From: Spirochaetia bacterium
GTDB taxonomy: Bacteria; Spirochaetota; Spirochaetia; DAHUYW01
Length of the DNA: 64,000 bases
Direction: 5' to 3'
Assembly (NCBI GenBank): GCA_030041455.1
Contig: JASHNV010000146.1
Coordinates: forward strand, 10,174 to 74,173
The notes beneath the pieces are model-generated. The model was not told the origin of the DNA and ran no database searches. It saw only the letters and a list, made by a program, of their open reading frames with translations. Both the position numbers and the translations under genes were made by a program. Positions 1 through 64,000 of the stretch are shown here, one piece after another. Every line of letters begins with the position of its first letter. Position 1 is the first letter of the stretch.

Positions 1-471
1 CTTGTCGGGCGTGCGGTTTCTCCCGCTTTCTTCCATGAAGACGAGCGGGCAGTAATTCGCGACGAAATGATCGGCGAAGAAGGCCGACGCGCTTCCGAAG
101 CGCTCGCGCATCAGGGTCCAGACGCGCCGCCCGCTCACCTCGCTTCGCGCGCAGCGGAACCCTTCGATCGGGCGGGCGGGGTGCTCGGCCGGCGGGCGGC
201 CCACCGGCTCCTCGATCCCCATCCAGTCGCGGACCGCCGCGACCTCGCCGAAAGGCACGCCGGTCTGCGCCATGCCCCAGGGTCCGGGGTTCATGCCGAC
301 GAAGACCACCCGCTTCGGCGCCCCGCCGTAGCGGTCGAGGTAGGCCTCGTGGGCCGAGCGCGCGTAGACGAGGGGATTGTAGACGAAGGCGACAGGCGGC
401 GCGAAGTCGAGCAGATCGACGGCGGCCGAGAGACGGCGCGAGGCGCCGACGAGAGAGGAGGCGCGCCTCAC
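1..471 (-). CDS. SMUG1-like uracil-DNA glycosylase (UDG family 3), N-terminal 157 codons; the gene runs off the window start
   Basis: Minus-strand translation from GTG at 471 (GGGAG about 5 nt upstream) gives ...VVFVGMNPGPWGMAQTGVPFGEV..., the hallmark GMNPGPxGMAQTGVPFG motif of SMUG1-type glycosylases. The frame stays open to position 1. It is absent from the ORF track because it is truncated. Confidence 0.55.
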   Translation of the reverse strand, partial: MRRASSLVGASRRLSAAVDLLDFAPPVAFVYNPLVYARSAHEAYLDRYGGAPKRVVFVGMNPGPWGMAQTGVPFGEVAAVRDWMGIEEPVGRPPAEHPARPIEGFRCARSEVSGRRVWTLMRERFGSASAFFADHFVANYCPLVFMEESGRNRTPDK

Positions 472-480
472 GCTCTCCCT

Positions 481-508
481 TTGCGAATCGCGGTCACGAT
501 GGTATATT
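481..508 (+). promoter_or_regulatory. Putative sigma70-like promoter (TTGCGA-16-TATATT) for the UVR-motif gene
   Basis: -35 TTGCGA at 481-486, 16-nt spacer, -10 TATATT at 503-508 within an AT-rich patch (ggtatattatacc). The ATG at 539 is about 25 nt downstream of the predicted start site. Confidence 0.3.
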
Positions 509-538
509 ATACCGCAATGCGTGAATCGGGGCGCGATC

Positions 539-1282
539 ATGAGTAACGACATCTCGAATATCCTGCGCGATTGGGAATACGACTCCGACAAGTCGATCCG
601 TATCGTCGAGGCCGACGACGGCCGCGAGGTCATCCAGGTGCGCCTTCCCCTGGGCGTCGAGCAATACGAGCTCGACGGCCGCCCCGACGGCCAGCGCCCC
701 TTCGGCAAAAGCACGCTGCTCGAGGAGTTCCAGGAGCGGATTCGCTCGTCGGGCGACGCCTTCAAGCTCACGCACGACGACTTCCTCCTCCTTTCCAACG
801 AAGGCATCATCTTCTACTACCGCTACCTGAGGCTCTTCCAGATCGGCGACTACAAGCGCACGGCCCGCGACACCGACCACAACATGCAGCTCTTCGAGGT
901 GGTCGAGAAGTACGCCGAGGACGACGAGGACCGCACGATGCTGCTGCAGTACAAGCCGTACGTCCTGCGCATGAACGCCATCTCGAAGGCCATGCTCTTT
1001 CTCCACCAGCACCTGAAGACCGCGGCGCGCGAGATCCTCGAAAGCGCGATCGAGAGCATCCGAAGCCTTCCCGAGGTCGACACGCCCTCGTTCCAATTCG
1101 AGCGCATCCGCTCCCTCGATTATCTCGAGTCGGCGCTCAAGCAGGTCCACGAGAAACGGAGCGACCCGGTCGAGGGCCTGAAGGGCGAGCTCGAGAAGGC
1201 GATCGAGAACGAGGACTACGAGCGCGCGGCCCAGATCAGGGACCAGATCGGCGAGCGGCTGCGGGAGCCCGAGGGCGACTGA
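539..1282 (+). CDS. Hypothetical protein with C-terminal UvrB/UvrC (UVR) motif
   Basis: ORF 521..1282; ATG at 539 (MSNDISN...) preferred over GTG 521. Realistic composition. C-terminal ...ENEDYERAAQIRDQIGERL matches the UVR domain signature. Divergent from the SMUG1-like gene. Confidence 0.6.
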   Translation: MSNDISNILRDWEYDSDKSIRIVEADDGREVIQVRLPLGVEQYELDGRPDGQRPFGKSTLLEEFQERIRSSGDAFKLTHDDFLLLSNEGIIFYYRYLRLFQIGDYKRTARDTDHNMQLFEVVEKYAEDDEDRTMLLQYKPYVLRMNAISKAMLFLHQHLKTAAREILESAIESIRSLPEVDTPSFQFERIRSLDYLESALKQVHEKRSDPVEGLKGELEKAIENEDYERAAQIRDQIGERLREPEGD

Positions 1283-1331
1283 AGCCTGAAAGCGCTTGAT
1301 CAAGCTCCGTCGCCGGGATACCGTACGCGGC

Positions 1332-2144
1332 ATGAGACGCGCCGAGCGGAACGCGAGCTTCTCCCTGCGGTACGGCCCGTGGGCGGTCGTCCTCGGCGCG
1401 AGCGCCGGCCTCGGGGCGGCCTACGCGCGCGAGCTAGCCGCGAGAGGGCTCTCGATCGTCCTCGTCGCGCGCCGAGCCGAGCCGCTCTCGGCCCTCGCCG
1501 CCGAGATCCGCGCGAAGTTCGGCGTCGAGACGCGCGCGGTCGCGCTCGATCTCGGAAGCCCGGAGGTTCTCGCCGCGCTCGAGCGCGAGACGCGGAATCT
1601 CGACGTGGGGCTTGCCGTCTACAACGCGGCGAGTGTGGACATCGGGCCCTTTCTCGACGGTAGCCTTTCCGACCACCTCCGGGCGATCGACGTCAATTGT
1701 CGGGGACCGGTCGCCGTCGCCCATCACTTCGGCGGGAGGATGCGCGAGCGCGGCAGGGGAGGGATCGTGCTCATGTCCTCGCTCACGGCGTTCGGCGGAT
1801 CGCCCTACCTTGCGACCTACGGCGCCTCCAAGGCCTTCAATCTGATCTTCGCCGAGGGGATCGGCTACGAGCTCAGGAGGCTCGGAATCGACGTCACCGT
1901 CTGTTGCGCCGGGGCGACGCGGACTCCCGGCTACGAGGCTTCGGCGCCGCCGAAGGGCGCCTTCCCTCCGGTGATGGAGCCCGAGGCCGTCGTCCGCTCA
2001 GTGCTCCGCGCGCTCGGGCGGAGGACGGTCCTCGTCCCCGGCGGGGTGAACCGCGCGCTCAGCGCGCTCATGCGGCGGCTCCTACCGCGAGCCGCTGCGG
2101 TCGAGATCATGGGCGGAGCGGTGAGGGGCCTCGAAGGCACGTGA
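1332..2144 (+). CDS. Short-chain dehydrogenase/reductase (SDR)
   Basis: Gly-rich cofactor motif VVLGASAGLGAAYA near the N-terminus and a catalytic YGASKAF (YxxxK). ATG 1332 preferred; TTG 1296 is an alternative. The stop overlaps the next gene's start (GTGA). Confidence 0.7.
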   Translation: MRRAERNASFSLRYGPWAVVLGASAGLGAAYARELAARGLSIVLVARRAEPLSALAAEIRAKFGVETRAVALDLGSPEVLAALERETRNLDVGLAVYNAASVDIGPFLDGSLSDHLRAIDVNCRGPVAVAHHFGGRMRERGRGGIVLMSSLTAFGGSPYLATYGASKAFNLIFAEGIGYELRRLGIDVTVCCAGATRTPGYEASAPPKGAFPPVMEPEAVVRSVLRALGRRTVLVPGGVNRALSALMRRLLPRAAAVEIMGGAVRGLEGT

Positions 2145-4171
2145 GCGGCGCCGAAGAGGATCCTAGGCGCGGGCGGGCGGCCGCGCCCGATCGGAGGCTC
2201 CGCCTCGTGCGCGCGATCCTGTGGGACGAGCTCGAGCTTCGGCCGACGATCCAGATCAAGCTCGGGACCCGCCGCCGCCTCGATCCGCTCCGGCCGGTCG
2301 AGGGCTCGCGGCCCGGCAGGCCGCGCTACCGCGGCCAAGAGGTGGAGCTTGAGGGCCGATGGGAGGAGCTCGACGGGGGCGGGAGCCTCCTTCGGCTGCG
2401 GCTCGTAAACCGCGCGTCCGAGTCGATCCGCGTCACCCGGCTCACCTTCCCCACCGAGAACGGCTTGGCCGCCTTCATCGGAGATTTCCGTCCCGAGAAG
2501 ATCTCCTTCATGCGAAACGGCTACCAATCGTGGTCGACCGCGCGGAGCTATCGCCTTCGCGAGAAGCCGCTGAGACCCTGGCTGCTTCTCGTCTCGAGCG
2601 CTTCGAGCAACCTCGCGAACCTTCCCTCCAACCATCCCGGGATCCTCTCCTCGGAGATGTACTCGGTCATCACCGACGCCGAGCGCGGACAGTCGTTTCT
2701 CGTGGGCCAGGGCGCCCCGTTCAACCAGTTCCTCTACATCAAGCTGAACCTGTACCGCGGGCGGAAGAGAACGTCGCACTTCGAGCTGCAGTACGATTTC
2801 GGGCGCAGGATGATCGAGCCCGGCGAGCGGATCGAGCTCGACCGGATCGTCATGATGAAGGGCGAGACTCACGCCCTCATGGCGCGGTACTTCGCGCTCG
2901 TGAAAAGCGAGATGCGCCTCCGCCGTCCCGGGAAGAACGTCCGCGGATGGTGCACCTGGTACTCCTACCACAATCGGATCACGCCGGAGGCGATTCTCCG
3001 GAACGTCGAGATCATCGCGAGCCGGAAGCTCGACATCGACGTCATCCAAATCGACGACGGCTACCAGCGTCACGTCGGAGACTGGCTCGACCCCGCAGAC
3101 CCCTTCAAGGGGCGCATGCGCGAGCTCGCCGACCGCATCCGGGAGGCGGGCTACCGCCCCGGGATCTGGATCGCGCCCTTCGCCGCGAGCCTGACCTCCG
3201 ACCTCCTCCGGCACCATCCGGATTACGTGTCGCGAACCGAGCGGGGTAAGCCGATCGTCTGCGGCTACGCGCCTTTCTGGCGAGGACGACTCTACTACGG
3301 GCTGGACATCACCAACCCCCGCTTCGCCGAGTACATCCGGCGCGTGATCCGGACCATCGTGCGCGAGTGGGGCTTCACCTACCTGAAATGCGACTTTCTC
3401 TTCACCGGGGCGCTCCGCGAGTCCGACCCGCGGGACATCGGCCGCTCCCGGGCGGAGATCCTGCGGGAGGGGATGCGAATGATCCGCGAGGAGGCGGGAG
3501 CCGGCGTCACGATCGTCGGCTGCGGGATGCCGCTCTCGACGGGAATCGGCGCCGTCGACGCGATGCGGATCGGGCCCGACACCGGGCCCTTCTGGATCAA
3601 GCGCGTGGGCAGGCTCCTTCGCACCGGCGCGATGGTCGGCGTCCGCAACTCGATGCGAAACGTCATGGTGCGGAGCGCGATGAACAAGAACCTCTGGCTG
3701 AACGACCCCGACTGCCTCATGGTGAGGAAGGCGCGGACCTCCCTGAGCCCGGAGGAGCGGATGAGCCAAATCAACGCCATCATCCTCTCGGGAGGGGCGC
3801 TCGTCTTCAGCGACGATTTCTCAAGCTTGTCGGCCGACGCGATGGAAGAGGCCGCGAAGATCGGCAGGCTGAGCAACGCCTGCTTTCGAGGCACGGCGGT
3901 CGCGGTCGACCTCATGGAGCGCGAGATCCCCCAGATCTTCTACAACACGGCGGGCTTCCTCGGGCTCTTCAATCCCACCGAGCGCCGTCAGACGATCGAG
4001 GTACGGCTCGAGACGCTCCCCTGGGCGAAGGGGCGCTACGCGCACATCGTGCCGTACGACGTCTGGTCGGGCCGGCCCTATCCTCTCCGGGACGGCTCCA
4101 CCCTCGTCGCCCACCGCATGCCCCGGCACTCCTCGATCCTCCTCACGCTCCGCGGGATGCCCTTTCCCTGA
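2141..4171 (+). CDS. Alpha-galactosidase-like glycoside hydrolase (GH36/melibiase family)
   Basis: Motifs GWCTWYSYHNRI, IDVIQIDDGYQ, IWIAPF and YLKCDF(LF) typical of GH36/GH27 alpha-galactosidases. The track ORF from 1697 overlaps the SDR gene. GTG at 2141 overlaps the SDR stop (GTGA); GTG 2207 is an alternative start. Confidence 0.6.
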   Translation: MSGAEEDPRRGRAAAPDRRLRLVRAILWDELELRPTIQIKLGTRRRLDPLRPVEGSRPGRPRYRGQEVELEGRWEELDGGGSLLRLRLVNRASESIRVTRLTFPTENGLAAFIGDFRPEKISFMRNGYQSWSTARSYRLREKPLRPWLLLVSSASSNLANLPSNHPGILSSEMYSVITDAERGQSFLVGQGAPFNQFLYIKLNLYRGRKRTSHFELQYDFGRRMIEPGERIELDRIVMMKGETHALMARYFALVKSEMRLRRPGKNVRGWCTWYSYHNRITPEAILRNVEIIASRKLDIDVIQIDDGYQRHVGDWLDPADPFKGRMRELADRIREAGYRPGIWIAPFAASLTSDLLRHHPDYVSRTERGKPIVCGYAPFWRGRLYYGLDITNPRFAEYIRRVIRTIVREWGFTYLKCDFLFTGALRESDPRDIGRSRAEILREGMRMIREEAGAGVTIVGCGMPLSTGIGAVDAMRIGPDTGPFWIKRVGRLLRTGAMVGVRNSMRNVMVRSAMNKNLWLNDPDCLMVRKARTSLSPEERMSQINAIILSGGALVFSDDFSSLSADAMEEAAKIGRLSNACFRGTAVAVDLMEREIPQIFYNTAGFLGLFNPTERRQTIEVRLETLPWAKGRYAHIVPYDVWSGRPYPLRDGSTLVAHRMPRHSSILLTLRGMPFP

Positions 4172-4485
4172 CTGACGAGGCGAAGGTCGCAGGAAGGGAG
4201 CCCGGCTCTTCGTGGCCGGCGCTCCCCGGGTGCCCGGCCGGGCACGGAACGCCCTCGTGAGCCGGGCCGACGCGGTCGCCTGCGCCCGAGCTCCGCGACG
4301 CGCAATTCCTTCGAGGCGGACTCAGGCGATCCGGCGCGGGGACCGTCCTGTCGCCGCGCTCCGTCTCTTGTCGCCTTCGACCTCTCGCCCGCGCGGAGCC
4401 TCGGACGTCCGGTGCCGTCGTCAGGAACGGCGACTCGCGTCGCCCGATCGGCTTTTCCGTCGCGGTCTCGCCCAAGGACTCCGGC

Positions 4486-5883
4486 TCATACGGCCACGTA
4501 CTCGATCCCGAGCTGCCTGCACAGGAGCTTCCAGCGCCGGGTCTGGTCGCCGAGGTTCATGACCTGGTGATGGGTGCCGCCGTTCGCGAGCCATCCGTCC
4601 AGGCAGGCGCGCACGCCGGTCTCGGGACGGAAGTGGAAATAGGGCATCTCGACGTGGACGAGCTCGGGGGTGTCGAGAACCTCGCCGCGCGCGACGACCG
4701 CGCGGTACTTTCCGCCGTCGAGGGAGACGAGGGAGACGAGGGTCGCCGGACCCGGCTGCGCCATGAACAGGACCGTCGGCGGGTTGTCGAGCTTGCCGAT
4801 CCCGAGGGGGCGGTCGATGAGGCGAACCGGCCGGTCCTTGCGGGCGACCTTCCAGTTGCCCTCCCCCATGTGGCTCTGGAGCGACGAATTGAGGGTGAAG
4901 TCCATCGCGTACATCTCGGTGAAGTGGGCGTCGCCCGCGAGGACCTGGCCCGCGGTCACGGCGACGGCCGAGCACGTGTCGCCCTCGGCCGAGTAGCCGT
5001 AGCCCTCGGCCATCAGGTTGGAAGCGGCCATCATGTGAATCTGCTTGAAGCGTCCGTCGTCGCCCGGCGAGTTGAAGTAGATGGAGAAGCCGTCGAAATC
5101 GCCCTCTTCGAGCATGCGCTTGATCGCGACCTGGAAGCGCGCGGCGTACCGGTGGTTGGAGTCCTGAAGCTTCGGATCGATCTGAAAGTTCTTCCGGTTC
5201 TCCGCGACGACCTTGTCGACGTCGGCGTCGCTCACCTTCTCGAAGAGCTTGTGGATCGCGCCCATCGCCACCTGGTCGACCTGGGGGCCGAGGCGCTTCA
5301 TCAAGGCGGCGTGGTCGGTCAGGATGTCGCCCATGCCGGGCATCTGGCCGACCGCCGCGATGCGCATCGTCTGCATCGCGCGCGCAGTCTGCGCCGCGCG
5401 GCCCCAGTCGCCGACGAACGCGCGGAAGGCATCCGACCTCCAGTCGTCGGAGATCACCGGACAGGGAATCCCCCAGCGGAGGATCGCGTTCGCGGTGTCC
5501 TGCGCCCCGTGGATGCCCTGGTTGTAGGTGAGATCGTCCATGTTCCAGTTCGCGCCGACCGACGGCTCGGGCTGAATGTTGGCGAGCATGATCGGGAGGC
5601 GGTTCGCCCTCAGCGCGTTGTACAGCCGCAGCCCCGGACTGTAGGTGAGCATGAAGATCATGATCCCGTCGTAATCGCCGCGGTTGAACTCCTCGACGTA
5701 GCGCTCGATGTCGGCTCGATTGCGCGCGGCGCCGGGGAAGTGGGGATCGACCACGCTCTTGAGCTCCGCGGCGACCGAGCGCGCGTAGCTCTCCTGGTGC
5801 TTCGTAATCCCAGGTATCATCTCGTCGTAGAGCTCCTGCATGATGCCGAGGAGCGCAATCTTCGGTTTTCTGTTCGCTTTCAT
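4486..5883 (-). CDS. araA: L-arabinose isomerase
   Basis: From MKANRKPKIALLGIMQELYDE... with GGAGG 7 nt upstream of ATG 5883 (the track ORF begins further upstream at 6018). Motifs MAEGYGYSAEGD and C-terminal GGTHHQVMNLGD...LGIEYV align with AraA. About 465 aa. Last gene of the ara operon. Confidence 0.8.
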   Translation of the reverse strand: MKANRKPKIALLGIMQELYDEMIPGITKHQESYARSVAAELKSVVDPHFPGAARNRADIERYVEEFNRGDYDGIMIFMLTYSPGLRLYNALRANRLPIMLANIQPEPSVGANWNMDDLTYNQGIHGAQDTANAILRWGIPCPVISDDWRSDAFRAFVGDWGRAAQTARAMQTMRIAAVGQMPGMGDILTDHAALMKRLGPQVDQVAMGAIHKLFEKVSDADVDKVVAENRKNFQIDPKLQDSNHRYAARFQVAIKRMLEEGDFDGFSIYFNSPGDDGRFKQIHMMAASNLMAEGYGYSAEGDTCSAVAVTAGQVLAGDAHFTEMYAMDFTLNSSLQSHMGEGNWKVARKDRPVRLIDRPLGIGKLDNPPTVLFMAQPGPATLVSLVSLDGGKYRAVVARGEVLDTPELVHVEMPYFHFRPETGVRACLDGWLANGGTHHQVMNLGDQTRRWKLLCRQLGIEYVAV

Positions 5884-5965
5884 CCTGACCTCCGAAAACA
5901 AGGTACCTATTCTATCGCGAAAACGCCCGCTCGGCGCAGACAACGCAGGCCGTGCCGGGACGCGC

Positions 5966-6808
5966 TTAACTCTTGACGGCTCCCGAGGTGAGCCCCTCGA
6001 CGAGCCGCGTCTGGACAAACGAGAAGAGGAGAATCGTCGGAACGATCGTGAGGACGGTCGCGGCGGCGACCTGCCCCCAGCGGAGAATGAGCGCGCTTCC
6101 GAGGCGCTGGAGCGCGAGGGTAAGCGTCGAGGTTCGCTGGCTCTGGGAGATGACCGAGACCACGAGATAGTCGCCCCAGGACACGACGAACGCGTAGAAG
6201 GCCGCCACCATGATCCCCGGCGCCGAGATCGGAAGGACGATGCGGGAAAGCGTCTGGAACAGGTTGCAGCCGTCGATCCGGGCGGAATCTTCGATGTCCT
6301 TCGGCAGGTTGTCGAAGTATCCCTTGAGCATCCACACGGCGAAGGGCAGCACGAGCATGAGCTGGCCGAGGGCGACGCCGACGATCGTGTTGAACAGCCC
6401 GATGGCGAAGATGACCGTGTAGATCGGAATGAGGAGCAGCACCACCGGAAACATCTGCATCGAGAAGACGCCCATGATGTAGGCGTTCTTGCCCCTCAGG
6501 GGGTAGCGGCTGAGCCCGTAGGCGCCGGGGATCGAGAGGAGCATCGACGCGGCGGTCACGACGAGGCCGAGGCGCAGCGAGTTCCAGAAGTAGACCGGAA
6601 AGTCGGTGACCGAGAGGACCGTCTTGTAGTTGTCGACCGTGAAGTCCTTCGCCGCGGTGTAGATCTTCGCGCTGAAGATCGCTTCGGGGGTGCGGAACGA
6701 GCTGTAGGCGATCCACAGCATGGGCGTGATGAAGAACAGGAACGCGACGACGCAGACGAGGTAGGTGAGCACGTAGCGGAAGGTTCTTCGCTGTCGCTTC
6801 GTCAACAT
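5966..6808 (-). CDS. ABC sugar transporter permease (AraQ/MalG-like)
   Basis: Six TM segments with the EAA-type loop ...IEDSARIDGCNLFQTLSRIVLPISAPG... ATG at 6808. The stop of the upstream permease is 4 nt away. Confidence 0.8.
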   Translation of the reverse strand: MLTKRQRRTFRYVLTYLVCVVAFLFFITPMLWIAYSSFRTPEAIFSAKIYTAAKDFTVDNYKTVLSVTDFPVYFWNSLRLGLVVTAASMLLSIPGAYGLSRYPLRGKNAYIMGVFSMQMFPVVLLLIPIYTVIFAIGLFNTIVGVALGQLMLVLPFAVWMLKGYFDNLPKDIEDSARIDGCNLFQTLSRIVLPISAPGIMVAAFYAFVVSWGDYLVVSVISQSQRTSTLTLALQRLGSALILRWGQVAAATVLTIVPTILLFSFVQTRLVEGLTSGAVKS

Positions 6809-6811
6809 GGT

Positions 6812-7687
6812 TCAGGTCTCCCGCCGCTCGTAGATGCGGATGTAAACGACGAAATAGATCATGAGGACGACGAACATGACGACGCCGATGCTCGAGGCGT
6901 ATCCCACGCTGTAGCTCTGCCAGGCCTGGAGGTACAGGTAGACCGGCAGCACCTCGGTGGCGTAGACGGGGCCGCCCCCCGTCGAGAGGTAGACCATGTC
7001 GAAATTGTTGAAGGTCCACAGAACGTGAATGGTCACCATCACGATCATCATGTTGCGCACCCCCGGCACCGTGACGTGAACAAAGCTCCGCCAGGGGCCG
7101 GCGCCGTCGATCTCCGCCGCCTCGTAGGTCGTGTGGGGGATCGCCTGAATCGCGGCGAGGAAGGCGATCCCGTAGAACGGCACGTTTCGCCAGAGGTGAA
7201 GGAGGATGATCACGGGGAAGGCGAGCTGGAGGTCGCCGAACCAGAAGTTGTTCGCCTTGATGCCGAGCGCGTGGAGGACGATGTTGTAGAAGCCGTATCC
7301 CGGCTCCACCATGAACTGGAAGATGATCGCGGTCGCGGCGACCGGGATCACCCAGCTTGCCATGATGATGCTGCGAACGAAGCGGATGCCGGGCACCTCC
7401 TGCTTCAGGGCGAGCGCCAGGATCAACCCGAGCACGAGCTGCAGCACGACGACCGACGCGGTGAGGACGAGCGAGTGGAGGAAGGCGCCCCAAAAGATCG
7501 GGTCGTGCGCGAGCTTGACGTAGCTCTGGAGCCCGATCCAGTGCTCGCCCTTGTTGAGGAGATTCGAGTCGGTGAAGGAGAGCCTGAAACCCTCGATGAG
7601 CGGCAGCACCGAGAAGAGCGCCATGACGACGAGGGTCGGCATGATGAGAGGCAGGCCGCTGTTCTCCTTGATGAATCGCGCCTTCAC
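6812..7687 (-). CDS. ABC sugar transporter permease (AraP/MalF-like)
   Basis: Hydrophobic permease with EAAEIDGAGPWRSFVHVTVP. GTG at 7687 (VKARFIKE...) has a GGAGGGGG SD 8 nt upstream. The track's TTG 7711 has no SD. Confidence 0.75.
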   Translation of the reverse strand: MKARFIKENSGLPLIMPTLVVMALFSVLPLIEGFRLSFTDSNLLNKGEHWIGLQSYVKLAHDPIFWGAFLHSLVLTASVVVLQLVLGLILALALKQEVPGIRFVRSIIMASWVIPVAATAIIFQFMVEPGYGFYNIVLHALGIKANNFWFGDLQLAFPVIILLHLWRNVPFYGIAFLAAIQAIPHTTYEAAEIDGAGPWRSFVHVTVPGVRNMMIVMVTIHVLWTFNNFDMVYLSTGGGPVYATEVLPVYLYLQAWQSYSVGYASSIGVVMFVVLMIYFVVYIRIYERRET

Positions 7688-7773
7688 GTTGGAACCCCCT
7701 CCGGGCGACAAAGAGACGGGCGGCGGCGGCCGGAAAAGGCGGCCGCCGCGCGCCCGATGGGATCGTCGAATTG

Positions 7774-9114
7774 CTAGATCGTGCCCGCCGTGATGAGACC
7801 GGTCACCGTGTCATGCAGCCACTGCGCCGCGTCCTGCGGACTCTTCTGGCCGTAGATCACGTAGTTGATCGCGTGCATCTCCGCGTCGGAGACCGGGCCC
7901 CAGTTGATGGGCTCCTGGGCGTGCGCCTGCGGGAGGAGCGCCGCGAACATCTTCAGCCAGTTCCCCAAGGGTCCCTGGAAGACCGGGAGGTCGAGGGAGT
8001 CCGTGCGGGCGGGGATGCCGCCGCTTGAGGCCATCCAGTTGCCCATGTTGTCCTTCGAGGTGATGAACTGAATGAGCTTCCAGGCTCCCGCCTTGTCCTT
8101 GGAGTAGTGGTTCATCATGATGGGCTTCACCTCAAGGTAGGTGCCGGCGGTTCCTCCGGGCGGGATGGGCAGCGCGGTGACGACCGAGTTGTCGAGGATC
8201 GTCGCGGCGGCGGGGTCGCCGTTTCGCCGTCCCCAGAGCCACGGACCTTCCGGAGCCATCGCCCACTTGCCGGACGTGTAGCCGGGATCCTCGCTCGGCC
8301 AGCCGTTTCCGCGCTCGGCCGGGTCGATCGCGGGGGTATCGCCCGCGAAGGCCTGCTGATAGAGGGTGAGGATCTCGGTCAGCTGCGCGATCGTCGGGTT
8401 GTAGGTCTTGGTGCCGCCTGAGATGGTGAACATCGGCTGGCCGCCGCCCACCTGGAACCACCACGAGATGACCTCCTGGGGCGCGCGGGGATCGCCGACC
8501 TTGGTGCACAGGAACAGGCCGTACATCTGCGCGTTCGTCGCCTTCGTGATCGCCTGGCCCTCGCTGATGAGGTCGTTCCACGTCTGCGGCACCGGCAGGT
8601 TGTACTGGGCGAGCACGTCCTTGCGATAGATGAGGCCGCGCGCGTTCGTGTTGTAGGGGATGCCGTAGAGCTTGCCGTCGATCGTGAGGGGCGCGAGCGT
8701 CGCCTGCACGAACTGGTCCTTGTCCGCCCACGCGTTGAAGTAGGAATCGAGCGGCTCGATCAGCCCCTTTTGGACGTAGACGGCCGTGTCTTCAAGGAGT
8801 CCCTCGATCACGTCGGGCGTCCCGCTTGAAGCCTGGATCAGGAACTTGGCGCGCAGAGGGTCGTAGTCGCCGGGTCCGAAGAAGTCGCTCACCGTGTAGC
8901 CGGGAAGCGCGGTCTTCACGTTCGCGAGCCACGTCTTCACGTAGTCGGGCGAGACCTCCTGCGTCACGAACGGCATGTTCCAAAAGGAAAGCGTCCCTCC
9001 GCTCGTGCCGGACGACGAGGCGCTCTCGCTTGTGCCCGTCGCGAACAGCGCGGGCGACGCGATGAACAGCGCCGCGCCGAAACACAGTCCTCCGAAAATC
9101 AGTTTCCTTTTCAT
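7774..9114 (-). CDS. ABC transporter sugar-binding protein, family 1 (AraN-like)
   Basis: ATG 9114 (MKRKLIFGGLCFGAALFIASPALFATG... signal peptide) with AAGGAG upstream. About 446 aa, solute-binding fold. Sits between araD and the permeases. Confidence 0.8.
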   Translation of the reverse strand: MKRKLIFGGLCFGAALFIASPALFATGTSESASSSGTSGGTLSFWNMPFVTQEVSPDYVKTWLANVKTALPGYTVSDFFGPGDYDPLRAKFLIQASSGTPDVIEGLLEDTAVYVQKGLIEPLDSYFNAWADKDQFVQATLAPLTIDGKLYGIPYNTNARGLIYRKDVLAQYNLPVPQTWNDLISEGQAITKATNAQMYGLFLCTKVGDPRAPQEVISWWFQVGGGQPMFTISGGTKTYNPTIAQLTEILTLYQQAFAGDTPAIDPAERGNGWPSEDPGYTSGKWAMAPEGPWLWGRRNGDPAAATILDNSVVTALPIPPGGTAGTYLEVKPIMMNHYSKDKAGAWKLIQFITSKDNMGNWMASSGGIPARTDSLDLPVFQGPLGNWLKMFAALLPQAHAQEPINWGPVSDAEMHAINYVIYGQKSPQDAAQWLHDTVTGLITAGTI

Positions 9115-9220
9115 AATCTTGGTCACACTCCTTGCTTTCGAGATTTCTTCGCACAATGAGACGAGCATCTTCCTTTCCCTTCCCTATCACCTCCCTCCTT
9201 CGCAGCCGGCGGCCGGGCTG

Positions 9221-9931
9221 CTAGTGCCCGGCCGCCGGCTGGCCGTAATACGCCCCCGCGCCGTGCTTGCGCTTGAAGTGCTTGTCGAGCAGATTCCGCG
9301 GGATCGCCTCAGGCTCCGGGTTGATGGCGTACGTCAAGGCCGCCATCTTCGCGATCTGCTCGAGGGCGATCGCGTTCGCGAGCGCCCCCGCGGCGCTCGG
9401 GCCCCACGCGAACGGCCCGTGATGCGGGAGCAGGATCCCGGGGACGTCGAGCGGATCGAGCCCGAGGCTCCGGAACGTCTCGACGATCACGCGCCCGGTT
9501 TCCCGCTCGTAGAACCGAAGCTCCTCGTCCGAGAGCCTCCGCGCGCAGGGAACCGGCCCGTAGAAATGGTCGGCGTGCGTCGTGCCGAGGCACGGGATTT
9601 CGCGGCCGCTCTGCGCCCAGCTCGTCGCGTAGGTCGAGTGGGTGTGCACGATGCCGCCGACCCCGCCGAAGGCGCGGTAGATCTCCGCGTGGGTCGGCGT
9701 GTCCGAGGAAGGGCTGAGCTCGCCGTCCGAGACCGTTCCGGTCGCGAGGGACACGATGACGATGTCGCGCGCGCGGAGCTTGTCGTAGGCGACTCCGCTC
9801 GGCTTGATCGCGAGGACCCCGGCCGCCCGGTCGAGGCCGCTCGCGTTGCCCCACGTGAGCACGACGAGGCCCGCCTCGACGATCTCCATGTTGACGCGGT
9901 AGACCTCCTCGCGCAGCCGAGCGAAGCTCAT
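9221..9931 (-). CDS. araD: L-ribulose-5-phosphate 4-epimerase
   Basis: 236 aa from MSFARLREEVYRVNMEIVEAGLVVLTWGNASGLDR...; class II aldolase/epimerase fold with HTHS motif (GGIVHTHSTYATSWAQ). The ATG at 9931 overlaps the araB TGA (ATGA). Confidence 0.85.
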   Translation of the reverse strand: MSFARLREEVYRVNMEIVEAGLVVLTWGNASGLDRAAGVLAIKPSGVAYDKLRARDIVIVSLATGTVSDGELSPSSDTPTHAEIYRAFGGVGGIVHTHSTYATSWAQSGREIPCLGTTHADHFYGPVPCARRLSDEELRFYERETGRVIVETFRSLGLDPLDVPGILLPHHGPFAWGPSAAGALANAIALEQIAKMAALTYAINPEPEAIPRNLLDKHFKRKHGAGAYYGQPAAGH

Positions 9932-11616
9932 AGTCCGCGCGCCTCGTCGCGAATGCGAAGAAGCTCCTTCATGACGTCGAAGAGGTTGTCGCGATACTCC
10001 CGCGTGCCGAAGATATCGTGGAGCTTCCGGTAGAGCCGGTAGATCCGATCGTAGACCCGGGCGCTCTCGCGCTCGGGCGTGTAGCGCCTCGGGAGCACGC
10101 CGGTCATCCTCGCCGCCGCGGCCTCGAAGGTGTCGTGGCCCCCCGCGCGCGCTCCGGCGACGACCGCGCCCGCCATCGCGGAGCCGAGCGCCGGGGTCTC
10201 CGTGCTCCGCGAGATTTCGATCGGGCGGCCCATGACGTCGGCGCAAATCTGCATGAAAAGGGGATTCTTCTGGGGGATCCCGCCGCAGGCGACGATCCGC
10301 TCGACCGAGACTCCGTACTCCTCGAATCGCTCGGCGATGATCCGGGAGCCGAAGGCGGTGGCCTCGATGAGGGCGCGATAGATCTCGGCGGCCGTCGAAT
10401 GGAGCGAGAGCCCGAGGATCAGACCGGTGAGCCGTTGGTCGACGAGGACCGTTCGGTTGCCGTTCTCCCAATCGAGGGCGAGGAGGCCGCTCTCGCCCGC
10501 CTTGAGCTTCGCCGCCTGCTCGCTCAAGCTCGCGTGGCTACCCCGCTCCTTGCCGCCGGGCTGGATGAAGCTTACGTACCAGTTGAAAATGTCTCCCACC
10601 GCGGACTGACCGGCCTCCAGGCCGAAGTTCCCCGGCAGGATCGACTCCGGAACGATCCCGCAGAGGCCGGGGATGTCCCTCATTCCCTTCGCGAGGGGCG
10701 ACACGAGGAGGTCGCAGGAGGAGGTGCCGATGTTCTTCACGAGCGTCCCCGGCTCGATCCCCGAGCCCACGCCGCCGACGTGGGCGTCGAAGGCGCCGAC
10801 CGCGACCGGAAGCCCCCGCGGGAGACCGAGCTTCTCCGCCCACTCGCCGCTCAGGAAGCCCGCCGCCTCCCGGATCGTGTGGACCTCGGCGGGGAGGCTC
10901 TCGCGGACGCGGGCGAGCTCCGGATCGAGCCGCGCGAGGAACTCAGCCTCGGGGTAGCCGCCCCAGTCCCGGTGGTACATCGCCTTGTGCCCGGCCGCGC
11001 AGATCCCCCGCTTCACCTGGTCCGGACGCGTCGTGCCGGTGAGCACCGCGGGAATCCAATCGGTGAGCTCGATCCAGGTGAAGGCCGCCGCGAAGACCTC
11101 GGGGGCGGTCCGCTTGCAGTGCAGGAGCTTCGCCCAATACCACTCGGAGGAATACACGCCGCCGCATTTCGCGAGGTACTGGGGTCGAATTTTCGCGGCG
11201 AGCTCGGTGATCTCCGCCGCCTCGGCGAACGCCGTATGATCCTTCCAGAGCCAGGCGAGCGCGGCCGGGTGGCTCCCGCGCTCAGGCGAGAAGGCGAGAG
11301 GCGTGCCGGCGCGATCGACCGGGATCGGCGTGCTTCCCGTCGTGTCGACGCCGATCCCGATCACCTGCTCGGCGGCGAAGCCCTTTCGGTCCCGCGCCTT
11401 TCGGAGGGCGTCGGTGATCGTCGCGACGAATCCGTCGACGTAGTCTTGGGGATGCTGGCGCGCGAAGTTCGGATCGCGCTCGTCGACGACCACGCCGTTT
11501 TCCCCGTGCGCGTAGCCCCAGACGCTCGAGGCGATCTCTTCGCCGGTCTGCGAATCCACGATGAGGGAGCGCACCGAATTCGTGCCGTAATCGAGCCCGA
11601 TCGCGAAGTTGCCCAC
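9928..11616 (-). CDS. araB: Ribulokinase (FGGY family)
   Basis: 562 aa, N-terminal FAIGLDYGTNSVRSLIVD and FGGY signatures (GTSSCDL..., ACGGIPQKNPLFMQICADVMGRPIE). GTG start 11616 with GAGGAG 8 nt upstream. Confidence 0.85.
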   Translation of the reverse strand: MGNFAIGLDYGTNSVRSLIVDSQTGEEIASSVWGYAHGENGVVVDERDPNFARQHPQDYVDGFVATITDALRKARDRKGFAAEQVIGIGVDTTGSTPIPVDRAGTPLAFSPERGSHPAALAWLWKDHTAFAEAAEITELAAKIRPQYLAKCGGVYSSEWYWAKLLHCKRTAPEVFAAAFTWIELTDWIPAVLTGTTRPDQVKRGICAAGHKAMYHRDWGGYPEAEFLARLDPELARVRESLPAEVHTIREAAGFLSGEWAEKLGLPRGLPVAVGAFDAHVGGVGSGIEPGTLVKNIGTSSCDLLVSPLAKGMRDIPGLCGIVPESILPGNFGLEAGQSAVGDIFNWYVSFIQPGGKERGSHASLSEQAAKLKAGESGLLALDWENGNRTVLVDQRLTGLILGLSLHSTAAEIYRALIEATAFGSRIIAERFEEYGVSVERIVACGGIPQKNPLFMQICADVMGRPIEISRSTETPALGSAMAGAVVAGARAGGHDTFEAAAARMTGVLPRRYTPERESARVYDRIYRLYRKLHDIFGTREYRDNLFDVMKELLRIRDEARGL

Positions 11617-11640
11617 CTGATGTCTCCTCGCCGGATATTA

Positions 11641-11653
11641 GTACAGCCTGTAC
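11641..11653. promoter_or_regulatory. Candidate AraR operator 1: palindrome GTACAG-C-CTGTAC
   Basis: Perfect 6+1+6 inverted repeat seen directly, about 25-38 bp upstream of the araB start, with the GTAC core shared with Bacillus AraR boxes. Followed immediately by a 10-nt repeat CTATCGTATC. Confidence 0.4.
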
Positions 11654-11668
11654 CTATCGTATCCGGAC

Positions 11669-11697
11669 ATCATAGCACGGTTACGATTGCGGCGCAA
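11669..11697 (-). promoter_or_regulatory. Putative araB operon promoter (minus strand: TTGCGC-17-TATGAT)
   Basis: On the minus strand, -35 TTGCGC (plus 11692-11697) and -10 TATGAT (plus 11669-11674) with a 17-nt spacer. Operator 1 lies just downstream of the predicted start site. Confidence 0.25.
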
Positions 11698-11713
11698 GGG
11701 AGAATCGGCATCG

Positions 11714-11742
11714 TTGACAGCCGCCCAAGGAGCGGCTATCGT
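11714..11742 (+). promoter_or_regulatory. Putative araR promoter (TTGACA-17-TATCGT)
   Basis: Consensus -35 TTGACA at 11714-11719, 17-nt spacer, -10-like TATCGT at 11737-11742 (part of the second CTATCGTATC repeat). Operator 2 begins about 9 nt downstream, consistent with autoregulation. Confidence 0.35.
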
Positions 11743-11750
11743 ATCAGTCG

Positions 11751-11764
11751 ATACAGCTTGTACT
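11751..11764. promoter_or_regulatory. Candidate AraR operator 2: imperfect palindrome ATACAG-C-TTGTAC
   Basis: Near-repeat of operator 1 (TACAGC[CT]TGTAC), 15 bp upstream of the araR start and preceded by the CTATCGTATC repeat. Together with operator 1 it gives a mirror-symmetric layout around position about 11700. Confidence 0.35.
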
Positions 11765-11778
11765 AACAGGACGCTGGG

Positions 11779-12876
11779 GTGAGAAAATACGAGCTAGTCG
11801 AGGATTGGGTTCGTACGAGCATCCGCGACAACCGCATCGCGCCGGGCGACAAGCTGCCGTCGGAGAGCCAGCTCTGCGCGCAGTTCGGAGTCTCGCGCAA
11901 CGCCGTCCGCCAGGCAATCCGAAATCTCGCCCACGAGGGATCGGTCGAGAGCGTCAAAGGGGTGGGGACCTTCTGCCGGAAGCGGCTCGCCAACTCGATG
12001 CTCTCCACGAACATCGGCTTCGTCTGCTTCTTCTCGGGCTCCTACATCTTCCCCGAGATCATCCGCGGCTGCGATCACGTCCTCTACCAGCGCGGCTTTC
12101 ACCTGCTGCTCAACCAGTCGGAGTACGATCTCGAGAAGGAGCGCGCCATTCTCGTCAATCTCAAGAAAAAGGGAGTCGACGGGATCATCATCGAGCCGGT
12201 CTTCGACGGTCACGGCCGATCAAACGCCGATCTCCTCGGCGAGCTTTCCGACCAGGGAACGCCGGTGGTGCTCATCGACAATTATTTCGCTTCCCCCGAG
12301 TTCAGCGTCGTTTCGCTCGACGACCGCCTCGGCGGTGCGGAGGCCGCCTCGTTCGTGTGGAACAAGGGCCACCGGCGCATCGGCGTGTTCTACCAGGCCG
12401 ACTACCAGGTGAAAATACTCAGGAAAGAGGGCGCCCTCGAGCGTCTCGCGCGGCTCGGCGCCGCCGTCCCGGACGCGTGGATCGTCGGCTTCAACGGCCA
12501 GGGGCCCGCAAGCGAGGCGCCGAGAGCGGCCGAGCGTTTCTTCGGCGCCTCGGTCGAGCTTCCCTCCGCGATGATCTGCAGCAACGACGAAGAGGCCCTT
12601 CACCTCATGCAGGCCGCGGAGCGCCACGGGATTCGCGTTCCCGACGATCTGTCGGTGGTCGGCTTCGACAACTCGAGCATCGCGCAGATCGGGCAGGTCT
12701 CCCTCACCTCGGTCCACCATCCGAGCTTCGCGATGGGGGAGACGGCGACCACGATCCTGCTCGAGAAGATCTTTCACCCGGAGCTCCGGTTCGTCACGCG
12801 GACCATCATTACCCCGACGCTCGTCGAGCGCTCCTCCGTCCGAACGATCGAGACCGAGGAGGTGGGCGTGCGATGA
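11779..12876 (+). CDS. araR: AraR-type repressor (N-terminal GntR HTH + C-terminal PBP1/LacI-type sugar-binding domain)
   Basis: N-terminal ...LPSESQLCAQFGVSRNAVRQAIRNLAHEG (GntR HTH). The rest (IGFVCFFSGSYIF...VDGIIIEPV...VVLIDNY...MICSNDEEALHLM...VVGFDNS) is a periplasmic-binding-protein type 1 effector domain. Divergent from araB. Confidence 0.8.
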   Translation: MRKYELVEDWVRTSIRDNRIAPGDKLPSESQLCAQFGVSRNAVRQAIRNLAHEGSVESVKGVGTFCRKRLANSMLSTNIGFVCFFSGSYIFPEIIRGCDHVLYQRGFHLLLNQSEYDLEKERAILVNLKKKGVDGIIIEPVFDGHGRSNADLLGELSDQGTPVVLIDNYFASPEFSVVSLDDRLGGAEAASFVWNKGHRRIGVFYQADYQVKILRKEGALERLARLGAAVPDAWIVGFNGQGPASEAPRAAERFFGASVELPSAMICSNDEEALHLMQAAERHGIRVPDDLSVVGFDNSSIAQIGQVSLTSVHHPSFAMGETATTILLEKIFHPELRFVTRTIITPTLVERSSVRTIETEEVGVR

Positions 12877-14417
12877 GGGACCTCCTCTGCGGGATCGACG
12901 TCGGCACGAACGGCGTCAAGGCGATGCTGTTCGACGCCGCAGGCGGGGTCAAGGGAGAGGGCCGGGCGGAGTACCCGACCGCGCATCCCGCGCCGGGCTG
13001 GGCGGAGCAGCTGCCCGAGGATTGGTGGACGGCGCTCTGCCGCGCGACTCGGCGCATGATCGAGTCGTCGGGCGCGGAGCCAGGCCGAGTCGGCGGGATC
13101 GCCGTGAGCGCCCAGGCGCCGACGCTGATCGCCCTCGACGGAGACGGGGAGCCGGTGCGGCCCGCGCTCATCTGGATGGACCGCAGAGCCGACCGCGAGG
13201 CGGAGAGGGTCGGCCGCTCGCTCGAAGCGGCCGGCCTCCACGCGCTCACCGGGAACCGCCCGGATTCCTTCTACGTCGCCGCGAAGATTCTTTGGCTCAA
13301 GGAGCGCGAGCCCGACCGTTTCCGCAGAACGCGCCGCTTCCTCCAGATCAACGGCTACCTCGGCTACCGCCTCTCGGGCCGATTCTCCCTCGACACCGTC
13401 CACGCGGGGCTCCTCCAGCTTCGCGCGTGGCCGGGCGGCTCGTGGATTCCGGAGCTCATGGCGCTCTGCGGGGTCGAAAGCGGCCAGTTCCCCGACGTGA
13501 GCGCGCCCCACGAGATCGTCGGCGAGGTGAGCGAGCGGGCCTCGGTCGATTGCGGCCTCGAGGTCGGCACGCCGGTGCTCGCCGGCACCGTCGACGGCGC
13601 GGCGGCGGCGATCGAAGCGGGCGCCGTGCTTCCCGGAGCGGCGGCCGAGATGACGGGAACCTCGACCGTGCTGCTCATGCCCAACGCCGGCGCGGCGACG
13701 GAGCCGAGCTTCATCGCGATGCCCCATGCCGTTCCGGGCGCGTACCTCCTCCTCGGCGCGATGTCGTCGACCGGCGCGTCGCTTCGCTGGTTTCGAGACG
13801 AGCTCGGCGCGGAGGCGGTCGCCTCCGCGCGCGCGCGGGGGATCGACCCCTACGAGGCGCTCGCCGAGGAGGCCGCCGCGAGCCCGCCGGGAAGCAACGG
13901 CGTTCTCTTCCTGCCGTACATGATGGGGGAGCGCTCGCCCCTCTGGAACTCGAACGCGCGAGGCCTTTTCTTCGGCATGACGCTCGGCACGAAACGCTCG
14001 GATCTCGTCCGCTCGATCCTCGAGGGGACCGCCTACGCGCTCAGGCACAACGTCGAGGTGGCGCGGACGGCGGGGGTGACGCTTTCCGAGCTCCGCAGCG
14101 TCGGGGGCGGCTCGCGAAGCCCGCTCTGGTGCCAGATCAAGGCCGACGTTCTCGGAGTTCCAGTCCACGTGCCCTCAAGCGCCGGGGGCGCTCCGTTCGG
14201 CGACGCCGTCCTTGTGTCCATGGCGCTCGGGCGCTGTCCCGACGTTCCCGGATACCTCGCGCGCGCCGTGCGGATCGCGAGGAGCCACCTGCCGAATCCG
14301 GCGCATCGTGCGCTCTACGACGAGCGCTACCGTCTTTTTCGCGAGCTCTACGAGGCGGTTCGAGGGGTTTTCGACCGGTCGGCCGAGGCGGAACGGGACG
14401 GGAGGCGCCAGACGTGA
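12873..14417 (+). CDS. FGGY-family carbohydrate kinase (xylulokinase/pentulose kinase-like)
   Basis: 514 aa starting MRDLLCGIDVGTNGVKAMLFD; FGGY motifs (GTSTVLL..., VGGGSRSPLWCQIKADVLG). ATG 12873 overlaps the araR TGA (ATGA) with GAGGAGG upstream. It lies inside a longer spurious track ORF (11805..14417). Confidence 0.8.
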   Translation: MRDLLCGIDVGTNGVKAMLFDAAGGVKGEGRAEYPTAHPAPGWAEQLPEDWWTALCRATRRMIESSGAEPGRVGGIAVSAQAPTLIALDGDGEPVRPALIWMDRRADREAERVGRSLEAAGLHALTGNRPDSFYVAAKILWLKEREPDRFRRTRRFLQINGYLGYRLSGRFSLDTVHAGLLQLRAWPGGSWIPELMALCGVESGQFPDVSAPHEIVGEVSERASVDCGLEVGTPVLAGTVDGAAAAIEAGAVLPGAAAEMTGTSTVLLMPNAGAATEPSFIAMPHAVPGAYLLLGAMSSTGASLRWFRDELGAEAVASARARGIDPYEALAEEAAASPPGSNGVLFLPYMMGERSPLWNSNARGLFFGMTLGTKRSDLVRSILEGTAYALRHNVEVARTAGVTLSELRSVGGGSRSPLWCQIKADVLGVPVHVPSSAGGAPFGDAVLVSMALGRCPDVPGYLARAVRIARSHLPNPAHRALYDERYRLFRELYEAVRGVFDRSAEAERDGRRQT

Positions 14418-15478
14418 GAACGTACCGCATGCTGGTCACCGCCCGCTTCGAGTCGAGCGAGCTCGATCGTATTCGGCGGTTTCTTTCCGGAGTCGAGCTC
14501 GCCGGGTACGGGGTGACCCGGGAGAAGCTGACCGAGGAGGAGCTCTCGACGGCCTTGCGGGGAGTCGACATCCTCGTTCTCGAGTTCGAGCCCGTGACCC
14601 GCCGCGTCCTCGAGGCAGCGGGCGACCTGAAGCTCGTCGGCTGCTGCCGGACCGGACCGGAGGCGAGCGTCGACATTCAGGCCGCAAGCGAGCTCGGCGT
14701 TCCCGTGCTCTATACCCCGGGCCGCAACGCGGTGTCGGTCGCCGAGTACACCTTCGCCCTCATGATCTCGGTCGCCCGCCATCTGCCCGAGGCGCACCGC
14801 CTCCTTCGCTACACCGACGAGCTCACCGGGGTCGACTACGGCGACGCGGCGGCGGACCGTCTCGGCGCGACCTCCGAGTGGAGCCTCGATCCGCGGGCGC
14901 CGTTCAACCGCTTCCAGGGGGCCGAGCTCTCGGGGAAGACGCTCGGGCTCGTCGGCTTCGGAGCGATCGGCAGGGAGATCGCGCGCCGGGCTCTCGCGTT
15001 CGACATGCGGGTTGCGGCCTTCGACCCCTACGTGCGGCCGGCCGAGGCCGCGGGGGCCGAGCTTCTCGATCTCGACGAGCTCGCGAGGCGATCGGACTTC
15101 CTCGTCATGGCCGCGAAGGTCACTCCCGAGACGGTCGGGCTCTTCTCCGCGCGCCACTTCGCGCTCATGAAGCGCACCGCGTACTTCATCAATACCGCGC
15201 GGGCCGCGCTTGCCGACTACCGGGCGCTCTACGCGTGCCTCGAGGAGGGGCGCATCGCGGGGGCCGGGATCGACGTGTACGACGAGGAGCCCATCCGGAG
15301 CGACAACCCCCTGCGGCGGCTTGCGAACGTCGTCCTGAGCCCGCACCTCGCGGGGGCGAGCTTCGACATCCCGCGTCATCATAGCCGCATCATGGTCGAC
15401 CAGCTCGAGGCGGCGCTCGGCGGCAGGCAGCCGAGCTTCCTGAAGAATCCCGAAGTCTGGCCACGGAGGCGCGCGTGA
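14414..15478 (+). CDS. D-isomer-specific 2-hydroxyacid dehydrogenase (NAD-binding)
   Basis: GLVGFGAIGREIARRA (GxGxxG), FDPY, VLSPHLAGAS motifs. GTG 14414 overlaps the kinase TGA (GTGA) with GGGAGG 8 nt upstream; ATG 14429 is an alternative. Confidence 0.75.
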   Translation: MRTYRMLVTARFESSELDRIRRFLSGVELAGYGVTREKLTEEELSTALRGVDILVLEFEPVTRRVLEAAGDLKLVGCCRTGPEASVDIQAASELGVPVLYTPGRNAVSVAEYTFALMISVARHLPEAHRLLRYTDELTGVDYGDAAADRLGATSEWSLDPRAPFNRFQGAELSGKTLGLVGFGAIGREIARRALAFDMRVAAFDPYVRPAEAAGAELLDLDELARRSDFLVMAAKVTPETVGLFSARHFALMKRTAYFINTARAALADYRALYACLEEGRIAGAGIDVYDEEPIRSDNPLRRLANVVLSPHLAGASFDIPRHHSRIMVDQLEAALGGRQPSFLKNPEVWPRRRA

Positions 15479-16233
15479 GCGAGGGAGTTGCGCGGAAGGC
15501 CCGCGTCGCGCTCGTGACCGGCGCCTCGCGCGGGATCGGACGGGCGGTCGCCCTCAAGCTCGGGCGGAGCGGCATCCCGGTCGCGGTCCATTTCCATCGG
15601 GACCGCGCCGCGGCGGACTCGCTCGTCGCCGAGCTTGAGAGCGCAGGCGGCCGCGCGGTCTCGATCCAGGCCGATCTCGCCCGACCACCCGAGAGCGCCG
15701 CTCTCGTCGCGGCCGTCCGAACGGCGCTCGGCGATCCCCTCATTCTCGTGAACAACGCCGGGGAGATGAGCGACTTCACGGTCGAGGCGATGCCGGAGGA
15801 GACCTGGGAGCGAACGCTGTCGCTCCATCTCGGCGCCGCCTTCAGGCTCTCCCAGCAGTGCCTCGCGGGAATGCGCGCGGCGGGCTGGGGGCGCATCGTG
15901 AGCCTCTCCTCGCAGGCCGCCTTCACCGGCTCGGCGCGCCACGCCCACTACGCCGCGGCGAAGGCAGGCCTTCACGGCTTCACCTATTCGCTCGCGAAGG
16001 AGGTCGGCGGCGCCGGCATCACCGCGAATCTCGTCGCCCCCGGCCGGATCGCGACCGAGCTTCTCCTCGAGCGCTCGGAGGGGAGGATGGAGGAGTGGCT
16101 CGCGCAGATTCCCTTGCGGAGACTCGGTACGGTCGAGGAGGTGGCCGACATCGTGGGATTTCTCGTTTCCGACGAGGCTTCCTACGTCAACGGCGCGACG
16201 TTCCACGTGAACGGCGGGCAGCTCATGTCGTAG
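15475..16233 (+). CDS. SDR oxidoreductase (FabG-like)
   Basis: ALVTGASRGIGRA, NNAG, YAAAKAG motifs. GTG 15475 overlaps the upstream TGA (GTGA) with GGAGG upstream. Confidence 0.8.
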   Translation: MSEGVARKARVALVTGASRGIGRAVALKLGRSGIPVAVHFHRDRAAADSLVAELESAGGRAVSIQADLARPPESAALVAAVRTALGDPLILVNNAGEMSDFTVEAMPEETWERTLSLHLGAAFRLSQQCLAGMRAAGWGRIVSLSSQAAFTGSARHAHYAAAKAGLHGFTYSLAKEVGGAGITANLVAPGRIATELLLERSEGRMEEWLAQIPLRRLGTVEEVADIVGFLVSDEASYVNGATFHVNGGQLMS

Positions 16234-16251
16234 CAGCCCGCAAGCGGTTGA

Positions 16252-16279
16252 TTTTCACCCGGCAACCGTGCACTATAAA
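16252..16279 (+). promoter_or_regulatory. Possible sigma70-like promoter (TTTTCA-16-TATAAA) for the receiver gene
   Basis: AT-rich patch gttgattttcacccggcaaccgtgcactataaacg in the 114-nt gap after the SDR stop. Weak -35. Confidence 0.2.
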
Positions 16280-16347
16280 CGAATCTTTCACCGGACGTCG
16301 TGGCCGAGCCGGGCGTCCGGGGTGAAAAGAAGGTGGGTACGACTGAG

Positions 16348-16758
16348 ATGAACGAAAAGAGGCCCGACGGCCTGAAGCCCGAAGGCAGCCCGTACCGAGT
16401 TCTCGTCATTGACGACTCTCTGTTCGTGCAGAAGCAGCTTGCGCAGATCCTTACCTCCGAAGGCTACGAGATTGCCGGGGCCGCGACCGACGGGAATCAG
16501 GGTCTTACGATGTACAAGGAGCTCCATCCGAACGTCGACATCGTCACGATGGACGTGACCATGCCCGGCGTGGACGGAATCAGCTGCCTCGAGAAGATCA
16601 TGGAGTTCGACAAGACGGCGAAGGTTGTCATGGTCAGCGCCCTCGGGAAACAGGACCTCGTGAAGAAGGCCTTTCTCCTCGGAGCGAAGAACTATATCGT
16701 GAAGCCGCTCGACCGCGAGAAGGTCCTCGAGCGCTTTCGCGCGATCGTCGGCGGCTGA
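16348..16758 (+). CDS. Single-domain CheY-like response regulator receiver
   Basis: RVLVIDDSLFVQKQ...DIVTMDVTMPGVDGIS...VVMVSALG...KNYIVKP: the canonical receiver residues (DD, phospho-Asp, T/S, K) are all present. ATG 16348. Confidence 0.8.
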   Translation: MNEKRPDGLKPEGSPYRVLVIDDSLFVQKQLAQILTSEGYEIAGAATDGNQGLTMYKELHPNVDIVTMDVTMPGVDGISCLEKIMEFDKTAKVVMVSALGKQDLVKKAFLLGAKNYIVKPLDREKVLERFRAIVGG

Positions 16759-16996
16759 CGCTTTCGAGAGGGGGGCTTTGCGGGGAAAGACCCTGCTCGA
16801 GCCGCCCTCTTCGCGCGGCTTCTCGCTCCTCCCTCTCCGTATGCTTTTTCTCGGACGCGCTCCCTTTTCCCTCGCGACAGGCGCGGGTCGTCGACCCTGT
16901 GCCTCCCGAGAAAGGCGTGGCGAGGAACGGACCGCGCGATCGCGAGCGGCGCGCGACCGATCCCCATCTTCTCGAGAGCAAGGAGCGGAATCTCCG

Positions 16997-17689
16997 ATGA
17001 AAGGCGAACGCGGCGATCGAGGCTCAACGACGGAGGGGCAACTCGCCTCCGCGAAGGGCCCGGGACCCATCCGAGCGGTCATCTTCGACTACGGCAACGT
17101 CTTGAGCTATGCCTTGGACCCCGGGAGCCGAAACGAGATGCAGCGTCTCGCGGGCGTTCCGGCCGATCGCTTCCAGGCCGCCTACTTTCGAGACCGAGCG
17201 GCCTACGACCGGGGCGACGCGAGCCTGCGAGACTATTGGACCGGCGTCATCGCGCCCTACGGCGCTCCGCCGAGCGACGAGCTTTTGCGGAAGCTCGTCG
17301 TCGCGGACGCGGAAGGCTGGATGCGCATTCGCGAGCCGATGGTCGCGTGGGCGAAGGCGCTCAAGGCGGCCGGGATACGGACCGCGATTCTCTCGAACAT
17401 GCCGATCGATCACCGGCACTATATCGTCGAGCGTCTCGCGTGGATCCGAGAGGTCGACGTGCGGGTGTTTTCCGCCGAGATCGGACGCGTCAAGCCCGAG
17501 CCCGAGATCTACCGGATCTGTCTCGAGCGGATCGGCCTCCCGGGAGCGGCGTGCCTCTTCATCGACGATCTTCCCGAGAACGTCGATGCCGCGCGGCGCG
17601 AGGGCATCTCGGGAGTGGTGTTCGAGTCCGAGCGGCAGCTTGCCGAGGTGATCGCGGGCCATCCTGAGCTTCCGGCCTTTGCGGGGTAG
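16997..17689 (+). CDS. HAD-superfamily hydrolase, subfamily IA
   Basis: From MKGERGD... (AGGAGCGG SD 9 nt upstream). AVIFDYGNVL (motif I DxG), ILSNM (motif II), K...FIDD (motifs III/IV). The track ORF's upstream 73 codons are low-complexity. Confidence 0.7.
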   Translation: MKGERGDRGSTTEGQLASAKGPGPIRAVIFDYGNVLSYALDPGSRNEMQRLAGVPADRFQAAYFRDRAAYDRGDASLRDYWTGVIAPYGAPPSDELLRKLVVADAEGWMRIREPMVAWAKALKAAGIRTAILSNMPIDHRHYIVERLAWIREVDVRVFSAEIGRVKPEPEIYRICLERIGLPGAACLFIDDLPENVDAARREGISGVVFESERQLAEVIAGHPELPAFAG

Positions 17690-17835
17690 TCGGGGTCGTA
17701 CGACACGCCGTCGAGCGCGATCGGGACCGAAGCCCGCCGATCGACGGCAGGGCGGCGTATCGAGAGAGATCTCCGCACGCACGAATCGTCGTCGTTCCCT
17801 CTCGTATCCTTCGTGCTGATTGAGGGTGTCGCGAA

Positions 17836-17890
17836 GAGCCGCCCTGGGTGCTCGCGGTTCGGCACGCGGCTTTCTTTACATTTTTTCTCT
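17836..17890 (+). terminator. Rho-independent terminator candidate after the receiver-HAD pair
   Basis: Compound GC hairpin AGCCGC-CCTGG-GTGC-TCGCGGTTCG-GCAC-GCGGCT followed by a T-rich run ttctttacattttttctctc. Confidence 0.45.
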
Positions 17891-18207
17891 CAAAGACGGT
17901 CGATCGGGCTTGAGGCAGCCGGGGCCCACCTGATCCCGGTCCTTCCGTCCCGGCCCCGTCGCCGGTCTTTCGTCGGGCTTCGTGAAACCTCGGAATCGGC
18001 GCGCCGGCCGCGCTCCTCCTCCGGCGGGCCTGCGCGGCGCCGGGATCCGAGCGATCAGGCGAACGTCGCGTGAGCCCTCGACGGCGCAGAGGAGGGACCG
18101 TCTGGGAGGAACGTCCGGCGGGCCGGCTTCGTCTCGCACGGGGCCGCTTGGTCGACCTTTCCCTCCGGGCGGTCGCGCGGTACACTCGTCGCGAAGGAGG
18201 AGGAAGC

Positions 18208-18972
18208 GTGAAGAAGGTCTCTTTTGACTTTTCGGGCGACACCGCGCTCGTCACGGGCGCGACAAAGGGAATCGGCCGCGCGACCGCGCTCGCGCTCGCC
18301 GAGAGCGGATGCGCGATCGCGGCGACCGGTCGGAACCGCGACGAGCTCGAGTCGCTGAAGGCCGAGGTCAAGAACATCGGACAGCGCTGCGAGGTCTACG
18401 CCGCCGATCTTTCCGACGCGCGGGAGACCATCGAGATGGCGAAGCACTTCTGCGGCCTCCTCGATCCGATCTCCGTTCTCGTGAACAACGCCGGGGTGAG
18501 CTTCCCCGAGAGCCTCCTCGACCTCGAGATCGACTCGTGGGAGACGACGATGAGCGTCAATCTCCGCGCGCCGGCGCTCGTCTCCAAGGTCGTCGCCGCG
18601 CAGATGGCGCGCCATCGCTCGGGCTCCATCGTCAACGTGGCGAGCCTGGCCTCGGTGTCCGGCATCCCGGAGCATGCCGCCTACTGCGCGAGCAAGTTCG
18701 GGCTCCACGGGCTCACGAAGGTCATGGCGCTTGAGCTCGCCGCCTTCAATATTCGCGTGAACGCGGTCGGCCCGACGGTTGTCCTCACGCCCATGGGGAT
18801 CCAGGTGTGGGGCGAGCCGGCCAAGGGGGATCCGATGAAGGCAAAGATCCCCCTCGGGCGCTTCGTGGAGCCGCGGGAGGTCGTCGACGCCGTCCTCTTC
18901 CTCGCTTCCGCGAGCTCGGCGATGACGACGGGCCAGCTGCTCCTCGTCGACGGCGGGTTCACGACCCAGTAG
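18208..18972 (+). CDS. SDR oxidoreductase
   Basis: GTG 18208 after a strong GAAGGAGGAGGAAG SD. ALVTGATKGIGRA, NNAG, YCASKFG. Confidence 0.8.
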   Translation: MKKVSFDFSGDTALVTGATKGIGRATALALAESGCAIAATGRNRDELESLKAEVKNIGQRCEVYAADLSDARETIEMAKHFCGLLDPISVLVNNAGVSFPESLLDLEIDSWETTMSVNLRAPALVSKVVAAQMARHRSGSIVNVASLASVSGIPEHAAYCASKFGLHGLTKVMALELAAFNIRVNAVGPTVVLTPMGIQVWGEPAKGDPMKAKIPLGRFVEPREVVDAVLFLASASSAMTTGQLLLVDGGFTTQ

Positions 18973-19014
18973 CGCCCTGGACCGGACGCCGATCTCCCGG
19001 GCGGGAGCGGAGCG

Positions 19015-20319
19015 CTACAGCGCGATGAACTCGGCGAGCAGGTTTCGTGTCCGCTCCGGGACCTGGGCGTCGATGCGGATGACATCGTCCTCGTAGCGCT
19101 CGGCGAAGATTCTCCCGGTGCGGTGGACGAGCGCCACGAGGTCGTGGCGGTTTCCCGGAAGCGCGAAGCGCGCCACGGGCCGTTCCTCGGCCACGAGCCT
19201 GCCGATCCCGGCCACGAGATCGTCGAGCCCCCGTCCGGTCAGCGCCGAGACGAACATCGCTCCCGGGAGCCTCGAGACGAGAGCGCTCGCGCCGTCCGCC
19301 TCGAGGAGGTCCGGACGCCGCGCGTCGACCTTGTTGAAGACCGTGATGGTCGGCTTGCCGCCCGCTCCGAGCTCCTCGAGGACCCGGAGGGTCGTCGCGT
19401 AGTGCTCGCCGACCTCCGGGCTCGAGACGTCGAGGACGTGGACGAGAAAGTCGGAAAAGACGGTCTCCTCGAGCGTCGACTTGAAGGCGACGACGAGGTC
19501 GTGCGGGAGCCGTCGGATGAACCCGACGGTGTCCGTGAGGAGCACCTCCCTTCCGTCGGGAATCTTGACGCGGCGGGTGGTGGGGTCGAGCGTCGCGAAG
19601 AGCTTGTCTTCGACGAGGAGGCTCGAGCCGCACAGGGCGTTCAGGAGCGACGACTTCCCCGCGTTCGTGTAGCCGACGACCGAGCCCGTCGGCAGGAGCC
19701 CCTCGGCCCGTTTCTTCCGCCTCGTCTCCCGCTGCGAGCGCACGAGTTCGAGCTCCCGCTTCAGCCTGGCGATTCTCTTGACGACGAGCCTGCGGTCGAC
19801 CTCGAGCTGCGTCTCGCCCTCTCCCCGCGTGCCCCGCGCGCCGCCGCGCTGCCGCGAAAGGTGGGTCCAGGCCCGCGTCAGGCGCGGGAGGGAGTACTCC
19901 ATCCGGGCGAGTCCGACTTGAAGAGCCGCCTCGCGAGTCGCCGCCCGCGCGGCGAAGATCTCGAGAATGACCTCGTGGCGGTCGATGACGCAGAGTCCGG
20001 ACATGCGCTCCCAATTGCGCTGCTGCGAAGGGCTCAAGTCCTCGTCGAACACGACGCAGTCCGCGCCGGCCTCCTTCGCGAGCGCCGTGATCTCCTCCGC
20101 CTTCCCTACGCCGACGAGGAACCTCGGATGGGCGTCGGGAAGCCTCACGACGAGGGAATCGCGGATCTCGAGGCCCATGGTGCGCACGAGTCCCTTGAGC
20201 TCCTCGAGGCTCCGCTCCGCGCTCGAGGGAGCCGAGCCCGGACGTGCGAGGGTCACGAGGACGGCCGAGGCGGCCGCTTCAAGCGCGCTTTTCGACGACG
20301 AACGGAGAGGCGAGCTCAT
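19015..20319 (-). CDS. hflX: GTPase HflX
   Basis: 434 aa with N-terminal HflX domain and G-domain motifs VGYTNAGKSSL (G1), DTVGF (G3), NKVD (G4). Confidence 0.85.
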   Translation of the reverse strand: MSSPLRSSSKSALEAAASAVLVTLARPGSAPSSAERSLEELKGLVRTMGLEIRDSLVVRLPDAHPRFLVGVGKAEEITALAKEAGADCVVFDEDLSPSQQRNWERMSGLCVIDRHEVILEIFAARAATREAALQVGLARMEYSLPRLTRAWTHLSRQRGGARGTRGEGETQLEVDRRLVVKRIARLKRELELVRSQRETRRKKRAEGLLPTGSVVGYTNAGKSSLLNALCGSSLLVEDKLFATLDPTTRRVKIPDGREVLLTDTVGFIRRLPHDLVVAFKSTLEETVFSDFLVHVLDVSSPEVGEHYATTLRVLEELGAGGKPTITVFNKVDARRPDLLEADGASALVSRLPGAMFVSALTGRGLDDLVAGIGRLVAEERPVARFALPGNRHDLVALVHRTGRIFAERYEDDVIRIDAQVPERTRNLLAEFIAL

Positions 20320-20329
20320 GCGGTCAGGC

Positions 20330-21100
20330 TTAGATCAACAGCGCCGAGCGCCCCCAGTCGTAGGCGTTCCGCTTGATCTCCTCCACCGACGGCATGGCGA
20401 AGGTGAGCGTTTTCCTTCCGTCGGAGGCGTAGATGCCGCCGCTGATGACCTGAAAGGAGAACGACTCCACGTTGGTTCTCGTGAAGGTTTTCGTGAGCTT
20501 CGTCGGGTCGGAGGTGACCCGCTCGATGCACTCGCGCAAGTGCTCGACGTCCTTGCTGTACATCCTGCCGATGTTGCCGGTGTTCACCGAGTCGCCGAAG
20601 TCGATGACCTTCAGGTTCGCGTAGATCATCTTGGGCACGTGGATCTTGTTCTTCGGATCGCAGATATTCTTCGCGAAGGCCGACGGGTCGAGCGAGCTCA
20701 CCACGACCGGATCGATCGGGCAGAGCTCCTGGTAGATGTAGTAGCCCTGGGATGGTTCCGGCGCCCGGTAGTCGCCGGCTCGGAGCTCGAGGGTGCGGCC
20801 GTCCCGCGTCGTGAGGAACAGCGATCCGAGCTGCTCGAACGGAATGTGCTCGAGCACCCGGTAGACCGACAGGTAGACCGAATGCTTCGGATCGCCGTTC
20901 TTGTGGGGAAGACAGCGCTTCGCGGCGTAGTCCCAATCGAAATAGTCTCCGAAGTTCCCCTTGACGCTCATGAAGATCAGCTGCTCTTCGAAGCCTCGCT
21001 TCGAGCCGGTCGCCATATAGGAGCCGAATTGCCGCGGATCGAGCTGCGAGGCTATGAGCGCTTCCATGGGAAACACCGACAGGTAATAATTGATCGCCAT
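20330..21100 (-). CDS. Hypothetical protein (about 257 aa), lower GC than its surroundings
   Basis: ATG 21100 (MAINYYLSVFPME...) with GGAGG 7 nt upstream. Realistic composition (K/Y/F/D-rich, unlike the antisense artefacts). 10 nt upstream of hflX on the same strand. AT-rich 5' flank (21121-21200). Confidence 0.55.
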   Translation of the reverse strand: MAINYYLSVFPMEALIASQLDPRQFGSYMATGSKRGFEEQLIFMSVKGNFGDYFDWDYAAKRCLPHKNGDPKHSVYLSVYRVLEHIPFEQLGSLFLTTRDGRTLELRAGDYRAPEPSQGYYIYQELCPIDPVVVSSLDPSAFAKNICDPKNKIHVPKMIYANLKVIDFGDSVNTGNIGRMYSKDVEHLRECIERVTSDPTKLTKTFTRTNVESFSFQVISGGIYASDGRKTLTFAMPSVEEIKRNAYDWGRSALLI

Positions 21101-21202
21101 ACGCCCCTCCGCCGAGAAACCTCTCAAGGGGAAGGATAAGCCGCGTCCGGTGAATAGTCAATCAAAAAACTAATTTCACCAATTTGATCAGAAATACAAC
21201 GC

Positions 21203-23038
21203 TCACGCGTGGTTCCCGGCTCCGGGGTTCCGGTCGGGCTCCGACCGTCCGAGAGTTTTTCGAAGCGGCAGCTCCGGTATGAAGAACGTCAGCGCGATGG
21301 CGGCAAGCTCGAAGAAGATGACCCAGAAATAGAGGCGGGCGATCGACTGCGCGAAGGAGAGCCTGATCGCGGCGGCCAACCGGTTGACGGCGGCGTTCGC
21401 CGCGCGGTGGAGATCGGCCTTGACGCTCGCGAGGAACTCGTCGGCGGCCTGGTCGCCGATCTCGCTTCGGCGGTTTCCGAGCTCCGCCCGGAGACTCTCG
21501 CCGACGGAGGGGTTCGCGAGGAGCCGAGCGAGCGCCTCCTTGTCGCCTGAGTTGACGACGCGCGCGACGAGTGCGTAGATCTCGTCGTACGACCTCCTGA
21601 TCGCGCTCGCCGCGGCCCGGGAGCCGTCCTCGGACATGAGGCGGCCCGGCGAGGCGGCGGCCGTCGTGAGCCGCGCCCCGGCGGGCTCTGCCGGCAGGTT
21701 CCTCGCGAAGGAGGCCGCCATCGCGGCGGCGAGCACGGTTCCGAGAAGCGCGAGGCCCGCCGTGCTTCCGATCTGCCTGAAGAAGACCCCCGCGCTCGTC
21801 GCCTGCCCGATCCTCCGGACGTCGACCGCGTTCTGGATCGCGAGGGTGTAGAGCGCCATGGAAGGACCCATCCCGATCCCGCAGGTGAGCATGATGAGGA
21901 CCGCGGCGAGGTAGGTGGTGTGCACGCTCAGGAGCGAGAGCAGCACGATCCCCGCGAGGAGAACGAAGCCGCCCGCGAGGAGGATGATCCGGTAGTGTCC
22001 GACTCGGGCGACGAGCTGGCCCGCGGTGAACGAGCCGGCGAACAGCCCGAGGGAGAGCGGCATGATGCTGAGACCCGTGTTGGTCGCGGAGACGCCGAGC
22101 ACGTTGACCATGAACAGCGGCAGAAAGATGATCGTTCCGAGGAACGCCGCTCCGAAAAAGAACGAGGCGCCCACCGAGAGGGAGAAGACCCGGTTTGCGA
22201 ACAGCGAGAGATCGAGGACGGGGTTCTTGTCGAATCGGGAGTGGACGATGAAGGCGGCCGACGCCGCGAGCGCCGCCGCGAGAAGCGAGAGCGTCACCGG
22301 CCCGCCCCACGGATCGACGGTCTTGTCGATCTCGAGGGCGAGGATGAGGGGTACGACGGCGAGGACGAGCAACGCCGCGGAGAGCCAGCTTAGGCGGTGC
22401 TCGCCCGGGTTCTTGGGGTGGAGCGGCGGCATGCGCGTGGTTATGAACCACAGCGCGAGCACGGCGAACGGCGCGTTCACGTAGAAGACCCACCGCCAGC
22501 CGGCCACTCCCGGAATGAACGCCCCGCCGTAATCGGTCAAGAGCCCGCCGACGAGGGGTCCGAGGACGTTCGCGATTCCGAAGGTTCCCCCGAGGAAGCC
22601 CTGATAGCGCCCGCGCTCGGCGGGGGGAAAGAGGTCCGAGATCACGATGAACGCGAGGGAGAAAATCCCCGAGTTGCCGAAGCCCTGAAGGCCGCGGAAG
22701 ACGATGAGCTGGTTCATCGCGTCGCCGAGGACCGGCAGGGGTCCGAACTCGCCCGCGAGCCCGCACAGGAAGGAGCCCGCGAGGAAGAGGCCGATCGACC
22801 AGATCACGAGCGCCTTCCGATTGTACATATCGGCGAGCTTTCCGTAGATCGGAATCAGGACGGTGGAGGTGAGGAGGTAGGCGGTCGCCACCCAGGCGTA
22901 CCGGTCGAGGCCGCTGAGATCCCGGACGATGCGCGGGAGCGCGGTCGCGACAATGGTCTGGTCAAGGGCTCCGAGGAAAAGCGCGAGGAGCACGCCCACG
23001 AACGTGAGCATCGTCGAGCGGCGGGTCGTTTCGGTCAA
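21203..23038 (-). CDS. MFS drug:H+ antiporter (DHA2/EmrB-like, 14 TMS) with soluble C-terminal extension
   Basis: Many hydrophobic segments plus the MFS motif LADMYNRKALV/GRY. The C-terminal 150 aa is hydrophilic with a final TM segment. Confidence 0.75.
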   Translation of the reverse strand: MTETTRRSTMLTFVGVLLALFLGALDQTIVATALPRIVRDLSGLDRYAWVATAYLLTSTVLIPIYGKLADMYNRKALVIWSIGLFLAGSFLCGLAGEFGPLPVLGDAMNQLIVFRGLQGFGNSGIFSLAFIVISDLFPPAERGRYQGFLGGTFGIANVLGPLVGGLLTDYGGAFIPGVAGWRWVFYVNAPFAVLALWFITTRMPPLHPKNPGEHRLSWLSAALLVLAVVPLILALEIDKTVDPWGGPVTLSLLAAALAASAAFIVHSRFDKNPVLDLSLFANRVFSLSVGASFFFGAAFLGTIIFLPLFMVNVLGVSATNTGLSIMPLSLGLFAGSFTAGQLVARVGHYRIILLAGGFVLLAGIVLLSLLSVHTTYLAAVLIMLTCGIGMGPSMALYTLAIQNAVDVRRIGQATSAGVFFRQIGSTAGLALLGTVLAAAMAASFARNLPAEPAGARLTTAAASPGRLMSEDGSRAAASAIRRSYDEIYALVARVVNSGDKEALARLLANPSVGESLRAELGNRRSEIGDQAADEFLASVKADLHRAANAAVNRLAAAIRLSFAQSIARLYFWVIFFELAAIALTFFIPELPLRKTLGRSEPDRNPGAGNHA

Positions 23039-23103
23039 TGTGGTCCAATCCTTCTACGTCGGACGGCTCCGCGGCCGGCTTGAAGTCGCCCGTCCCGGGC
23101 GGG

Positions 23104-25071
<1,968 letters not shown>

Positions 25072-25173
25072 GGTCAGACCCCCAATGATCGCTTTCTTCG
25101 CGCTCCGTGCGGAGCGAATGCCCGGCATCCGTTCGCGTGAGCCTCAAAAGCTTATTGCCACCCTAAGGAATTG

Positions 25174-26130
25174 TCAATGACGATGCGTACGCCGGTTCGG
25201 AGGAAGCCTAGATTCCGCGGCCGAGCCGCGGAATCTAGCTGGATCGATCGAGCGAAGCCGCTCCTTCAGACCGTCCGAGGGCCCGACGAGCGGGAGGCGA
25301 ACCTCCGCGCTCGCGATGAGACCCGCGCTTTCGAGCCAGTATTTGATCGGAGCGGGGTTGGGCTCCTCGAAGAAGAGCGGAATGACGGGGAAGAGCCGCT
25401 TCCAGGCGGCGCGAGCCTGGGAAAAGTCGCCGCCCTCGACCGCCCGCCACACCGAGACGAACGAGTCCGTCCGCCAGTGCGCCGAGGCGAGAATCCCGCC
25501 CCGGGCTCCGAGCGCGAGCATGGGATAGAAAAAGGCGTCCTCGCCGGTGAGGATCGAGAAGTCCTCAGGCGGATCGAGGAGGAGCTCCGCCGACTGCCTG
25601 AGATCTCCCGACGAATCCTTCAAGCCGACGATGTTGTCGATCGCCGCGAGTCTTCGAACGGTCTCGTTCCGCATCGTGACCCCCGTTCGGTAGGGGATGT
25701 TGTAGAGGACGATCGGCAGGCGCGTGGAAGCCGCGACGGCCTCGAAGTGCGCGAGGATTCCCCGTTGGTCCGGCCGGTTGTAGAACGGAACAACCGAGAG
25801 AACGCCGTCCACCCCGATTCTCTCGAGCTCGGCGACGAGGGAGATCGTTCGTCGGGTATCGGCTCCCCCGGCGCCGACGAGAAGGGGAAGCCTGCCTGAG
25901 AGTCGCTCCTTGGCGGCTCGGGCGAGGAGCAGCAGCTCCTCGTCGGCGAGCACCGACGACTCGCCGGTCGTTCCGGCCACGACGATCCCGGAGACGCCGG
26001 AAGAAACGACATGGTCGAGGAGCCCGGCGAACGAGCTCTCGTCGATCGCGCCGCGGAGGAAGGGGGTGACCGCCGGAAGCCACACGCCGCTCAGGAGCGA
26101 AGGGTTCAGCATCAAGATCGAATCTGCCAT
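25174..26130 (-). CDS. Dihydrodipicolinate synthase/N-acetylneuraminate lyase family protein (DapA-like)
   Basis: VAGTTGESSVL (GTTGE motif), YNIP..TG; TIM-barrel aldolase family. ATG 26130. Odd Arg/His-rich C-terminal tail. Divergent from a LysR gene. Confidence 0.7.
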   Translation of the reverse strand: MADSILMLNPSLLSGVWLPAVTPFLRGAIDESSFAGLLDHVVSSGVSGIVVAGTTGESSVLADEELLLLARAAKERLSGRLPLLVGAGGADTRRTISLVAELERIGVDGVLSVVPFYNRPDQRGILAHFEAVAASTRLPIVLYNIPYRTGVTMRNETVRRLAAIDNIVGLKDSSGDLRQSAELLLDPPEDFSILTGEDAFFYPMLALGARGGILASAHWRTDSFVSVWRAVEGGDFSQARAAWKRLFPVIPLFFEEPNPAPIKYWLESAGLIASAEVRLPLVGPSDGLKERLRSIDPARFRGSAAESRLPPNRRTHRH

Positions 26131-26177
26131 AATGGCTCTACGGTAGGGCGAGGGGCCTCGCCTGTCCAATCGGAGTT

Positions 26178-26194
26178 ATCGATGACGGCGATCG
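26178..26194. promoter_or_regulatory. Candidate LysR-type binding site (ATCG-N9-CGAT, T-N11-A)
   Basis: ATCGATGACGGCGATCG dyad in the 91-bp divergent intergenic region between the DapA-like and LysR genes. Confidence 0.25.
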
Positions 26195-26221
26195 CGAATC
26201 CCGAACGCCGTGGGATCGGCC

Positions 26222-27133
26222 ATGGAGCTCTATCAGCTGAAAGCGTTCATCGCGGTCGCGCGGACCGGAAACCTCACCCGGGCGTCCGAGCTCTTGAACG
26301 TGAGCCAGCCCGCGCTGAGCGGCCAGATCAAGGCGCTTGAGAGCGAGCTCGGTCTCGAGCTCTTCGAGCGCACCGCGAGGGGAATGGAGATTACGCCGGC
26401 CGGGCGGCGCCTCCTCGAGAGCGCCGAGGAGCTCGACAGGAGAGCCGCGGGCCTGCTCTCCCTCGCGCGCGATCTCGCGGGCCGGGCGGCGGGGGCCCTG
26501 AAGATCGGTCTGAACACCGACGCCGTGGTCCTCCGTATTCCGGCGCTCGCCTCCGCGCTCTCGGCCTCCTCGCCGGGCGTCACCGTCGAGCTCGTCCAGG
26601 GGGTATCGAGCTCGGTGGCCGATGGGGTCTCGGCCGGAGTCCTCGACGGCGGCTTCGTCTACGGGGATCGCTTCGGCGAAGGGCTCGCCGTTCTCGAGCT
26701 CGACCGGTCCCGCTTGGTCGTCGCCGCTCCCGTTGCGTCGAGGCGCAGGCTCGCCCGCGCGCCCATGGAGCGGCTCCTCGACGAGCCCTGGATCTGGCCG
26801 CCCGCCGATTGTCCGTTCTACCGGCCGACCATGGCGCTCTTCCGCCGGAGGAGGGAGACGCCTTCGAGGACGGTCGTCGCCGACCAGGAGGCGACGATTC
26901 TCGGACTCGTGGAGTCGGGCGTGGGTCTTTCGCTCCTGCCGCGCGATCTCGTCCGCCCGCCGGGAAGGGAGACCGGCGCGTTCGCGCTCCGCGAGACCGA
27001 GCACGAGATCGCGCTCAGTTTCGTCTCCCGGCGGGAGTCCTGGGGGGACCCGCTCATGCGGAGGCTGCGCGATTCGCTCCGCGCCGTCTGGGCGCTCGGT
27101 GAAGAGCCTGAGGCGGCCGTTCGAGCCCCGTGA
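26222..27133 (+). CDS. LysR-family transcriptional regulator
   Basis: MELYQLKAFIAVARTGNLTRASELLNVSQPALSGQIKALE (LysR HTH) plus a substrate-binding domain. Divergent from the DapA-like gene. Confidence 0.8.
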   Translation: MELYQLKAFIAVARTGNLTRASELLNVSQPALSGQIKALESELGLELFERTARGMEITPAGRRLLESAEELDRRAAGLLSLARDLAGRAAGALKIGLNTDAVVLRIPALASALSASSPGVTVELVQGVSSSVADGVSAGVLDGGFVYGDRFGEGLAVLELDRSRLVVAAPVASRRRLARAPMERLLDEPWIWPPADCPFYRPTMALFRRRRETPSRTVVADQEATILGLVESGVGLSLLPRDLVRPPGRETGAFALRETEHEIALSFVSRRESWGDPLMRRLRDSLRAVWALGEEPEAAVRAP

Positions 27134-27138
27134 GCGAA

Positions 27139-28605
27139 TTACTCGCTTGAGCGCCCGGCTCCGTCGGCCTTTCCGGGAAGGAGCTGGACGACGAGGGCAA
27201 GCGCGATCTCGACGCCGATCAGGCACAGCAGTCCCGCGCCGAAGGCCCGAACGAAAGCCTCAGGCGCGGTCGCGCCGCCGAGGGTACCGTAGAAGACGAT
27301 GCCGATCGCGGCGACCCCGACGGCGTTCCCGACTTGGCTCGCCGTCGCGAGGACGCCGGCCGCGGCGCCCGCGTGCCGGCTTGCGACGCGCGAGAGCACC
27401 GTCGCGGCAAGCGGCGCGATCGCAAGTCCCATGCCCGCGCCGTCGAGGGCGAGCGCCGGAACGATCCACGCGATCGGGACGCCGGCTCCCGCGCGGGAGA
27501 CGATGAAGGCAAGCGCCGCGAGGGCGACCGCCCGGAGAAGACCGCCCGCCGCCATGACGTTCTTGCCCAGACGGCGCGCGATGGGGCCCACCGTCGTCGA
27601 CGTGAGGAGGTAGCCCGCGCCGAGCGCCGCGAAGACGAGGCCGGCGTCGAGCGCGCTCAAGAGCCTGCCGCCCTGCAGGTAGAGGGCGAGGATCAGGAAG
27701 TAGGAGGCCTGGCCCGTCCAGAAGACGAGCTGCGAGAGGAGCCCGACGGAGAAGGCCCGCTCCCGGAAGAGCGAGAGGTCGACAAGCGGCGAGCGGTCCT
27801 TGGCCGCGAGCCGGTACTCGAGGAGGAGGAAGGCGCTCATGAGGGGGAGGGCGCCTGCGAGGCACAGCCACGACCAGAGCGGCCAGCCCCGCTCCCTGCC
27901 TAGGGTGAGCGGAATCACGATCGCAAGGAGCGCGAGGGTGACGAGCGCCATCCCCGCCACGTCGAGCCGGGAGCGCCCCGGAGCGCGCGATTCGCCGACG
28001 AGCCGCGGCACGAGCGCGAGAGCGACGGGCCCGACGAGAAGATTCACGAGAAAGCAGCTCCGCCAGCCGAGGCCGAGGAAGTCGAGCTGAATGAGAAGCC
28101 CGCCTGCAAGCTGGCCTGAGACCGCCGCGACGCCCATGGTTACCGCGTAGGCGCCGATCGCTCGGGTCTTCCTCTCTCCGGCGAACAGGGTTCCGATGAG
28201 GGCGAGCACCTGGGGTCCCATGAGGGCGGCGGACATGCCCTGCGCGGCTCGGGCGACGATCAAGAAGGCGACGCTCGGCGCGAAGCCGCAGGCCCCGGAG
28301 GCGAGCGTGAACAGCGCCATGCCCGCGAGGTACATGCGCCTGCGGCCGAGGAGGTCGCCGAGCCTGCCCCCCGTGATCATGAGCGAGCCGTACCCGACGG
28401 CGTAGCAGACGATCACGAGCTCGATCGACGAGGAGGCGGCGCGGAGTCCGCTCTGAAGCGAGGGGATGGCGACGTTGATGATGAAGAAATCGAGCACGCT
28501 CATGAAGGTCCCGGCGAGAAGGCAGGGCAGGGCGCCTCTTCGGGCTCCCGCGGCTTGGGAGGTCGAGGCGGTTGGTCCCGCGCTCGGCACGGAGCTTGAG
28601 CTCAT
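27139..28605 (-). CDS. MFS transporter (DHA2 family, 14 TMS)
   Basis: Hydrophobic profile, MFS motif GRLGDLLGRRRM. Downstream of the MmyB-like regulator on the same strand. Confidence 0.75.
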   Translation of the reverse strand: MSSSSVPSAGPTASTSQAAGARRGALPCLLAGTFMSVLDFFIINVAIPSLQSGLRAASSSIELVIVCYAVGYGSLMITGGRLGDLLGRRRMYLAGMALFTLASGACGFAPSVAFLIVARAAQGMSAALMGPQVLALIGTLFAGERKTRAIGAYAVTMGVAAVSGQLAGGLLIQLDFLGLGWRSCFLVNLLVGPVALALVPRLVGESRAPGRSRLDVAGMALVTLALLAIVIPLTLGRERGWPLWSWLCLAGALPLMSAFLLLEYRLAAKDRSPLVDLSLFRERAFSVGLLSQLVFWTGQASYFLILALYLQGGRLLSALDAGLVFAALGAGYLLTSTTVGPIARRLGKNVMAAGGLLRAVALAALAFIVSRAGAGVPIAWIVPALALDGAGMGLAIAPLAATVLSRVASRHAGAAAGVLATASQVGNAVGVAAIGIVFYGTLGGATAPEAFVRAFGAGLLCLIGVEIALALVVQLLPGKADGAGRSSE

Positions 28606-28707
28606 GGAGATCCTCCTCGCGCCGGCTCGCTCGCGAATCGTGGGGCGCCTTCGCGCCCAGGCGAGCCGGCACGCGTTGACGTTACTCTTCGCCCGGGGCC
28701 CGGTCGA

Positions 28708-28722
28708 TTACCTTCGAGGTAA
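28708..28722. promoter_or_regulatory. Palindrome TTACC-N5-GGTAA, candidate operator upstream of the MFS gene
   Basis: Perfect 5-bp arms; seen directly. Lies between the regulator stop (28749) and the MFS start (28605). Confidence 0.3.
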
Positions 28723-28748
28723 AGCGTAGGTGGTGGCGGGCGCCGCCG

Positions 28749-29573
28749 TTACGAGGCGCGGGATCTCCCGACGACCTTCAAGAGCTCCCGCTTGCTCTTC
28801 GCGTCGGCGGGAAAGAGCGTCTCGATGCGAAGCTCCTGGAGCGTCACGTCGTTCGGAGCTCCGAAGGTCGTGATGGTGGTGAAGAGGTCCATCCGAAGCC
28901 CGTCGAGACGGAACCGTATCGGAACGAGGAGGAACTCGGGGGCGGCGATCGACCGCTTCGCGCGAAGCGCGGCGCTCGCCGGGAGGACCTCGCGGAGGAG
29001 CCGCTCGTCCTCCGGGCTTCGCGCGTGGAGACCGCCGATGTCGCGGCGGATCCGCTCGATGACATGGACCGCGACCTCGTCGGCGTTCTCGATCGACCTT
29101 TTGAGGCCGTCCTCGGAGATGAGCAGGCGAGCGAAGTTCGGCGTCTCCCCCGGGGGGCGGCGGCAGAAGGTCCGAAGCAGCGTTCGTCCGGCGGCGTTCG
29201 ACATCACCGCGTCGAAGCGGGGGTTGATCACCCACGCGGGATTGTCTCCGCTCGCCCGCAGGATGAGCGACAGCGCCTCCTCGACGTGCGCCATCGAATC
29301 CGCGCCGAGCGGCGTCTCGCCGTAGGCCCTCGCGAAGCCCGCGGCCTCGAGGAGCGCGTTGCGGTCGCGAAGAGGCACCCCGAGCGCTTCCGCGAGCGAG
29401 AGCACGACCTCGCGGCTCGGCGCCGAGCGCCCCGTCTCGATGAAGCTCATGTGACGCGAGGAGACCCCCGCCTCGAGCGCGAGGTCAAGCTGGCTCATTC
29501 CGCGCTCGGCGCGGTACGCCCGCAGGAGCGTGCCGATCCCGCTCGGCTTCGGGAACGGAGGTCGCGCGTTCAT
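28749..29573 (-). CDS. XRE-family HTH regulator with MmyB-like ligand-binding domain
   Basis: ATG 29573 (MNARPPFPKPSGIGTLLRAYRAERGMSQLDLALEAGVSSRHMSFIETGRS), GGGAG SD. C-terminal domain typical of MmyB-like regulators. Confidence 0.7.
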   Translation of the reverse strand: MNARPPFPKPSGIGTLLRAYRAERGMSQLDLALEAGVSSRHMSFIETGRSAPSREVVLSLAEALGVPLRDRNALLEAAGFARAYGETPLGADSMAHVEEALSLILRASGDNPAWVINPRFDAVMSNAAGRTLLRTFCRRPPGETPNFARLLISEDGLKRSIENADEVAVHVIERIRRDIGGLHARSPEDERLLREVLPASAALRAKRSIAAPEFLLVPIRFRLDGLRMDLFTTITTFGAPNDVTLQELRIETLFPADAKSKRELLKVVGRSRAS

Positions 29574-29700
29574 GGCTCCCGATTTCAATCCGGAAGGCTT
29601 CCCGGTGTCAAGCTTTGACTCAGGGCCGATCGCGCCCGCCTCTCGATCCCCGGGCTCGAAGCGTATTGCGCTTCACGACGCCATCTCCCATACTGATCGC

Positions 29701-29955
29701 ATGGCGAGCGAGCGCGGCGGTTCCCTTCCGGCACGGGCGCCGAACTGTCTCAAATGCGAGTTTTTCGCCGTATCGTGGGATCCCGATTTTCCCCGGAGCT
29801 GCCGAGTCTTCGGCGTGAAGTCGCGCGAGCTGCCGAGCGTCGTGGTCTACCAGTCTACGGGCCGCCACTGTCCGGCCTTCAGGGAGTCGGAGCGGTTGAA
29901 GCGCGCGAGGTCTTCCCCGGCCGACGGTCCCGAGCTCACCCCGGGAGGTGTATAA
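29701..29955 (+). CDS. Small hypothetical 4-Cys protein (84 aa), possible zinc-ribbon
   Basis: MASERGG...NCLKCEFF...SCRVFG...GRHCPAF. No SD. Divergent from the XRE regulator. The stop overlaps the NfeD start (TAATG). Confidence 0.25.
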   Translation: MASERGGSLPARAPNCLKCEFFAVSWDPDFPRSCRVFGVKSRELPSVVVYQSTGRHCPAFRESERLKRARSSPADGPELTPGGV

Positions 29956-31319
29956 TGAAGGATGAGCGGTCTTTCGCGACCGCTCGAGGGAGGTGGTCGA
30001 TGATACGCCATCCCTTTTCGTTCGCCCTGCTCGCCTTTTTTCTCGCCGCGGCGGCCGCGTGTGCCGGCCCGGCGAGTACGTCCCGTTACGTCGCGGTTCT
30101 CAAGCTGAACGGGACGATCGATCCGCTTTCCGCCTCCTTCATCGACGCAGGCCTGTCCCGAGCCGAAAAGGGCGGCGCGGAGCTCGTCGTCATCGAGCTC
30201 GACACGCCGGGGGGCATGCTCGACTCGATGAAGGAGATCGTGGCGGGAATCCTCGCCTCGAAGGTGCCGGTCGCCGTGTTCGTCGCGCCTTCCGGCGCCC
30301 GCGCCGCCTCCGCGGGAGTCTTCGTCGCGATGGCCGCCGAGGTCGCGGCGATGGCGCCCGCGACCAACATCGGGGCGGCGCATCCGGTAACCGGCTCGGG
30401 TCGGGATATCGGGGGAGCGGAGGAGGTGAAAATCGTGAGCGACGCGGCGGCGAAGATGCGCTCCCTCGCGGCCTTGCGCGGGAGAAACGCCGCGTGGGCG
30501 GAGGAGGCGGTGGAAGAGAGCGTGTCGCTCACCGCCGAGGAAGCGGTCAAGGCTCGCGTCGTCGATCTCGAAGCCGCCGACCTCGGCTCGCTCCTCGCGG
30601 CGCTCGACGGACGGTCGGTCTCGACGCCGTCGGGCAGGGTCACCCTCCTCACCGCAGGCGTTCCGGTGAGGGTCTTCGAGATGAGCCCGGGCGAGCGGGC
30701 GCTTTCCTTCCTCGTCGATCCGAACGTCGCCTACTTTCTGTTCCTGCTCGGGATCCTCGGGATCGTATTCGAGCTCAACATCCCCGGCGTCGGCGCGCCC
30801 GGCATCCTCGGCGGAATCTCGCTCCTCATCGCGCTCGTCTCCTTCGGCGCGCTCTCGGTCAACGCGGGCGGGATCCTGATCCTCCTTCTCGCGGTGCTGT
30901 TCTTCGTCCTCGACGTGAAAGCGCCGACGCACGGAGCCCTGACCCTAGGCGGCATCCTCGCGCTCCTCGTCGGCTCGTACCTGCTCTTTCCGCCGTGGCG
31001 CCCCGTGGCGCTTCCCGGCTCGCCGAAGGCGGCCATCTCCCCCGTGGAGATCCTCGCGATGAGCGCCGTGCTTGCGGCGTTCTTCGCCGGCGTCGTGCGG
31101 TTCGGCGTTCGCGCGCGCTCGCGCAGGATCACCGCCGGAAGCGAGGCGCTGATCGGACGCTTCGGCACGTCGCTATCCGCGCTCAACCCGACGGGCATCG
31201 TGCGATTGGACGGGGAGGACTGGTCGGCGAAGGCCTTGGGCGACGAGGTTCGAGCGGGCGAGGAAGTTCAGGTCATCGGCGTCGAGGGCGTGCACCTCGT
31301 GGTCATGAAACAGCTGTAA
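29955..31319 (+). CDS. NfeD-family membrane-bound ClpP-class serine protease
   Basis: ClpP-like N-domain (VIELDTPGGMLDSM...AASAGVFVAMAA), C-terminal TM segments and OB-fold; signal peptide. Two ATGs (29955 and 30000) both follow GGGAGGTG-type SDs. Confidence 0.75.
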   Translation: MKDERSFATARGRWSMIRHPFSFALLAFFLAAAAACAGPASTSRYVAVLKLNGTIDPLSASFIDAGLSRAEKGGAELVVIELDTPGGMLDSMKEIVAGILASKVPVAVFVAPSGARAASAGVFVAMAAEVAAMAPATNIGAAHPVTGSGRDIGGAEEVKIVSDAAAKMRSLAALRGRNAAWAEEAVEESVSLTAEEAVKARVVDLEAADLGSLLAALDGRSVSTPSGRVTLLTAGVPVRVFEMSPGERALSFLVDPNVAYFLFLLGILGIVFELNIPGVGAPGILGGISLLIALVSFGALSVNAGGILILLLAVLFFVLDVKAPTHGALTLGGILALLVGSYLLFPPWRPVALPGSPKAAISPVEILAMSAVLAAFFAGVVRFGVRARSRRITAGSEALIGRFGTSLSALNPTGIVRLDGEDWSAKALGDEVRAGEEVQVIGVEGVHLVVMKQL

Positions 31320-31334
31320 CCTAAGGAGAGACAC

Positions 31335-32210
31335 ATGGACGGTTCGGTCGTGCTGTGGGCTATCATTTTCATCGTTCTCTTGATTATCATCCTGAGCTCG
31401 ATCAAGGTTGTGCGCGAGTACCAGCGCCTCGTGGTCTTCAGGCTCGGCCGCTCGCTCGGAGCGAAGGGCCCCGGGGTGGTCTTTCTCATTCCTATCCTCG
31501 ACAAGGCGGTCTGGGCGGACTTGCGCGAGCTGTACTTCGAGATTCCGAGCCAGACCTGCATCACCAAGGACAACGCCCCGATCGACATCGACTTCCTCAT
31601 CTACTCCCGCGTCACCGACCCGACGCTCTCGGTCGTGCAGGTCGGCAACTTCGCGGGCGCGAGCCAGGGAATCGCGACGACGACCCTGCGCGCCGTCATC
31701 GGCGACATCGCCCTCGACGATGTCCTCGCGAAGCGGGAGGACATCAACCGGCTTCTGCGCGCGAAGCTCGACGAGGTGACCGAGCGGTGGGGCGTCAAGG
31801 TGACGAGCGTCGAGATTCGCGAGATCGTGCCGCCGAAGGCGATTCAGGACGCGATGAATCGCCAGATGTCGGCCGAGCGCGAACGGCGCGCCATGGTGAC
31901 GGAGTCCGAGGGCAAGCGGCAGGCGGCGATCCTCGTCGCGGAGGGCGACAAGCAGTCGGCAATCCTGAAGGCGGAAGGCGATCGCCAGGCCTCGGTCTTG
32001 AGGGCCGAGGGCTTCTCGCTCGCGCTTGAGAAGATCTTCGGCGCGGCGAAGGCGATCGACGAAAAGACGATGGTCCTCCAGTATTTCGAGGCGCTGAAGG
32101 CGCTCGGAGCGAGCGCGGCGACGAAGTACATCTTCCCGCTGGAGTTCCTCGAGTTTCTGAAGCCCCTGAAGGGCTTCGCGGAAAAGGCGGTCAACCAGGG
32201 AGGGAAGTAG
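31335..32210 (+). CDS. SPFH/band-7 (stomatin-like) protein
   Basis: N-terminal TM then the band-7 core (VVFRLGR..., DNAPIDIDFLIYSRV..., coiled-coil EREAILVAEGDKQSAILKAEG). Classic partner of NfeD. Confidence 0.85.
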   Translation: MDGSVVLWAIIFIVLLIIILSSIKVVREYQRLVVFRLGRSLGAKGPGVVFLIPILDKAVWADLRELYFEIPSQTCITKDNAPIDIDFLIYSRVTDPTLSVVQVGNFAGASQGIATTTLRAVIGDIALDDVLAKREDINRLLRAKLDEVTERWGVKVTSVEIREIVPPKAIQDAMNRQMSAERERRAMVTESEGKRQAAILVAEGDKQSAILKAEGDRQASVLRAEGFSLALEKIFGAAKAIDEKTMVLQYFEALKALGASAATKYIFPLEFLEFLKPLKGFAEKAVNQGGK

Positions 32211-32272
32211 CGCGAGGCTCGGGCGCGATTGATCTTTTGCCCAGGCCGGGATACCCTCCGGTCAAGGCGACT

Positions 32273-32494
32273 ATGTCGGCGTACGGCCTGTCGGTGCTCC
32301 TCTACGAACTGAAAGACCTCGTCTCCCTGCTCGTGCCGTTTCTGGTCGCGCTCGTCGTGTGCGCCGCGGGCTACTTCGCGTGGCGCCGGTGGCTCGCGGC
32401 GAGGTCGGACGGCGGCGGCGAGGCGACTCGCCGCAGGCTCGAAGCCCTCGAGACGCGCGTGAAGGCTCTCGAAGAGCGGCGCGGCGATAAATAG
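32273..32494 (+). CDS. Small membrane protein with C-terminal coiled coil (73 aa)
   Basis: One TM helix (LLVPFLVALVVCAAGYFAW) then RRRLEALETRVKALEERR. Follows the SPFH gene. ATG 32273; TTG 32237 is an alternative. Confidence 0.35.
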   Translation: MSAYGLSVLLYELKDLVSLLVPFLVALVVCAAGYFAWRRWLAARSDGGGEATRRRLEALETRVKALEERRGDK

Positions 32495-32502
32495 GAAACG
32501 GC

Positions 32503-33627
32503 ATGAGTCTGAACTGCGGCATCGTCGGGCTCCCGAACGTGGGCAAGTCCACCATTTTCTCCGCCCTCACCTCCGCCCCGGCCGAGGCCGCGAACTATCC
32601 GTTCTGCACGATCGAGCCGAACGTCGGCATCGTCGCGGTGCCGGATCGGCGGCTCGGCGAGATCGCGAAAATCTGCAATCCCAAGAAGGTCGTCCCCGCC
32701 GTCGTGGAGTTCGTGGACATCGCCGGCCTCGTGAAAGGGGCGTCGCGGGGCGAGGGCCTCGGCAACCAATTCCTCGCGCGCATTCGCGAGGTGGGAGCGA
32801 TCGTTCACGTCGTGCGCTGCTTCGAGGATCCGGACATCGTTCACGTGAGCGGGAAGGTCCAACCCGCCTCCGACATCGAGACCGTCGAGATCGAGCTCGC
32901 GCTCGCGGATCTCGCCACGGTCGAGGGCAGACGCGCGAAGGCGGAAAAGGGGGTTCGCTCCCCCGACAAGGAGACCGCGAAGGCCGCCAAGGCGATCGTT
33001 CCGCTCCTCGATGCGCTCGGCGCGGCGCTCGCCGACGGCAAGACCGCGCGCTCCGTGTCCGTCGCGGAGGAGCAGCGGGCGCTTCTCGCCGATCTTCACC
33101 TGCTCACGGCCAAACGCCAGATCTACGTTTGCAACGTCGACGAGGCGGGCCTCGCGGATCACCTCGCTGGCAAGGAAAGCCCGCTCGTCGCGGCGGTTCG
33201 GTCCGCCGCGACGAGCGATCAGGCGGAGTGCATCGTCATCTGCGGAAAGCTCGAGGCGGAGATCGCCGCGCTCGAAAACGAGGAGGAGCGCGCCGAGTTT
33301 CTCAAGCAGGCGGGCCTCGCCGAGTCGGGGCTTTCGATCCTCATTCACAGCGCCTATCGCGTTCTCGGGCTCAGGACCTACTTCACCGCGGGTCCCGACG
33401 AGGTTCGCGCGTGGACGATCAACGTGGGAGATCTCGCGCCCCAGGCGGCGGGGGTGATCCACACCGATTTCGAAAAGGGCTTCATCAAGGCGGAGGTCTA
33501 CTCGTGCGACGAGCTCATCGAGCTCGGCAGCGAGGCGAAGGTCCGCGAAGCGGGGCGGATGCGCATCGAGGGGAGGGAATACGTCGTGCGGGACGGCGAC
33601 GTCATGCATTTCCGGTTCAGCGCCTGA
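32503..33627 (+). CDS. ychF: Ribosome-binding ATPase YchF
   Basis: [12 protein letters not shown] (G1), [22 protein letters not shown]-terminal TGS domain (GFIKAEV...). 374 aa. Confidence 0.9.
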
Positions 33628-33630
33628 TCC

Positions 33631-34242
33631 ATGCGGGGCGACCGGCTCTACGAGATCGTGGATTTCATCCTCAACGAGGCGAGCGAGCGCGACCTGGAGG
33701 TCGTCCGCTCGGCGCTGAAGCGACGCATCGACGGCGCGGACGCACGGGGGGCGATGGGCGTCGACCCGGCGCGGCTCGCTCGCTCGGCGGCCGCGAGCAT
33801 TCAGGAGCAGCTCGGAGGCTCGATCGATCAGATTCGCGCGACGGTGAGGAACTTCGCGGTCGAGATGATCCGAAAGGAGGCGCCCGAGGTGACGGAGGCG
33901 CAGCTGCGCGAGCTGCTGAACGCCTGGGTGCCGGAGAGCTCGACCGCGCCGGAGCGGCGGGCGCCCGGGGAAAAGGGGGCTGCGAAACAGCTTCCGCCCG
34001 AGGCGCTTCTCGCGATGGTCGCCCAGTTCGTCTCGTACAGCACCGAGTCCATGAGCGTGTCGGAGCAGCTGAAGCTCCGCGAACAGATTCCGGACTGGCA
34101 GAGCCGCTACTGGAAGAAGTTTTCCCCGCGCCTGCGGGCGCTCGTGAGCTACCTCCTGAACGGCGAGCTCGACCCCGACACCTTCTGGGAGCGGGTGCAC
34201 GGCGAGCTCGGAATCGACCGGGGACCTACTGCCACTCGATGA
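33631..34242 (+). CDS. Hypothetical protein (203 aa), co-directional 4 nt after ychF
   Basis: Realistic composition (MRGDRLYEIVDFILNEASERDLEVV...). I recognise no domain. Confidence 0.45.
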   Translation: MRGDRLYEIVDFILNEASERDLEVVRSALKRRIDGADARGAMGVDPARLARSAAASIQEQLGGSIDQIRATVRNFAVEMIRKEAPEVTEAQLRELLNAWVPESSTAPERRAPGEKGAAKQLPPEALLAMVAQFVSYSTESMSVSEQLKLREQIPDWQSRYWKKFSPRLRALVSYLLNGELDPDTFWERVHGELGIDRGPTATR

Positions 34243-34633
34243 GGATGACGCTCATGAGGAGCACGGAGACGAGCGGATGGGCCGAGTTGATGGCCCAGAG
34301 CTGGAGGGGCTTCCCCTCGAATACGGCGTTCGCATACGAAGGCGCCGCCGTGAAGCCGAGCCAGACCATCGCGGCGAGAATGAGCGCCTCCCAGACGGTT
34401 TCCACACCGGTGGCGCTGATCACGACCGCGAGGATGCCGGCGAGGATGAGGCCCGCGAAATAGGAGCCGACGTAGAGAACGACACGATTACCCTGGCTGA
34501 GGCCTTCCCTCGCGATCCCGGTCAGCCGCATCCAATGCTTTCCGAAGAGGGGGGGCGAATACCAGAGCGCGCCGACCACCATGTTGACGACGGAGGAGAC
34601 GAGAATCGCCCAGATATTGACATCAATGGACAT
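34226..34633 (-). CDS. DUF1761-like small membrane protein
   Basis: ATG 34633 (MSIDVNIWAILVSSVVNMVVGALWYSPPLFGKHWMRLTG...) with GGAGG upstream; four TM segments. Confidence 0.55.
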   Translation of the reverse strand: MSIDVNIWAILVSSVVNMVVGALWYSPPLFGKHWMRLTGIAREGLSQGNRVVLYVGSYFAGLILAGILAVVISATGVETVWEALILAAMVWLGFTAAPSYANAVFEGKPLQLWAINSAHPLVSVLLMSVILIEWQ

Positions 34634-34800
34634 TGGTTGGTCCTCCCCGGGAAGTGTACCTCCCGCCGGGGGAGGGAGCAAGCGGAAAATGCGCCCAAGC
34701 GGTCAGCCGTGACGTCCCCCCGACTTGAACGTAGCCTCCCGAGGCACGGCGCGTCCGAGGACCGTCAAAAACGCGCGAACGGCGGCCTCCCGGAGAACCC

Positions 34801-35622
34801 ATGAAGCCGATCCAGGACCAGATCGTTCTCATCACGGGGTCGACGGACGGGCTCGGAAAAGCCGCGGCGATGAAGCTCGCTTCGCGCGGAGCCGTGGTTC
34901 TCGTGCATGGGCGAGACCGGAAGCGGGTCGACGAGACTGTCCGCGAGGTCCGCCGCGCCGGCGGCCAAGCACGGGGCTATGTCGCGGACTTTTCGGAGCT
35001 CGCCCAGGTGCGGCGGCTCGCCGGCGAGGTGGCGCGGGAGAACGGGAGGCTCGACCTCCTCGTCAACAACGCGGGCATCGGCGGCGGGAGCCCGTCGAAC
35101 GCCGGTCGGCAGACGACCCCGGACGGCCTCGAGCTTCGCTTCGCGGTGAACTACCTTTCGGGATTTCTCCTGACTCGCCTCGTTCTACCGCTCCTCCGCG
35201 CGGGCGCTCCGTCGCGCGTCGTCAACGTCTCCTCGGTCGGACAGCGGGCGATCGACTTCGACGACGTCATGCTCGAACGCGCCTACGAGCCCATGCGCGC
35301 CTACCGGCAGAGCAAGCTCGCGCAGATCCTGTTCACCATCGACCTCGCCGAGGAGCTCGGCTCCGAGGGGATCACCGTCAACGCGCTCCATCCTGCCTCG
35401 CTCATGAATACGAAAATGGTCATGGAGTGGTTCGGCCGCGCCTCGAGCACGGTCGAAGAGGGGCTCGACGCGCTCCTCTACGTTGCCGAGTCCCCCGAGA
35501 TTGACGGGGTGAGCGGCGCGTACTTCGACCAAAAGTGGCGCTCGCGCGCCGATGCCCAGGCGTATGATCCGGCCGCGCGCGCCCGCCTCAAGGCGCTGAG
35601 CGAGCGGCTTGTCGGCCTCTGA
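34801..35622 (+). CDS. SDR oxidoreductase
   Basis: LITGSTDGLGKA, NNAG, YRQSKLA. Confidence 0.8.
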   Translation: MKPIQDQIVLITGSTDGLGKAAAMKLASRGAVVLVHGRDRKRVDETVREVRRAGGQARGYVADFSELAQVRRLAGEVARENGRLDLLVNNAGIGGGSPSNAGRQTTPDGLELRFAVNYLSGFLLTRLVLPLLRAGAPSRVVNVSSVGQRAIDFDDVMLERAYEPMRAYRQSKLAQILFTIDLAEELGSEGITVNALHPASLMNTKMVMEWFGRASSTVEEGLDALLYVAESPEIDGVSGAYFDQKWRSRADAQAYDPAARARLKALSERLVGL

Positions 35623-35695
35623 CCCGCGCGGCCGCGGAAGCCCTTCGAGGTCGACGAGCGCTCCCGGGCCTTCGGGGAGGGCGCCGCGGGGAGCG

Positions 35696-36886
35696 CTATT
35701 CCCGAACGCCCGCCTCGACGCTCCGTCTGCGCGCCCGCGATAGCTGAGCGAGAGTGCAGAGCGCGATGAGCGCGAGCACCGTCGCGAGAATGCACCGGGC
35801 GCCCGAGACGGCTCCGAACCGCGCGATGACGAACCCCACCGCCCACGGCACGAGGGAGCCGCCCGCGCTTCCGAGCGCGCCTGCGGCGCCCACCGCTCCG
35901 CCCGCGCTTGCCGGGAAGGCGCGGCTCACGATCGTAATCGCCGTCGGGTAGACGGGGCCGAACCCGAGCCCGGTGATGAGGATGGCGATGACCGAGAGGC
36001 GCTCGCTTCCCGGAGTGAGGTTGACGAGCGCGACGCCGAGGAGCGCCACGCACAGCGCGGCGGAGAGCACCGCGCCGGGGCGCATCCGCACGCCGAGTCC
36101 GGCGCCCGCGAGCCTTCCGACGGTGTAGGCGATCCAGTAGCCGGAGGCGACGAGCGCGGCGTCTGAGAGCGGGAGCCCCGCGGTGCGCTGCATGTAGACC
36201 GTCGCCCAACCTCCGACCGCCTGCTCGCTTCCCACGTAGACAAGGAGCGCCGCGCCGAGCAGCCACATGAGGGAGGAGCGGTAGACCGCGCCGCCAGGCC
36301 CCCTTCCGGCGGGCGGGCGCGCGTTCGGCGACGCGATCTCGTACCGTCTCCCGGTCATGAACGGCGCCGGGATCACGATCACGACGGCGCCCGCCCACAG
36401 TACCGGCACTCCCGTATGCCACGACGTCCAGCTCAGGCTCACGAGCGCCGGCCCGCAGAACGCGCCCGCGCCGTAGAAAACGTTGAGGAGGTTGACCGCC
36501 GAGACCCCGCGCTCCGCGAAAAGCTCGGCGATGAGCACGTTCGCGCCGAGCTCGGCGGTGCCGAGGCCGATTCCCGCGAGAAAGGCGCATCCGATCGTTA
36601 CGTCGAAGGAGCGGGCGAGGGAAAATGCGGCGATCGCCGCGCCCATGAGGAGGAGCCCATAGAACAGCATCGGCTCGCGGCCGACGCGGTCGCTCAGCGG
36701 TCCCGCGGCGAATTGGGACAGCACGGCGCCGAGGAAGAGGGCGGTAAAGATCATGCCTACCTCGGAGAGCCCTACGCCGTTGTTCCGAGCGAGGTCGGGA
36801 AGAAGGGGACCGATTCCGGCCGTGACGATGCCGAAACCGAGAAACGCCGTGCCGGTCAGGGCGAGCGCCGAGGCGCGCTTTGACAT
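35696..36886 (-). CDS. MFS transporter (12 TMS)
   Basis: Hydrophobic 396-aa protein, MFS loop motif PLSDRVGREPM. Confidence 0.75.
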   Translation of the reverse strand: MSKRASALALTGTAFLGFGIVTAGIGPLLPDLARNNGVGLSEVGMIFTALFLGAVLSQFAAGPLSDRVGREPMLFYGLLLMGAAIAAFSLARSFDVTIGCAFLAGIGLGTAELGANVLIAELFAERGVSAVNLLNVFYGAGAFCGPALVSLSWTSWHTGVPVLWAGAVVIVIPAPFMTGRRYEIASPNARPPAGRGPGGAVYRSSLMWLLGAALLVYVGSEQAVGGWATVYMQRTAGLPLSDAALVASGYWIAYTVGRLAGAGLGVRMRPGAVLSAALCVALLGVALVNLTPGSERLSVIAILITGLGFGPVYPTAITIVSRAFPASAGGAVGAAGALGSAGGSLVPWAVGFVIARFGAVSGARCILATVLALIALCTLAQLSRARRRSVEAGVRE

Positions 36887-37259
36887 TGAAGGGGCTCCAG
36901 TGCGGGCGTACGTGCGATCTCACGACAATAGGCGCACGAACGGGCAGTGTCAAGCGTCGGGGGTCGGATCGTTCGGATCCCGGGAGCAGGGACGTGCGGC
37001 ATGCGTTCGCTCATGCTGAGGATAAGGAAGCTGCTCATTCTCGACAGCCTTACGCGAAACGGAGAGTCGTGCCGCCAGCACGACTCTCGGAGGAAACGAT
37101 CCGCCCGGTCTCCTGCGAGCTCGCGCCGCGCGGCGGGCGCTCGGGTCGTGAAGGCTGATGCCGCGCCAGGGCCGAGGCGGGTCGGCCTCGTATTGAGGAA
37201 TCAGCGGTTTTAAGAGAATCCGGAGGCTTCCGCCTGGATTCTCTTAGGCGCTTCAGACG

Positions 37260-38540
37260 CTAGAAGGGGTATTTCTCGCGGATAGCCATGATCACGTCGG
37301 GGATCTCGAGGAAGATCGCGACGAGCGAGGGATCGAACTGACGGCCGGCCTCGTTCTTGATGTAATCGAAGACGACGTCCTTGTTCCATGCCTCTTTGTA
37401 CGCGCGCTCGGAAATGAGGGCGTCGAACACGTCGGCGATCGCGACGATTCGCGCCGACAGGGGGACCTCGATCCCCTTCTTCCCCTCTCCGAACTGGATG
37501 TCGTCGGCGAAGATGTCGGGAATCTTTCCGGGGTACCCCTTGCCGTCCCAGCGCTCGTGGTGGTTCAGGACGACTTCGGCGGCCATCTTGTCCCATGCGG
37601 AGCGCTCGTGCTTGAACAGGCGGGCGCCGAAAACCGTATGAAACCGGATTTTCTTCTGCTCGCTTTCCGTGAGCTCGCCTGGCTTGCGGAGAATCGTGTC
37701 GCTCACCGCCACCTTCCCTACGTCATGGAGCATCGCCGCGGTGCGCAGCACCTCCTTGGTGTCCTGCACCCTCTTCTCCGGCAGCCGCTGCGCGGCGGCC
37801 CAGCGTTGATAGATCTCCACGCAGTAGGCGCCGACCCGCTTGGCGTGGCTCGCGGTCTCATAGGGGTCGCGGAGCTCGGCGAGCTCGACCATCCTCAAGA
37901 CCATCTCCTGGCCGAGGCGCGCCTGCTCGATGGTGTTCGCGGCGCTGCGCGCGAACTGGATGATGAACAGACGGTCCTGCTCCGAGAAAGGCATAATCTT
38001 GCCGTCCTCGCTCTTCGCATTGATGAGCTGCAGTACGCCGATCACCTCGTCGTCGCGGTTCTTCAGGGGCACGATCAGCATCGATTGGGTGCGATACGAC
38101 GACTTGGCGTCGAAGGCGGGATTGAAGGTGAACGACACGTCGCTGTGAATGTGATAGACGTCGTCGATCAGCAGGGACTCGCCCGAGGCGGCGACGTAGC
38201 CGGCGAGCGAGCTGCGGTCGACGTCGATGCTGTGCCGCGAGTAGAGGTACTTGTTCTCGGCGCCGCCGTCGGTGAACAGGGTGTCGTTCTGAACGTAGTT
38301 GAAATAGAGGCGGTCTCCGGACTTCAAGTAGAGCGTTCCGGCGTCCGCTCTCACGAATCTTCGCGCCTCATAGAGAACGCGGTCGAGCAGCGAGTCGAGG
38401 TCCTTAATGTTATAGATGTTCTCGATGGTCTCAAGGAGCTGAAGTGTGTTGCGTCTGCCCGTCCCGATCTTGTAACGACCGCCCCGAGCGGCGGGAACCC
38501 TCTCGCGGACCGCGGAAGCTCTCTCCAGAAACGACATCAT
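37260..38540 (-). CDS. GAF domain-containing HD-GYP phosphodiesterase
   Basis: HD-GYP signature (HDVGKVAV..., HHERWDGKGYPG). N-terminal GAF-like domain. Start at ATGATG 38540/38537. The track ORF's 144-codon Arg-rich extension is rejected. Confidence 0.75.
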   Translation of the reverse strand: MMSFLERASAVRERVPAARGGRYKIGTGRRNTLQLLETIENIYNIKDLDSLLDRVLYEARRFVRADAGTLYLKSGDRLYFNYVQNDTLFTDGGAENKYLYSRHSIDVDRSSLAGYVAASGESLLIDDVYHIHSDVSFTFNPAFDAKSSYRTQSMLIVPLKNRDDEVIGVLQLINAKSEDGKIMPFSEQDRLFIIQFARSAANTIEQARLGQEMVLRMVELAELRDPYETASHAKRVGAYCVEIYQRWAAAQRLPEKRVQDTKEVLRTAAMLHDVGKVAVSDTILRKPGELTESEQKKIRFHTVFGARLFKHERSAWDKMAAEVVLNHHERWDGKGYPGKIPDIFADDIQFGEGKKGIEVPLSARIVAIADVFDALISERAYKEAWNKDVVFDYIKNEAGRQFDPSLVAIFLEIPDVIMAIREKYPF

Positions 38541-38545
38541 GACAA

Positions 38546-38574
38546 ATAGTATGGCATTTCGACCAGAATCGCAA
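38546..38574 (-). promoter_or_regulatory. Putative promoter for the HD-GYP gene (TTGCGA-17-TACTAT), possibly a leaderless transcript
   Basis: On the minus strand the -10 TACTAT ends 7 nt before the ATG; no SD is present. Confidence 0.25.
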
Positions 38575-38842
38575 GGCTCGGCGGGATCCTTGGCCCCATA
38601 TCTCGGTCGCCCAGGCCTCGCGAGGAGCGTTTTCTTGCGAGAGCGCGTGTTGTCAATGGATAAGAACCGAAGGCGCCTATTATTGAAGGAATAAGGCGCT
38701 TCTTGGCCCCGCAATGCCTCGCGCGCGGGAACCCTTGGCCCGGCCTCGTCCGGAAGCGCGGTTTTTTTGCCGGTCGGCGGAACTTTCCCGAACGGCGTGC
38801 CGTCTTGTCCCCCGATAGAAAACAGTATCGGAGGTACACATT

Positions 38843-39202
38843 GTGAAGAGACTCCTCTTCCTCGGCTTCTTCCTCGCGGCCGCCGGGGCGCTGTTCGCCC
38901 AGTCCGCCGGAAGCGCCACGCAAGCGTCGGCCGGGCTCGTCGTCGCAAAGGTGATGGACAACGGGCCGGCAAGCAACGCCGGGATCGCTCCCGGCGACTC
39001 GATCCTTCAGCTCGACGGGCAGCCCGTCGCGACCATGTCGGACGTGCGCGGCATCCTCGCCAAGCATCAGCCCGGCGATTCCATCCCGGCCGTGGTCTTG
39101 CACAACGGGCAGCAGACGACGGTCACCATCGCGCTCGCGGCGAGCAAGTCCGGCCACCCGACCATCGGGGCCTGGTTCAAGCGGCCGACCCCGCAGTCGT
39201 AG
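38843..39202 (+). CDS. Secreted PDZ-domain protein (119 aa)
   Basis: GTG 38843 after GGAGG. Signal peptide MKRLLFLGFFLAAAGALFAQSAG; PDZ core GLVVAKVMDNGPASNAGIAPGDSILQLDGQPV. Confidence 0.65.
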   Translation: MKRLLFLGFFLAAAGALFAQSAGSATQASAGLVVAKVMDNGPASNAGIAPGDSILQLDGQPVATMSDVRGILAKHQPGDSIPAVVLHNGQQTTVTIALAASKSGHPTIGAWFKRPTPQS

Positions 39203-39331
39203 GCGAAAGCTTGCAGGCGGGAGGCGGCCGGAGCGCCGCCACCCGCCATCTCCGCTCTCGCTCCGCGTTTGCCGGTCCGTTTCGCCGCCCGGGCCATGCC
39301 GCCGCTTCCCTCCGACCCTGGCCGGTAAAAA

Positions 39332-39361
39332 TTGCAGGTATCCCCCCCGACATGGTACAAT
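39332..39361 (+). promoter_or_regulatory. Putative promoter with extended -10 (TTGCAG-18-TGgTACAAT) for the kinase/regulator operon
   Basis: attgcaggtatcccccccgacatggtacaatgg; -10 TACAAT at 39356-39361 preceded by TG. About 95 nt upstream of the kinase GTG. Confidence 0.35.
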
Positions 39362-39456
39362 GGCTCGCCTGAGCCCGTTTCCCCCACGCGGCGTCAGCCT
39401 CGCGGCAGGGGGCAAGGAAAGGCATTTTCCACTGCTTAAGCGGGGGATTCTTTCCG

Positions 39457-41204
39457 GTGAAGCTTCGAACACGGCTCGTCGTCACCTCGTTTCTCGCGCT
39501 TCTCATTCCGGTTCTCCTTTCCATTGCGGTCGCCGCGGCTATCGTCGTCGAAAAGAGCAGCCGGTCGCAGGAGCTCTATTTCCGAGCCGCGCTCGCGAGG
39601 ATCAGGCAGGACATCTCGGACACCGAGCAGCGCTACCGGGCGAGCATCTCGGGCCTCGCCACCGCGAGCTTCCTGGTCCACAAGCTCTACGTCTACAACA
39701 AGTACTGGAATTACATATCGAGCGACGTCCTCTCGGGCGACATCGCGGTGCTAAAGGACGAGCTGGAGAGCTACCTCCTTTCCGAGTCTATCGACTCGAT
39801 CGCCGTCTACCGCACCGAGGGCGATCACTACAAATCGGTGGTCGTGGTCGGCAACTCCACCTATATTCCGGACATCGTCGACCGTGACCAGCTCGGGCGC
39901 CTGTCCGGGCAGCCCGACTATCTCCAGATCTCCGACGGCATCTACGCGACCTTCTACATACCGGTCTTTTACGAAGGCAGGGAGATCGGACTCCTCGCGC
40001 TGCAGAAAGCCTTCAATCGCGGCTACTTCGAGAACCTCTCGCTTCGCTACAACCTCGGCATCGCGCTGTACGCCCAGGGGCTCTATCGGTACTCCTCGCT
40101 CCCCGGTCTCGCCGACGCGGGAGCGCTCTGGGCGAGGAATCATCCGGCAAACGGCGGATTTTTCACCGGCACCTACACCGATCGCAAGCGGGTCTACAAA
40201 TACGTGGGCTACTTCTTCCAGATGGGCGAGGACGCGAAGGGTTTCCTCTTCGTCGGCGGTCCGTCGATGACCGCCGACGACTGGTGGCGCACCTTCCTCA
40301 AGTTCGCGATGATTCCGCTTATCTGCGTCGCGGTCGCCACCATGCTTTTCATCTTCTGGGCGAGCGAGATCATCGGCCAGATCCGTGAGCTCCTCGGCGC
40401 GGTGGGGCAGGTCTCGCGCGGTCTCTACGACGTGAGGCTTCCGGTGCGGCGCTCCGACGAGTTCGGCGAGCTGTTCCGCGGCTTCACCCGAATGGCAAGC
40501 GACCTCGAGGAGAACAGGCGCCAGCTCGTCACCTCGGAGAAGATGGCGGCGATCGGAAGGTTCTCGGCCGGAGTCGCCCACGAGATCAACAACCCGCTCG
40601 GCATCATCCTCAATCACGTGCAGCTCCTGCGGTCCGGGAAGCTGTCGCCGCGGGAGGAGGGCGACTTTCTCGCGCGGATGGAGGCGGAGATCAAGCGCGT
40701 GAATCGGCTTCTCACCAACCTGCTGCATCACGCGACCGACGACGAGCTCGCCTTCAGCGATTTCGCGCTCGAGCCCGTCCTGAACGAGGTCGTCCAGCTT
40801 TTCGGCCCGAAGCTCCGCCTCATGGGAGTGAAGGTCCAGGCGGAGCACTTCCCGCCGAACCTGACCATCGAGGGAGACGCCGACGCGGTCAAGCAGGTCT
40901 TCTTCAACGTTCTGTACAATGCCCTGCAGGCCATCCACCATGGGCAGGGAATGATTCGGATCGGCGCCGAGGAGAACGGCGACGGCTTTCGCGTGCGGGT
41001 GAGCGACAACGGAGACGGGATGGACCGCACGACCCAGGATCGGGTCTTCGAGCCCTTCTTCACGAGCAAGAAGAGCGGCGGAACCGGCATCGGCCTCGCG
41101 CTGAGCCAGAAGATCATGAAGCAGCACGGAGGGACGATCAGCGTGGAAAGCGAGATCAACGTCGGCACCACCGTGCTCCTCTGGTTTCCGAAAAGGGACG
41201 TCGC

Positions 41205-41208
<4 letters not shown>
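39457..41208 (+). CDS. Sensor histidine kinase (N-terminal TM, periplasmic sensor domain, second TM, HAMP, HisKA, HATPase_c)
   Basis: H-box FSAGVAHEINNPL, N/G1/G2 boxes (NALQAI, DNGDGM, GGTGIGLAL). GTG 39457. Confidence 0.8.
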
Positions 41209-42506
<1,298 letters not shown>

Positions 42507-42651
42507 GGCTTCCGCGGCCCGCCGGGCCCGGATGGCTACTCGATTTTACTCAAATTGGGAAGAGGGTCCCCGCAGCTTCCCGTCATGAAGAGTACGAAGC
42601 GCTAACTCGTTCCAGGCAAACAGATTGAAATCGCAAAGATCCAGCCCGACT

Positions 42652-42667
42652 TGGCGTGTTTCTTGCT
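42652..42667 (+). promoter_or_regulatory. Sigma54 (-24/-12) promoter TGGCGTG-N4-TTGCT
   Basis: TGGC at 42652-42655 and TTGC at 42663-42666, GG-N10-GC spacing, about 80 nt upstream of binding-protein gene 1 and just downstream of the NtrC-type activator gene. Confidence 0.5.
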
Positions 42668-42745
42668 TAGCTATCCGGGAGGGCAGGAGGGGAGGTTCCT
42701 ACCACGAGACGGTTTTCGCTCGTTATCGCGTCGGTCGCGCTCGTT

Positions 42746-43705
42746 GTGGCGGCGTCGAGCCTCGAGGCGGCCGGAAGTAAGGAGGAGAGCGGCAAGCCGG
42801 TCGTCGTCGCCGCGACCGTTCGAGCCCGGCCGCATCGGCTCGTTTTCGCCATGGTTCCCAAGGGCATCCATCCCTACTTCGTCCCGGTCTACCAGGGCTT
42901 TCAGGCGGCCGCCGCGAAGTACGGGGTGGAAGCGGAGATGGACGCTCCGCCGAAGTTCGACGTCACGCTTCAAGTCAAGGTCATCGAGGACCTCATCGCG
43001 CGCGGAGTCGACGGCATCGCGGTGTCGGCCAACGACGATCTCGGGCTCGTCCCCGTGATCCACGAGGCGGTCCAGGCCGGCATCAAGGTCATCACCTTCG
43101 ACGCTCCCGCTCCGTCGACGGAGGCGCTGACCTACATCGGAACGGACAACGAGTCGGCGGGCTACGACGCGGGCAAGCGAATGGCAAGGATCATGGGCGG
43201 CCGGGGCGAGCTCGCCATTCTCCAGGGAGGCCTCGACGCCACGAACCTGAACCTGCGTACGAAGGGTTTCGAGCGGGCGCTTCACGAGGAGGCGCCCGGG
43301 ATCCGGGTGGTCGCCGTCGAGGACGAGGGAGGAGATTTCTCCGAGTCGATCAACAAGACCGAGCTGCTCCTCTCCGAGTACCCGAAGCTCACGGGGATTT
43401 TCTCGGTCTCGGCGGAGGGCGCGCCTGCCGCCGAGACCGTCATGAGGGAGCGAGGCGAGAAGGGGGAACTCGTCATCGCGGGGTTCGACGATCTGAAGGA
43501 TTCCGTAGACGGAATCCGCGAAGGTTTGATCGCCTTTTGCGTGGTCCAACGAACCTACTTGATGGGGTGGCTATCGGTCAAAGAGCTGATCGACGCCGTC
43601 AACGATCGGCCGATTCCGAAGGTTATCGATACCGGTGTGGTGTTCGTCGACCGGACGAACGTCGACACCTACATGAAAGAGATGGGGCCCGAGGCCGCGC
43701 AATAG
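42746..43705 (+). CDS. Periplasmic sugar-binding protein (PBP type 1, ribose/galactose-binding-like); start uncertain
   Basis: PBP1 fold (VFAMVPKG..., GVDGIAVS, ITFD, LAILQG..., GFDD). The only canonical start is GTG 42746, 52 nt after the SD. In-frame upstream codons from about 42704 encode a signal-peptide-like TTRRFSLVIASVALVVAASSLEAAG without ATG/GTG/TTG. Confidence 0.65.
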   Translation: MAASSLEAAGSKEESGKPVVVAATVRARPHRLVFAMVPKGIHPYFVPVYQGFQAAAAKYGVEAEMDAPPKFDVTLQVKVIEDLIARGVDGIAVSANDDLGLVPVIHEAVQAGIKVITFDAPAPSTEALTYIGTDNESAGYDAGKRMARIMGGRGELAILQGGLDATNLNLRTKGFERALHEEAPGIRVVAVEDEGGDFSESINKTELLLSEYPKLTGIFSVSAEGAPAAETVMRERGEKGELVIAGFDDLKDSVDGIREGLIAFCVVQRTYLMGWLSVKELIDAVNDRPIPKVIDTGVVFVDRTNVDTYMKEMGPEAAQ

Positions 43706-43785
43706 CGCAGGCGGCCTCGGGCCACGCGCAAATGAGATTGCCCCGTGTAGGGCAAGAAGAATTGATCCGAAGGAGGAAATAGACC

Positions 43786-44811
43786 ATGCGAGCGAGAAAC
43801 GTCTCGATCTTCGCCGCCCTTGCGGCGGCGGCAGTTCTCGTCCTTGCCGGCTGCGCCCCCTCTGCGAGCAAAGCCGCGAGTTCTCAGGCTGCGAGCACCA
43901 AGTGGGCGGCGGGCGTCCACATCGTCTTCTTCCCGGGCGGTCCGGAGGGCGGCGTCTTCGCCGTCAACGTCTACAACGGCGCAAAGCAGGCCGAAGAGGA
44001 CCTCGGCGTGAAGGTGGACTACGAGTGGTCGGACTGGGATCCCCAGAAGATGATTCAGCAGTTCCAGGAGGCGGTTGCGACGCATCCCGACGGCATAGCG
44101 GTCATGGGTCACCCGGGCGATGACGCGTTCGACGCGCTCATCAAGGACGCCGAGAGCAAGGGCATCATCGTGACGAGCCAGAACACGCCGCTCCCGAAGG
44201 CGGAGGCGGAGTTCCAGTCGAAGGGCTTCGGATACGTCGGTGCGCAGCTCTACCAGGCCGGCCACGACCTCGGAGCCGAGGCGGTGAAGCGCTTCGGTCT
44301 GAAGGCCGGCGACCGTGCGATGGTCTGGGGTCTCCTCTCGCAGCCGACACGCGGGGAGCGGACCAAAGGCGCGATCGACGCGCTGAAACAGGCCGGGCTG
44401 ACCGTCGACTACATCGAGATCGATCCGGCGACCAACAAGGACCCCGCGGCGGGCGCGCCGGTCTTCGCCGGCTACGTCTCCTCCCATCCGGACGTGAAGC
44501 TCGTCATCCCCGACCACGGCGGACTGACCGCGACTGCCGAGACCTACCTCAAGGCGGCGGGAAAGGGACCCGGGCAGATCCTCGTCGCCGGCTTTGACAT
44601 GTCGCCAGCGACGGTCGCCGCCATTCAGGGCGGCTGGACGGAGCTCGTGATCGACCAGCAGGAGTGGCTGCAGGGCTATCTGCCGATTCTCCAGATCGCG
44701 CTGACCAAGGTGTACGGGTTCTCGGGCCTGGACATCAACACGGGCGCGGGCTTCGTCGACAAGAGCAACGTCGATTTCATCGCGCCGCTTGCACAGCGGA
44801 ACATCCGATAG
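43786..44811 (+). CDS. ABC transporter sugar-binding lipoprotein (PBP type 1)
   Basis: Lipobox ...VLVLAGCAPS; PBP1 fold. ATG with AAGGAGG SD. Confidence 0.8.
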   Translation: MRARNVSIFAALAAAAVLVLAGCAPSASKAASSQAASTKWAAGVHIVFFPGGPEGGVFAVNVYNGAKQAEEDLGVKVDYEWSDWDPQKMIQQFQEAVATHPDGIAVMGHPGDDAFDALIKDAESKGIIVTSQNTPLPKAEAEFQSKGFGYVGAQLYQAGHDLGAEAVKRFGLKAGDRAMVWGLLSQPTRGERTKGAIDALKQAGLTVDYIEIDPATNKDPAAGAPVFAGYVSSHPDVKLVIPDHGGLTATAETYLKAAGKGPGQILVAGFDMSPATVAAIQGGWTELVIDQQEWLQGYLPILQIALTKVYGFSGLDINTGAGFVDKSNVDFIAPLAQRNIR

Positions 44812-44930
44812 ATTTTTCACGCGGACGGGCAGTGCCTTTGCGGCCCGTCCGCCCCATAGTACAATCAAGGGGTCGCGCGGGCGGCCGGTACAGGGAGACA
44901 TTTCCCGCGCTCGCGGCTGCGAGGTGGCAC

Positions 44931-45698
44931 ATGAGCAACGTTCTGACACTGAAAAACGTCTCGAAGACCTTCGGGGAAGTCGCGGCGCTTCACAACGTCA
45001 ACTTTCACGTCGGCGACAACGAGATCGTCGGGCTTCTCGGCGACAACGGCGCCGGGAAGTCGACGCTCGTGAAGATCATCACGGGCTACCATCAGCCGAA
45101 CCCCGGCGGGGAGCTCTTCTGGAAGAACGAGCGCGTCGAGCGCCTCACCGTCCCCAAGGCGCGCGACCTCGGGATCGAGGTGGTCTTTCAGGAGCGCGCG
45201 CTCGCCGACAAGCAGTCGCTGTGGCGGAATATCTTCATGGGCCGCGAGCTTTCCGACCGCCTGGGTCTTCTCGACGTGGCAAAGATGCGAAGCGAGACGC
45301 GCAGGCTCATGAACACCGCGATGGGATTCACGTCGTCCGCCGTTACGGCGGAGTCGACGGTGAAGACTTTTTCGGGCGGCGAGCGGCAGGGCGTCGCGAT
45401 AACCCGCGCGCTCTACTTCCAGGCCGAGCTCGTCATTCTCGACGAGCCGACGATGGGCCTCTCCCTCTCGGAGACGAGGAAATGCCTCGAGTTCGTCGAG
45501 GGCATCAAGAAGGCGGGAAAGGCGGCCATCTTCATCGACCACAATATCTTCCACGTCTACCCCGTAGTTGACCGCATCGTGGTGCTCGATCGCGGGACGA
45601 TCGCCGGGCAGTTCATGAAGAACGAGCTCTCGCTGCAGGAGCTCATCGACCGGCTCTATGTCGTCGCGCAGACCGGTCACCTCGAGAGCAAGAATTGA
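44931..45698 (+). CDS. ABC transporter ATP-binding protein (single NBD)
   Basis: Walker A GDNGAGKST, signature FSGGERQG, Walker B LVILDEPT. ATG 44931 after GAGGTGG. The track ORF's upstream part (from 44664) is discarded. Confidence 0.85.
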   Translation: MSNVLTLKNVSKTFGEVAALHNVNFHVGDNEIVGLLGDNGAGKSTLVKIITGYHQPNPGGELFWKNERVERLTVPKARDLGIEVVFQERALADKQSLWRNIFMGRELSDRLGLLDVAKMRSETRRLMNTAMGFTSSAVTAESTVKTFSGGERQGVAITRALYFQAELVILDEPTMGLSLSETRKCLEFVEGIKKAGKAAIFIDHNIFHVYPVVDRIVVLDRGTIAGQFMKNELSLQELIDRLYVVAQTGHLESKN

Positions 45699-45721
45699 GC
45701 CGACTGACACAAGGAGAGCAC

Positions 45722-46729
<1,008 letters not shown>

Positions 46730-46796
46730 GCGGCGGAGGGACTTCGAAGCCGGTTCGCTTGCATTCTTGAAGTCGGTCAACTACACTTTGGGTGAG

Positions 46797-47948
46797 ATGG
46801 TCGAAAGGCATTCCGCTCCGCCGCCGCGAAGGGAGGACGTCCTGAGCTCCGCTCCGAGCAAGGTCCTCGCCGGCATCGCGCACGAGCTTCGCACGCCGGT
46901 GAGCGGCATCTCCGGGATGGTCGCGCTCCTCGAAAAGACCGGGCTCACGGTCGAGCAGCGCCGCTACGTCGACCTCGTCGCCGCGTCGGCGGCCTCGCTC
47001 AGACATCTCGTGGATCAGCTCCTCGACTTCGCCGGGCTTCGCGAGGGCTCCTCCGCCCCCGTTCGGGAGCCCTTCGAGCTCAAGGCGGCGATCGAGGGCG
47101 CGGTCGCCCTTCTCGTGCCGGAGGCCGCGGAGAAGGGTCTCTCGCTCACAGTCGCCGTGGAGAGCGGGCTCGACGTCTGGGTGGCGGGGGATCCCTTCGG
47201 CCTGAGGCAGATCGTTTCCAACCTCGTGGTGAACGCGGTCAAGTTTACCGAGCGCGGCGGAATCGGGGTCGCGGCCCGACTCGACGGACGGAGCGGGGAG
47301 TCGATACTCGTCGAGCTCGCGGTGACCGACAGCGGAATCGGCATACCGGCCGAGAAGCTCGGCCCGATCTTTGACGGCTTCACGCAGCTGGAAGCCGGGG
47401 CGCGCAATCCGCGCAGGGGCCTCGGGCTCGGGCTCTCGATCGTGCATGAGGTCGCGTCGAGAATGGGCGGCCTCGTGGAGGTCGACAGCGCCGTGGGGAG
47501 GGGAAGCACGTTCACCGTCCAGCTTCCCTTTCGACTCCATCCCGGCCGGAAGGCTCAGGCGTCCGGGGGCTCGATTCTCATTGCCGAAGACGAAGCGGTC
47601 AATCGGATGTACATCGATGCCCTCCTCGCGCGAAACGGCTATCGTACCACCATCGTCTCAAGCGGCGTCGAGGCCGTGGAGGCCTTCGGCGAGGGGCGCT
47701 ACGATCTGATCCTGATGGACCTTGCGATGCCGGAGGTGGGCGGCGCCGAAGCCGCGCGCGCGATTCGCGAGCGCGAGCTCGTGCGCGGCGGCCACGTCCC
47801 CATCATCGCCCTCACGGCGTACGTTCATCGGGAGGAGATCGACCGCTGCTTGGGCGCCGGAATGGACGCGTGGATGACGAAGCCCTTCGCCGAGGACGAG
47901 CTTCTCGAGAGGATAGAAGCCCTTCTTGATCGGCGTCCCTGCGGATGA
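46797..47948 (+). CDS. Cytoplasmic hybrid histidine kinase (HisKA + HATPase_c + REC), no sensor/TM domain
   Basis: H-box IAHELRTPVSGI, G-boxes (DSGIGI, GLGLGLSIV), C-terminal receiver (ILIAEDE...LILMDLAMP...TKP). ATG 46797 chosen over TTG 46767; low confidence. Confidence 0.7.
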   Translation: MVERHSAPPPRREDVLSSAPSKVLAGIAHELRTPVSGISGMVALLEKTGLTVEQRRYVDLVAASAASLRHLVDQLLDFAGLREGSSAPVREPFELKAAIEGAVALLVPEAAEKGLSLTVAVESGLDVWVAGDPFGLRQIVSNLVVNAVKFTERGGIGVAARLDGRSGESILVELAVTDSGIGIPAEKLGPIFDGFTQLEAGARNPRRGLGLGLSIVHEVASRMGGLVEVDSAVGRGSTFTVQLPFRLHPGRKAQASGGSILIAEDEAVNRMYIDALLARNGYRTTIVSSGVEAVEAFGEGRYDLILMDLAMPEVGGAEAARAIRERELVRGGHVPIIALTAYVHREEIDRCLGAGMDAWMTKPFAEDELLERIEALLDRRPCG

Positions 47949-48501
47949 CCTTCCCGCGGGGATGCCGGACCATCCGTTCGAGCGCGCGGCACGCCGCCGA
48001 CTCGGATCCTGGTCGAGGCGGCCGGGCGCTCGGAAGCGGTCCACATGATCAACTTCTCGAGGCGCAACGCCTCGGCTCCGCGGGGTCGGGAGGAGCTCTC
48101 CCGCTTGGACGTGGCGGCTCGGCGCCCCGGCGCGCTCAGGCGAAATCGGCTGCCACGCGTACGACCGGCGAGCTTCCTCGCGGGCGGCGCCCCGGGCTCG
48201 ATCCACGCGTCAGGCGGGCCGCCGGCCTCCTACCCGCGAGCTCGTCAGGGCCTTCGGTGACCGCGGCGCGGCGGGAATCGATCTCGCGCGCTCTCGGGGA
48301 GCTACCGCCTCCCCTGCGCCGCCGGTCCGCAGGCGAGGGAGTGGAGGGAGGTGACCTGCGCGCCGACGTCCTCCAATTACGGGCGCGCGACCACGACCGT
48401 CGAGAGGACGAATCGGACGTTGTTCGTTGCGGCTACGCGGTCCAAGCGCACCTCGAGGCGGACCGAAGGGGCTCCCGGGTGCGAGCGAGCGCGGAGGCGC
48501 C

Positions 48502-49560
48502 GTGAGAAAGATCAGAATCGGCATGATCGGCGCCGGGGCGATCGCGCCCATGCACTGCCGCGGGATTCTCTCCCACCCGTCGGGAGAGCTCGTCGCGCTC
48601 GCCGACTCAAGCCGCGAGCGGGCCGACGCGCTTGCGAGGGAGTTTCGCATTCCGACGGTCTACCGCGATTACCGCAAGCTCATCGACGACCGCTCGATCG
48701 AGGCGGTCAGCGTCGCGCTTCCGAACTTCCTCCACGCTCCGGTCACGATCGCGGCCCTCGAGGCCGGAAAGCACGTTCTCCTCGAGAAGCCCTTCGCCAC
48801 GAGCGAGGCGGAGGCGCTCTCGGTGATCGGAGCCGCGGAGAGGAGCGGGAGGATCCTGACCGTCGGCATGAACCAGCGCTTCACCGTCGAGGCGCAGACC
48901 GTTCGCGCGCTCGTCGAGCGAGGCGAGCTCGGCGAGGTCTATCACCTGAAGGCGCATTGGACCCGCCGCTCGGGAGCGCCGAGGTTCGGGACCTGGTTCG
49001 CCGATCGAAAGCGCTCCGGCGGCGGCGCGCTCCTCGATATCGGCGTCCACATGCTCGATCTCGCGCTCAGCCTGATCGGGAACTTCTCTCCGCTCGCCGT
49101 GAGCGGCTTTTCCTACTCCAAGTTCGGCAGCCGCGGGCTCGGCGAAGGCAGCTGGGGTAAGTCCGATCCCGGCGAGCGGATCTTCGACGTCGACGACTTC
49201 GCCGGAGCGCTCGTCAGGCTCCAAGGAGGCGTCACGCTCGAGCTCGAGGCGTCGTGGGCGCGGCACCAGGCCGCGCCCGATTCCCGAGATGTCGAGCTTT
49301 TCGGCACCGAGGGGGGAGCGACGGTCTTTCCGCCGCGCCTTTTCAAGGGTCTCTCAGGCGGCCGCGGATATGAGACGATCGAGCTCCAAGACGGGCCGCT
49401 CCGCTACCCGGGCGCCGACCGCCACCACAACTGGATCGACGCGATCCTCGGGGTGGCCGGGATCGAGTGTACGCTCTCTCAGGCTCTCGCGGTTCAGCGG
49501 ATCATCGACGCCGTCTACCGTTCGGCGGAAAACGGCCGGGAGACGAGGCTCGAGGACTAG
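48502..49560 (+). CDS. Gfo/Idh/MocA-family NAD(P)-dependent oxidoreductase
   Basis: GTG 48502 after GGAGG. IGMIGAGAIA Rossmann motif, EKP motif (LLEKPFA). About 352 aa. Confidence 0.8.
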   Translation: MRKIRIGMIGAGAIAPMHCRGILSHPSGELVALADSSRERADALAREFRIPTVYRDYRKLIDDRSIEAVSVALPNFLHAPVTIAALEAGKHVLLEKPFATSEAEALSVIGAAERSGRILTVGMNQRFTVEAQTVRALVERGELGEVYHLKAHWTRRSGAPRFGTWFADRKRSGGGALLDIGVHMLDLALSLIGNFSPLAVSGFSYSKFGSRGLGEGSWGKSDPGERIFDVDDFAGALVRLQGGVTLELEASWARHQAAPDSRDVELFGTEGGATVFPPRLFKGLSGGRGYETIELQDGPLRYPGADRHHNWIDAILGVAGIECTLSQALAVQRIIDAVYRSAENGRETRLED

Positions 49561-50260
49561 CCGTCGCGGGGGCGTGTTTCAGGAGCTCGACCGGCTGAAA
49601 TCTCCCGAGTCGTTTCGCCCGGTACCCCGCGGCCCCGGGCGCGTGGCACCGTGAACGGTTTGCCCGCTCCATGCTTGCCGGGACCTGACAGCCGGCGATC
49701 CGTTCATGGGACAGACGGCTGTCGTGCGACCTCTCCGGTCGAGATCGTTCTCGCGCCCCGGGGTGACCGGGCAACCTCCGGTCGAAAGAGGCGTGAGACT
49801 CGTGCGCTCCTTCCAATCTTCACCAGTCAGGCCGGGTACCCGTGTGCGCTCGTCCGTGTATCGATTACCGACGTCAACCCTCGCGAAAGCGCTTCCGCCC
49901 GGACGAGCACATCGGAGGGACCGATCCGTCTTCCTTTCCGTTTCGTCCCGCTCCGCTGACCGTCGTACGGCCCGGACCGCGACTCCGCGACCGTGATGCT
50001 CGATCGATGGACGTTTTGGCGAGAGTCGTTCGAAGCGTATCCGGGAGGCGCGGCGCTTCTCGTTCTTCAAGGAATAGGCGCGGGCTCGAATCGAGAAGAG
50101 ACCTTCGCGTTCCCCCGTCGCCGCCGCATTCCGCCCCCGCGTGTGCGGCCATGCGGACGCTCCAGGTCGTGAGAGCCGCCGCAACTCGGCGCGACGGCCT
50201 TCCCGCGCGCACCAACCCATGCCGAAGGATCGTCGAGCGGCCCCTCCTCGCCGATCGTCG

Positions 50261-51088
50261 TCAGGTGACCCGGGCCCGCTCAAGCGCTTTTCGCAAGAGC
50301 GGCGGAGCGAGCCACGCAAGCGCGAGCGCGACGCTCGTCCGGACGTCGAGCCCGACTGAGATCTCCTTTTTCCCCGACTCGATCGCGCGCGCGATCCGCT
50401 CCGCCGCGTCGGCGGGCCGGATTCCGCGGGCCTGACCGGGATCAAGAACGCCGTGGCGCGTGCCGTCCCCGTTGAGCGCGGCGAAGGAGATTTCGGTGCG
50501 GACGTAGCCGGGGACCACGAGGAGCACTCCGATTCCGTCGCGGGCCACCTCGGCGCGAAGCGCGTTGAAATAGCCGTGCGCCGCGTGCTTGGAGGCGGAG
50601 TAGGCGGAGCGAAGCGGGGTTGCAAGCTTTCCGACGGCGCTCGTCACCACTACGATCTGTCCGGCGCTTCGGCGCTCCCGCCAGTACCGCACGAGCTCGG
50701 TCGAGAGCCAGACCGGACCGAAAAAGTTCGTGCTCATGATCGAGCGCACGACGGCGGGATCGGTCTCCACGGCCCGCGATCGCTGGCTTACCCCGGCGTT
50801 GTTGACGAGCACGTCGATCGAGCCGAAGGCGGCGGCGGCGGCGCGCACGATCGGCGCCGCGGGCTCGCCGCTCGCCACGTCGAGCGGCAGGAGGCTCACG
50901 CCTTCGCCTCCGCAGCGCTCCCTCACGTCGTTCAGCCGATCGAGGCGGCGCGCGGAAAGGACGAGACGCGCTCCGCGCGCCCGCAACGCATAGGCGAGCG
51001 CCTCGCCGATTCCCGAAGAGGCGCCCGTGATCCAGATGACTTTTCCGTCGAGTCTCTTCGAGGGACGCATGCCCGTCAAGTATATCAC
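50261..51088 (-). CDS. SDR oxidoreductase
   Basis: ITGASSGIGEA, NNAG, YSASKHA. GTG 51088 or ATG 51070. Confidence 0.75.
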   Translation of the reverse strand: MIYLTGMRPSKRLDGKVIWITGASSGIGEALAYALRARGARLVLSARRLDRLNDVRERCGGEGVSLLPLDVASGEPAAPIVRAAAAAFGSIDVLVNNAGVSQRSRAVETDPAVVRSIMSTNFFGPVWLSTELVRYWRERRSAGQIVVVTSAVGKLATPLRSAYSASKHAAHGYFNALRAEVARDGIGVLLVVPGYVRTEISFAALNGDGTRHGVLDPGQARGIRPADAAERIARAIESGKKEISVGLDVRTSVALALAWLAPPLLRKALERARVT

Positions 51089-51107
51089 GCGATACCTCAG
51101 GAGGCTT

Positions 51108-52163
51108 TCAGTCTCCGTCCTGCTCGTCGTCGAGGAAATCCCTGAGGTTCGTCGGAAGGTTCTCGATCTCGCTCTCCACTTTCGCGTTCTTGTCGCGGTA
51201 GAGGTCGACGTCGGCGGACTTGAAGATCTCCTGGATGTCGGTCGGGCGGCCGGAGTAGACGCCGACGCTCAGCGTATAGGCGACCTGCGGCTTCTCGGCC
51301 GCATCGGCGGGGGAGCGGAGGATGCGGTCTCTCGCCGCCTCGGCCTGCTCGCGGCCGGTGTCGGGCATGAGGACGACGAACTCGTCGCCGCCGTAGCGGC
51401 ACACGACGTCGACCTTCCGAAGCTGCGAAACGAGGAGCTGGGCGACGTGGCGCAGGACGTTGTCGCCCGCGACGTGACCGAAGCTGTCGTTGATCTCCTT
51501 GAACTTGTCGATGTCGACCATGAGGACCGAGATCGTCGTACCGAGACGGTTGCTGCGGTCGATCTCGCGCTGCAGCTGCCTGATCATGTTGCGCCGGTTG
51601 TTGACGCCCGTGAGGGAGTCGATGAGCGCGATCCTTCGCAGCGCTTGGAAGTAGTAGGCCTTCTCGATCGCGATCGCCGTGAAATCGGCGATCGCGGTGA
51701 GAATCTTAAGCTCGACCGGGGTGAAGACGCCGCCGTTCAGCTTGTTCACGAGCTCGATCACGCCGAAGACCCGCTCCTTGGTCTTCAACGGGACGCCGAT
51801 GATGGACTCGGTCTTGAATCCGAGCTTTTCGTCCATCGTGGGATCGAAGCGGGGATCGTTCGCCACGTCCTTGATGATGATCGCTTGGCCGCTCTCCGCC
51901 ACCCATCCGGCGATGCCGCGCCCCTTCGCGATGGTCGTTCCTTGGAGGCTCGCGACGCCGCTTCCGATGACGAGCTTGAAGGTGAGCTCTCCGGTCTTCG
52001 GATTTCTCAGCAGAACCGACCAGTTGAGGGGCGCGAAAATATTGCCGATCTGCTCCATAACCACCCTCAACGTCTCGTTGAGCGTGGTTGCCGAGGTGAT
52101 CGCCTTGCCGACCTCGGCGAAGAAGGCCAACCGCACGAACTCGTCCATGCCGCTTGCGCTCAT
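51108..52163 (-). CDS. GAF domain-containing diguanylate cyclase (GGDEF)
   Basis: N-terminal GAF (about 150 aa), then GGDEF with RYGGDEF (GGDEF active-site motif) and upstream RxxD-like inhibitory-site residues. ATG 52163 or GTG 52169. Confidence 0.8.
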   Translation of the reverse strand: MSASGMDEFVRLAFFAEVGKAITSATTLNETLRVVMEQIGNIFAPLNWSVLLRNPKTGELTFKLVIGSGVASLQGTTIAKGRGIAGWVAESGQAIIIKDVANDPRFDPTMDEKLGFKTESIIGVPLKTKERVFGVIELVNKLNGGVFTPVELKILTAIADFTAIAIEKAYYFQALRRIALIDSLTGVNNRRNMIRQLQREIDRSNRLGTTISVLMVDIDKFKEINDSFGHVAGDNVLRHVAQLLVSQLRKVDVVCRYGGDEFVVLMPDTGREQAEAARDRILRSPADAAEKPQVAYTLSVGVYSGRPTDIQEIFKSADVDLYRDKNAKVESEIENLPTNLRDFLDDEQDGD

Positions 52164-52259
52164 GTTCACCCCGCAGTGTGAGGAGTCTCTCGTCCGAGCT
52201 TGATACTGTATTCGATCGGAGGGAATTGGTCACTATCGTTACGGCCGCCTCGCGCCGGT

Positions 52260-52288
52260 TTGCCCTAAAGCGGCCGACAGGGTATAAT
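52260..52288 (+). promoter_or_regulatory. Promoter with consensus -10 TATAAT 7 nt before the ATG (leaderless transcript predicted)
   Basis: TTGCCC-17-TATAAT (52283-52288). The ATG at 52296 would be at or next to the transcription start; no SD. Confidence 0.35.
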
Positions 52289-52295
52289 CGGATCC

Positions 52296-53528
52296 ATGAA
52301 CGCGCTCGAGGGACGCTGGCGGTCGTCGATTCGCGACCTCCAGGATCGGGAGGCCGAGCTCGAGCAGCAGGCGCGCGCCCTCGCAGCCGATTACGCGGGG
52401 CTCGCCGACATCGACCTCAGCCTCGATCTGATCGCCACGAAGCTTACCATTTCGATCCGTCTCGTCGATCTCGTGTCGAGAAGCCGCGATCCGGAGGCGG
52501 TCGCGGAGATGGGAAAGACGGCGAGGACCGCCGCGCTCGAGGCGGTTCACCTCCTCGAGGGGCTCGGCGCCTCCAACGTCTCCCTCGACCAAAAGGAGCT
52601 CGTGCTCGAATCCGAGGGATACGAGGAGGCGCTCCAGCTCTTTCAGCAGCTCCTTCTCCTCGGCGGAGGCTCCTTCTTCGAGTCGGAGGTCGACGACCGC
52701 AGGCAGGCGGCGAGGATCTCCGAAGTCATCGTGAGCGCGATAGCGAAGCACGTCCGTCCTGACGACGGCTATCGGCCGGTCTTCCACACCGAGCGGTTGC
52801 CGACCGCCATCCGACGGCTCGTCAACATCTTTTTCCCCGTGCTCGCCGCCGAGGGGCAGGGGGAGCCGCCCTACGGGATCGAAGAGGGCGAGCAGGTGAT
52901 CTACAGCTCCGAACGGATCAAGATGCCCCTCTCGCAGGCGATCCACTACTACGAGCAGGAGGTCCTTCCGCTCCTCGACGCCCGGCTTCGCGAGAGCCCG
53001 GGGGACCCCGCTCTTCAGCGCGAGATCGACGCGATCGAGCGAAAGCTCCGCGAGTACCGCCAGCTGCGCTTCGTGCCCCGCTCCACGCCCGTGCTCCTCA
53101 CGCAGGGCTTCTACACCGAGAGCATCTGCGAGTACACCTCGGACGGCGAGCTCCTCGTCGCCGTCGCGCTTCCGGTCCAGTACAGCTCGGGCACCAACCT
53201 CGAGCGGCTCCAGGAGCTCGTCGAGGCGGAGGTGACCCGGAAGCTCGCCGGAAAGGGGCTGTGCCCGGAGCTCGACGAGCAGTACCGGGAGCTCAAGTCG
53301 CTTCGAAGCGGCACCCGGGGAAGCTCGCGCCTTCCGAGCTTCAAGCTCGACGTGCCCTCAGGCTTCGGAGCCTTGAAGCGCAGGTTTCCGGCGATGCGCT
53401 GCATCGAGAGCAAGAGCGACTTCAAGCGCCTCATCGCCCTCGTCGAGGGCGGAAAGCGCGGGGACGCCCTCACCTTCCTCAATCGCTCCCTCTCGGCGGG
53501 GGCGGCGAGCCCGAAGGAGCTCCGCTAG
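52296..53528 (+). CDS. Hypothetical protein (410 aa)
   Basis: Long ORF with balanced composition. Coiled-coil-like N-terminus. I recognise no domain. Confidence 0.5.
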   Translation: MNALEGRWRSSIRDLQDREAELEQQARALAADYAGLADIDLSLDLIATKLTISIRLVDLVSRSRDPEAVAEMGKTARTAALEAVHLLEGLGASNVSLDQKELVLESEGYEEALQLFQQLLLLGGGSFFESEVDDRRQAARISEVIVSAIAKHVRPDDGYRPVFHTERLPTAIRRLVNIFFPVLAAEGQGEPPYGIEEGEQVIYSSERIKMPLSQAIHYYEQEVLPLLDARLRESPGDPALQREIDAIERKLREYRQLRFVPRSTPVLLTQGFYTESICEYTSDGELLVAVALPVQYSSGTNLERLQELVEAEVTRKLAGKGLCPELDEQYRELKSLRSGTRGSSRLPSFKLDVPSGFGALKRRFPAMRCIESKSDFKRLIALVEGGKRGDALTFLNRSLSAGAASPKELR

Positions 53529-53573
53529 GCGCCTGCCGTCGACGGTTTTTCAACGCTCAGGCGGAACGGCCGT

Positions 53574-54653
53574 CTACCACTTCGATCCGCGGAGGTCCCG
53601 CCAGGGCCCTCCGTCGGCGAAGCGCTCGGGATCGAGCACCTTCGCCCTCGGGTCCTCCGCCTGGTCGAGCTGGAGCACCATCCACTTGGGGTAGGGCGTT
53701 CCGGGATCGGTCGCCTGATCGAGCTGTTTGAGGTCCCTCTCGCTCAGCGCGAGGTCGATCGATTGAATGTTCTCCGCAAGCCGTTCGTTGGTGCGCGAGG
53801 CGATGATGACGCTGCTCACCGCCGGTCTCGAGAGCACCCAGGCGAGGGAGACTTGCGCCGGCGTCGCGCCGTGGCGCTGCGCGATCTTCTTGACGGTGTC
53901 GACGATCTTGGCGCTTCGATCCTTGTCGAATGGGACGAAGCGCCCGGCCTCGGCGAAGCGGGTCCCGGCGGGAGGAGGCGCCTTGCGGTCGTACTTTCCC
54001 GTGAGGAGACCCCCCGCGAGGGGGCTCCAGACGAGGATGCCGAGGCCGTGGTACTCGGCGAGGGAGAGCCACTCGTGCTCCACGCCGCGGCCGACGAGGC
54101 TGTAGTAGAGCTGCGCGGTCGCGTACTTCTCGAGATGCTCCCGCTCCTGGACCCCGAGCGCGGTCGCCGCCTGCCACGCAAGGTAGTTCGAGAGGCCGAT
54201 GTAACGGACCTTGCCCGATCGCACGAGGTCGTCGAGCGTCCGTAAGGTCTCCTCGAGCGGCGTGACGCTGTCCCACCCGTGGATCTGGTAGAGGTCGATG
54301 TAATCGGTCTGCAGCCTCCGCAAGCTCGCCTCCGCCTCGCGCATGATGTTGACCCGGCTTGCCCCGGAGTGATTGAAGTTCGAGTCGCTCATCGGCAGGC
54401 GCGCCTTCGTCGCGATTACGACCTCCTCGCGCATGCCCTTCAGGGCGCTTCCGACGAGCGACTCGCTCTCGCCGCGGCTGTAGACGTCCGCGGTGTCGAT
54501 GAAGTTGATGCCCCGGTCGAGGGCGAAGCGGACCATCGAGTCGGTCTCCTTCTGCCCTAGCCCGCCCATGTTCATGAGCTTGCCGAATTGCATGGTGCCG
54601 AGCGACAGCGCGCTCACGATGAGTCCCGAGTTCCCGAGCTTTCGATATTTCAT
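53574..54653 (-). CDS. Aldo/keto reductase
   Basis: MKYRKLGNSGLIVSALSLGTMQFG..., IDTADVY..GESE, IGLSN: classic AKR signatures. GAGGGGG SD. Confidence 0.85.
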   Translation of the reverse strand: MKYRKLGNSGLIVSALSLGTMQFGKLMNMGGLGQKETDSMVRFALDRGINFIDTADVYSRGESESLVGSALKGMREEVVIATKARLPMSDSNFNHSGASRVNIMREAEASLRRLQTDYIDLYQIHGWDSVTPLEETLRTLDDLVRSGKVRYIGLSNYLAWQAATALGVQEREHLEKYATAQLYYSLVGRGVEHEWLSLAEYHGLGILVWSPLAGGLLTGKYDRKAPPPAGTRFAEAGRFVPFDKDRSAKIVDTVKKIAQRHGATPAQVSLAWVLSRPAVSSVIIASRTNERLAENIQSIDLALSERDLKQLDQATDPGTPYPKWMVLQLDQAEDPRAKVLDPERFADGGPWRDLRGSKW

Positions 54654-54774
54654 GATTTTCCCCCTCGCGTCATCCGCAAAATACTACTGAAGCGCCGTGG
54701 GGAGGTCAAGAAAACGGGCCCGGGCGTCCCAGGCAACCGTGTTCAAACCGGCGGGGATCAACTATACTCAAGCC

Positions 54775-55404
54775 ATGCGGGTCTGCATCATTGTGGCCCA
54801 TCCCGACGACGAAGTCCTCTGGGCCGGCGGCGCGCTGCTCCTCCATCGAGAATGGGTTTGCGCGATCGCGACCCTCTGCCGGTCGAGTGACGCGGATCGC
54901 GCGCCGCGCTTCCGCCTCGCCGCGCAGGTCCTCGGCGCCGAGAGCGCCACCATGGCCGACCTCGACGACGGCCCCGAGCAGCGGCCCCTCGATCCCGGCG
55001 AGGTCGAGGAGGCGATCGCCTCCCTTGCAGGCGCCCGCTCCTACGACCTCCTCATCACCCACAGCCCGCGGGGCGAATACACCCGCCACCGGCGCCACGA
55101 GGAGACCGCCCGCGCCGTGCTCTCGCTCGCGCGGCGCGGCTCGCTCAAGGCGGCCGAGCTCTGGCTCTTCGCCTACGACGACGCGGGGCGCTCGCGCCTT
55201 CCCGAGGCGATTCCCGAAGCGCCGGTCCGCTTCGACCTTCCCGACGAGGTCTGGCGGCGAAAGCGCGCGATCGTGACCGACGTGTACGGCTTCGCCGCGG
55301 AGAGCTGGGAGGCGCGCGCCGCTCCGAGGAGCGAGGCCTTCTGGCGCTTCGCCGACCCCCGCGAGGCCGAGCGCGCGCTCGTCGGCGACGAGGAAAGCGC
55401 GTGA
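54775..55404 (+). CDS. PIG-L/LmbE-family N-acetylglucosaminyl deacetylase
   Basis: MRVCIIVAHPDDEVLWAGG (AHPDDE metal-binding motif), HxxH downstream. ATG 54775; weak SD. Confidence 0.7.
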   Translation: MRVCIIVAHPDDEVLWAGGALLLHREWVCAIATLCRSSDADRAPRFRLAAQVLGAESATMADLDDGPEQRPLDPGEVEEAIASLAGARSYDLLITHSPRGEYTRHRRHEETARAVLSLARRGSLKAAELWLFAYDDAGRSRLPEAIPEAPVRFDLPDEVWRRKRAIVTDVYGFAAESWEARAAPRSEAFWRFADPREAERALVGDEESA

Positions 55405-56543
55405 AGGTGCTCCTGCTCTTCGACTATCCCGCCCCCCCGGGAGGCCTCGCGACCCAGGGCGACCTCCTTTTTCGGGGCTTGCAGGAGCTCGGGGTCGACG
55501 TCCAGGCCGCGCATCTAGAGTCCGCGCGGGAAAAGGACTGGTACTACCGATGGTACCGGCCCGACGTCACGATCGGGATCGGCTATTGGGGACACGCGCC
55601 TCACATCGTGCTCGACCCGCAGGCGCACGGAATGCTTGCGGTTCCCTGGCTCGTCGCCGACGGCTACGTCGCGAACTACCGCGACGCGCTGAACGACCTT
55701 CCGCTGATCCTCGTGACCTCGAGCTGGGTGAAGGAAGTCTACATCAGGGACGGCATCAGGAGCGACAACATCGTCGTGCTTCCGGTCGGCTGCGACACCG
55801 GCTCCTTCCTGCCGCGCGACCGGGGCGAGGCGAAGGTGCGCGCGGCGCGCGAGGCGTTCGGCGTGAAGCCCGAGGAGCTCCTCATCCTCACGGTCGGCGG
55901 CGACGGCGCCTCGAAGGGGTCTCGCGAGGTCATGGAGGCGCTCGCGATGATCGATTCCGAGGTTCCCCCGTGGCGCTATCTGTGCAAGGTCTGGCCGCAG
56001 CCGCGCACCTTCGCGCAGAACGCGCTCGACCGGGAGCTCGCCGCGAAGCTCGGCATCGGCGGCAAGGTGGTCTACGCGACCACCATCGTGTCGCGAAACC
56101 TCATGCCCTACCTTTTCGCGGCGAGCGACATCTACGCGGCGCCTTCGCGCCTCGAGGGGTTCGGCATGCCGCAGGTCGAGGCCGGAGCCTGCGGGAAGCC
56201 CGTCCTCGCCATCAACGCGATGTCGATGGTCGACACCCTCGTGCACGGCGAAACCGCCTACCTCGCGGAAGTCGCCGTCGAGAACCGGATCAGCGAGACG
56301 ATCTTGGGCGTCGAGGAGGGCTTCGAGCCCGGTCACCGAGTCGCCTTCGATCCGCCCCGGATCGCCGACTATCGGGCGAGCGTTCCGGATCTCGCGAAAT
56401 GGCTCCGCGCCTTGATGACCGATCCCGCGCTGCGAAGCCGGATGGGCGAGGCCGGCCGGCTTCGGGTGGCGCGGCTCTTCGACTACCGGGCGGTCGCGCG
56501 AAGGCTGCTCGAGATTCTCGCGATCAGGCTCGGGCTGCAGTGA
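55401..56543 (+). CDS. Glycosyltransferase family 4 (GT-B, retaining)
   Basis: C-terminal GT1/GT4 core (...EGFGMPQVEAGACGKPVLA...). The GTG overlaps the deacetylase TGA (GTGA). Confidence 0.75.
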   Translation: MKVLLLFDYPAPPGGLATQGDLLFRGLQELGVDVQAAHLESAREKDWYYRWYRPDVTIGIGYWGHAPHIVLDPQAHGMLAVPWLVADGYVANYRDALNDLPLILVTSSWVKEVYIRDGIRSDNIVVLPVGCDTGSFLPRDRGEAKVRAAREAFGVKPEELLILTVGGDGASKGSREVMEALAMIDSEVPPWRYLCKVWPQPRTFAQNALDRELAAKLGIGGKVVYATTIVSRNLMPYLFAASDIYAAPSRLEGFGMPQVEAGACGKPVLAINAMSMVDTLVHGETAYLAEVAVENRISETILGVEEGFEPGHRVAFDPPRIADYRASVPDLAKWLRALMTDPALRSRMGEAGRLRVARLFDYRAVARRLLEILAIRLGLQ

Positions 56544-56574
56544 CGCCCTCTTCGAGGCACCCGGAGGCCGGACG

Positions 56575-57753
56575 GTGAACCGGAAGGAGCGCGCGCTCGT
56601 CGGCGAGACGAAGGAGGCGGCTCTCCGCGTTCTCCTGCACAACGCCCGGGGTCCCCGCCACGGGCTTCCGCGCGCCGCGGGCTGGGGCTATCCCGAGCCC
56701 TACACGCGGGATCTCATGATCGGCGCGCTCGGCATCCTCGCAAGCGGGAACGCGGAGCTCACGGCCTCCCTTCGCGCGGTGCTCCTCGCCGCCGCGGGGA
56801 GCCAGACGGAGCGAGGGCACATCCCGTCGCTCGTCGACGACCCCCTCGACCGCGGCGCGAGCGACACCACGCCGCTCTTTCTTCTCGCCGTGGCGCTCTT
56901 CCGCCGAGCGACCGGCGAGGCGCGCTTCCTCGAGCCGGCGGTGAGGAAGGCGATGACGTGGATGAGTTACCAGAGTCCGGGCGACCGCTCGCTCGTCGCC
57001 CAGCTTCCGACGAGCGACTGGCGCGATGAGCAGTGGGCGCTCGGCTACGGTCTGTACGTGAACGCGGTGGTCTATTCCTACCTGCGGCTCTTCGGAAGCC
57101 GGGAGCGCGCCGAGGCGCTCTCGCGCGAGGTCGCCATGAAGGTCGTCGAGGGGGAAGCGCAGCGGCGCCACGTTCCCGAGGGCCTCGCCCTTTCGGGAAG
57201 GCCCTACTTCGCGTTCTGGTCCTACAAGGTCTACTCGAGCGACCGCTTCGATCTCCTCGGAAACTGTCTCGCGGCGCTCTCAGGCCTCGCCCCGCCCCGG
57301 CGCGCCCGCGCGCTCATCCGCTGGGTCGAGCGCGAGTGCGACGCGCTCAGAGCGCGGCGCGAGCTCTCAGGCGAGCTCCCGCCGTGCTTCTTCCCCTACA
57401 TCCGTCCCGGCGAGAGCGACTGGCGGCCGCGCTACCGGAGGTACAACCGACCCGGCGAGTACCACAACGGCGGAGTTTGGCCCTTCGTCTGCGGATTCTA
57501 CGTCGCGGCGGCGGTCGCCGCGGGAGCTCACCGGCTCGCCGAGCGGAAGCTTCTCGCCCTCGGCGAGCTCAACCGCCTGTGCGCCGATCCCGGGCGGATC
57601 GCGCGCTTCGACGCGGCCGGCTACGGGTTCAACGAGTGGATCAAGGCGCAGGACGGAAGGCCGCGAGGCCAGGACTGGCAGAGCTGGTCGGCCGCCATGT
57701 ACCTCTACGCCGCCGCGTGCGTGGAGCGGGGCAGGGCGCTTTTCTTCGATTGA
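56575..57753 (+). CDS. (alpha/alpha)6-barrel glycoside hydrolase (GH100 neutral invertase / GH63 / glycogen-debranching-like)
   Basis: EYHNGGVWPFV motif typical of GH100/GH63/GDE-C catalytic domains. GTG 56575 after GGAGG. Confidence 0.55.
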   Translation: MNRKERALVGETKEAALRVLLHNARGPRHGLPRAAGWGYPEPYTRDLMIGALGILASGNAELTASLRAVLLAAAGSQTERGHIPSLVDDPLDRGASDTTPLFLLAVALFRRATGEARFLEPAVRKAMTWMSYQSPGDRSLVAQLPTSDWRDEQWALGYGLYVNAVVYSYLRLFGSRERAEALSREVAMKVVEGEAQRRHVPEGLALSGRPYFAFWSYKVYSSDRFDLLGNCLAALSGLAPPRRARALIRWVERECDALRARRELSGELPPCFFPYIRPGESDWRPRYRRYNRPGEYHNGGVWPFVCGFYVAAAVAAGAHRLAERKLLALGELNRLCADPGRIARFDAAGYGFNEWIKAQDGRPRGQDWQSWSAAMYLYAAACVERGRALFFD

Positions 57754-57766
57754 TCCCCGCGGGGAG

Positions 57767-59233
57767 CTAACGCTTGAGCAGCTCGCCGAGAAGTTCGTCG
57801 AGCGGGACGGTCGCGAAGGTCGTCGCCGAGTCCGAGACCCCGTAGGGAATGATGAGCTCGCCGTTGTGGACCATCGAGCCGCACGAATAGACCACGTTCG
57901 GAACGTAGCCTTCGCGCTCGGTTTCGCTCGGCATGAGGAGCGGCTCCCGCAGGCGTCCGATCACCTTCGAGGGGTCGTCGAGGTCGAGCAGCGACGCGCC
58001 GAGGCAGTACTGCCGCATCGGGCCGACTCCGTGGAGGACCACGAGCCACCCCGCGCTCGTCTCGATGGGCGAGCCGCAGTTTCCGATCTGGACGAACTCC
58101 CAAGGAAACTCAGGCCCCTGAAGCAGGCGCGCGTCGTTCCAGATGTGGATCGAGTCGGAGAAGCTGATGTAGGCGTTCTCGCCGTCGAGGCGCGAGATCA
58201 TCGCGTAGCGGCCGTTGAGCTTGCGGGGAAAGAGCGCCATGCCCTTGTTCTGCGCCTTGTCGCCGTTCAGGGGCATCACCTTGAAGTGGTAGAAGTCCTT
58301 GGTCTCCAGGAGCTTGGGCAGGATCGTGTGGCCGTCGTAGGCCGTGTAGGTCGCGTAGTAGACGGGCTCGTCCTTGCCGTTGACGAACCGGCAGAAGCGG
58401 GCGTCCTCGATGCCGTTGCTCTCGGCGTAGGAGATCGGGAAGATGACCCTCTCGGAGATCGCGGTATCGAGCGAGAAGGTCATCTCGTAATGGGAGCTCG
58501 CCACCCAGTTGATCGTTCTGATCCTCTCCCGGGTCGCGTCGGAGAGATCGGACTCCCGCGACGCCTCGCCGATCGCGGCCTGCAGCTCTCCGTAAATGAA
58601 GCTGTCGCCGAGCCGGTCCATCACGAGCTCGATGACGTCGGCCGGCACCTGAATCTCCCGGCACTTCTGGATGAAGCGCTTCTTGTCGTAGACGTAGCGC
58701 TTCACCATCTCAGGCACGTCGACGAGCGCGCCGGCCGGCTCGAAGGACAGGTCGTTGTTGGCGTCGATGATGCCGCTTCGAAAGACGATCGACGAAACGT
58801 GCCCTTCGCCGGTGGCGCGGAAGCTTACGATGATCCGTTTCTGTCCCTTCAGAAGGCTCCCCTGATAGGGGTCTTCGACCATCGACGGATTGAAGAAGGC
58901 CGCCGACTCGATCGAGTACTCGCTCGTGAAGTACGATCCGATGAGCAGCTTGCGCTCGTGGCCGATTTTCGCGGTGTCGATCCCCTGGGAGGCGAGCTGC
59001 TCCGCGATGTTCGCGTAGTGGCTCTCGAAGGTCTTCGAGATGTTGCGGTGGCGCTTGGAGAAGTCGCGCAGCGCCGGATAGATCAGCTCTTTCACGGCGC
59101 CGTCGTCGAGGGCGAGCACGCGCCGTGCGACCGCCGCGACGCGATCGGGCCCGCCGGGAATGAACGGCCGGGCGATTACCCGCTTGGAATCGGGATGGAA
59201 AAACGCCGGCTTGCGCTTGACGTTGATGGCCAT
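57767..59233 (-). CDS. GH130-like (DUF377) beta-propeller glycoside phosphorylase/hydrolase with N-terminal extension
   Basis: C-terminal ...VYSCGSMVHNGELIIPYGVSDSATTFATV resembles the terminal blade of GH130 phosphorylases. 488 aa. Confidence 0.5.
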   Translation of the reverse strand: MAINVKRKPAFFHPDSKRVIARPFIPGGPDRVAAVARRVLALDDGAVKELIYPALRDFSKRHRNISKTFESHYANIAEQLASQGIDTAKIGHERKLLIGSYFTSEYSIESAAFFNPSMVEDPYQGSLLKGQKRIIVSFRATGEGHVSSIVFRSGIIDANNDLSFEPAGALVDVPEMVKRYVYDKKRFIQKCREIQVPADVIELVMDRLGDSFIYGELQAAIGEASRESDLSDATRERIRTINWVASSHYEMTFSLDTAISERVIFPISYAESNGIEDARFCRFVNGKDEPVYYATYTAYDGHTILPKLLETKDFYHFKVMPLNGDKAQNKGMALFPRKLNGRYAMISRLDGENAYISFSDSIHIWNDARLLQGPEFPWEFVQIGNCGSPIETSAGWLVVLHGVGPMRQYCLGASLLDLDDPSKVIGRLREPLLMPSETEREGYVPNVVYSCGSMVHNGELIIPYGVSDSATTFATVPLDELLGELLKR

Positions 59234-59344
59234 GGCACGCCCCCACGTTCGCGAACGAGCTTCTTTTCTCCCATGATAGCCGCTTGCGTCCGGTTTGGGA
59301 AGCGAAAAGCCGCGAAAACCTCATGGGGCCCCGGGCAAGCGCGC

Positions 59345-59373
59345 TTGCATTCCCGCCGGGGGTGGAATATCCT
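59345..59373 (+). promoter_or_regulatory. Possible promoter TTGCAT-17-TATCCT in the divergent region
   Basis: Weak -10. Located in the 145-bp divergent gap. Confidence 0.15.
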
Positions 59374-59390
59374 AGCTCGTGAGGGGCCTC

Positions 59391-61607
59391 ATGACACCGA
59401 AGAAGGTCGCGTTCATCTCCTCCTTTCTTCCGCGCAAGTGCGGAATAGCCACCTTCACCGCCGACCTCATCAAGAACGCGTCCGCGGCAGGCGGCGAGAG
59501 CTTCGCGCCCATCGTCATCGCCATGGAAAACGGCTCCCACGTCTACGACGAGCGGGTTACCTTCAAGATCACGCAGGACCTCAAGCAGGATTACATCGCC
59601 GCCGCGGAGTACATCAACTTCTCGGGGGTCACGAGCGTCTGCCTCCAGCACGAGTTCGGCCTTTTCGGAGGGGAGGCGGGGAGCTACATCAACCTTCTCC
59701 TGAACAAGGTCTCCGCGCCCATTACGACCACGCTCCACACGATTCTCGAGGAGCCCGACAACGCGCTGTACCAGGAGCTCGTGTCCATCGCGGAGGCGTC
59801 CGACCGCGTGGTCGTCATGAGCAGGCGCTCCGAGCGGGTGCTGCGGGAGCTGTACCGAGTCCCGCCGAGCAAGATCGCCTTCATTCCGCACGGGGCGCCC
59901 GACATCGACTTCGTCGACTCGACCTACTACAAGCAGGCCCTCGGTTTCCACGGCCGGACCCTGATTCTCACCTTCGGGCTCCTCGCGCAGAACAAGGGGA
60001 TCGAGTACGCGATCCGGTCGCTCCCGCCGATCGTCAAGGACGATCCCTCGGTGCTCTACGCGGTCGTCGGCGTCACCCACCCGGAGGTCGTCAAGAACGA
60101 GGGGGAGGCGTACCGCCTCTCGCTCATGCGCCTCGTCGAGGAGCTCGAGCTCGAAGGCCACGTCGTGTTCGTCGACCGATTCGTGAGCGACGAGGACCTT
60201 CGCACCTACCTGAGCGCCGCGGATATCTACCTCACGCCCTACCTCGTCAAGGAACAGGCGATCTCGGGGACGCTGTCCTTCGCGCTCGCCGCCGGCAAGG
60301 CGATCATCTCGACGCCCTACTGGTACGCCGAGGAGCTCCTCGCGGAGAGGCGCGGCGAGATCGTGCCCTTCCGCGACGCGCTCGCCATCACCGCCGGGCT
60401 CCGGACGCTCCTCGGCGACCGCCAGGGCGCCTACGCGATGCGCGAGCGCGCCTACGAGTTCGGCCGCACGATGACCTGGTCGAAGGCGGGAGCGATGTAC
60501 TGGGCGCTCTTCTCGCGCTACGGCTCGCCTCCGGCGATCAAGATCAAGTCGTTCGAGTTCGAGGCGGTGCGCAACGTTCCCCAGCCCCTCATGAACCACC
60601 TCCAGCGCCTCACCGACGATACCGGCATCCTCCAGCACGCGAAGTTCATCATTCCCGACCGCTCAAGCGGCTATTGCACCGACGACAACGCCCGCGCGCT
60701 GGAAGCGACGGCGCTCTACTATGATCAATACCGCGAGCGGGAGGCGCTGCGCCTGCTCGATACCTACCTCTCCTTCGTCGCCTACGCCCAGAAGGACTCC
60801 GGCGAGTTCCACAACTTCATGGGCTTCGACCGGCGCTTCGCCGAGGAGGATACCTACTCCGGCGACCAGACCGGGCGCGCGCTGTCCGGCCTCGGCATGG
60901 TCATCGCGAAGCCGCCGCTCCCGCAGTATCGGCTCTACGCCCGCGAGAAGTTCGACCGTTCGCTTCCGGTCATCCGCCACCTCAACGTGCGGGGCAAGGC
61001 GCACGCGATCAACGGCCTCGCCCACTACCTCGCGGTGCACCCGGAGAAGGACGATTTGCGGACCGAGATAGCCGGAGCGGCCGACTCCCTCGTCGAGCGC
61101 TTCCGCGAGACCGCCACCGGTGACTGGGAGTGGTACGAGGACGTCCTCACCTACGACAACGGCATCATGCCCCGCGCTCTCTTCATCGCCGCGAAGGTTC
61201 TCAAGAACCGAGGCTATCTCGACGTCGCGGTCACGACGTGCCGCTTTCTCGTCTCGAGGATCTCAAACGGGCGGTGGTTTTCGTTCGTCGGCTCGAACGG
61301 CTGGTACCCGAGGGGCGGGACAAAGGCGCGCTACGACCAGCAGGCGGTCGAGGCGGTGAGCACGGTGCAGATGCTCGGCTCGGCGTACGAGGCGACCGGC
61401 GACTCCGCCTACGTGGACTTGCAGCGGACCGCCTTCAACTGGTTCCTCGGCGTCAACGACAAGGAGCTTCCGCTCTACGATTTCACGACCCACGGCTGCT
61501 ACGACGGCCTGCACGAGACGGGGGTCAACCTGAACCAGGGAGCCGAGAGCCTGCTCTCCTACATGCTCGCGCTCTTCTGCGTCATCGAGACCTCCACGAT
61601 CCTGTAG
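59391..61607 (+). CDS. Glycosyltransferase family 4 N-terminal domain fused to an about 340-aa C-terminal domain of unknown function (possibly an (alpha/alpha)6-like glycoside-binding module)
   Basis: ATG 59391 (MTPKKVAFISSFLPRKCGIATF...), GAGGGG SD. Residues about 1-390 have a GT-B fold (...YLTPY..E.ISGTLSFALAAGKAIISTP). The C-terminal part (HAKFIIPDRSSGYCTDDNARALE...) has no Rossmann signature. Confidence 0.65.
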   Translation: MTPKKVAFISSFLPRKCGIATFTADLIKNASAAGGESFAPIVIAMENGSHVYDERVTFKITQDLKQDYIAAAEYINFSGVTSVCLQHEFGLFGGEAGSYINLLLNKVSAPITTTLHTILEEPDNALYQELVSIAEASDRVVVMSRRSERVLRELYRVPPSKIAFIPHGAPDIDFVDSTYYKQALGFHGRTLILTFGLLAQNKGIEYAIRSLPPIVKDDPSVLYAVVGVTHPEVVKNEGEAYRLSLMRLVEELELEGHVVFVDRFVSDEDLRTYLSAADIYLTPYLVKEQAISGTLSFALAAGKAIISTPYWYAEELLAERRGEIVPFRDALAITAGLRTLLGDRQGAYAMRERAYEFGRTMTWSKAGAMYWALFSRYGSPPAIKIKSFEFEAVRNVPQPLMNHLQRLTDDTGILQHAKFIIPDRSSGYCTDDNARALEATALYYDQYREREALRLLDTYLSFVAYAQKDSGEFHNFMGFDRRFAEEDTYSGDQTGRALSGLGMVIAKPPLPQYRLYAREKFDRSLPVIRHLNVRGKAHAINGLAHYLAVHPEKDDLRTEIAGAADSLVERFRETATGDWEWYEDVLTYDNGIMPRALFIAAKVLKNRGYLDVAVTTCRFLVSRISNGRWFSFVGSNGWYPRGGTKARYDQQAVEAVSTVQMLGSAYEATGDSAYVDLQRTAFNWFLGVNDKELPLYDFTTHGCYDGLHETGVNLNQGAESLLSYMLALFCVIETSTIL

Positions 61608-61654
61608 GCGGCAACTGGACATTTCCGGCCGGTCGGTGAATAATTCCGCCATCT

Positions 61655-63070
61655 ATGGAACAGAAACCGATGAGCACCAGCGAGAAGGCCATGAGGATCA
61701 ACCTCGACAAGGCCGTTCACGGGACCCTCGCGGAGATCGGCGCCGGGCAGGAGGTCGCCCGCTGGCTGTTCCGCGTCGGTGGGGCGGCGAGCACGGTCGC
61801 GAAGACCATCTCGGCCTACGACATGGCGGTGAGCGACGCCATCTACGGCACAGCCGACCGGTACGTGAGCCGCCGCCGCCTGGAAGCGATGCTCGACCAC
61901 GAGTACAGCCTGCTCCTCGAGAGGCTCAACGAGAAGCGCGGCTCGAACACCTGCTTTTTCGTCTTCGCCGACACCGTTGCCGCGCGCAGCTACTCCCGCC
62001 ACGAGGAGGGCCAAGGCTGGCTGGGGGTCCGGTTTCAGTCGTCGCCGCACAGCGATCCGTGCGACATCATCATCCACGTGCGGATGTTCGACACCGAGAA
62101 CACCCACGAGCAGGAGGCGCTCGGGATCGTCGGCATGAACCTCCTCCACGGCGCCTACTACCTGCGCGAGAATCCGGAGGCGCTCATCCGCTCGCTTCTC
62201 GACGATCTCTCGCGAGACCGCATCGAGATCGACATGATCAAGTTCGGCGGCCACTGCTTCACGCACCTCGACGCCCGTCTCATGAGCCTCAGGCTCGTCC
62301 AGCTCGGCCTCACCGAGGCGGCGATGTTCACCGCGGACGGCGAAGCGATCCAACCGGGCGAGGTGCTCCACAACAAGCCCGTGCTCATCCTGCGGGGAAG
62401 CTTTCGGCCGATCACCAACACCGTCATGGACATGCTCGAGAGCGCCGTCGAGCAGTTCCTGCCGAGCGCGCAGGAGTCAAGCGGCGAGCCGGTCATCCTC
62501 ATGGAGATGACGCTTCACAACCTCGCGGGGGACTCGGGGATAGACCCGGAGGACTTCCTCGAGCGCGCGAAGATCCTCGAGGGGCTCGGCAAGACCGTGC
62601 TCATCAGCAACCTCGCCCATTACCACAGCGTCGCCGTCTACCTTTCCCACTACACGAACAATCGAATCGGCATCGTGCTCGGCATCCCGGCGCTCGAGCA
62701 GGTGTTCGACGAGCGCTATTACTCGGAGCTCGACGGCGGCATTCTCGAGGCCTTCGGCCGCCTCTTCAAGGCGCGCGTCGAGATGCTCGTCTATCCTTCG
62801 TTCGACGCCGTCGTAGGCCAGCAGATCTCCGTCGCCAACATGCAGGTCGCGCCCCAGCTCCGCCACCTCTACCAGCATCTCGTCGAGAACCGGCTGCTCG
62901 TGCCGATCCGGCCGCTCAACCAGAACCAGCTCGGCGTCTTTCCCCGACAGGTCCTCGCGCTCATCCAGAAGGGCGATCCGAACTGGGAGCGGAACGTGCC
63001 GCCCCAGGTGGCAAAGCTCATCAAAGAGGGCCACTATTTCGGCTACACCGACCCGGTGACGGCGGGCTGA
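61655..63070 (+). CDS. Hypothetical protein (471 aa)
   Basis: Long ORF with realistic composition directly after the glycosyltransferase fusion gene. I recognise no motif. Confidence 0.5.
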   Translation: MEQKPMSTSEKAMRINLDKAVHGTLAEIGAGQEVARWLFRVGGAASTVAKTISAYDMAVSDAIYGTADRYVSRRRLEAMLDHEYSLLLERLNEKRGSNTCFFVFADTVAARSYSRHEEGQGWLGVRFQSSPHSDPCDIIIHVRMFDTENTHEQEALGIVGMNLLHGAYYLRENPEALIRSLLDDLSRDRIEIDMIKFGGHCFTHLDARLMSLRLVQLGLTEAAMFTADGEAIQPGEVLHNKPVLILRGSFRPITNTVMDMLESAVEQFLPSAQESSGEPVILMEMTLHNLAGDSGIDPEDFLERAKILEGLGKTVLISNLAHYHSVAVYLSHYTNNRIGIVLGIPALEQVFDERYYSELDGGILEAFGRLFKARVEMLVYPSFDAVVGQQISVANMQVAPQLRHLYQHLVENRLLVPIRPLNQNQLGVFPRQVLALIQKGDPNWERNVPPQVAKLIKEGHYFGYTDPVTAG

Positions 63071-63161
63071 AGGCGCGAGTCCGGGATCCGCACGCGGCCT
63101 TCCGGGCTCCAGCGTCCGCTTCGAGCTCCCGGGCCCGTTCAGCCGGCCCTGGAAGCGCCGC

Positions 63162-63551
63162 TCAGGCGTACCTCCGCGCGAGGAGCCACAGCGAGGCGAG
63201 GATCACGACGTTCGGCGACAGCTGCTGCAGCCACAGGAGAAAATCGGGCCGCGAGAAATTATAGAAGAAAAACACGAAGAGGATTCTGAGCGCCCAGAAG
63301 ATCAAGACGGCGACCAGAATTGCGGAGGTCGCTCGCGAGTCGACCCGCACGACGAGCGGGACGACGATGAGGACGCCCGCGACGATGGAAAGGATCGAGA
63401 CAAAGAGGCCGAACGAGTCGCTTCGCGCGCCGAAGAGCCGGTCGATCTCGTGGTGATAGGTCACGATGCCCGCGAGGCCGAGCAGGAACAGGAAGGCAGC
63501 AACCGAGAGCTGAACGAACAGGAGAGAGCCGTCGGAGCCGGGTTTCGCCAT
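63162..63551 (-). CDS. Small integral membrane protein (129 aa, 4 TMS)
   Basis: ATG 63551 with strong AAGGAGGA SD (MAKPGSDGSLLFVQLSVAAFLFLLGLAG...). Confidence 0.55.
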   Translation of the reverse strand: MAKPGSDGSLLFVQLSVAAFLFLLGLAGIVTYHHEIDRLFGARSDSFGLFVSILSIVAGVLIVVPLVVRVDSRATSAILVAVLIFWALRILFVFFFYNFSRPDFLLWLQQLSPNVVILASLWLLARRYA

Positions 63552-63724
63552 GATCATCCTCCTTACCGTGTCGTTGGAGTATAGCGCATCCTCCCGCAAA
63601 AAGCGGAGAGACGCGGGCGGGGACGCCGTCCCCGCGGATGATCCGGGCCCCGGCTCGACCTGGGTCCATCGCTCGCGTATCGTGAGGCGAGGCGGTCACC
63701 GCCCGGCGCGCGGATTCCGGGACG

Positions 63725-64000
63725 TCACCGCTCGCCGCTTCGCAGGGCGCGGCGCGACTTCAGGAAGTAGAAGCCGACCGTCGCAAACGTTGCGAGGGGC
63801 GAGGCCCAGCTCGGGATCGGGATGCCGAAGGCGTCGAGGAGCATGATGACGCCGAGAAAGAGGATCGAGTACATCGCGCCGTTCTTGAGGAAGCGGTAGC
63901 GCTTGATCGTCGCGACGCTTCGGACGGTGATCTCTCGAACGAGGAAGGCGCCGAGGCCGTTGCCGGCGAGGATGAGCGGCACGGCAAGGGTGAAGGCGAA
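63725..64000 (-). CDS. Membrane protein, C-terminal fragment (the gene continues beyond the window end)
   Basis: Hydrophobic C-terminal 85 aa (…AMYSILFLGVIMLLDAFGIPIPSWASPLATFATVGFYFLK…); the frame is open to the last base. Confidence 0.35.
   Translation of the reverse strand, partial: FAFTLAVPLILAGNGLGAFLVREITVRSVATIKRYRFLKNGAMYSILFLGVIMLLDAFGIPIPSWASPLATFATVGFYFLKSRRALRSGER

Follow-up and report, generated by a model that had tools for sequence, protein, structure and literature searches.

The window, by which we mean the whole 64-kb stretch of spirochaete DNA analysed here (G+C = 66.6%), contains a divergent control region of 162 bp at 11617-11778, delimited from open reading frames, family matches and the sequence itself, that separates araB on the minus strand from araR on the plus strand, just as the first-pass annotation of this DNA had described. 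To the left, araB (9928-11616, minus; GTG start at 11616) encodes a ribulokinase (NF003154, 657 bits against a cut-off of 428) and is the first gene of an operon that continues on the same strand with araD, for L-ribulose-5-phosphate 4-epimerase (9221-9925, start approximate; NF006047, 316 bits against a cut-off of 257), a CUT1-type sugar ABC transporter (5966-9168, with the binding protein at 7774-9168 and permeases at 6812-7711 and 5966-6808) and, as its last gene, araA, for a divergent L-arabinose isomerase, whose maximal open reading frame spans 4486-6018 and whose true start is probably near 5840-5960. The araA product matches all three Pfam AraA domains (N-terminal, central and C-terminal) and scores 176 bits against NCBIfam, under the cut-off of 622. 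To the right, araR (11779-12876, plus; GTG start at 11779) encodes a chimeric regulator of 365 aa. A ribosome-binding site stands 7 nt upstream of each GTG: GAGGAG for araB (11624-11629, minus), which is aligned in the subclade alignment, and AGGA for araR (11768-11771, plus).

The araR product joins an N-terminal GntR winged-helix domain (PF00392, 71.6 bits, aa 4-65) to a C-terminal sugar-binding domain of the LacI/GalR type that is matched by PF13377, PF13407 and PF00532; the fold of this C-terminal part is of the periplasmic-binding-protein type and not a FadR, HutC, MocR or YtrA domain. The best solved structure for the regulator is the C-terminal domain of Bacillus subtilis AraR (3TB6, E = 3.5e-36), which comes ahead of PurR, and the N-terminal domain aligns to AraR 4EGY (E = 2.6e-11). 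When the DNA-contact residues of the B. subtilis protein are taken from PMC1950556 and PMC3592433, K4, Y5, E30, R41, R45 and G62 are found to be kept in the window protein as K3, Y4, E29, R40, R44 and G61, and two base-contacting residues are found to differ, H42 being replaced by N41 and Q61 by K60. The gene is linked to L-arabinose catabolism in that it diverges here from araB-araD-ABC-araA and that its relatives lie beside araBD, araA-araD and sugar ABC transporters.

Two palindromic boxes lie in the control region. Box 1, the candidate operator of the araB promoter, is a perfect 13-bp palindrome, GTACAG-C-CTGTAC (GTACAGCCTGTAC), present at 11641-11653 as first described, with conserved flanks that widen the element to ~11639-11655; box 2, the candidate operator of the araR promoter, reads ATACAG-C-TTGTAC (ATACAGCTTGTAC) and occupies 11751-11763, so that the palindrome itself stands and its previously given end at 11764 does not. 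The boxes are centred on 11647 and 11757, 110 bp from each other, and both agree, through their first GT and last AC, with the GntR-family palindrome signature (N)x-GT-N(0-15)-AC-(N)x (PMC1950556). With up to two mismatches allowed, the palindrome pattern has 6 matches in the 64 kb against 0.37 expected, a number that 0 of 100 shuffles reach. A 15-column scoring matrix built only from sites of related loci, with the window excluded, gave 22.1 bits for box 2 and 20.6 bits for box 1 in a scan of the 64 kb, where the third-ranked site, within a uvrB-like coding region, scored 9.0 bits. No second operator was found for the araB promoter: apart from the two boxes, nothing in 11560-11830 exceeds 3 bits. 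Palindromes of this kind might arise by chance or be non-functional, for example as remnants of mobile elements, and mononucleotide shuffling of the window did yield, once in 20 runs, a single site of 21 bits; the control region, however, holds two sites within 162 bp, and these adjoin the cognate gene.

Homologues of the regulator all came from Spirochaetota, mostly from genomes assembled from metagenomes, and the comparison set comprised 29 loci from GTDB species representatives together with six further contigs, relatives being covered with flanks of ~4 kb. The motif R-GTACARCYTGTAC-Y was found again upstream of the orthologous GntR/LacI-chimeric regulator in ~30 Spirochaetota loci, among them that of a cultured species, Spirochaeta isovalerica (L152, GCA_014207565.1), with 54% identity between its regulator and that of the window, and also on a Salinispira-like contig. 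On the araR side the box lies ~30 nt upstream of the regulator start codon in 26 loci, with the consensus ataaG-GTACAACTTGTAC-Catcagg, and the CAGG that follows it is kept in relatives. The box of the divergent operon adjoins the ribosome-binding site of that operon and takes the form GTACAGCTTGTACC or a fixed degenerate form, GTACAACTTATGCC; the orthologue of box 1 is kept in 23 further loci (24 sites including the window). Positions 1-13 of the motif carry 1.0-2.0 bits each, and since the flanking positions are also constrained (R at 0, Y at 14, W at -1 and 15), the conserved unit is an odd palindrome of 15-17 bp, with the clade consensus W-R-GTACA-R-C-Y-TGTAC-Y-W. The boxes are kept at fixed positions though the proteins are 54-74% identical and the intergenic DNA between the conserved blocks is not conserved, which contradicts a chance or non-functional origin to the extent that we regard it as scarcely conceivable. 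Beyond these intergenic regions, sites with at most one mismatch are almost absent from the related loci.

The content of the divergent operon changes from locus to locus. It consists of araB-araD-CUT1 ABC in the window, L001, L002 and L030, of a CUT1 binding protein in L012, of araA-araD in S. isovalerica and of a CUT2 ATPase-permease-binding-protein transporter in most loci. Because the motif is present whatever the divergent operon encodes, it tracks the regulator and not any one target, and tracking of this kind reads as the signature of the regulator's own operator. The earlier proposal that the palindromes are AraR operators is supported in this way, by boxes at the same positions in ~30 orthologous loci, and the palindromes are very probably the sites at which the repressor binds. 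Given that the sequence covered amounts to 64 kb of this genome and ~4-kb flanks of its relatives, there is room for a wider regulon in which another transcription factor encoded elsewhere, such as a global carbon regulator, would bind the palindromes. Several findings speak against such a factor, which we think quite improbable: the motif accompanies the regulator gene however the locus is arranged, it is built on the half-site that experiment has defined for AraR (PMC1950556), it conforms to the GntR signature GT-N-AC, and the 64 kb contain no further copies.

A search for extra operators in the flanks of the related loci, and ahead of the CUT1 transporter operon of L009, L015 and L026, found none. 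A metagenome-wide scan for GGTACAACTTGTACC returned, among the matches listed (80 loci), no AraR homologue and no ara genes; the matches listed were mostly chance matches together with an unrelated GC-rich palindrome, and are uninformative on the regulon. In the literature searched we found no spirochaete AraR regulon or motif, and searching it with the motif strings gave unrelated primer sequences only.

A promoter scan places the araR -35 element, TTGACA, at 11714-11719 (plus) and the -10 element, TATCGT, at 11737-11742 (plus) after a 17-nt spacer. This combination, which the first-pass annotation had put forward as the araR promoter, has 10 of 12 consensus matches and is the sole sigma-70-like site found by a consensus scan of the region. 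Most relatives have TTGACA and some a variant of it such as TTGACT or the TTGCAT type; at most loci the box begins 16 nt past TTGACA, where it overlaps the -10. In the window and in L030, L001, L031, L002, L012 and L153 the gap from TTGACA to the box is 31-33 nt and a separate -10 of the form TAYNGT (TATCGT, TATGGT, TACAGT or TACTGT) stands at 17 nt, the box beginning 8-10 nt later (8 nt past TATCGT in the window). Because this layout is kept in the nearest relatives, the proposed araR promoter is supported, with a predicted start site at ~11749-11751 (plus) and box 2 at ~+1 to +13. The accompanying claim, that box 2 sits at the araR start site and serves autoregulation, agrees with the position of the box relative to this predicted start.

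On the minus strand the araB promoter has an extended -10, TGcTATGAT (11669-11677, with the hexamer TATGAT at 11674..11669), on the evidence of ATCATAGCATGG, a block that stands out in the subclade alignment because little else there is conserved, and a weak -35, TTGCGC (11692-11697), which lies 17 nt upstream of TATGAT, falls under the threshold of the consensus scan and aligns with the TTGCAA of relatives. In those relatives the divergent promoter runs from an A-tract through TTGCAA, a 17-nt spacer and TGnTATCAT (or TATGAT) to a constant gap of ~15 nt and then the box, and the minus strand of the window has the same layout, TTGCGC-17-TGcTATGAT followed by 15 nt and box 1. From this conserved layout, with its fixed gap of 15 nt between -10 and box, box 1 would occupy ~+9 to +21 relative to an araB start site predicted at ~11661-11663 (minus). 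For the weaker minus-strand promoter described earlier, with box 1 downstream of its predicted start, a -10 inside the first copy of a 10-nt repeat was rejected; the conserved TGcTATGAT, which lies 13 nt upstream of that position, was preferred.

The repeat in question, CTATCGTATC, occurs twice on the plus strand. Copy 1, at 11654-11663 as previously given, lies between the araB -10 and box 1 and abuts the latter, and copy 2, at 11736-11745 and not 11735-11744, lies 5 nt from box 2 and contains the araR -10 TATCGT, as had been pointed out. The region had also been described as roughly two-fold symmetric about position 11700, a description that we abandon: because the 10-mers are direct and not inverted and their offsets from the boxes are unequal (0 and 5 nt), the symmetry is positional only and there is no dyad in the DNA. 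As a conserved element CTATCGTATC was likewise rejected, since it is absent in L030, where CTACTGCGAC and CTATCGTTAG take the places of the two copies, and in L001 and L031, which differ too; constraint within the repeats is confined to CTA, next to box 1, and to the C-TATCG that belongs to the araR -10. One might still suppose that the repeat functions within a symmetric module, as the site of a second regulator or as paired -10 elements of back-to-back promoters, given that mononucleotide shuffling of the 162-bp region gives an exact 10-nt direct repeat only 0.8% of the time, that copy 2 includes the araR -10 and that the reverse complement of copy 1 contains TACGAT, which is the -10 in L005 and L014. 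The TACGAT of copy 1, however, lacks a -35 at the right distance, TGcTATGAT being the conserved -10, and such a module is further opposed by the direct orientation and unequal offsets of the copies and by their divergence in relatives, so that we judge it unlikely.

For the boxes themselves we consider classical repression the likely mode of action, an AraR dimer on each box autoregulating araR and blocking araB-araD-ABC-araA, with arabinose as the presumed inducer. An AraR-type dimer would bind one odd palindrome per promoter, its LacI-type domain serving for sugar binding and dimerisation. With box 2 occupied, the repressor would limit its own synthesis because this box covers the predicted araR start site; with box 1 occupied at ~+9 to +21, initiation or promoter escape of the araB-araD-ABC transporter-araA operon would be blocked. 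By analogy with B. subtilis AraR, L-arabinose on the C-terminal domain would lead to DNA release, and it is from the gene context only that we take L-arabinose to be the effector. We infer repression rather than activation, and the box positions, with a fixed 15-nt gap at the divergent promoter and an araR box lying on the -10 or the start, appear as expected of a repressor. Cooperative looping is not indicated, because the araB promoter has a single box and the distance between the boxes, 110 bp here and 119-296 bp in relatives, shows no common helical phase.

The same predicted start sites would place both boxes in transcribed 5' UTRs, where the palindromes might instead act as RNA, as hairpins affecting stability, translation or attenuation. 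With only one base between its arms, however, a 6-bp stem cannot close its loop, and at best a stem of 4 bp would form; no Rfam family matches the region; the araR box overlaps the -10 in most relatives and is there only partly transcribed; and conservation is base by base, without compensatory change. Action as RNA is on these grounds highly improbable, and we return to the boxes as DNA sites for AraR.

By its architecture, gene context and half-site, the regulator is best assigned to the AraR subfamily, from which the locus departs in two respects, the 16-bp operator format and the paired operators of the metabolic promoter. The sites of B. subtilis AraR are even palindromes of 16 bp that follow the consensus ATTTGTACGTACAAAT (PMC1950556), and in the crystal structures of the protein each N-terminal-domain monomer reads T/A-N-G, R41 contacting the G and the wing residue Q61 the T/A, with no mutual contact between monomers and with core motifs 6 or 8 bases apart both fitting (PMC3592433). 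Counted from one contacted G residue to the other, we make these distances 7 and 9 bp. Whereas the halves of the Bacillus box abut head-to-head as TTGTAC·GTACAA, those of the present boxes are arranged as GTACAR-n-YTGTAC in an odd palindrome of 13-17 bp, and the GTAC cores are 9 bp apart from centre to centre against 4 in the Bacillus box. A search that allowed up to two mismatches found no Bacillus-type box, TTGTACGTACAA, either in the window or in the araR-upstream regions of the main clade. The suggestion that a format unlike that of Bacillus signals a divergent AraR specificity overstates the change, since the half-site (Y)TGTAC/GTACA(R) is shared with Bacillus (PMC1950556) and the difference lies in how the half-sites are arranged and spaced.

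Two placements of the monomers on the odd palindrome are conceivable. In the first, each monomer would read YTGTAC as in Bacillus, with the halves placed tail-to-tail as GTACAR-n-YTGTAC, a geometry favoured by the identity of the hexamer and by intermediates with three half-sites; steric problems may arise in it, with the two wings both heading for one central minor groove. In the second, which would be sterically simpler, the monomers would keep the Bacillus orientation and read the outer W-R-GTAC, so that 12 bp would separate the contacted G residues and the spacer would be 5 bp longer.

The intermediates come from a sister clade of spirochaetes, 51-53% identical to the window protein. Here the 5' end of the gene carries Bacillus-type boxes, most clearly in L020 (ACTTGTACGTACAAGT). 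Three half-sites occur together in L020 (GATCAA-C-TTGTAC-GTACAA), L154 (GTACAA-C-CTGTAC-TTACAG) and L155 (GGACAA-C-ATGTAC-TAACAA), and L022 has the array TTGTAA-GTACAA-G-TTGTAC-GTAtat. Arrays of the kind GTACAA-C-TTGTAC-GTACAA thus appear to link the odd and the Bacillus-type formats. A midpoint-rooted neighbour-joining tree sets a group with the odd palindrome only, comprising the window, all main-clade loci and S. isovalerica, apart from the group with H2-H3 boxes or three-half-site arrays, and is consistent with a single change of operator format. N41 and K60 do not explain this change, because both substitutions also occur in the sister clade with its Bacillus-type box, where K/R60 is likewise present and position 41 is variable; no specificity-determining residue emerged, N41 and K/R60 lacking clean covariation with operator group.

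We offer as a tentative and rather doubtful idea that one lineage re-registered its AraR operator by one half-site, from head-to-head to tail-to-tail, by way of H1-n-H2-H3 arrays and with the flexible tethering of the DNA-binding domains permitting the shift. Were this true, the locus would provide a traceable natural example of an operator shifted by one half-site; were the boxes bound in the ordinary orientation with a longer spacer only, they would represent a routine lineage-specific variant of the motif. Within one orthologous repressor family, even palindromes, three-half-site arrays and odd palindromes form a natural series for which DNA complexes have already been solved, and which makes testable the co-evolution of operator architecture and dimer geometry when DNA-binding domains are flexibly tethered. 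For annotation, R-GTACARCYTGTAC-Y offers a usable operator model of arabinose regulons in Spirochaetota.

Compared with B. subtilis AraR, for which the ara boxes ORA1/2, ORE1/2, ORX1/2, ORR3 and ORB1 and the structures 4EGY, 4EGZ, 4H0E and 3TB6 served as reference, the spirochaete regulator has the same chimeric GntR plus LacI/GalR architecture and the same half-site hexamer, TTGTAC/GTACAA (PMC1950556), and its predicted logic is similar, with repression of arabinose catabolism and transport combined with autoregulation of araR from a single box. It differs in that the metabolic promoter of B. subtilis has a cooperative operator pair ~42 bp apart (PMC3592433), whereas the araB promoter here has one operator. 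As a protein it is a distant sequence relative of B. subtilis AraR: its C-terminal domain scores 128 bits and its N-terminal domain 46 bits. The AraR motifs of Thermotoga, Caldicellulosiruptor and Clostridium are even palindromes like those of Bacillus. In regulons reconstructed there by comparative genomics, GntR-family AraR proteins act, by prediction or according to expression data, as repressors of araBDA, of arabinoside ABC transporters and of arabinofuranosidases from sites in 5' UTRs or over promoter elements, and one of the regulons includes a non-canonical arabinose isomerase (PMC3750489, PMC8579813); the regulons concerned are those of orthologues of the Firmicute regulator. In divergons of GntR regulators one central site usually serves both operons (PMC4494728). 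The present locus departs from this pattern, each promoter having its own site, with 110 bp between the two. FadR-type operators are 17-bp odd palindromes, and the outer GGTAC...GTACC arms of the odd 17-bp palindrome resemble FadR-type sites; FadR, however, has an all-helical effector domain and forms a rigid dimer, whereas AraR has a LacI-type domain. In common with the GntR family generally, the conserved base contact is that of the recognition-helix Arg with G. Seen beside these systems, the computationally predicted circuit would be a routine sugar regulon and a modest variation on a well-known switch.

Within the sister and outer clades of AraR-like regulators, the regulator gene carries an array of TTGTAC/GTACAA-type half-sites within its first ~10 codons; the array lies at 3974-4010 in locus L020, at about 3974-4010 in L023 and L019, at 3001-3035 in L154 and at 418-455 in L155. 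The array falls in the part that codes for an N-terminal extension, M-x-x-Q-x-V-x-T-x-K-[H/Y]-Q, in which the codons are invariant for two residues; the exclusive use of GTA for Val and ACA for Thr means that it is the DNA that is constrained. At the two loci whose regulator promoters were read (L020 and L155) the ATG is positioned about 5-7 nt past the end of the -10 element, a spacing that suggests near-leaderless regulator transcripts. An IS21-type transposase pair (rve and IstB, 66-2347) sits immediately upstream of the araR homologue in L154, and the regulator of L155 is followed by a fucose-isomerase-like gene, an aldolase and an FGGY kinase in place of arabinose isomerase.

The main-clade loci (L003-L029) carry a box, exemplified by L004 (3592-3604), at the divergent promoter beside a CUT2 transporter operon, and its degenerate right half, GTACAACTTATGCC, is constant in more than 10 of these loci. 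Such constancy suggests that a weaker or an asymmetric site is being selected for. The same divergent promoters display an A-tract upstream of the -35 TTGCAA, possibly an UP element.

Elsewhere in the window the sole near-match to the box, GTACAAGCCGTAC (949-961, 9.0 bits), falls within a uvrB-like coding region (UVR motif) and is probably a chance occurrence. A longer palindrome surrounding the box 15-mer, (TGCCAACnGG)GG-GGTACAACTTGTACC-CC, is common to GC-rich metagenome contigs among the matches listed (L033 2068, L051 3621, L054 10785, L060 1582, L065 370, L066 3817 and L079 817). No AraR or ara genes were found near it in those contigs, and it appears to be either a repeat with no relation to this system or a binding site for some different factor.

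The araA gene of the window (4486-6018, minus strand) is divergent: it reaches 176 bits where the NCBIfam equivalog cut-off is 622, yet it matches all three Pfam AraA domains. Convergent with it is a Melibiase-family (alpha-galactosidase-like) gene (1697-4171, plus strand), ahead of which no AraR box was found. In L030, the closest relative found, with a regulator 74% identical to that of the window, the araB orthologue (3714-5401) is split between two predicted ORFs, one FGGY_N and the other FGGY_C, reflecting either a frameshift, and hence a pseudogene, or an assembly error.

A two-box divergon like that of the window is present in Spirochaeta isovalerica (L152, GCA_014207565.1), where GTACAACTTGTTC (2862-2874) and GAACAAGTTGTAC (about 2975-2990) lie between araA-araD and araR; this species is cultured, making it a handy organism for an experimental test of the operator prediction.

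Follow-up and report, generated by a model that had tools for sequence, protein, structure and literature searches.

The locus considered here joins a gene for an AraR-type repressor to genes for an FGGY carbohydrate kinase, a D-2-hydroxyacid dehydrogenase (2-HADH), and an SDR, and raises the question of whether these three enzymes form a new AraR-controlled branch of arabinose catabolism, as the first-pass annotation had proposed. The window, that is, the whole 64-kb stretch of DNA that was analyzed, contains the following genes of interest.

383-1282, plus strand: UVR-motif protein (Pfam)
1296-2144, plus strand: second SDR (Pfam)
2150-4171, plus strand: GH36 alpha-galactosidase (Pfam; PDB 1zy9, Thermotoga alpha-galactosidase, E 1.7e-60)
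4486..11616, minus strand: divergent arabinose operon (araB, araD, CUT1 ABC transporter, araA), made up of the next six genes
4486-~6000, minus strand: araA (Pfam AraA_N, AraA_central, Arabinose_Iso_C)
5966-6808 and 6812-7711, minus strand: two ABC permeases (Pfam BPD_transp_1)
7774-9168, minus strand: CUT1 ABC sugar-binding protein (Pfam SBP_bac_1)
9221-9928, minus strand: araD (NCBIfam AraD, 318 bits, cut-off 257)
9928-11616, minus strand: araB, canonical ribulokinase (NCBIfam NF003154, 657 bits, cut-off 428)
11779..12876, plus strand: araR, AraR-type repressor (N-terminus GntR winged-helix; C-terminus a sugar-binding domain of LacI/GalR type)
12873..14417, plus strand: FGGY carbohydrate kinase of an uncharacterized orthogroup (Pfam FGGY_N/FGGY_C, 168/127 bits)
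14414..15478, plus strand: D-isomer-specific 2-HADH of a distinct subfamily (Pfam 2-Hacid_dh_C, PF02826, 178.8 bits)
15475..16233, plus strand: FabG-like classical SDR, a conserved partner of the kinase (Pfam adh_short_C2, 168 bits)

The four-gene operon

The repressor was confirmed as AraR-type. Its N-terminus matches the GntR HTH domain (PF00392, 71.6 bits, residues 4-65) and its C-terminus Peripla_BP_3 (PF13377, 113 bits); the best PDB match overall is the effector domain of Bacillus subtilis AraR (3tb6, E 3.5e-36), ahead of PurR, and that of the DNA-binding domain is again B. subtilis AraR (4egy, E 5e-10). Homologues at 60-74% identity carry the label 'GntR family regulator of arabinose operon'. 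The gene is divergent from araB-araD-ABC-araA, and linkage to ara genes was also found in three related loci (L095, L099, L101). A canonical AraB is thus already encoded beside it, as the first-pass annotation had pointed out.

The order araR, kinase, 2-HADH, SDR runs head-to-tail on the plus strand, and all four reading frames translate cleanly. The 4-nt overlaps described earlier were found at each junction: gcgATGAggg at 12873, gacGTGAgaa at 14414, and gcgGTGAgcg at 15475. Each downstream gene also has its own purine-rich SD, located 5-8 nt 5' of the kinase, 2-HADH, and SDR starts (GAGGAGGTG, GGGAGG, and GGAGG, respectively). Overlaps of 4 nt are commonplace in operons of GC-rich genomes, and those seen here indicate an operon but nothing exceptional. 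The 2-HADH has an alternative start, ATG 14429, which would leave an 11-nt gap to the kinase and no overlap, and near-identical MAG copies are deposited as 349, 354, and 337 aa; the start at GTG 14414 is favored because close homologues share a 5-residue N-terminal extension (MxxxxMLVTARF). An independent NCBI assembly (GCA_030051855.1) holds a contig (L001) with the 3' end of araR, the kinase, the 2-HADH, the SDR, and the 5' end of a response regulator gene, so an assembly artefact as the source of the arrangement was ruled out; two more short contigs encode proteins at least 90% identical to those of the operon. Terminator-like matches did not exceed the shuffled expectation (6 found vs 3.0 ± 1.6).

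Candidate control by AraR

The spacer between araB and araR contains three candidate regulatory features.

11641..11653, no strand: operator-like palindrome 1, GTACAGCCTGTAC, an exact match to GTACA-N3-TGTAC
11714..11742, plus strand: candidate araR promoter, sigma70-like, TTGACA-17 nt-TATCGT
11751..11763, no strand: operator-like palindrome 2, ATACAGCTTGTAC, with one mismatch to GTACA-N3-TGTAC

The candidate promoter is the only sigma70-like site on either strand of 11400-16900, and the closest araR-relative locus (L095) has a homologous TTGACA...TATCGT. It is flanked by the two palindromes, which are direct repeats at a spacing of 110 nt. On the araB side, palindrome 1 falls between the SD and a candidate minus-strand -10 (TATGAT), 25-37 nt 5' of the GTG that starts araB; palindrome 2 begins 9 nt past the -10 hexamer of the araR promoter, covers roughly +1 to +15, and stops 15 nt short of araR. 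At no more than one mismatch, the motif GTACA-N3-TGTAC has 3 matches in the window vs 0.06 expected. It recurs 5' of araR in five related loci (L095 to L099), in two copies each except in L097, and these relatives have a site at the position of palindrome 2, whereas none of 94 other loci retrieved gave an exact match.

The box consensus in this lineage is GGTACAA-C-TTGTACC. Its half-site, TTGTAC, equals that of B. subtilis AraR in the published ATTTGTACGTACAAAT box. The B. subtilis-type operator itself (ATTTGTACGTACAAAT, searched as TTGTACGTACAA) had no match at up to two mismatches in the 64 kb; in its stead, the lineage has a palindrome of its own with that half-site. We infer that AraR binds these palindromes, and put it no more firmly because they arrange the half-sites differently from the B. 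subtilis operator, whose consensus the window lacks. Since the sole promoter-like site lies 5' of araR, flanked by palindromes that recur in five related loci, AraR likely controls the kinase, 2-HADH, and SDR genes in this genome, judging by sequence. The single promoter-like site and the overlaps also back the earlier proposal of one transcript with the repressor gene first, and the four genes are presumably co-transcribed; a weak internal promoter may exist within the operon.

The arrangement resembles the AraR regulon of B. subtilis (araR, araABDLMNPQ-abfA, araE) in its chimeric GntR-HTH/LacI-type repressor, its araR divergent from the arabinose genes with boxes at its own promoter (autoregulation) and TTGTAC half-sites, the AraNPQ-like CUT1 transporter within the catabolic operon, and the presence of accessory enzymes with no clear arabinose role (AraL phosphatase and AraM glycerol-1-P dehydrogenase in B. 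subtilis). It differs in that araR is monocistronic there and heads a four-gene operon here, in that the half-sites are everted here with a 1-bp spacer vs TTGTAC-GTACAA, and in that the accessory enzymes come from different families. B. subtilis gntRKPZ shares this layout: it is autoregulated and begins with the repressor gene, behind which come genes for an FGGY kinase and a dehydrogenase; regulator subfamily, substrate, and enzymes differ, and gntRKPZ includes a permease while the araR operon has none.

The enzymes, their distribution and their position behind araR

The kinase has intact catalytic and ATP-binding motifs, with residues D9/G11/T12, D241, and G411/G412 invariant among 26 orthologues. 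Its closest curated NCBIfam family is XylB (TIGR01312), at 348.8 bits under a cut-off of 380.25; the second XylB model (NF011601) gave 210 bits vs a cut-off of 912, and identity does not exceed 37.5% to any plasmid-borne FGGY protein (33-35% to plasmid genes annotated xylB). An ordinary xylulokinase was rejected on the first of these scores and on the plasmid comparison: there is no tight clustering with that family, from which the kinase stands apart, as the first-pass proposal needed. Ribulokinase AraB was rejected as well (NF003154, 168.7 bits, far under the cut-off), as was erythritol kinase EryA, since identity to the eryA-locus kinase of R. johnstonii pRL12 is 27% over 431 residues and, of the partners expected with EryA (eryBC/tpiB/rpiB), no isomerase gene was found in the window. 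Other scores were 252 bits for GntK (the second best), 193 for LsrK, 179 for GlpK, and 141 for 5C_CHO_kinase (cut-off 408.7). The sequence SAQAPT, where GlpK has its glycerol-binding NQRET motif, would argue against glycerol as substrate.

In the 2-HADH, the catalytic Arg-Glu-His triad (R263, E292, H311) is invariant among 14 homologues, placing it in the superfamily. D-3-phosphoglycerate dehydrogenase SerA was rejected: the PGDH model TIGR01327 gave 206.8 bits vs a cut-off of 454, and an alignment to 1wwk shows an insertion of about 25 residues and, in place of the Arg-Ser anion-binding motif of PGDH, a Glu-Phe-Glu (E57/E59) invariant in the subfamily. The absence of this phosphate-binding motif also weakens the likeness to a phospho-substrate dehydrogenase. 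The SDR barely exceeds the cut-off of the subfamily model NF009466 (226.7 vs 222 bits), falls short of the FabG equivalog TIGR01830 (220.3 vs 297.75 bits), weakly matches sugar dehydrogenase models of NCBIfam, and lies next to a sugar kinase gene, not fab genes.

A genome-context search found the cassette in at least 51 non-redundant loci (kinase identity ≥42%), analyzed among 595 related matches in species-representative genomes, from Anaerolineae, Acidobacteriota, Verrucomicrobiota, Planctomycetota, and freshwater Actinobacteria. The cassette kinases form one clade. The kinase-SDR pair is the core, with SDR orthologues (45-66% identity) directly 3' of the kinase or 2-HADH gene in 31 of the 51 loci. 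The third place alternates: an orthologous 2-HADH is present in 12 loci and a paralogue upstream in 7 more, and a GlpD-like flavoenzyme gene occurs in 19, never alongside a 2-HADH. This exclusion may reflect a single event, and its Fisher p of 1e-5 is overstated because the GlpD-associated kinases are one derived clade in the NJ tree. The GlpD-like partners are about 30% identical to EryB and 43-46% identical to a second uncharacterized GlpD-like protein on pRL12 (RL_RS33905), and score 249-264 bits on the GlpD model (cut-off 360). The cassette recurs beside arabinose genes (in three arrangements) and beside rhamnose-type genes (L009, L019, L023, L042), which suggests that it is connected with L-sugar catabolism in some genuine, as yet unexplained way; in most phyla it stands alone or in unrelated contexts. 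The triad is a mobile, phylogenetically widespread cassette, and the earlier reading of it as a branch specific to arabinose or AraR is not supported.

Among araR relatives, L095 matches the window closely (AraR 74%, araB/araD/SBP 73-82%, response regulator 74%, HflX 74%, ACS 84% identity) and has the response regulator gene directly 3' of araR with no cassette between; kinase, 2-HADH, and SDR had no match in the six other araR-relative loci that extend downstream of araR. In L008 and L013, the same ABC/araD/araB genes face a convergent run in the order UVR-SDR2-(GH36)-kinase-2-HADH-(SDR), and the promoter regions contain no AraR box at up to two mismatches. The UVR/second SDR/GH36 block of the window (383..4171), the operon that precedes the cassette in these two relatives, is syntenic with them at 49-77% identity. 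The first-pass statement that no AraR operon of this composition was known stands for the araR-relative loci inspected. Every other relative inspected lacks the cassette behind araR, and in the two that keep it near the ara genes it lies in an alpha-galactosidase operon without a box. Our verdict is lineage-specific regulatory capture of an uncharacterized cassette by araR; because the cassette landed behind araR in this lineage only, regulation was rewired locally, and the locus does not stand for a new arabinose pathway in general.

Possible roles of the cassette

The account that we favor as a whole, tentatively and at somewhat less than an even chance, is an araR-headed, AraR-repressed operon with a captured kinase-first polyol cassette. 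Here, araR would be the first gene of the operon with its own promoter, which the two AraR boxes probably repress; with these boxes in place, synthesis of the three enzymes would require the release of AraR, presumably by L-arabinose. They would be one of the copies of a conserved cassette, shuffled horizontally and with the FGGY kinase and FabG-like SDR at its core, which in this lineage would have come to fill precisely the space from the araR stop codon to the promoter of the next gene, a response regulator. Related genomes carry the cassette behind an alpha-galactosidase gene, on the opposite side of the ara cluster. The kinase may act on a small acyclic polyol or ketose and phosphorylate its terminal CH2OH, glycerol being the simplest candidate and C4-C5 polyols including L-arabinitol possible; the 2-HADH, or the GlpD-like flavoenzyme in a large clade of other phyla, would oxidize the phosphorylated product, and the SDR may contribute a keto-reduction or oxidation before or after the other steps, yielding DHAP or a pentulose phosphate. 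For the substrate, our best guess is a small polyol, with phosphorylation ahead of oxidation. To our knowledge, GlpD-family enzymes act only on phosphorylated polyols (G3P, erythritol-4-P). The occupation of the 2-HADH place by a GlpD-like enzyme, and minimal loci that comprise only a transporter, the kinase, and a GlpD-like gene, point to the kinase acting first, not a dehydrogenase as the first-pass annotation implied. An FGGY kinase gene adjoins one for a GlpD-family flavoenzyme also in Brucella/Rhizobium eryA-eryB (erythritol kinase and erythritol-4-P dehydrogenase) and in glpK-glpD, as in the 19 cassette loci; unlike the ery systems, there are no EryC/TpiA2/RpiB isomerases, and the window has a 2-HADH and no GlpD-like gene.

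The reverse order underlies an unlikely pentitol branch, in which the SDR and/or 2-HADH would oxidize xylitol, D-/L-arabitol, or ribitol and a XylB-like kinase phosphorylate the pentulose, feeding the same pentose-phosphate pool as arabinose. XylB as closest curated family, the conserved kinase-SDR core, and a local AraD for L-ribulose-5-P agree with it, as do Klebsiella rbtDK (ribitol) and dalDK, where an FGGY pentulose kinase is paired with an SDR or another dehydrogenase; those operons, however, have a kinase of another orthogroup and no additional 2-HADH, and the GlpD-like alternative, expected on a phosphorylated substrate, argues for the opposite order. The sub-threshold XylB score, the low identity to plasmid-borne FGGYs, and the many loci without any transporter also weigh against it, and we know of no 2-HADH that acts as a polyol dehydrogenase. 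Far less probable is a (keto)aldonate branch with the kinase acting on a (keto)aldonic acid, the 2-HADH reducing or oxidizing the 2-position of the phospho-acid, and the SDR as a 5-keto reductase, ending in 6-phosphogluconate or a phosphopentonate. Pseudomonas kguK-kguD encode a 2-ketogluconate kinase and then a 2-HADH, 2-keto-6-phosphogluconate reductase, that acts on the phosphorylated product; the invariant triad typical of carboxylate-binding 2-HADHs, the FGGY gluconokinase model as second-best kinase match, and the SDR's weak sugar dehydrogenase matches would fit this model, but KguK is a PfkB kinase, all scores are far under family cut-offs, a quinone-linked GlpD-like oxidase is an implausible stand-in for a keto-acid reductase, and neither lactonase nor dehydratase genes were found in the cassette loci examined.

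It is also rather improbable that neutral rearrangement placed the cassette behind araR, where it would be co-transcribed with no role in arabinose use. Its absence from this position in L095 and the six other loci, its mostly unrelated contexts, and the lack of boxes in L008 and L013 are compatible with this, but in three related genomes, however differently arranged, it stays no more than about 6 kb from these ara/ABC genes, and the precise 4-nt coupling, with the kinase SD created within an extended araR 3' end, suggests that the fusion was selected. Somewhat unlikely, yet worth stating, is that a short pathway not yet described is encoded by the cassette and serves as an accessory plugged into loci for the use of L-sugars (arabinose, rhamnose) and alpha-galactosides in at least six phyla. 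Such a pathway could be a reduce-phosphorylate-oxidize salvage of a small polyol or reactive carbonyl, or a redox epimerization, adjacent to the phosphate group, of a sugar phosphate; if so, the window would hold a cassette wired directly to AraR.

Our analysis brings to notice an FGGY kinase orthogroup that is widespread and has dehydrogenases as fixed partners. Pipelines label these genes, probably wrongly, as xylulokinase, phosphoglycerate dehydrogenase, and FabG; assignment of a substrate would mend annotation in many Anaerolineae, Acidobacteriota, Verrucomicrobiota, and freshwater actinobacterial genomes. The locus provides a candidate operator of AraR in a lineage that belongs to neither Bacillus nor Clostridium, and shows a repressor gene gaining a downstream enzyme cassette, so that a regulon is extended in one step.

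Organization of the araR operon

Four head-to-tail genes with uninterrupted translation were identified in the window, whose G+C content is about 67%, and their families were assigned with Pfam and NCBIfam:

11779-12876 (+), araR, GntR HTH and LacI-type sugar-binding domain
12873-14417 (+), FGGY kinase
14414-15478 (+), D-isomer-specific 2-hydroxyacid dehydrogenase (2-HADH)
15475-16233 (+), classical SDR

The 4-nt overlaps were read directly at all three junctions (ATGA at 12873, GTGA at 14414, and GTGA at 15475), each with a Shine-Dalgarno-like purine run on its 5' side, and the first-pass annotation was correct in describing an overlapping array in which each gene has its own Shine-Dalgarno (SD) sequence. 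The 2-HADH starts at either GTG 14414 or ATG 14429, and deposited annotations of near-identical copies disagree on its start; the GTG is favoured since the same short N-terminal extension is present in close homologues. Both outer junctions of the kinase-2-HADH-SDR cassette are reproduced in L001, a contig from an independent assembly, and the arrangement is therefore real. A scan of 11400-16900 found no internal promoter-like site in the operon, and terminator-like hits in the operon region were not above shuffled expectation.

The opposite strand encodes araB, confirmed as the canonical ribulokinase that had been recognized at this locus (657 bits on the NCBIfam ribulokinase model), araD, an AraNPQ-like CUT1 ABC transporter, and a divergent araA (4486-6018, minus strand). 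The latter contains all three AraA Pfam domains, but its score on the NCBIfam model for L-arabinose isomerase is only 176.5 bits (cut-off 622); its longest open reading frame shares about 50 nt with the upstream permease gene, so that translation probably starts at a more internal codon. Convergent with araA is an operon (383-4171) whose products are a UVR-motif protein, a 282-aa second SDR, and an alpha-galactosidase of family GH36 with Thermotoga GalA (1zy9) as its closest match. Past the end of the cassette SDR gene at 16233, where no terminator was detected, come genes (16300-17689) for a single-domain response regulator, probably starting at ATG 16348, and for a HAD hydrolase; both are kept in L095, a locus with an araR relative (74% and 55%), where the regulator gene lies directly 3' of araR. 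There seems to be no relation between the ara locus and a sugar-sensing cluster at 42671-47948 that combines a ribose-type permease and a pair of Peripla_BP_4 binding proteins with a hybrid histidine kinase/response regulator. An Rfam scan of the window found no RNA element.

Identity and distribution of the cassette

We placed the kinase by its HMM scores, its PDB hits, and comparison with a single EryA. It scored below the curated cut-offs for XylB (348.8 against 380.25), AraB, GlpK, GntK, LsrK, FucK, and RhaB. Its identity to the kinase encoded at the erythritol locus of Rhizobium johnstonii pRL12 is 27%, and an EryA/EryB assignment was ruled out by identities of 27-32%. No orthologue was found among 72,556 plasmids, in which the best FGGY match was 37.5% identical. 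The 2-HADH keeps the Arg-Glu-His triad; D-3-phosphoglycerate dehydrogenase (PGDH) was rejected as its identity, with a score of 207 against a cut-off of 454 and the PGDH Arg-Ser motif replaced by an invariant Glu-x-Glu. The SDR is FabG-like, an assignment at subfamily level only.

Kinase homologues at 52-59% identity are abundant in metagenomes, as are homologues of the 2-HADH. Using gene neighbourhoods and a scan of species-representative genomes, 51 non-redundant loci were collected, each with a kinase sharing 42% identity or more with that of the window; in a tree, these kinases form one clade, apart from the other FGGY kinases retrieved.

Genes accompanying the kinase in the 51 cassette loci
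SDR orthologue (45-66% identity) immediately downstream: 31
2-HADH orthologue separating kinase and SDR: 12
Paralogue of the 2-HADH just upstream: 7
GlpD-like flavoprotein gene adjoining the kinase: 19
2-HADH and GlpD-like gene together: 0

The mutual exclusion of 2-HADH and GlpD-like genes has a Fisher p of 1e-5 over the 51 loci, but since the GlpD-type loci form one derived clade in the tree, one replacement may account for all of it. On the GlpD model, the GlpD-like proteins reach 249-264 bits (cut-off 360), and a canonical GlpD identity was rejected. These divergent GlpD-family partners of about 560-580 aa (L019-L023, L026, L033, L058, and others among the 19 loci) are 43-46% identical to RL_RS33905, an uncharacterised "glycerol-3-phosphate dehydrogenase/oxidase" of R. 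johnstonii pRL12 that is encoded beside a different FGGY kinase, adjoining the erythritol locus.

Hosts of the cassette include Anaerolineae, Caldilineae, Acidobacteriota, Opitutae, Tepidisphaeraceae, Nanopelagicaceae, and a Streptomycetaceae MAG. The linked transporters vary (RhaS/LsrB-like ABC, GRP-type permeases, CUT1 with two ATPases) and are often missing altogether. Some loci add rhamnulokinase-like, class II aldolase, glycerol-1-phosphate-dehydrogenase-like, or HAD-IIA phosphatase genes, with class II aldolase-family neighbours in just 10 of the 51. In large loci (L047, L050, L051, L054 from Caldilinea, and L024), as many as three FGGY kinases are accompanied by a paralogue of the 2-HADH, by the cassette SDR, by a gene resembling class II aldolases, and by a glycerol-1-phosphate-dehydrogenase-like gene (190 bits, cut-off 413) that recalls araM of the B. 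subtilis ara operon.

A rhamnose-type substrate was considered and rejected: the link to rhamnose-type genes is real, but it gave no substrate. Binding proteins of cassette-linked ABC transporters resemble rhamnose-binding and LsrB proteins, and rhamnulokinase-like and class II aldolase genes are present in L009, L019, and L023. In the Nanopelagicaceae-like loci L009/L010 and L042, the full cassette is embedded in a rhamnose-type ABC transporter operon that adjoins rhaM, rhaA, rhaEW, and rhaB, and whose binding protein is closest to the rhamnose-binding protein 4kvf (E 1e-78).

The first-pass annotation had set its proposal against the possibility of an ordinary xylulokinase in a generic operon unrelated to AraR. 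By its XylB score the kinase does not fall into a tight group with ordinary xylulokinases, but the cassette is not tied to AraR, being found elsewhere independently of it. The literature searched held nothing relevant on an FGGY kinase with a 2-HADH and an SDR, on its neighbourhoods, or on an AraR-linked FGGY kinase.

Possible order of the reactions

With modest confidence, we favour an order in which the kinase acts first. Its substrate would be a small polyol or ketose; the phosphorylated product would be oxidized by the 2-HADH in an NAD-dependent step, and the SDR would contribute a keto-reduction or oxidation. Glycerol as substrate would provide the shortest route to a central metabolite, and C4-C5 polyols, including L-arabinitol, may be alternatives. 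We favour this order because GlpD-family enzymes are, to our knowledge, known only to act on phosphorylated polyols, because minimal loci have nothing beyond the kinase, the GlpD-like enzyme, and a transporter, and because the window kinase resembles those of both locus types, GlpD and 2-HADH, to the same degree (51-58%).

In the classical pentitol model a dehydrogenase would act first, and a keto-aldonate branch is a further rival. Weighing against the kinase-first order are the possible origin of the 2-HADH/GlpD-like exclusion in one event and the absence from the 2-HADH of the PGDH phosphate motif; against glycerol in particular, the window kinase presumably lacks GlpK-type glycerol-binding residues.

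Probable AraR control and proposed relocation of the cassette

Among solved structures, the araR product best matches the B. subtilis AraR effector domain (3tb6, E 3.5e-36) and DNA-binding domain (4egy), and its nearest named homologues are from Spirochaetia. The araB-araR spacer of 162 nt contains:

11641-11653, palindrome copy 1, GTACAGCCTGTAC, between a plausible araB -10 and the araB SD
11714-11742, candidate sigma70-like promoter, TTGACA-17-TATCGT, the sole such site in 11400-16900
11751-11763, palindrome copy 2, ATACAGCTTGTAC, starting 9 nt past the araR -10 hexamer

A search of the window gave no match to the B. subtilis AraR box consensus. The palindrome motif (consensus GGTACAA-C-TTGTACC) also occurs in the spacer 5' of araR in L095, L096, L097, L098, and L099, whose AraR proteins are 74%, 65%, and, for the last three, 63-64% identical to that of the window; two copies are present in each except L097, and there were zero exact matches in the other 94 loci scanned. 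TTGTAC is a half-site of the published Bacillus AraR box, and the motif of the window's lineage has this half-site in common with it but in an everted arrangement. Because of this common half-site and the conservation of the motif 5' of araR in relatives, AraR likely autoregulates the araR promoter through the palindromes. A third copy at 949-961 was rejected as an operator, as it lies inside the UVR-motif gene and its counterparts in L008 and L013, relatives with the cassette beside ara genes, are conserved coding sequence with 2 mismatches. The motif scan also met five near-identical copies of GGGGTCCCGGCTGTACGCG in L096 (16510-16675), the first four 30 nt apart (16510-16600) and the fifth at 16657, and their position inside a FecR/DUF6600 gene suggests a repeated peptide unit.

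On the araR side, the closest relative is L095, in which the gene order is that of the window (transporter, araD, araB, araR, response regulator, HAD, HflX, MFS, acetyl-CoA synthetase); it has no cassette, its response-regulator gene follows araR after 79 nt, and six further araR-relative loci whose sequence extends downstream likewise lack the cassette. The left side of the window recurs in L008 and L013 (UVR-motif gene, second SDR, and, in L008, GH36 alpha-galactosidase); in both, the cassette continues this operon, convergent with ABC/araD/araB genes, and no AraR box within two mismatches was found in a promoter region. The window keeps the UVR-SDR-GH36 genes at 383-4171, but araA comes next and the cassette stands behind araR.

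The simplest reading of these arrangements is an intra-locus relocation or re-acquisition of the cassette in the window's lineage, with a direction that we infer only from the distribution. Through such an event the araR promoter would have come to drive the cassette, whose kinase gene would have been coupled to an extended araR 3' end containing the SD. As to traces, the 7 extra codons with which the window araR ends show no resemblance to the 3' terminus of the GH36 gene in L008, and the spacer that precedes the response-regulator gene aligns only loosely with its L095 counterpart. Alternatively, the cassette may purely hitch-hike behind araR; across genomes it lies repeatedly near arabinose genes, in three arrangements, and near rhamnose-type genes.

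Control of the cassette by AraR in the window genome is probable, and the operator-like palindromes are conserved; the cassette itself is widespread and occurs independently of AraR elsewhere. Instead of a new AraR-controlled catabolic branch, we would rather speak of an uncharacterised and widespread cassette of a kinase and dehydrogenases whose regulation was captured in this lineage alone. Its main value is that it points to an FGGY orthogroup without an assigned function and to a candidate non-Bacillus AraR operator.

Follow-up and report, generated by a model that had tools for sequence, protein, structure and literature searches.

A candidate ACG start codon behind a strong Shine-Dalgarno sequence in a sugar-binding protein gene of a Spirochaetia bacterium

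The gene considered here lies within a 64-kb stretch of DNA from a Spirochaetia bacterium, which was analyzed as a whole and which we call the window. A 344-codon open frame on the plus strand (42671-43705) was recognized in a Pfam scan as a sugar-binding protein of the Peripla_BP_4 type (binding-protein 1). The match to PF13407 had an E value of 5.9e-64, scored 216.5 bits where the curated cut-off is 35.1, and covered residues 61 to 311 of the 344-codon frame (42851-43603). In the NCBIfam scan, all equivalog scores for binding-protein 1 were far under their cut-offs. The gene is preceded by a regulatory pair, a sensor histidine kinase gene and the gene of a sigma-54-dependent response regulator for which Pfam and NCBIfam reported receiver, Sigma54_activat, and Fis-type HTH domains, and it is followed by a second binding-protein gene and by the ATPase and permease genes of an ABC transporter (Table 1).

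A sigma-54 promoter, for which we required GG-N10-GC elements fitting TGGCAC-N5-TTGCW, is located directly downstream of the NtrC-type activator gene, 146 nt from its end. Its sequence, TGGCGTGTTTCTTGCT, is the sole match to TGGC-N7-TTGCW on either strand of the 64 kb, where 0.23 matches are expected by chance, and the element was found in at least 24 orthologous loci. Based on the standard geometry of sigma-54 promoters, in which transcription begins about 12 nt after the -12 GC, we infer that the mRNA of binding-protein 1 starts at about position 42678, which would give a leader of 26 nt made up mostly of the Shine-Dalgarno (SD) tract. A search of the leader against Rfam gave no match at E <= 1, and no unusual structure was seen, as the fold of the leader did not surpass that of shuffled sequence (z = 0.89). 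An out-of-frame ATG that the preliminary description of this DNA had placed at 42651 is not there; the codon at that position is TTG.

Table 1. Positions of the genes and sequence features at the binding-protein 1 locus, numbered from the first nucleotide of the window.
Feature	Position	Strand	Basis or remark
Sensor histidine kinase gene (HAMP, HisKA, HATPase_c)	39457-41208	+	Pfam; first of the upstream regulatory pair
Sigma-54-dependent response regulator gene, NtrC/AtoC type	41205-42506	+	Pfam, NCBIfam
Sigma-54 promoter TGGCGTGTTTCTTGCT	42652-42667	+	-24 GG at 42653-54; -12 GC at 42665-66
In-frame TAG	42668-42670	+	Upstream limit for any start in the binding-protein frame
Shine-Dalgarno tract GGGAGGGCAGGAGGGGAGGT	42677-42696	+	Purine-rich; GGAGG copies at 42678, 42686, and 42691
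ACG, proposed initiation codon	42704-42706	+	Codon before RRFSL...; aligned with orthologous starts
Predicted Sec signal peptide (M)RRFSLVIASVALVVAASSLEAA, cut before G	42704-42772	+	Translation, hydropathy, ortholog alignment
Binding-protein 1 CDS as proposed	42704-43705	+	333 codons + TAG; Pfam, orthologs
GTG used by the public gene call (P0001, 319 aa)	42746-42748	+	Inside the hydrophobic core, without SD
Second binding-protein gene	43786-44811	+	Normal ATG start, GGAGG SD
ABC transporter ATPase gene (ABC_tran)	44931-45698	+	ATG start, GAGGTGG SD
ABC transporter permease gene (BPD_transp_2)	45722-46729	+	Pfam

The codons in frame from 42671 encode LSGRAGGEVPTTRRFSLVIASVALVV... and include no conventional start near the beginning of the gene. 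Downstream of the TAG at 42668-70, the binding-protein frame has its first ATG, GTG, or TTG only with the GTG at 42746, exactly as the preliminary description had stated, and between 42664 and 42743 there is no ATG, GTG, or TTG in any of the frames. The only near-cognate codons in frame ahead of this GTG are AGG at 42680, ACG at 42704, and ATC at 42725. Among these, only the ACG stands at SD spacing, which we took as about 5-10 nt: the GGAGG at 42691-95 is followed by an 8-nt spacer and then by the ACG, so that the window reads GGAGGTTCCTACC-ACG. The functional SD copy is probably GGAGGT at 42691-96. The strong SD described earlier is thus present, but the tract ends at 42695 or 42696 and not at 42694; likewise, the GTG at 42746 is far from the SD, as had been noted, but by 50 nt instead of 52 nt. 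No SD was found before this GTG or before the ATG at 42851.

Given the operon's own codon usage, the lack of a canonical start across 25 codons has a chance probability of about 0.27. The window has a GC content of 66.6% and contains 336 copies of GGAGG, counting both strands, with three other triple clusters. The cluster of SD-like sequences was therefore downgraded as stand-alone evidence, with GGAGG so frequent and other triple clusters present. Because neither the gap nor the GGAGG is remarkable by chance when taken individually, the case rests on the coincidence of several features: the unique sigma-54 match, an SD at ideal spacing, a signal peptide homologous with the ortholog signal peptides, and an ACG that lies on the orthologous start.

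The other genes of the window commonly carry GGAGG, AGGAG, or GAGG within about 15 nt before the candidate start, and of the genes examined in the window, binding-protein 1 alone has no canonical start codon close to its 5' end. We considered a genome-wide habit of odd starts and rejected it, since the other genes examined in the window all start canonically, usually with an SD. The 64-kb window contains no tRNA gene, and thus none for the initiator tRNA.

Read from the ACG at 42704, the frame gives (T/M)RRFSLVIASVALVVAASSLEAAGSKEES. This N-terminal region is predicted to be a Sec signal peptide with an (M/T)RR n-region, the core FSLVIASVALVVAA, and then SSLEAA, with the cut before GSKEE. The hydrophobic core comprises 14 residues with a Kyte-Doolittle peak of 3.05 over residues 6-16, and the c-region is A-x-A-like. 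Cleavage would occur at about 42772 and would leave a mature protein beginning (A)GSKEESGKPVVVAATVR, that is, G/A-GSKEESGK.... The predicted signal peptide aligns with the signal peptides of the orthologs, which have a conserved G-x-[RK]-E behind the cleavage site that is found here as well. Translation, hydropathy, and ortholog alignment all bear out the earlier view that a typical signal peptide is encoded in frame. An export signal ahead of the Peripla_BP_4 domain requires that translation begin at 42704 or close to it, while a start at the GTG of 42746 would give the N-terminus MAASSLEAAGSK, or (M)AASSLEAAGSK.

The TRRFSL at the beginning of this peptide had been likened to a twin-arginine (Tat) motif, a resemblance that did not hold up. 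Of the S/T-R-R-x-F-L-K motif, the protein has only R-R-F-S-L-V, and no Tat-signal family was reported at E <= 0.001 when the full open frame was scanned with Pfam and NCBIfam. Moreover, the TAG at 42668 and the SD leave room for an n-region of only about 3 residues, hydrophobicity in the h-region is strong, and the RR pair is unconserved, with the orthologs having KK, a single R, or PNHR at this site. The Tat signal peptide was therefore rejected as a candidate.

The orthologs provide an external reference for the position of the start codon. A protein search followed by a genome scan yielded 76 related loci, the closest of them in Spirochaetia metagenome-assembled genomes (MAGs), with proteins 60-76% identical to binding-protein 1. 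By automated assignment, the inferred start before the signal peptide is ATG at 50 of 71 loci, GTG at 12, and TTG at 9, although in some distant loci the procedure put the codon too far upstream. Among the interpretable loci, none was found to lack a canonical start directly before the signal peptide, and no ortholog was found with an ACG start.

In the protein alignment, the Thr(ACG)-Arg-Arg of the window stands at the Met-(Lys/Arg) of the orthologs. The nucleotide comparison is closest for L008 and L015, two loci of one Spirochaetia MAG that have a leader architecture like that of the window. In this alignment (A3), 'CTACC ACG AGACGG' of the window lies on 'CCACC TTG AGACGG' of both loci, and the sigma-54 promoter (TTGGC...TGC), which also aligns, and the SD (AAGGAG) are conserved in L008 and L015. 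The A3 alignment thus puts the ACG exactly on the homologous start codon. The comparison with orthologous loci, which had been suggested in the preliminary description, therefore came out in favor of the ACG, whose homology to the orthologous start codon is shown at the level of aligned sequence. Two more distant loci (L062 and L064) read GGAGGTTTCTTAA-ATG, and here too the spacer is 8 nt long, as in the window. Relative to L008 and L015, the SD of the window carries about 6 extra nucleotides (GGGAGG), as if the SD core had been duplicated in tandem.

About 15 of the best 120 ortholog hits are annotated at 285-290 aa, and about one in eight of the database orthologs has an annotated length of 285-305 aa that leaves out the signal peptide. 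Had such orthologs been genuine, they would have spoken for a start at the GTG; instead, all that were examined proved to be artifacts, either mis-calls or frameshifted nanopore assemblies. The L010 locus, from a nanopore MAG, has two frameshifts, while at the loci of P0029, P0096, P0015, and P0103 the called start is preceded by a signal peptide and by an ATG, GTG, or TTG in the same frame.

The exact 319-aa P0001 sequence is also encoded on three further contigs (L001-L003), two of them belonging to NCBI MAG assemblies (GCA_030049285.1 and GCA_030048495.1) and the third to a Logan assembly of SRR21679867. All three match the window base for base over 42577-42792, the ACG included. These contigs are distinct haplotypes, with 13, 9, and 7 differences from the window, and they also differ from one another by SNPs. 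Since four independently assembled haplotypes agree at the ACG, an assembly or homopolymer error is excluded for practical purposes, and the ACG base is real. Searches for an allele with ATG at this position gave the following results: GAGGTTCCTACCANGAGACGGTTTTCGC had no match when JGI metagenome contigs were scanned, the protein database contained the 319-aa form alone in a one-member cluster, and a search via the neighboring regulator returned the same two MAG contigs. The haplotype sample thus consists of four haplotypes of one species.

The SNPs that separate the four haplotypes also inform on selection. All 8 of the distinct SNPs in binding-protein 1 are synonymous, an outcome with a neutral probability of about 2e-5 to 2e-4 when 25% of sites are expected to be synonymous, or 33% if only transitions are counted. 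Across the kinase, the regulator, and the two binding-protein genes, 25 of 25 coding SNPs are synonymous. The interval from 42571 to 42792 is free of SNPs, and the nearest SNP is more than 89 nt from the ACG. We also used 19 syntenic orthologous loci to relate how far the mature protein has diverged to the divergence of its neighbors. The ratio of binding-protein 1 to the regulator is 1.02 for the window and 1.06 for the other lineages, and that of binding-protein 1 to binding-protein 2 is 1.33 and 1.26, respectively. The 333-codon frame has no frameshift or stop and is of full length compared with the orthologs. Binding-protein 1 is under purifying selection, and there is no long-term relaxation of constraint or rate acceleration in the window lineage.

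Taken together, these observations lead us to consider SD-directed initiation at the near-cognate ACG of 42704 the best explanation of the locus, and on the sequence evidence a fairly probable one. This start had been among the options named in the preliminary description, and it has gained from the SD spacing, the alignment with the orthologous start, and the purifying selection. The annotated GTG start, which gives the 319-aa protein, is probably a mis-call. We propose the following course of events. Binding-protein 1 would be the first gene of a sugar ABC-transporter operon driven by sigma-54. On an mRNA beginning at about 42678, the 30S subunit would be placed by the very strong SD GGAGGT at 42691-96, and initiation would take place at the ACG, most likely with the initiator Met-tRNA. 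The product would be a Sec precursor that is cut at about 42772 to release a normal periplasmic binding protein. Since the first residue would be lost together with the signal peptide, it would have no bearing on the mature protein, and only the expression level would be at stake. The ACG as the codon actually used, its efficiency, and compensation of the weak codon by the SD all belong to this proposal; the duplicated SD may partly offset the weakness of the ACG.

A very poor start codon counts against the proposal, as binding proteins are usually the most abundant component of a transporter. To our knowledge, ACG is absent from the start set of genetic-code table 11. In E. coli, ACG is among 57 codons that initiate at 0.1-1% of the level of AUG, and mass spectrometry of products started at ACG revealed Met and some Thr at the N-terminus (bioRxiv 10.1101/063800). 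Changing AUG to ACG in the T7 0.3 gene severely lowered protein synthesis (PMC5499595). ACG is thus a poor start in the bacteria in which it has been tested, and its absence from the annotated starts of surveyed genomes (10.1101/063800) likewise counts against the proposal. Each mRNA probably yields little binding-protein 1, barring a greater tolerance of such starts in this lineage.

Could the ACG instead mark a gene that has recently lost its start? In such a hypomorphic or null allele, an ancestral ATG would have become ACG, little or no useful protein would be made, the loss would be tolerated by virtue of the second binding protein, and too little time would have passed for further decay. 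The weakness of ACG in tested bacteria fits this explanation, as do its disuse by the orthologs and the second binding-protein gene directly downstream, whose ATG and SD are normal. Since the 89 nt to either side of the ACG are free of SNPs, the synonymous SNPs could in principle predate the mutation, and the allele may have spread by recombination onto older haplotypes. We nevertheless regard a very recent start-loss allele, the main rival of initiation at the ACG, as unlikely. The ACG is common to four haplotypes whose 8 SNPs in the gene are all synonymous, the 333 codons are intact, and the gene shows no acceleration relative to its two neighbors. In addition, the SD is not only intact but even expanded, and it is positioned exactly 8 nt upstream of the ACG. 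The tandem pair of binding-protein genes is conserved in 19 syntenic orthologous loci, and therefore the second binding protein does not look redundant. Initiation at the GTG of 42746 would yield a protein of 319 aa that lacks the n-region and most of the h-region and stays in the cytoplasm. This GTG is the first canonical start in the frame, and the public gene call P0001 begins there. A periplasmic binding protein that is not exported cannot serve its ABC importer, however, and a signal peptide is encoded by every interpretable ortholog, the short annotations examined being mis-calls or frameshifts. The GTG also falls in the middle of the hydrophobic core that aligns with the ortholog signal peptides, and it has no SD in a genome that uses SDs routinely. 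For these reasons, we judge that start to be improbable.

Two further explanations concern the reading of the base and the handling of the message. In favor of a sequencing or assembly artifact, with T as the true base at 42705 or an indel that hides a normal start, one can cite that the source is a metagenome-assembled genome and that some orthologous nanopore MAGs, such as the one with L010, are frameshifted in this region. An artifact is contradicted by four assemblies from different samples that are identical over 42577-42792 and have SNPs elsewhere, by a frame that is continuous and homologous from 42704 on, and by the absence of a start in the other frames. The indel or assembly error raised in the preliminary description is thus scarcely credible. 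The programmed shift raised there must be given up as well: from the inferred mRNA start to 42743 there is no canonical start in any frame, and with none downstream of the promoter, ribosomal frameshifting and transcriptional slippage have nothing to shift from. Other special mechanisms would be C-to-U editing of the message, for which we know of no bacterial precedent, and Tat export from a longer N-terminus, which the TRRFSL sequence, loosely like S/T-R-R-x-F-L-K, might suggest. A longer N-terminus is forbidden by the in-frame TAG at 42668; furthermore, no Tat-signal family was reported, and the h-region is too hydrophobic. The leader, without an Rfam match or unusual structure, offers nothing to support a special mechanism. 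Editing does have a precedent in plant organelles, where ACG is restored to AUG by C-to-U editing (PMC9845219). As a group, these special mechanisms are most improbable. It is also very doubtful that the ACG is made efficient by a lineage-specific factor, be it C-to-U editing or an unusual IF3 or initiator tRNA that relaxes the proofreading of start codons; if start proofreading were relaxed, ACG starts would occur elsewhere in the genome.

If initiation at the ACG is confirmed, binding-protein 1 would be a natural bacterial gene with an ACG start that is maintained by selection, and it would show that a gene losing its canonical start can be sustained by a strong SD. ACG is not considered by standard gene finders, and it is absent from the annotated start codons of the well-annotated genomes that have been surveyed (10.1101/063800). 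The consequence of a missed start is visible at this locus: the public call is a truncated, signal-less protein of 319 aa, and predictions of localization or function built on this call would be wrong. N-terminal proteomics would detect just the cleaved mature end (see PMC13515050). As the signal peptide is cleaved, starts of this type are invisible to ordinary N-terminal proteomics, and near-cognate starts of cleaved precursors may therefore be under-counted. The mature N-terminus would still be informative, as it tells whether the signal peptide was made. For now, the reach of these considerations is limited to a single gene of an uncultured organism.

In its setting, binding-protein 1 resembles the binding proteins of CUT2-family sugar ABC transporters (Peripla_BP_4; ribose, rhamnose, or rhizopine type), with which it shares the domain match and the signal peptide. 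CUT2-family systems under two-component and sigma-54 control likewise have adjacent ATPase and permease genes, an upstream kinase, an NtrC-type activator, and a sigma-54 promoter. What is odd about binding-protein 1, compared with the CUT2-family binding proteins, is its start codon.

The ACG is a new case within a known class, the near-cognate start codons of bacteria. Natural near-cognate starts include the AUU of infC and pcnB in E. coli as well as annotated CUG, AUC, and AUA codons. Like the AUU of infC and pcnB, the ACG is a single-base variant of AUG behind a normal SD, is expected to have a low intrinsic efficiency, and is missed by standard gene finders. In contrast to the infC and pcnB type, the mismatch of ACG is at the middle position of the codon, and unlike for infC, an autoregulatory role is not suggested for binding-protein 1. 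Plant plastid and mitochondrial genes also have a genomic ACG at the start position of a conserved gene, but they depend on organellar editing factors, whereas bacteria have no such known system. Start-codon-loss pseudogenes have likewise lost a canonical start by point mutation relative to their orthologs; unlike them, binding-protein 1 is otherwise free of lesions, has only synonymous polymorphism, and evolves at an unaccelerated rate. The E. coli reporter set, in which each of the 64 codons served as start, and the T7 0.3 mutant share with this gene a strong SD followed by ACG, and in them initiation does occur, mostly with Met. However, those constructs are engineered or mutant and their output is strongly cut, while the ACG described here occurs naturally in a wild population, and the gene that carries it is subject to purifying selection.

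Comparison of window positions 40604-44461 with three other contigs of the same species revealed that all 25 distinct coding SNPs among the four haplotypes, which lie in the kinase, the regulator, and both binding-protein genes, are synonymous, while the sole non-coding SNP is intergenic (position 42570). At the start of one MAG contig (L002), positions 1 to 138 failed to match the window, where the corresponding span would be 40899-41036; either the contig end is chimeric, or the kinase gene has undergone a strain-specific rearrangement.

Synteny of the two binding-protein genes extends to at least 19 loci, and in nearly all lineages the tandem second protein (43786-44811) is better conserved than binding-protein 1 (76-84% versus 70-74% identity to orthologues). 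The 119 nt that separate the second binding-protein gene from that of the ATPase contain a GC-rich hairpin, with no T-run 3' of it, that may stabilize or attenuate the transcript and thereby determine how much binding protein is made relative to transporter. Further downstream, the gene content of the operon continuation (in which the 186-aa ORF, 47945-48505, has no Pfam match), together with weak matches to rhizopine- and rhamnose-binding proteins, points tentatively to a substrate of the inositol-like or deoxy-sugar kind.

Features of the binding-protein operon and of orthologous binding-protein 1 loci
Feature	Location	Description
Mini-ORF	42656-42670	Four codons (GTG TTT CTT GCT TAG), binding-protein frame, within the sigma-54 promoter
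GC-rich hairpin	44822-44851	9 bp; CGGACGGGC, 12-nt loop, GCCCGTCCG
Operon continuation	46767-49560	Hybrid histidine kinase/receiver gene, 186-aa ORF, Gfo/Idh/MocA oxidoreductase gene
Short-leader start regions	L004-L007, L009, L011, L013, L016-L018, L020, L022, L023, L069, L074, L084-L086	
Short public calls	L007, L010, L082-L086	285-305 aa; P0015, P0029, P0085, P0096, P0103, and about 15 others

At the start region of binding-protein 1 itself, the mini-ORF is probably meaningless because it sits 5' of the inferred transcription start and lacks an SD. When the leader was aligned with its closest homologues, two loci of one Spirochaetia MAG (L008 and L015), the SD region of the window (42683-42696) contained six extra bases (GGGAGG), which create tandem GGAGG copies and may compensate for the weak start codon.

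Many public calls of the binding-protein 1 family begin at a conserved internal methionine (MVPKG) or another downstream codon, and the signal peptide is therefore missing from these short calls; their true starts are upstream and without an SD. One of these loci, L010, carries two frameshifts of a type typical for nanopore assemblies. In most of the closest orthologues, the start codon, which in some is TTG or GTG, comes just 10-25 nt after the GC of the sigma-54 -12 element, and these start regions have no SD. Among the loci compared, a longer leader with an SD was observed only in the window, L008/L015, and L062/L064. The binding-protein 1 mRNAs of the short-leader orthologues would carry little or no leader, and leaderless sigma-54 transcripts would be unusual.

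What the first reader, a model, noticed from the sequence alone, without database searches (positions are those of the whole stretch)
54775..63070. Glycoside/compatible-solute-like cluster: LmbE deacetylase-GT4 pair, (alpha/alpha)6 hydrolase, GH130-like phosphorylase, GT4 fusion protein and a 471-aa unknown
An LmbE/PIG-L deacetylase is translationally coupled (GTGA) to a GT4 transferase. That pairing is the core of the bacillithiol (BshA/BshB) and mycothiol (MshA/MshB) pathways and of GlcN-containing glycoside synthesis. A GH100/GH63-like hydrolase follows immediately. A GH130-like phosphorylase lies on the opposite strand. A 742-aa protein with an N-terminal GT4 domain fused to an uncharacterised about 340-aa C-terminal domain is transcribed divergently from it, then a conserved-looking hypothetical. 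A synthesis (two GT4) plus recycling (hydrolase and phosphorylase) set in one place suggests production and turnover of a small glycoside. That could be a glucosaminyl/mannosyl-glycerate-type solute or a thiol cofactor precursor. I do not know this exact architecture as a characterised pathway.
Basis: partly seen in the sequence, partly recalled or inferred. Interest (0 to 1): 0.6.

Follow-up and report, generated by a model that had tools for sequence, protein, structure and literature searches.

The report
Conserved cytoplasmic glucosamine–mannose glycoside gene module

Summary
All six ORFs and their family labels are confirmed, including the GTGA overlap between the LmbE deacetylase and the first GT4. 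The five carbohydrate genes are a conserved unit. LmbE–GT4–GH100-like is a near-invariant same-strand operon: GT4 was adjacent in 61 of 62 testable metagenome loci and LmbE in 56 of 58. A GH130 enzyme lies beside the 742-aa GT4–(α/α)6 fusion in 32 of 80 genome loci from non-planctomycete phyla. The two modules sit side by side in several different gene orders. The halves of the fusion also occur as separate genes in such clusters, and one locus encodes a GT4–(α/α)6–GH130 triple fusion. All five proteins lack signal peptides and membrane segments, and their catalytic motifs are intact. The GH130 keeps the phosphorylase-type residues. Scores against the bacillithiol and mycothiol models are far below cut-off, and no cysteine ligase was seen, so the thiol idea is not supported. 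The best reading is cytoplasmic synthesis and recycling of an unknown glycoside or oligosaccharide containing GlcN and mannose, loosely comparable to mycobacterial MMP (ManT/MmpH) and Leishmania mannogen. The product is not identified. The 471-aa protein is unlinked. It belongs to a very large family with no Pfam domain, and its model shows CinA/PncC-like and NadD-like folds.

The parts
54775..55404 (+). LmbE/PIG-L family metal-dependent de-N-acetylase (209 aa from this ATG; 221 aa from the NCBI start at 54739)
   Evidence: Pfam PF02585, 41 bits. AHPDDE (8-13) is present in 55/55 ungapped homologues, and H96, H105 and H108 are invariant in 60/60. Adjacent to GT4a in 56 of 58 testable loci.
55401..56543 (+). 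GT4a: 380-aa GT4 (retaining, GT-B) glycosyltransferase, translationally coupled to LmbE through a GTGA overlap
   Evidence: Pfam Glycos_transf_1 66 bits. Canonical EX7E motif E252..E260, with E260 conserved in at least 97% of 77 sequences. No NCBIfam equivalog cut-off reached. 61-73% identical orthologues lie next to the GH100-like gene in 61 of 62 testable loci.
56575..57753 (+). GH100/GDE_C-like (alpha/alpha)6 glycoside hydrolase, 392 aa
   Evidence: Pfam PF12899 and PF06202; homologues also carry PF22422. Best PDB sequence hits are the cyanobacterial and plant alkaline/neutral invertases. E354, in the invariant GFNEW motif, aligns with the FPE Glu of InvA/InvB. 6444 homologues with E <= 1e-5; the 120 listed are 62-71% identical over the full length.
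57767..59233 (-). Long-form GH130 (488 aa): conserved ~260-aa N-terminal region plus the C-terminal part of the GH130 beta-propeller; predicted beta-mannoside phosphorylase
   Evidence: Pfam PF04041 118.6 bits at residues 260-482. Closest PDB sequences are the 1,2-beta-oligomannan phosphorylase Teth514_1788 (6e-34) and beta-1,2-mannobiose phosphorylase. G-I-E-D277-A-R, K330, R348, H401 and Y409 align with identical residues of those phosphorylases. The N-terminal region is found in 1417 50%-identity cluster representatives, mostly at the start of ~480-505-aa proteins.
59234..59378 (.). 145-bp divergent intergenic region between GH130 and the GT4 fusion
   Evidence: Promoter-like site for the minus strand at 59301-59273 (a consensus match only).
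59379..60545 (+). N-terminal GT4 domain of the 742-aa fusion protein
   Evidence: Pfam Glycos_transf_1, Glyco_trans_1_4 and Glyco_transf_4. Weak PDB hits to PimA (7e-07). The EX7E motif is not conserved: E292 in 8/12 sequences, S/A at position 300. Divergent stand-alone versions (474 aa, 26-28% identity) occur in related clusters.
60546..61607 (+). C-terminal (alpha/alpha)6-barrel domain of the fusion protein
61655..63070 (+). 471-aa conserved protein: adjacent, but judged not part of the module
   Evidence: Absent from all other GT4-fusion and GH100-like loci. Its homologues have variable neighbours. It has its own promoter-like site at 61616-61644. The model shows CinA/PncC-like and NadD-like folds.

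Best explanation
Five soluble cytoplasmic enzymes form a functionally coupled module that builds and recycles an as yet unidentified intracellular glycoside or short glycan containing glucosamine and mannose, serving as a carbon reserve or osmolyte. The proposed steps are as follows. (1) GT4a transfers GlcNAc, probably from UDP-GlcNAc, in alpha linkage to an unknown acceptor. This is inferred from the family and from its strict coupling to the deacetylase. (2) The LmbE enzyme removes the acetyl group to give an alpha-GlcN glycoside. This rests on the family assignment and an intact metal site. (3) The GT4 domain of the 742-aa protein adds a further alpha-linked hexose, most likely mannose. Its fused (alpha/alpha)6 barrel cleaves or trims the same alpha-glycan to recycle it or to make primers, as MmpH does for the GT4 enzyme ManT in mycobacterial methylmannose polysaccharide. 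This step is by analogy. (4) GH130 reversibly adds or removes beta-mannosyl residues with Man-1-P/phosphate, so stored mannose is mobilised without spending ATP. This rests on the family, on retained phosphorylase-type residues, and on PMM and PMI-domain genes beside it in some loci. (5) The GH100-like hydrolase cleaves the alpha-glycosidic bond of the core during breakdown. This rests on the family and on the aligned catalytic Glu. Shown here: the gene content, the conservation of the linkage, the soluble nature of the proteins and the intact motifs. Inferred: all substrates, the order of the steps and the physiological role.
For: The triad LmbE-GT4a-GH100-like is conserved as a same-strand operon: GT4a adjacent in 61 of 62 testable loci and LmbE in 56 of 58. 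GH130 lies next to the GT4 fusion in 32 of 80 genome loci from Acidobacteriota, 'Deltaproteobacteria', Chloroflexota, Verrucomicrobiota, Ignavibacteria and Spirochaetales. Both modules are adjacent in at least four different gene orders: the window itself; L150 and L156 (fusion-LmbE-GT4a-GH100-GH130, all on one strand); L119; L131; and many loci with GH130-LmbE-GT4a-GH100. GH130 or a piece of the fusion is present in 34 of 80 triad loci, and in 10 of 16 with wide flanks. The two halves of the fusion occur as separate genes in these clusters. L054 has a single 1075-aa ORF combining GT4, the (alpha/alpha)6 domain and GH130. Mannose link: GT4-PMI(cupin) fusions sit next to GH130 in L045 and L047, and a PMM/PGM gene does so in L059. 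None of the five proteins has a signal peptide or membrane segment. Catalytic motifs are intact. The GH130 is closest to characterised beta-1,2-mannoside phosphorylases. Precedents: the Thermoanaerobacter GH130 pair sits with a GT4 alpha-mannosyltransferase and a Man-1-P guanylyltransferase (PMC4264767); ManT (GT4) with MmpH ((alpha/alpha)6) forms a synthesis and self-recycling pair (PMC9883506).
Against: No substrate, donor or product is established for any enzyme. In Planctomycetota the GT4 fusion usually stands alone, away from GH130 and the triad, so the modules are separable. A close relative has an ABC sugar transporter and an AraC regulator inserted between the two modules, which also fits catabolism. 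The GH130 scores are far below the beta-1,2 equivalog cut-offs (147 vs 550 and 141 vs 450). The short-form GH130 found in related clusters is about equally close to beta-1,2 and beta-1,4 enzymes. A hydrolase in the same operon as the synthase that makes its presumed substrate implies a futile cycle unless it is regulated. The EX7E motif of the fusion's GT4 domain is not conserved. No nucleotide-sugar synthesis gene is consistently present.
Confidence: 0.45

Rival explanations
1. Catabolic locus. The enzymes break down an imported oligosaccharide containing beta-mannosyl and GlcNAc residues, for example N-glycan-core-like or microbial glycan fragments. LmbE acts like the archaeal diacetylchitobiose deacetylase, GH130 and possibly the GT4 proteins act as phosphorylases, and the two (alpha/alpha)6 proteins act as glycosidases.
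For: Most characterised GH130 enzymes are catabolic (PMC7660257 abstract). In the close relative L088 an ABC sugar transporter, an AraC regulator and DUF5107 lie between the GH100-like gene and GH130. GT4 is one of the families that contains phosphorylases (PMC4264767). The fusion's GT4 domain lacks a conserved EX7E motif. The LmbE family includes catabolic deacetylases (own knowledge).
Against: Across ~160 loci no transporter, regulator, sugar kinase or GlcN-6-P deaminase is consistently linked. Two GT4 proteins per cluster would be unusual for catabolism. The 60-73% identity of the triad across distant lineages suggests a fixed endogenous substrate.
Confidence: 0.2
2. Two independent modules that are only frequent neighbours: LmbE-GT4a-GH100-like makes and degrades one small alpha-GlcN glycoside, while GH130 plus the GT4-(alpha/alpha)6 protein handles a separate mannan or mannoside.
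For: Each module is often found without the other. Among the 80 fusion-anchored genome loci the triad is present only in L008, besides the window's own contig. 46 of the 80 triad loci show no GH130 or fusion piece, though many of those contigs are short. L088 separates the two modules by about 8 kb.
Against: Adjacency recurs in several different gene orders and orientations, which argues for selection rather than inherited synteny. In L129, L125, L150 and L156 all the genes are packed on one strand like a single operon.
Confidence: 0.17
3. Membrane glycolipid or envelope glycoconjugate synthesis (GlcN-lipid, PIM-like or GPI-like): GT4a plus LmbE act as PIG-A/PIG-L analogues making a GlcN-lipid, and the fusion's GT4 domain acts as a PimA-like mannosyltransferase.
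For: The best PDB sequence hit of the fusion's GT4 domain is PimA (7e-07). GT4a has a weak hit to N-acetylglucosaminyl-phosphatidylglycerol synthase (29.6 bits). The Pfam family of LmbE is named after GlcNAc-PI de-N-acetylase. Small membrane proteins (MarC, DUF5698/DUF2179) lie in some clusters.
Against: All scores are far below family cut-offs. No flippase, polymerase, polyprenyl-phosphate transferase or acyltransferase is linked. A cytoplasmic phosphorylase and two soluble glycosidase-like barrels are not expected in a lipid-anchor pathway. None of the five proteins has a membrane segment.
Confidence: 0.1
4. Low-molecular-weight thiol precursor pathway (bacillithiol- or mycothiol-like).
For: A GT4 plus LmbE pairing with translational coupling. 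Weak NCBIfam hits to MshA, BshA and BshB2.
Against: The scores are 5- to 10-fold below the equivalog cut-offs. No cysteine-ligase-like or MshD-like gene was seen in ~160 loci or in the window genes scanned. The invariant third gene is a glycosidase and the frequent partners are mannoside enzymes, neither of which belongs to any thiol pathway.
Confidence: 0.03

Closest known systems
Mycobacterial methylmannose polysaccharide (MMP) cluster: ManT (GT4 alpha-1,4-mannosyltransferase) plus MmpH ((alpha/alpha)6 endo-alpha-mannosidase) (PMC9883506)
   Different: Here the two are fused in one polypeptide. There are no methyltransferases. GH130, LmbE, a second GT4 and a GH100-like enzyme are added. There is no detectable sequence similarity to MmpH, and YPO2471 and AGE-family epimerases are closer structural neighbours. 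The activity is untested.
Beta-1,2-mannoside phosphorylase cluster of Thermoanaerobacter (Teth514_1786-1789) and the Leishmania mannogen cycle (GT108 MTPs) (PMC4264767, PMC10913872, PMC12814180)
   Same: A GH130-type beta-mannoside phosphorylase sits next to a GT4 transferase and mannose-phosphate or nucleotide enzymes. The logic of reversible, ATP-sparing storage and mobilisation of mannose is shared. The closest solved sequences to this GH130 are Teth514_1788 and the beta-1,2-mannobiose phosphorylase.
   Different: This GH130 is a long form with a conserved ~260-aa N-terminal region that has no sequence match in PDB or Pfam. It is below the equivalog cut-offs. The cluster has no guanylyltransferase and carries the LmbE triad. 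No GT108 chain was among the PDB sequence hits.
BshA/BshB (bacillithiol), MshA/MshB (mycothiol) and PIG-A/PIG-L (GPI): GT4 plus LmbE pairs
   Same: A GT4 GlcNAc-transferase-like enzyme is followed by an LmbE-family de-N-acetylase. The metal-binding AHPDDE motif and the His residues are conserved.
   Different: Not orthologous: 30-57 bits against cut-offs of 274-463. No Cys ligase is present. The invariant third gene is a glycosidase. The acceptor is unknown.
Cyanobacterial sucrose metabolism (GT4 sucrose-phosphate synthase plus GH100 alkaline/neutral invertase) and glucosylglycerate or mannosylglycerate hydrolases (GH63, PF22422)
   Same: A GT4 synthase is paired with a clan-related (alpha/alpha)6 hydrolase that degrades the small glycoside it makes. 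GH100 invertases are the best sequence matches of the 392-aa protein, and the catalytic Glu aligns.
   Different: Only the C-terminal third aligns with GH100 (E about 1e-10 with a profile). A deacetylase step is interposed, which implies an amino sugar. There is no phosphatase. The SPS model scores 17.7 bits against a cut-off of 576.

Membership tests
GH130 (beta-mannoside phosphorylases/hydrolases) | Pfam PF04041 above the gathering score | tested here: met
   118.6 bits vs 26, residues 260-482 matching profile positions 84-315 of 320
GH130 (beta-mannoside phosphorylases/hydrolases) | Invariant catalytic Asp in the (G)xED(P)R motif | tested here: met
GH130 (beta-mannoside phosphorylases/hydrolases) | Phosphorylase rather than hydrolase: basic phosphate-binding residues kept, not replaced by Glu (Cuskin 2015, PMC4599007) | tested here: inconclusive
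   K330, R348, H401 and Y409 are identical to the aligned residues of two solved phosphorylases, with no Glu substitutions. However, the three named phosphate ligands were not mapped residue by residue on a structure.
Beta-1,2-mannobiose / beta-1,2-oligomannan phosphorylase (NCBIfam equivalogs NF050092, NF052550) | Score above the curated equivalog cut-off | tested here: not met
   147.3 vs 550 and 141.4 vs 450. The short-form cluster GH130 also falls below: 231.6 vs 550 and 212.8 vs 450.
LmbE / PIG-L de-N-acetylases | Pfam PF02585 above cut-off, plus the metal-binding AHPDD motif and a downstream His pair | tested here: met
   41.1 bits vs 28.2. AHPDDE in 55/55 ungapped homologues; H96, H105 and H108 in 60/60.
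Bacillithiol pathway (BshA, BshB, BshC) | Equivalog-level match to BshA (TIGR03999) and BshB, and presence of BshC | tested here: not met
   BshA 29.9 vs 273.7; BshB2 18.6 vs 195.25. No BshC-like gene in the clusters or in the 20 window genes scanned with Pfam. The rest of the genome could not be searched.
Mycothiol pathway (MshA, MshB, MshC, MshD) | Equivalog-level match to MshA (TIGR03449), and presence of MshC and MshD | tested here: not met
   MshA 57.2 vs 462.5 for GT4a and 24.4 for the fusion. No Cys-ligase or acetyltransferase partner in the clusters.
GT4 glycosyltransferases | Glycos_transf_1 domain above cut-off | tested here: met
   GT4a 66.1 bits and the fusion 54.4 bits vs 26.4
GT4 glycosyltransferases | EX7E motif in the C-terminal Rossmann domain (typical of the family, not strictly defining) | tested here: inconclusive
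   GT4a has E252-x7-E260, with E260 conserved in at least 97% of 77 sequences. The fusion has E292 in only 8/12 sequences and S/A at position 300.
GH100 alkaline/neutral invertases | Pfam PF12899 above cut-off over the whole domain, plus both catalytic residues (Asp and Glu of Anabaena InvA; own knowledge) | tested here: inconclusive
   35.9 bits vs 23.6, but only residues 224-336 match profile positions 289-394 of 435. E354 aligns with the FPE Glu. The catalytic Asp region did not align; the invariant DWRDEQW (148-154) is only a candidate.
AGE superfamily epimerases/isomerases or GH76 (for the fusion's C-terminal domain) | Family profile match and the catalytic residues (His pair in AGE enzymes; adjacent Asp-Asp in GH76) | tested here: inconclusive
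   [not shown]

The most novel reading that the evidence does not exclude
A widespread, undescribed intracellular glycan or glycoside of uncultured anaerobes (Spirochaetota, Planctomycetota, Acidobacteriota, Desulfobacterota and others). It would have an alpha-GlcN-containing core extended with alpha- and beta-linked mannose. A fused transferase-glycosidase would make and self-prime it, and a new long-form GH130 phosphorylase would mobilise it. This would be a bacterial counterpart of Leishmania mannogen or mycobacterial MMP.
Probability: 0.3. Interest if true: 0.7.

Novelty: new variant of a known kind. Interest (0 to 1): 0.55.

Why it matters
If the module makes an endogenous glycan containing GlcN and mannose, it would define a new storage or stress metabolite. 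It would assign functions to three large, unannotated protein groups: the GT4-(alpha/alpha)6 fusion, the long-form GH130 and the GH100-like triad enzyme. It would also provide new enzymes for making beta-mannosides and amino-sugar glycosides. The conserved linkage makes this directly testable with five soluble proteins.

Tried and rejected
1. Mannosylglucosylglycerate link. I recalled MggA as GH130-like. The paper shows that MggA is a GT4 alpha-mannosyltransferase and that the pathway needs GpgS and MggB, which are absent here (PMC3736172). Dropped.
2. Bacillithiol and mycothiol. Rejected on NCBIfam scores and missing partner genes.
3. The 471-aa protein as a member of the cluster. Rejected.
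4. The N-terminal 260 aa of GH130. No Pfam hit and no PDB sequence hit even with a 7-sequence profile.
5. Pfam on the fusion's C-terminal domain. Only sub-threshold GH88 and GH127 hits.
6. Literature searches for GH130 with LmbE and GH100, and for YPO2471, found nothing relevant.
7. Window genes between 19 and 54 kb were scanned for nucleotide-mannose, Cys-ligase or acetyltransferase genes. None was found; there are only transporters, regulators and oxidoreductases.
8. Promoter and terminator scan. Terminator-like sites are no more frequent than in shuffled sequence. The promoter-like sites are only suggestive.
9. The Lys determinant of beta-1,2 specificity (Cuskin 2015) could not be mapped, because the BT3780 alignment starts downstream of that position.


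Full report
OBSERVATION. The genes are:
- LmbE, 54775-55404 (+). NCBI calls the start at 54739 on the source contig, a MAG, GCA_030048495.1.
- GT4a, 55401-56543 (+), overlapping LmbE by GTGA.
- A GH100/GDE_C-like protein, 56575-57753 (+), after a 31-bp gap.
- A GH130 protein, 57767-59233 (-), convergent with a 13-bp gap.
- A 742-aa GT4 fusion, 59379-61607 (+), divergent across 145 bp.
- A 471-aa protein, 61655-63070 (+).
Pfam confirms every family label above its gathering score, and finds nothing for the 471-aa protein or for the C-terminal ~350 aa of the fusion. None of the five carbohydrate proteins has a signal peptide or a membrane segment.

IS IT A UNIT? I anchored two independent surveys.

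(i) A profile of the fusion protein retrieved 80 loci from species-representative genomes. It occurs in Spirochaetales (the closest, at 70%), Planctomycetota, Brocadiia, Desulfomonilaceae, Acidobacteriota, Chloroflexota, Verrucomicrobiota, Ignavibacteria and an ANME-2 archaeon MAG. A GH130 gene lies beside it in 32 of the 80 loci, essentially all of them outside Planctomycetota. It is usually a ~330-aa short form immediately downstream on the same strand. The 480-500-aa long form of this window is found in L004, L041, L059 and L061. In Planctomycetota the fusion instead sits next to an Rrf2-cysK-cysE-nadA...nifU-nifS block. Some loci add mannose-phosphate enzymes: a GT4-PMI(cupin) fusion in L045 and L047, and a PMM/PGM gene in L059. 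L054 carries one 1075-aa ORF that joins GT4, the (alpha/alpha)6 domain and GH130. That is either a true Rosetta-stone fusion or a frameshift in a long-read MAG.

(ii) A profile of the GH100-like protein retrieved 80 metagenome loci. GT4a is adjacent in 61 of 62 testable loci and LmbE in 56 of 58, always on the same strand. GT4a and the GH100-like protein are 59-73% identical to the window's. GH130 or a piece of the fusion is present in 34 of the 80 loci, and in 10 of the 16 with wide flanks. The gene orders differ: fusion-LmbE-GT4a-GH100-GH130 (L150, L156), GH130-LmbE-GT4a-GH100-fusion (L119), long GH130-LmbE-GT4a-GH100 (L131), and many with short GH130-LmbE-GT4a-GH100. In several clusters the two halves of the fusion are separate genes. 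The (alpha/alpha)6 domain occurs alone (359 aa, 46-47% identity), and so does a divergent GT4-like protein (474 aa, 26-28% identity). Adjacency that persists through rearrangement, domain fission and domain fusion is good evidence of functional coupling. A close relative (L088) keeps the flanking synteny but has an ABC sugar transporter, AraC, DUF5107 and a PBP inserted between the two modules. The modules are therefore separable.

THE 471-AA PROTEIN IS NOT LINKED. It is absent from every other locus in both surveys. These homologues have unrelated neighbours. In the nearest relative with a long contig, the homologue lies about 18 kb from the GH130/fusion pair. A promoter-like site directly precedes the gene in the window.

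THE ENZYMES.
- LmbE. AHPDDE is present in 55/55 ungapped homologues, and H96, H105 and H108 are invariant in 60/60. This matches the metal site of MshB-type deacetylases (the MshB comparison is from my own knowledge).
- GT4a. It has a canonical EX7E motif (E252/E260). Its best NCBIfam scores are 70 bits (glgA_Coryne, cut-off 302), 57 (MshA, cut-off 462.5) and 30 (BshA, cut-off 274), so it is not a member of any named equivalog.
- GH100-like protein. Only the C-terminal third aligns with invertases. The invariant GFNEW Glu (E354) aligns with the FPE Glu of Anabaena InvA/InvB. An invariant DWRDEQW motif is a candidate for the second catalytic residue.
- GH130. The closest solved sequences are the 1,2-beta-oligomannan and beta-1,2-mannobiose phosphorylases. 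The catalytic Asp (D277) and K330, R348, H401 and Y409 are identical to their aligned residues. There are none of the Glu substitutions that mark GH130 hydrolases (PMC4599007). The scores are far below the equivalog cut-offs, so the linkage and acceptor specificity remain open. The first ~260 residues are strongly conserved (FSxRHRN, EYSIESAAFFNPS, SFRATGEGHxSSIVFRSG), have no PDB or Pfam match, and define a subfamily of 1417 50%-identity cluster representatives.

MECHANISM. The most economical reading is a cytoplasmic pathway for an endogenous compound, in five steps:
1. GT4a makes an alpha-GlcNAc glycoside.
2. LmbE deacetylates it.
3. The fusion's GT4 domain extends it with an alpha-hexose, probably mannose, while its barrel trims or recycles the chain.
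4. GH130 adds or removes beta-mannose through Man-1-P.
5. The GH100-like enzyme cleaves the core.
There are precedents for each pairing: GT4 ManT with the (alpha/alpha)6 MmpH in mycobacterial MMP self-recycling (PMC9883506); GH130 phosphorylases with a GT4 and a guanylyltransferase in Thermoanaerobacter (PMC4264767); reversible beta-1,2-mannan storage in Leishmania (PMC10913872); GT4 plus LmbE in thiol and GPI pathways; and GT4 plus GH100 in sucrose metabolism. Only the gene content, the linkage, the solubility of the proteins and the motif conservation are shown here. All substrates and the physiological role are inferred. I give this 0.45.

RIVALS. A catabolic locus for an imported beta-mannosyl/GlcNAc oligosaccharide (0.2). 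Two independent modules that are frequent neighbours (0.17). A GlcN/Man glycolipid pathway (0.1). A thiol-cofactor pathway (0.03).

COMPARISON AND NOVELTY. Every protein belongs to a known superfamily, but none reaches an equivalog-level assignment. I found no description of this five-gene combination. It is best called a new variant of the known kind 'intracellular glycoside or glycan synthesis-and-recycling cluster'. It has three sizeable uncharacterised components: the GT4-(alpha/alpha)6 fusion, the long-form GH130, and the GH100-like triad enzyme.

VERDICT. Interest is moderate (0.55). The module is widespread, clearly selected and experimentally tractable, but the product is unknown and the parts are familiar enzyme types.

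Noticed in passing
[not shown]
   Followed up: partly
L054 9971-13198: A single 1075-aa ORF joins the GT4 domain, the (alpha/alpha)6 domain and a short-form GH130. It is either a real triple fusion or a frameshift error at the gene junction in a long-read MAG.
   Followed up: partly
window 59379-60545 (fusion GT4 domain, residues 292-300): The EX7E motif typical of GT4 enzymes is not conserved in this family: E292 is present in only 8/12 sequences and position 300 is S or A. GT4a has the canonical E252..E260. This may indicate an unusual donor or atypical chemistry.
   Followed up: no
L003 and about 20-27 other Planctomycetota loci (L005-L032), upstream of the fusion gene: In Planctomycetota the GT4-(alpha/alpha)6 gene is conserved next to a divergent Rrf2 regulator followed by cysK, a hexapeptide acetyltransferase, nadA and a nifU/nifS-type block, with no GH130 nearby. 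It is not known whether this is functional linkage or only phylum-level synteny.
   Followed up: no
L045 7500-9032; L047 8263-9636; L059 16115-17494: GT4 fused to a mannose-6-phosphate isomerase-type cupin domain sits next to the short GH130 in L045 and L047. A PMM/PGM gene sits next to the long GH130 in L059. L059 has short and long GH130 genes in tandem, and L047 has two short ones.
   Followed up: partly
window 52296-53528 (+) and 51108-52169 (-): A 410-aa protein with no Pfam domain lies next to a GAF-GGDEF protein. The pair is conserved (67% and 71% identity) in the related MAG contig L088, upstream of the LmbE triad.
   Followed up: no
window 39457-47948: This stretch holds a histidine kinase, a sigma-54 response regulator, two Peripla_BP_4 sugar-binding proteins, an ABC ATPase and permease, and a hybrid kinase, followed by a GFO/IDH/MocA oxidoreductase at 48427-49560. 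It looks like a sugar-uptake system with no evident link to the cluster.
   Followed up: no
P0480 (751 aa): One representative carries the long-form GH130 N-terminal region at residues 279-524, behind an unidentified ~280-aa N-terminal part. This may be another fusion partner.
   Followed up: no
L099, L101, L125 (MarC, ~200 aa) and L129, L162 (DUF5698/DUF2179, ~200 aa): Small integral membrane proteins recur directly upstream of the short GH130 in triad clusters: 11 loci with MarC and 7 with DUF5698/DUF2179. Their role is unknown.
   Followed up: no
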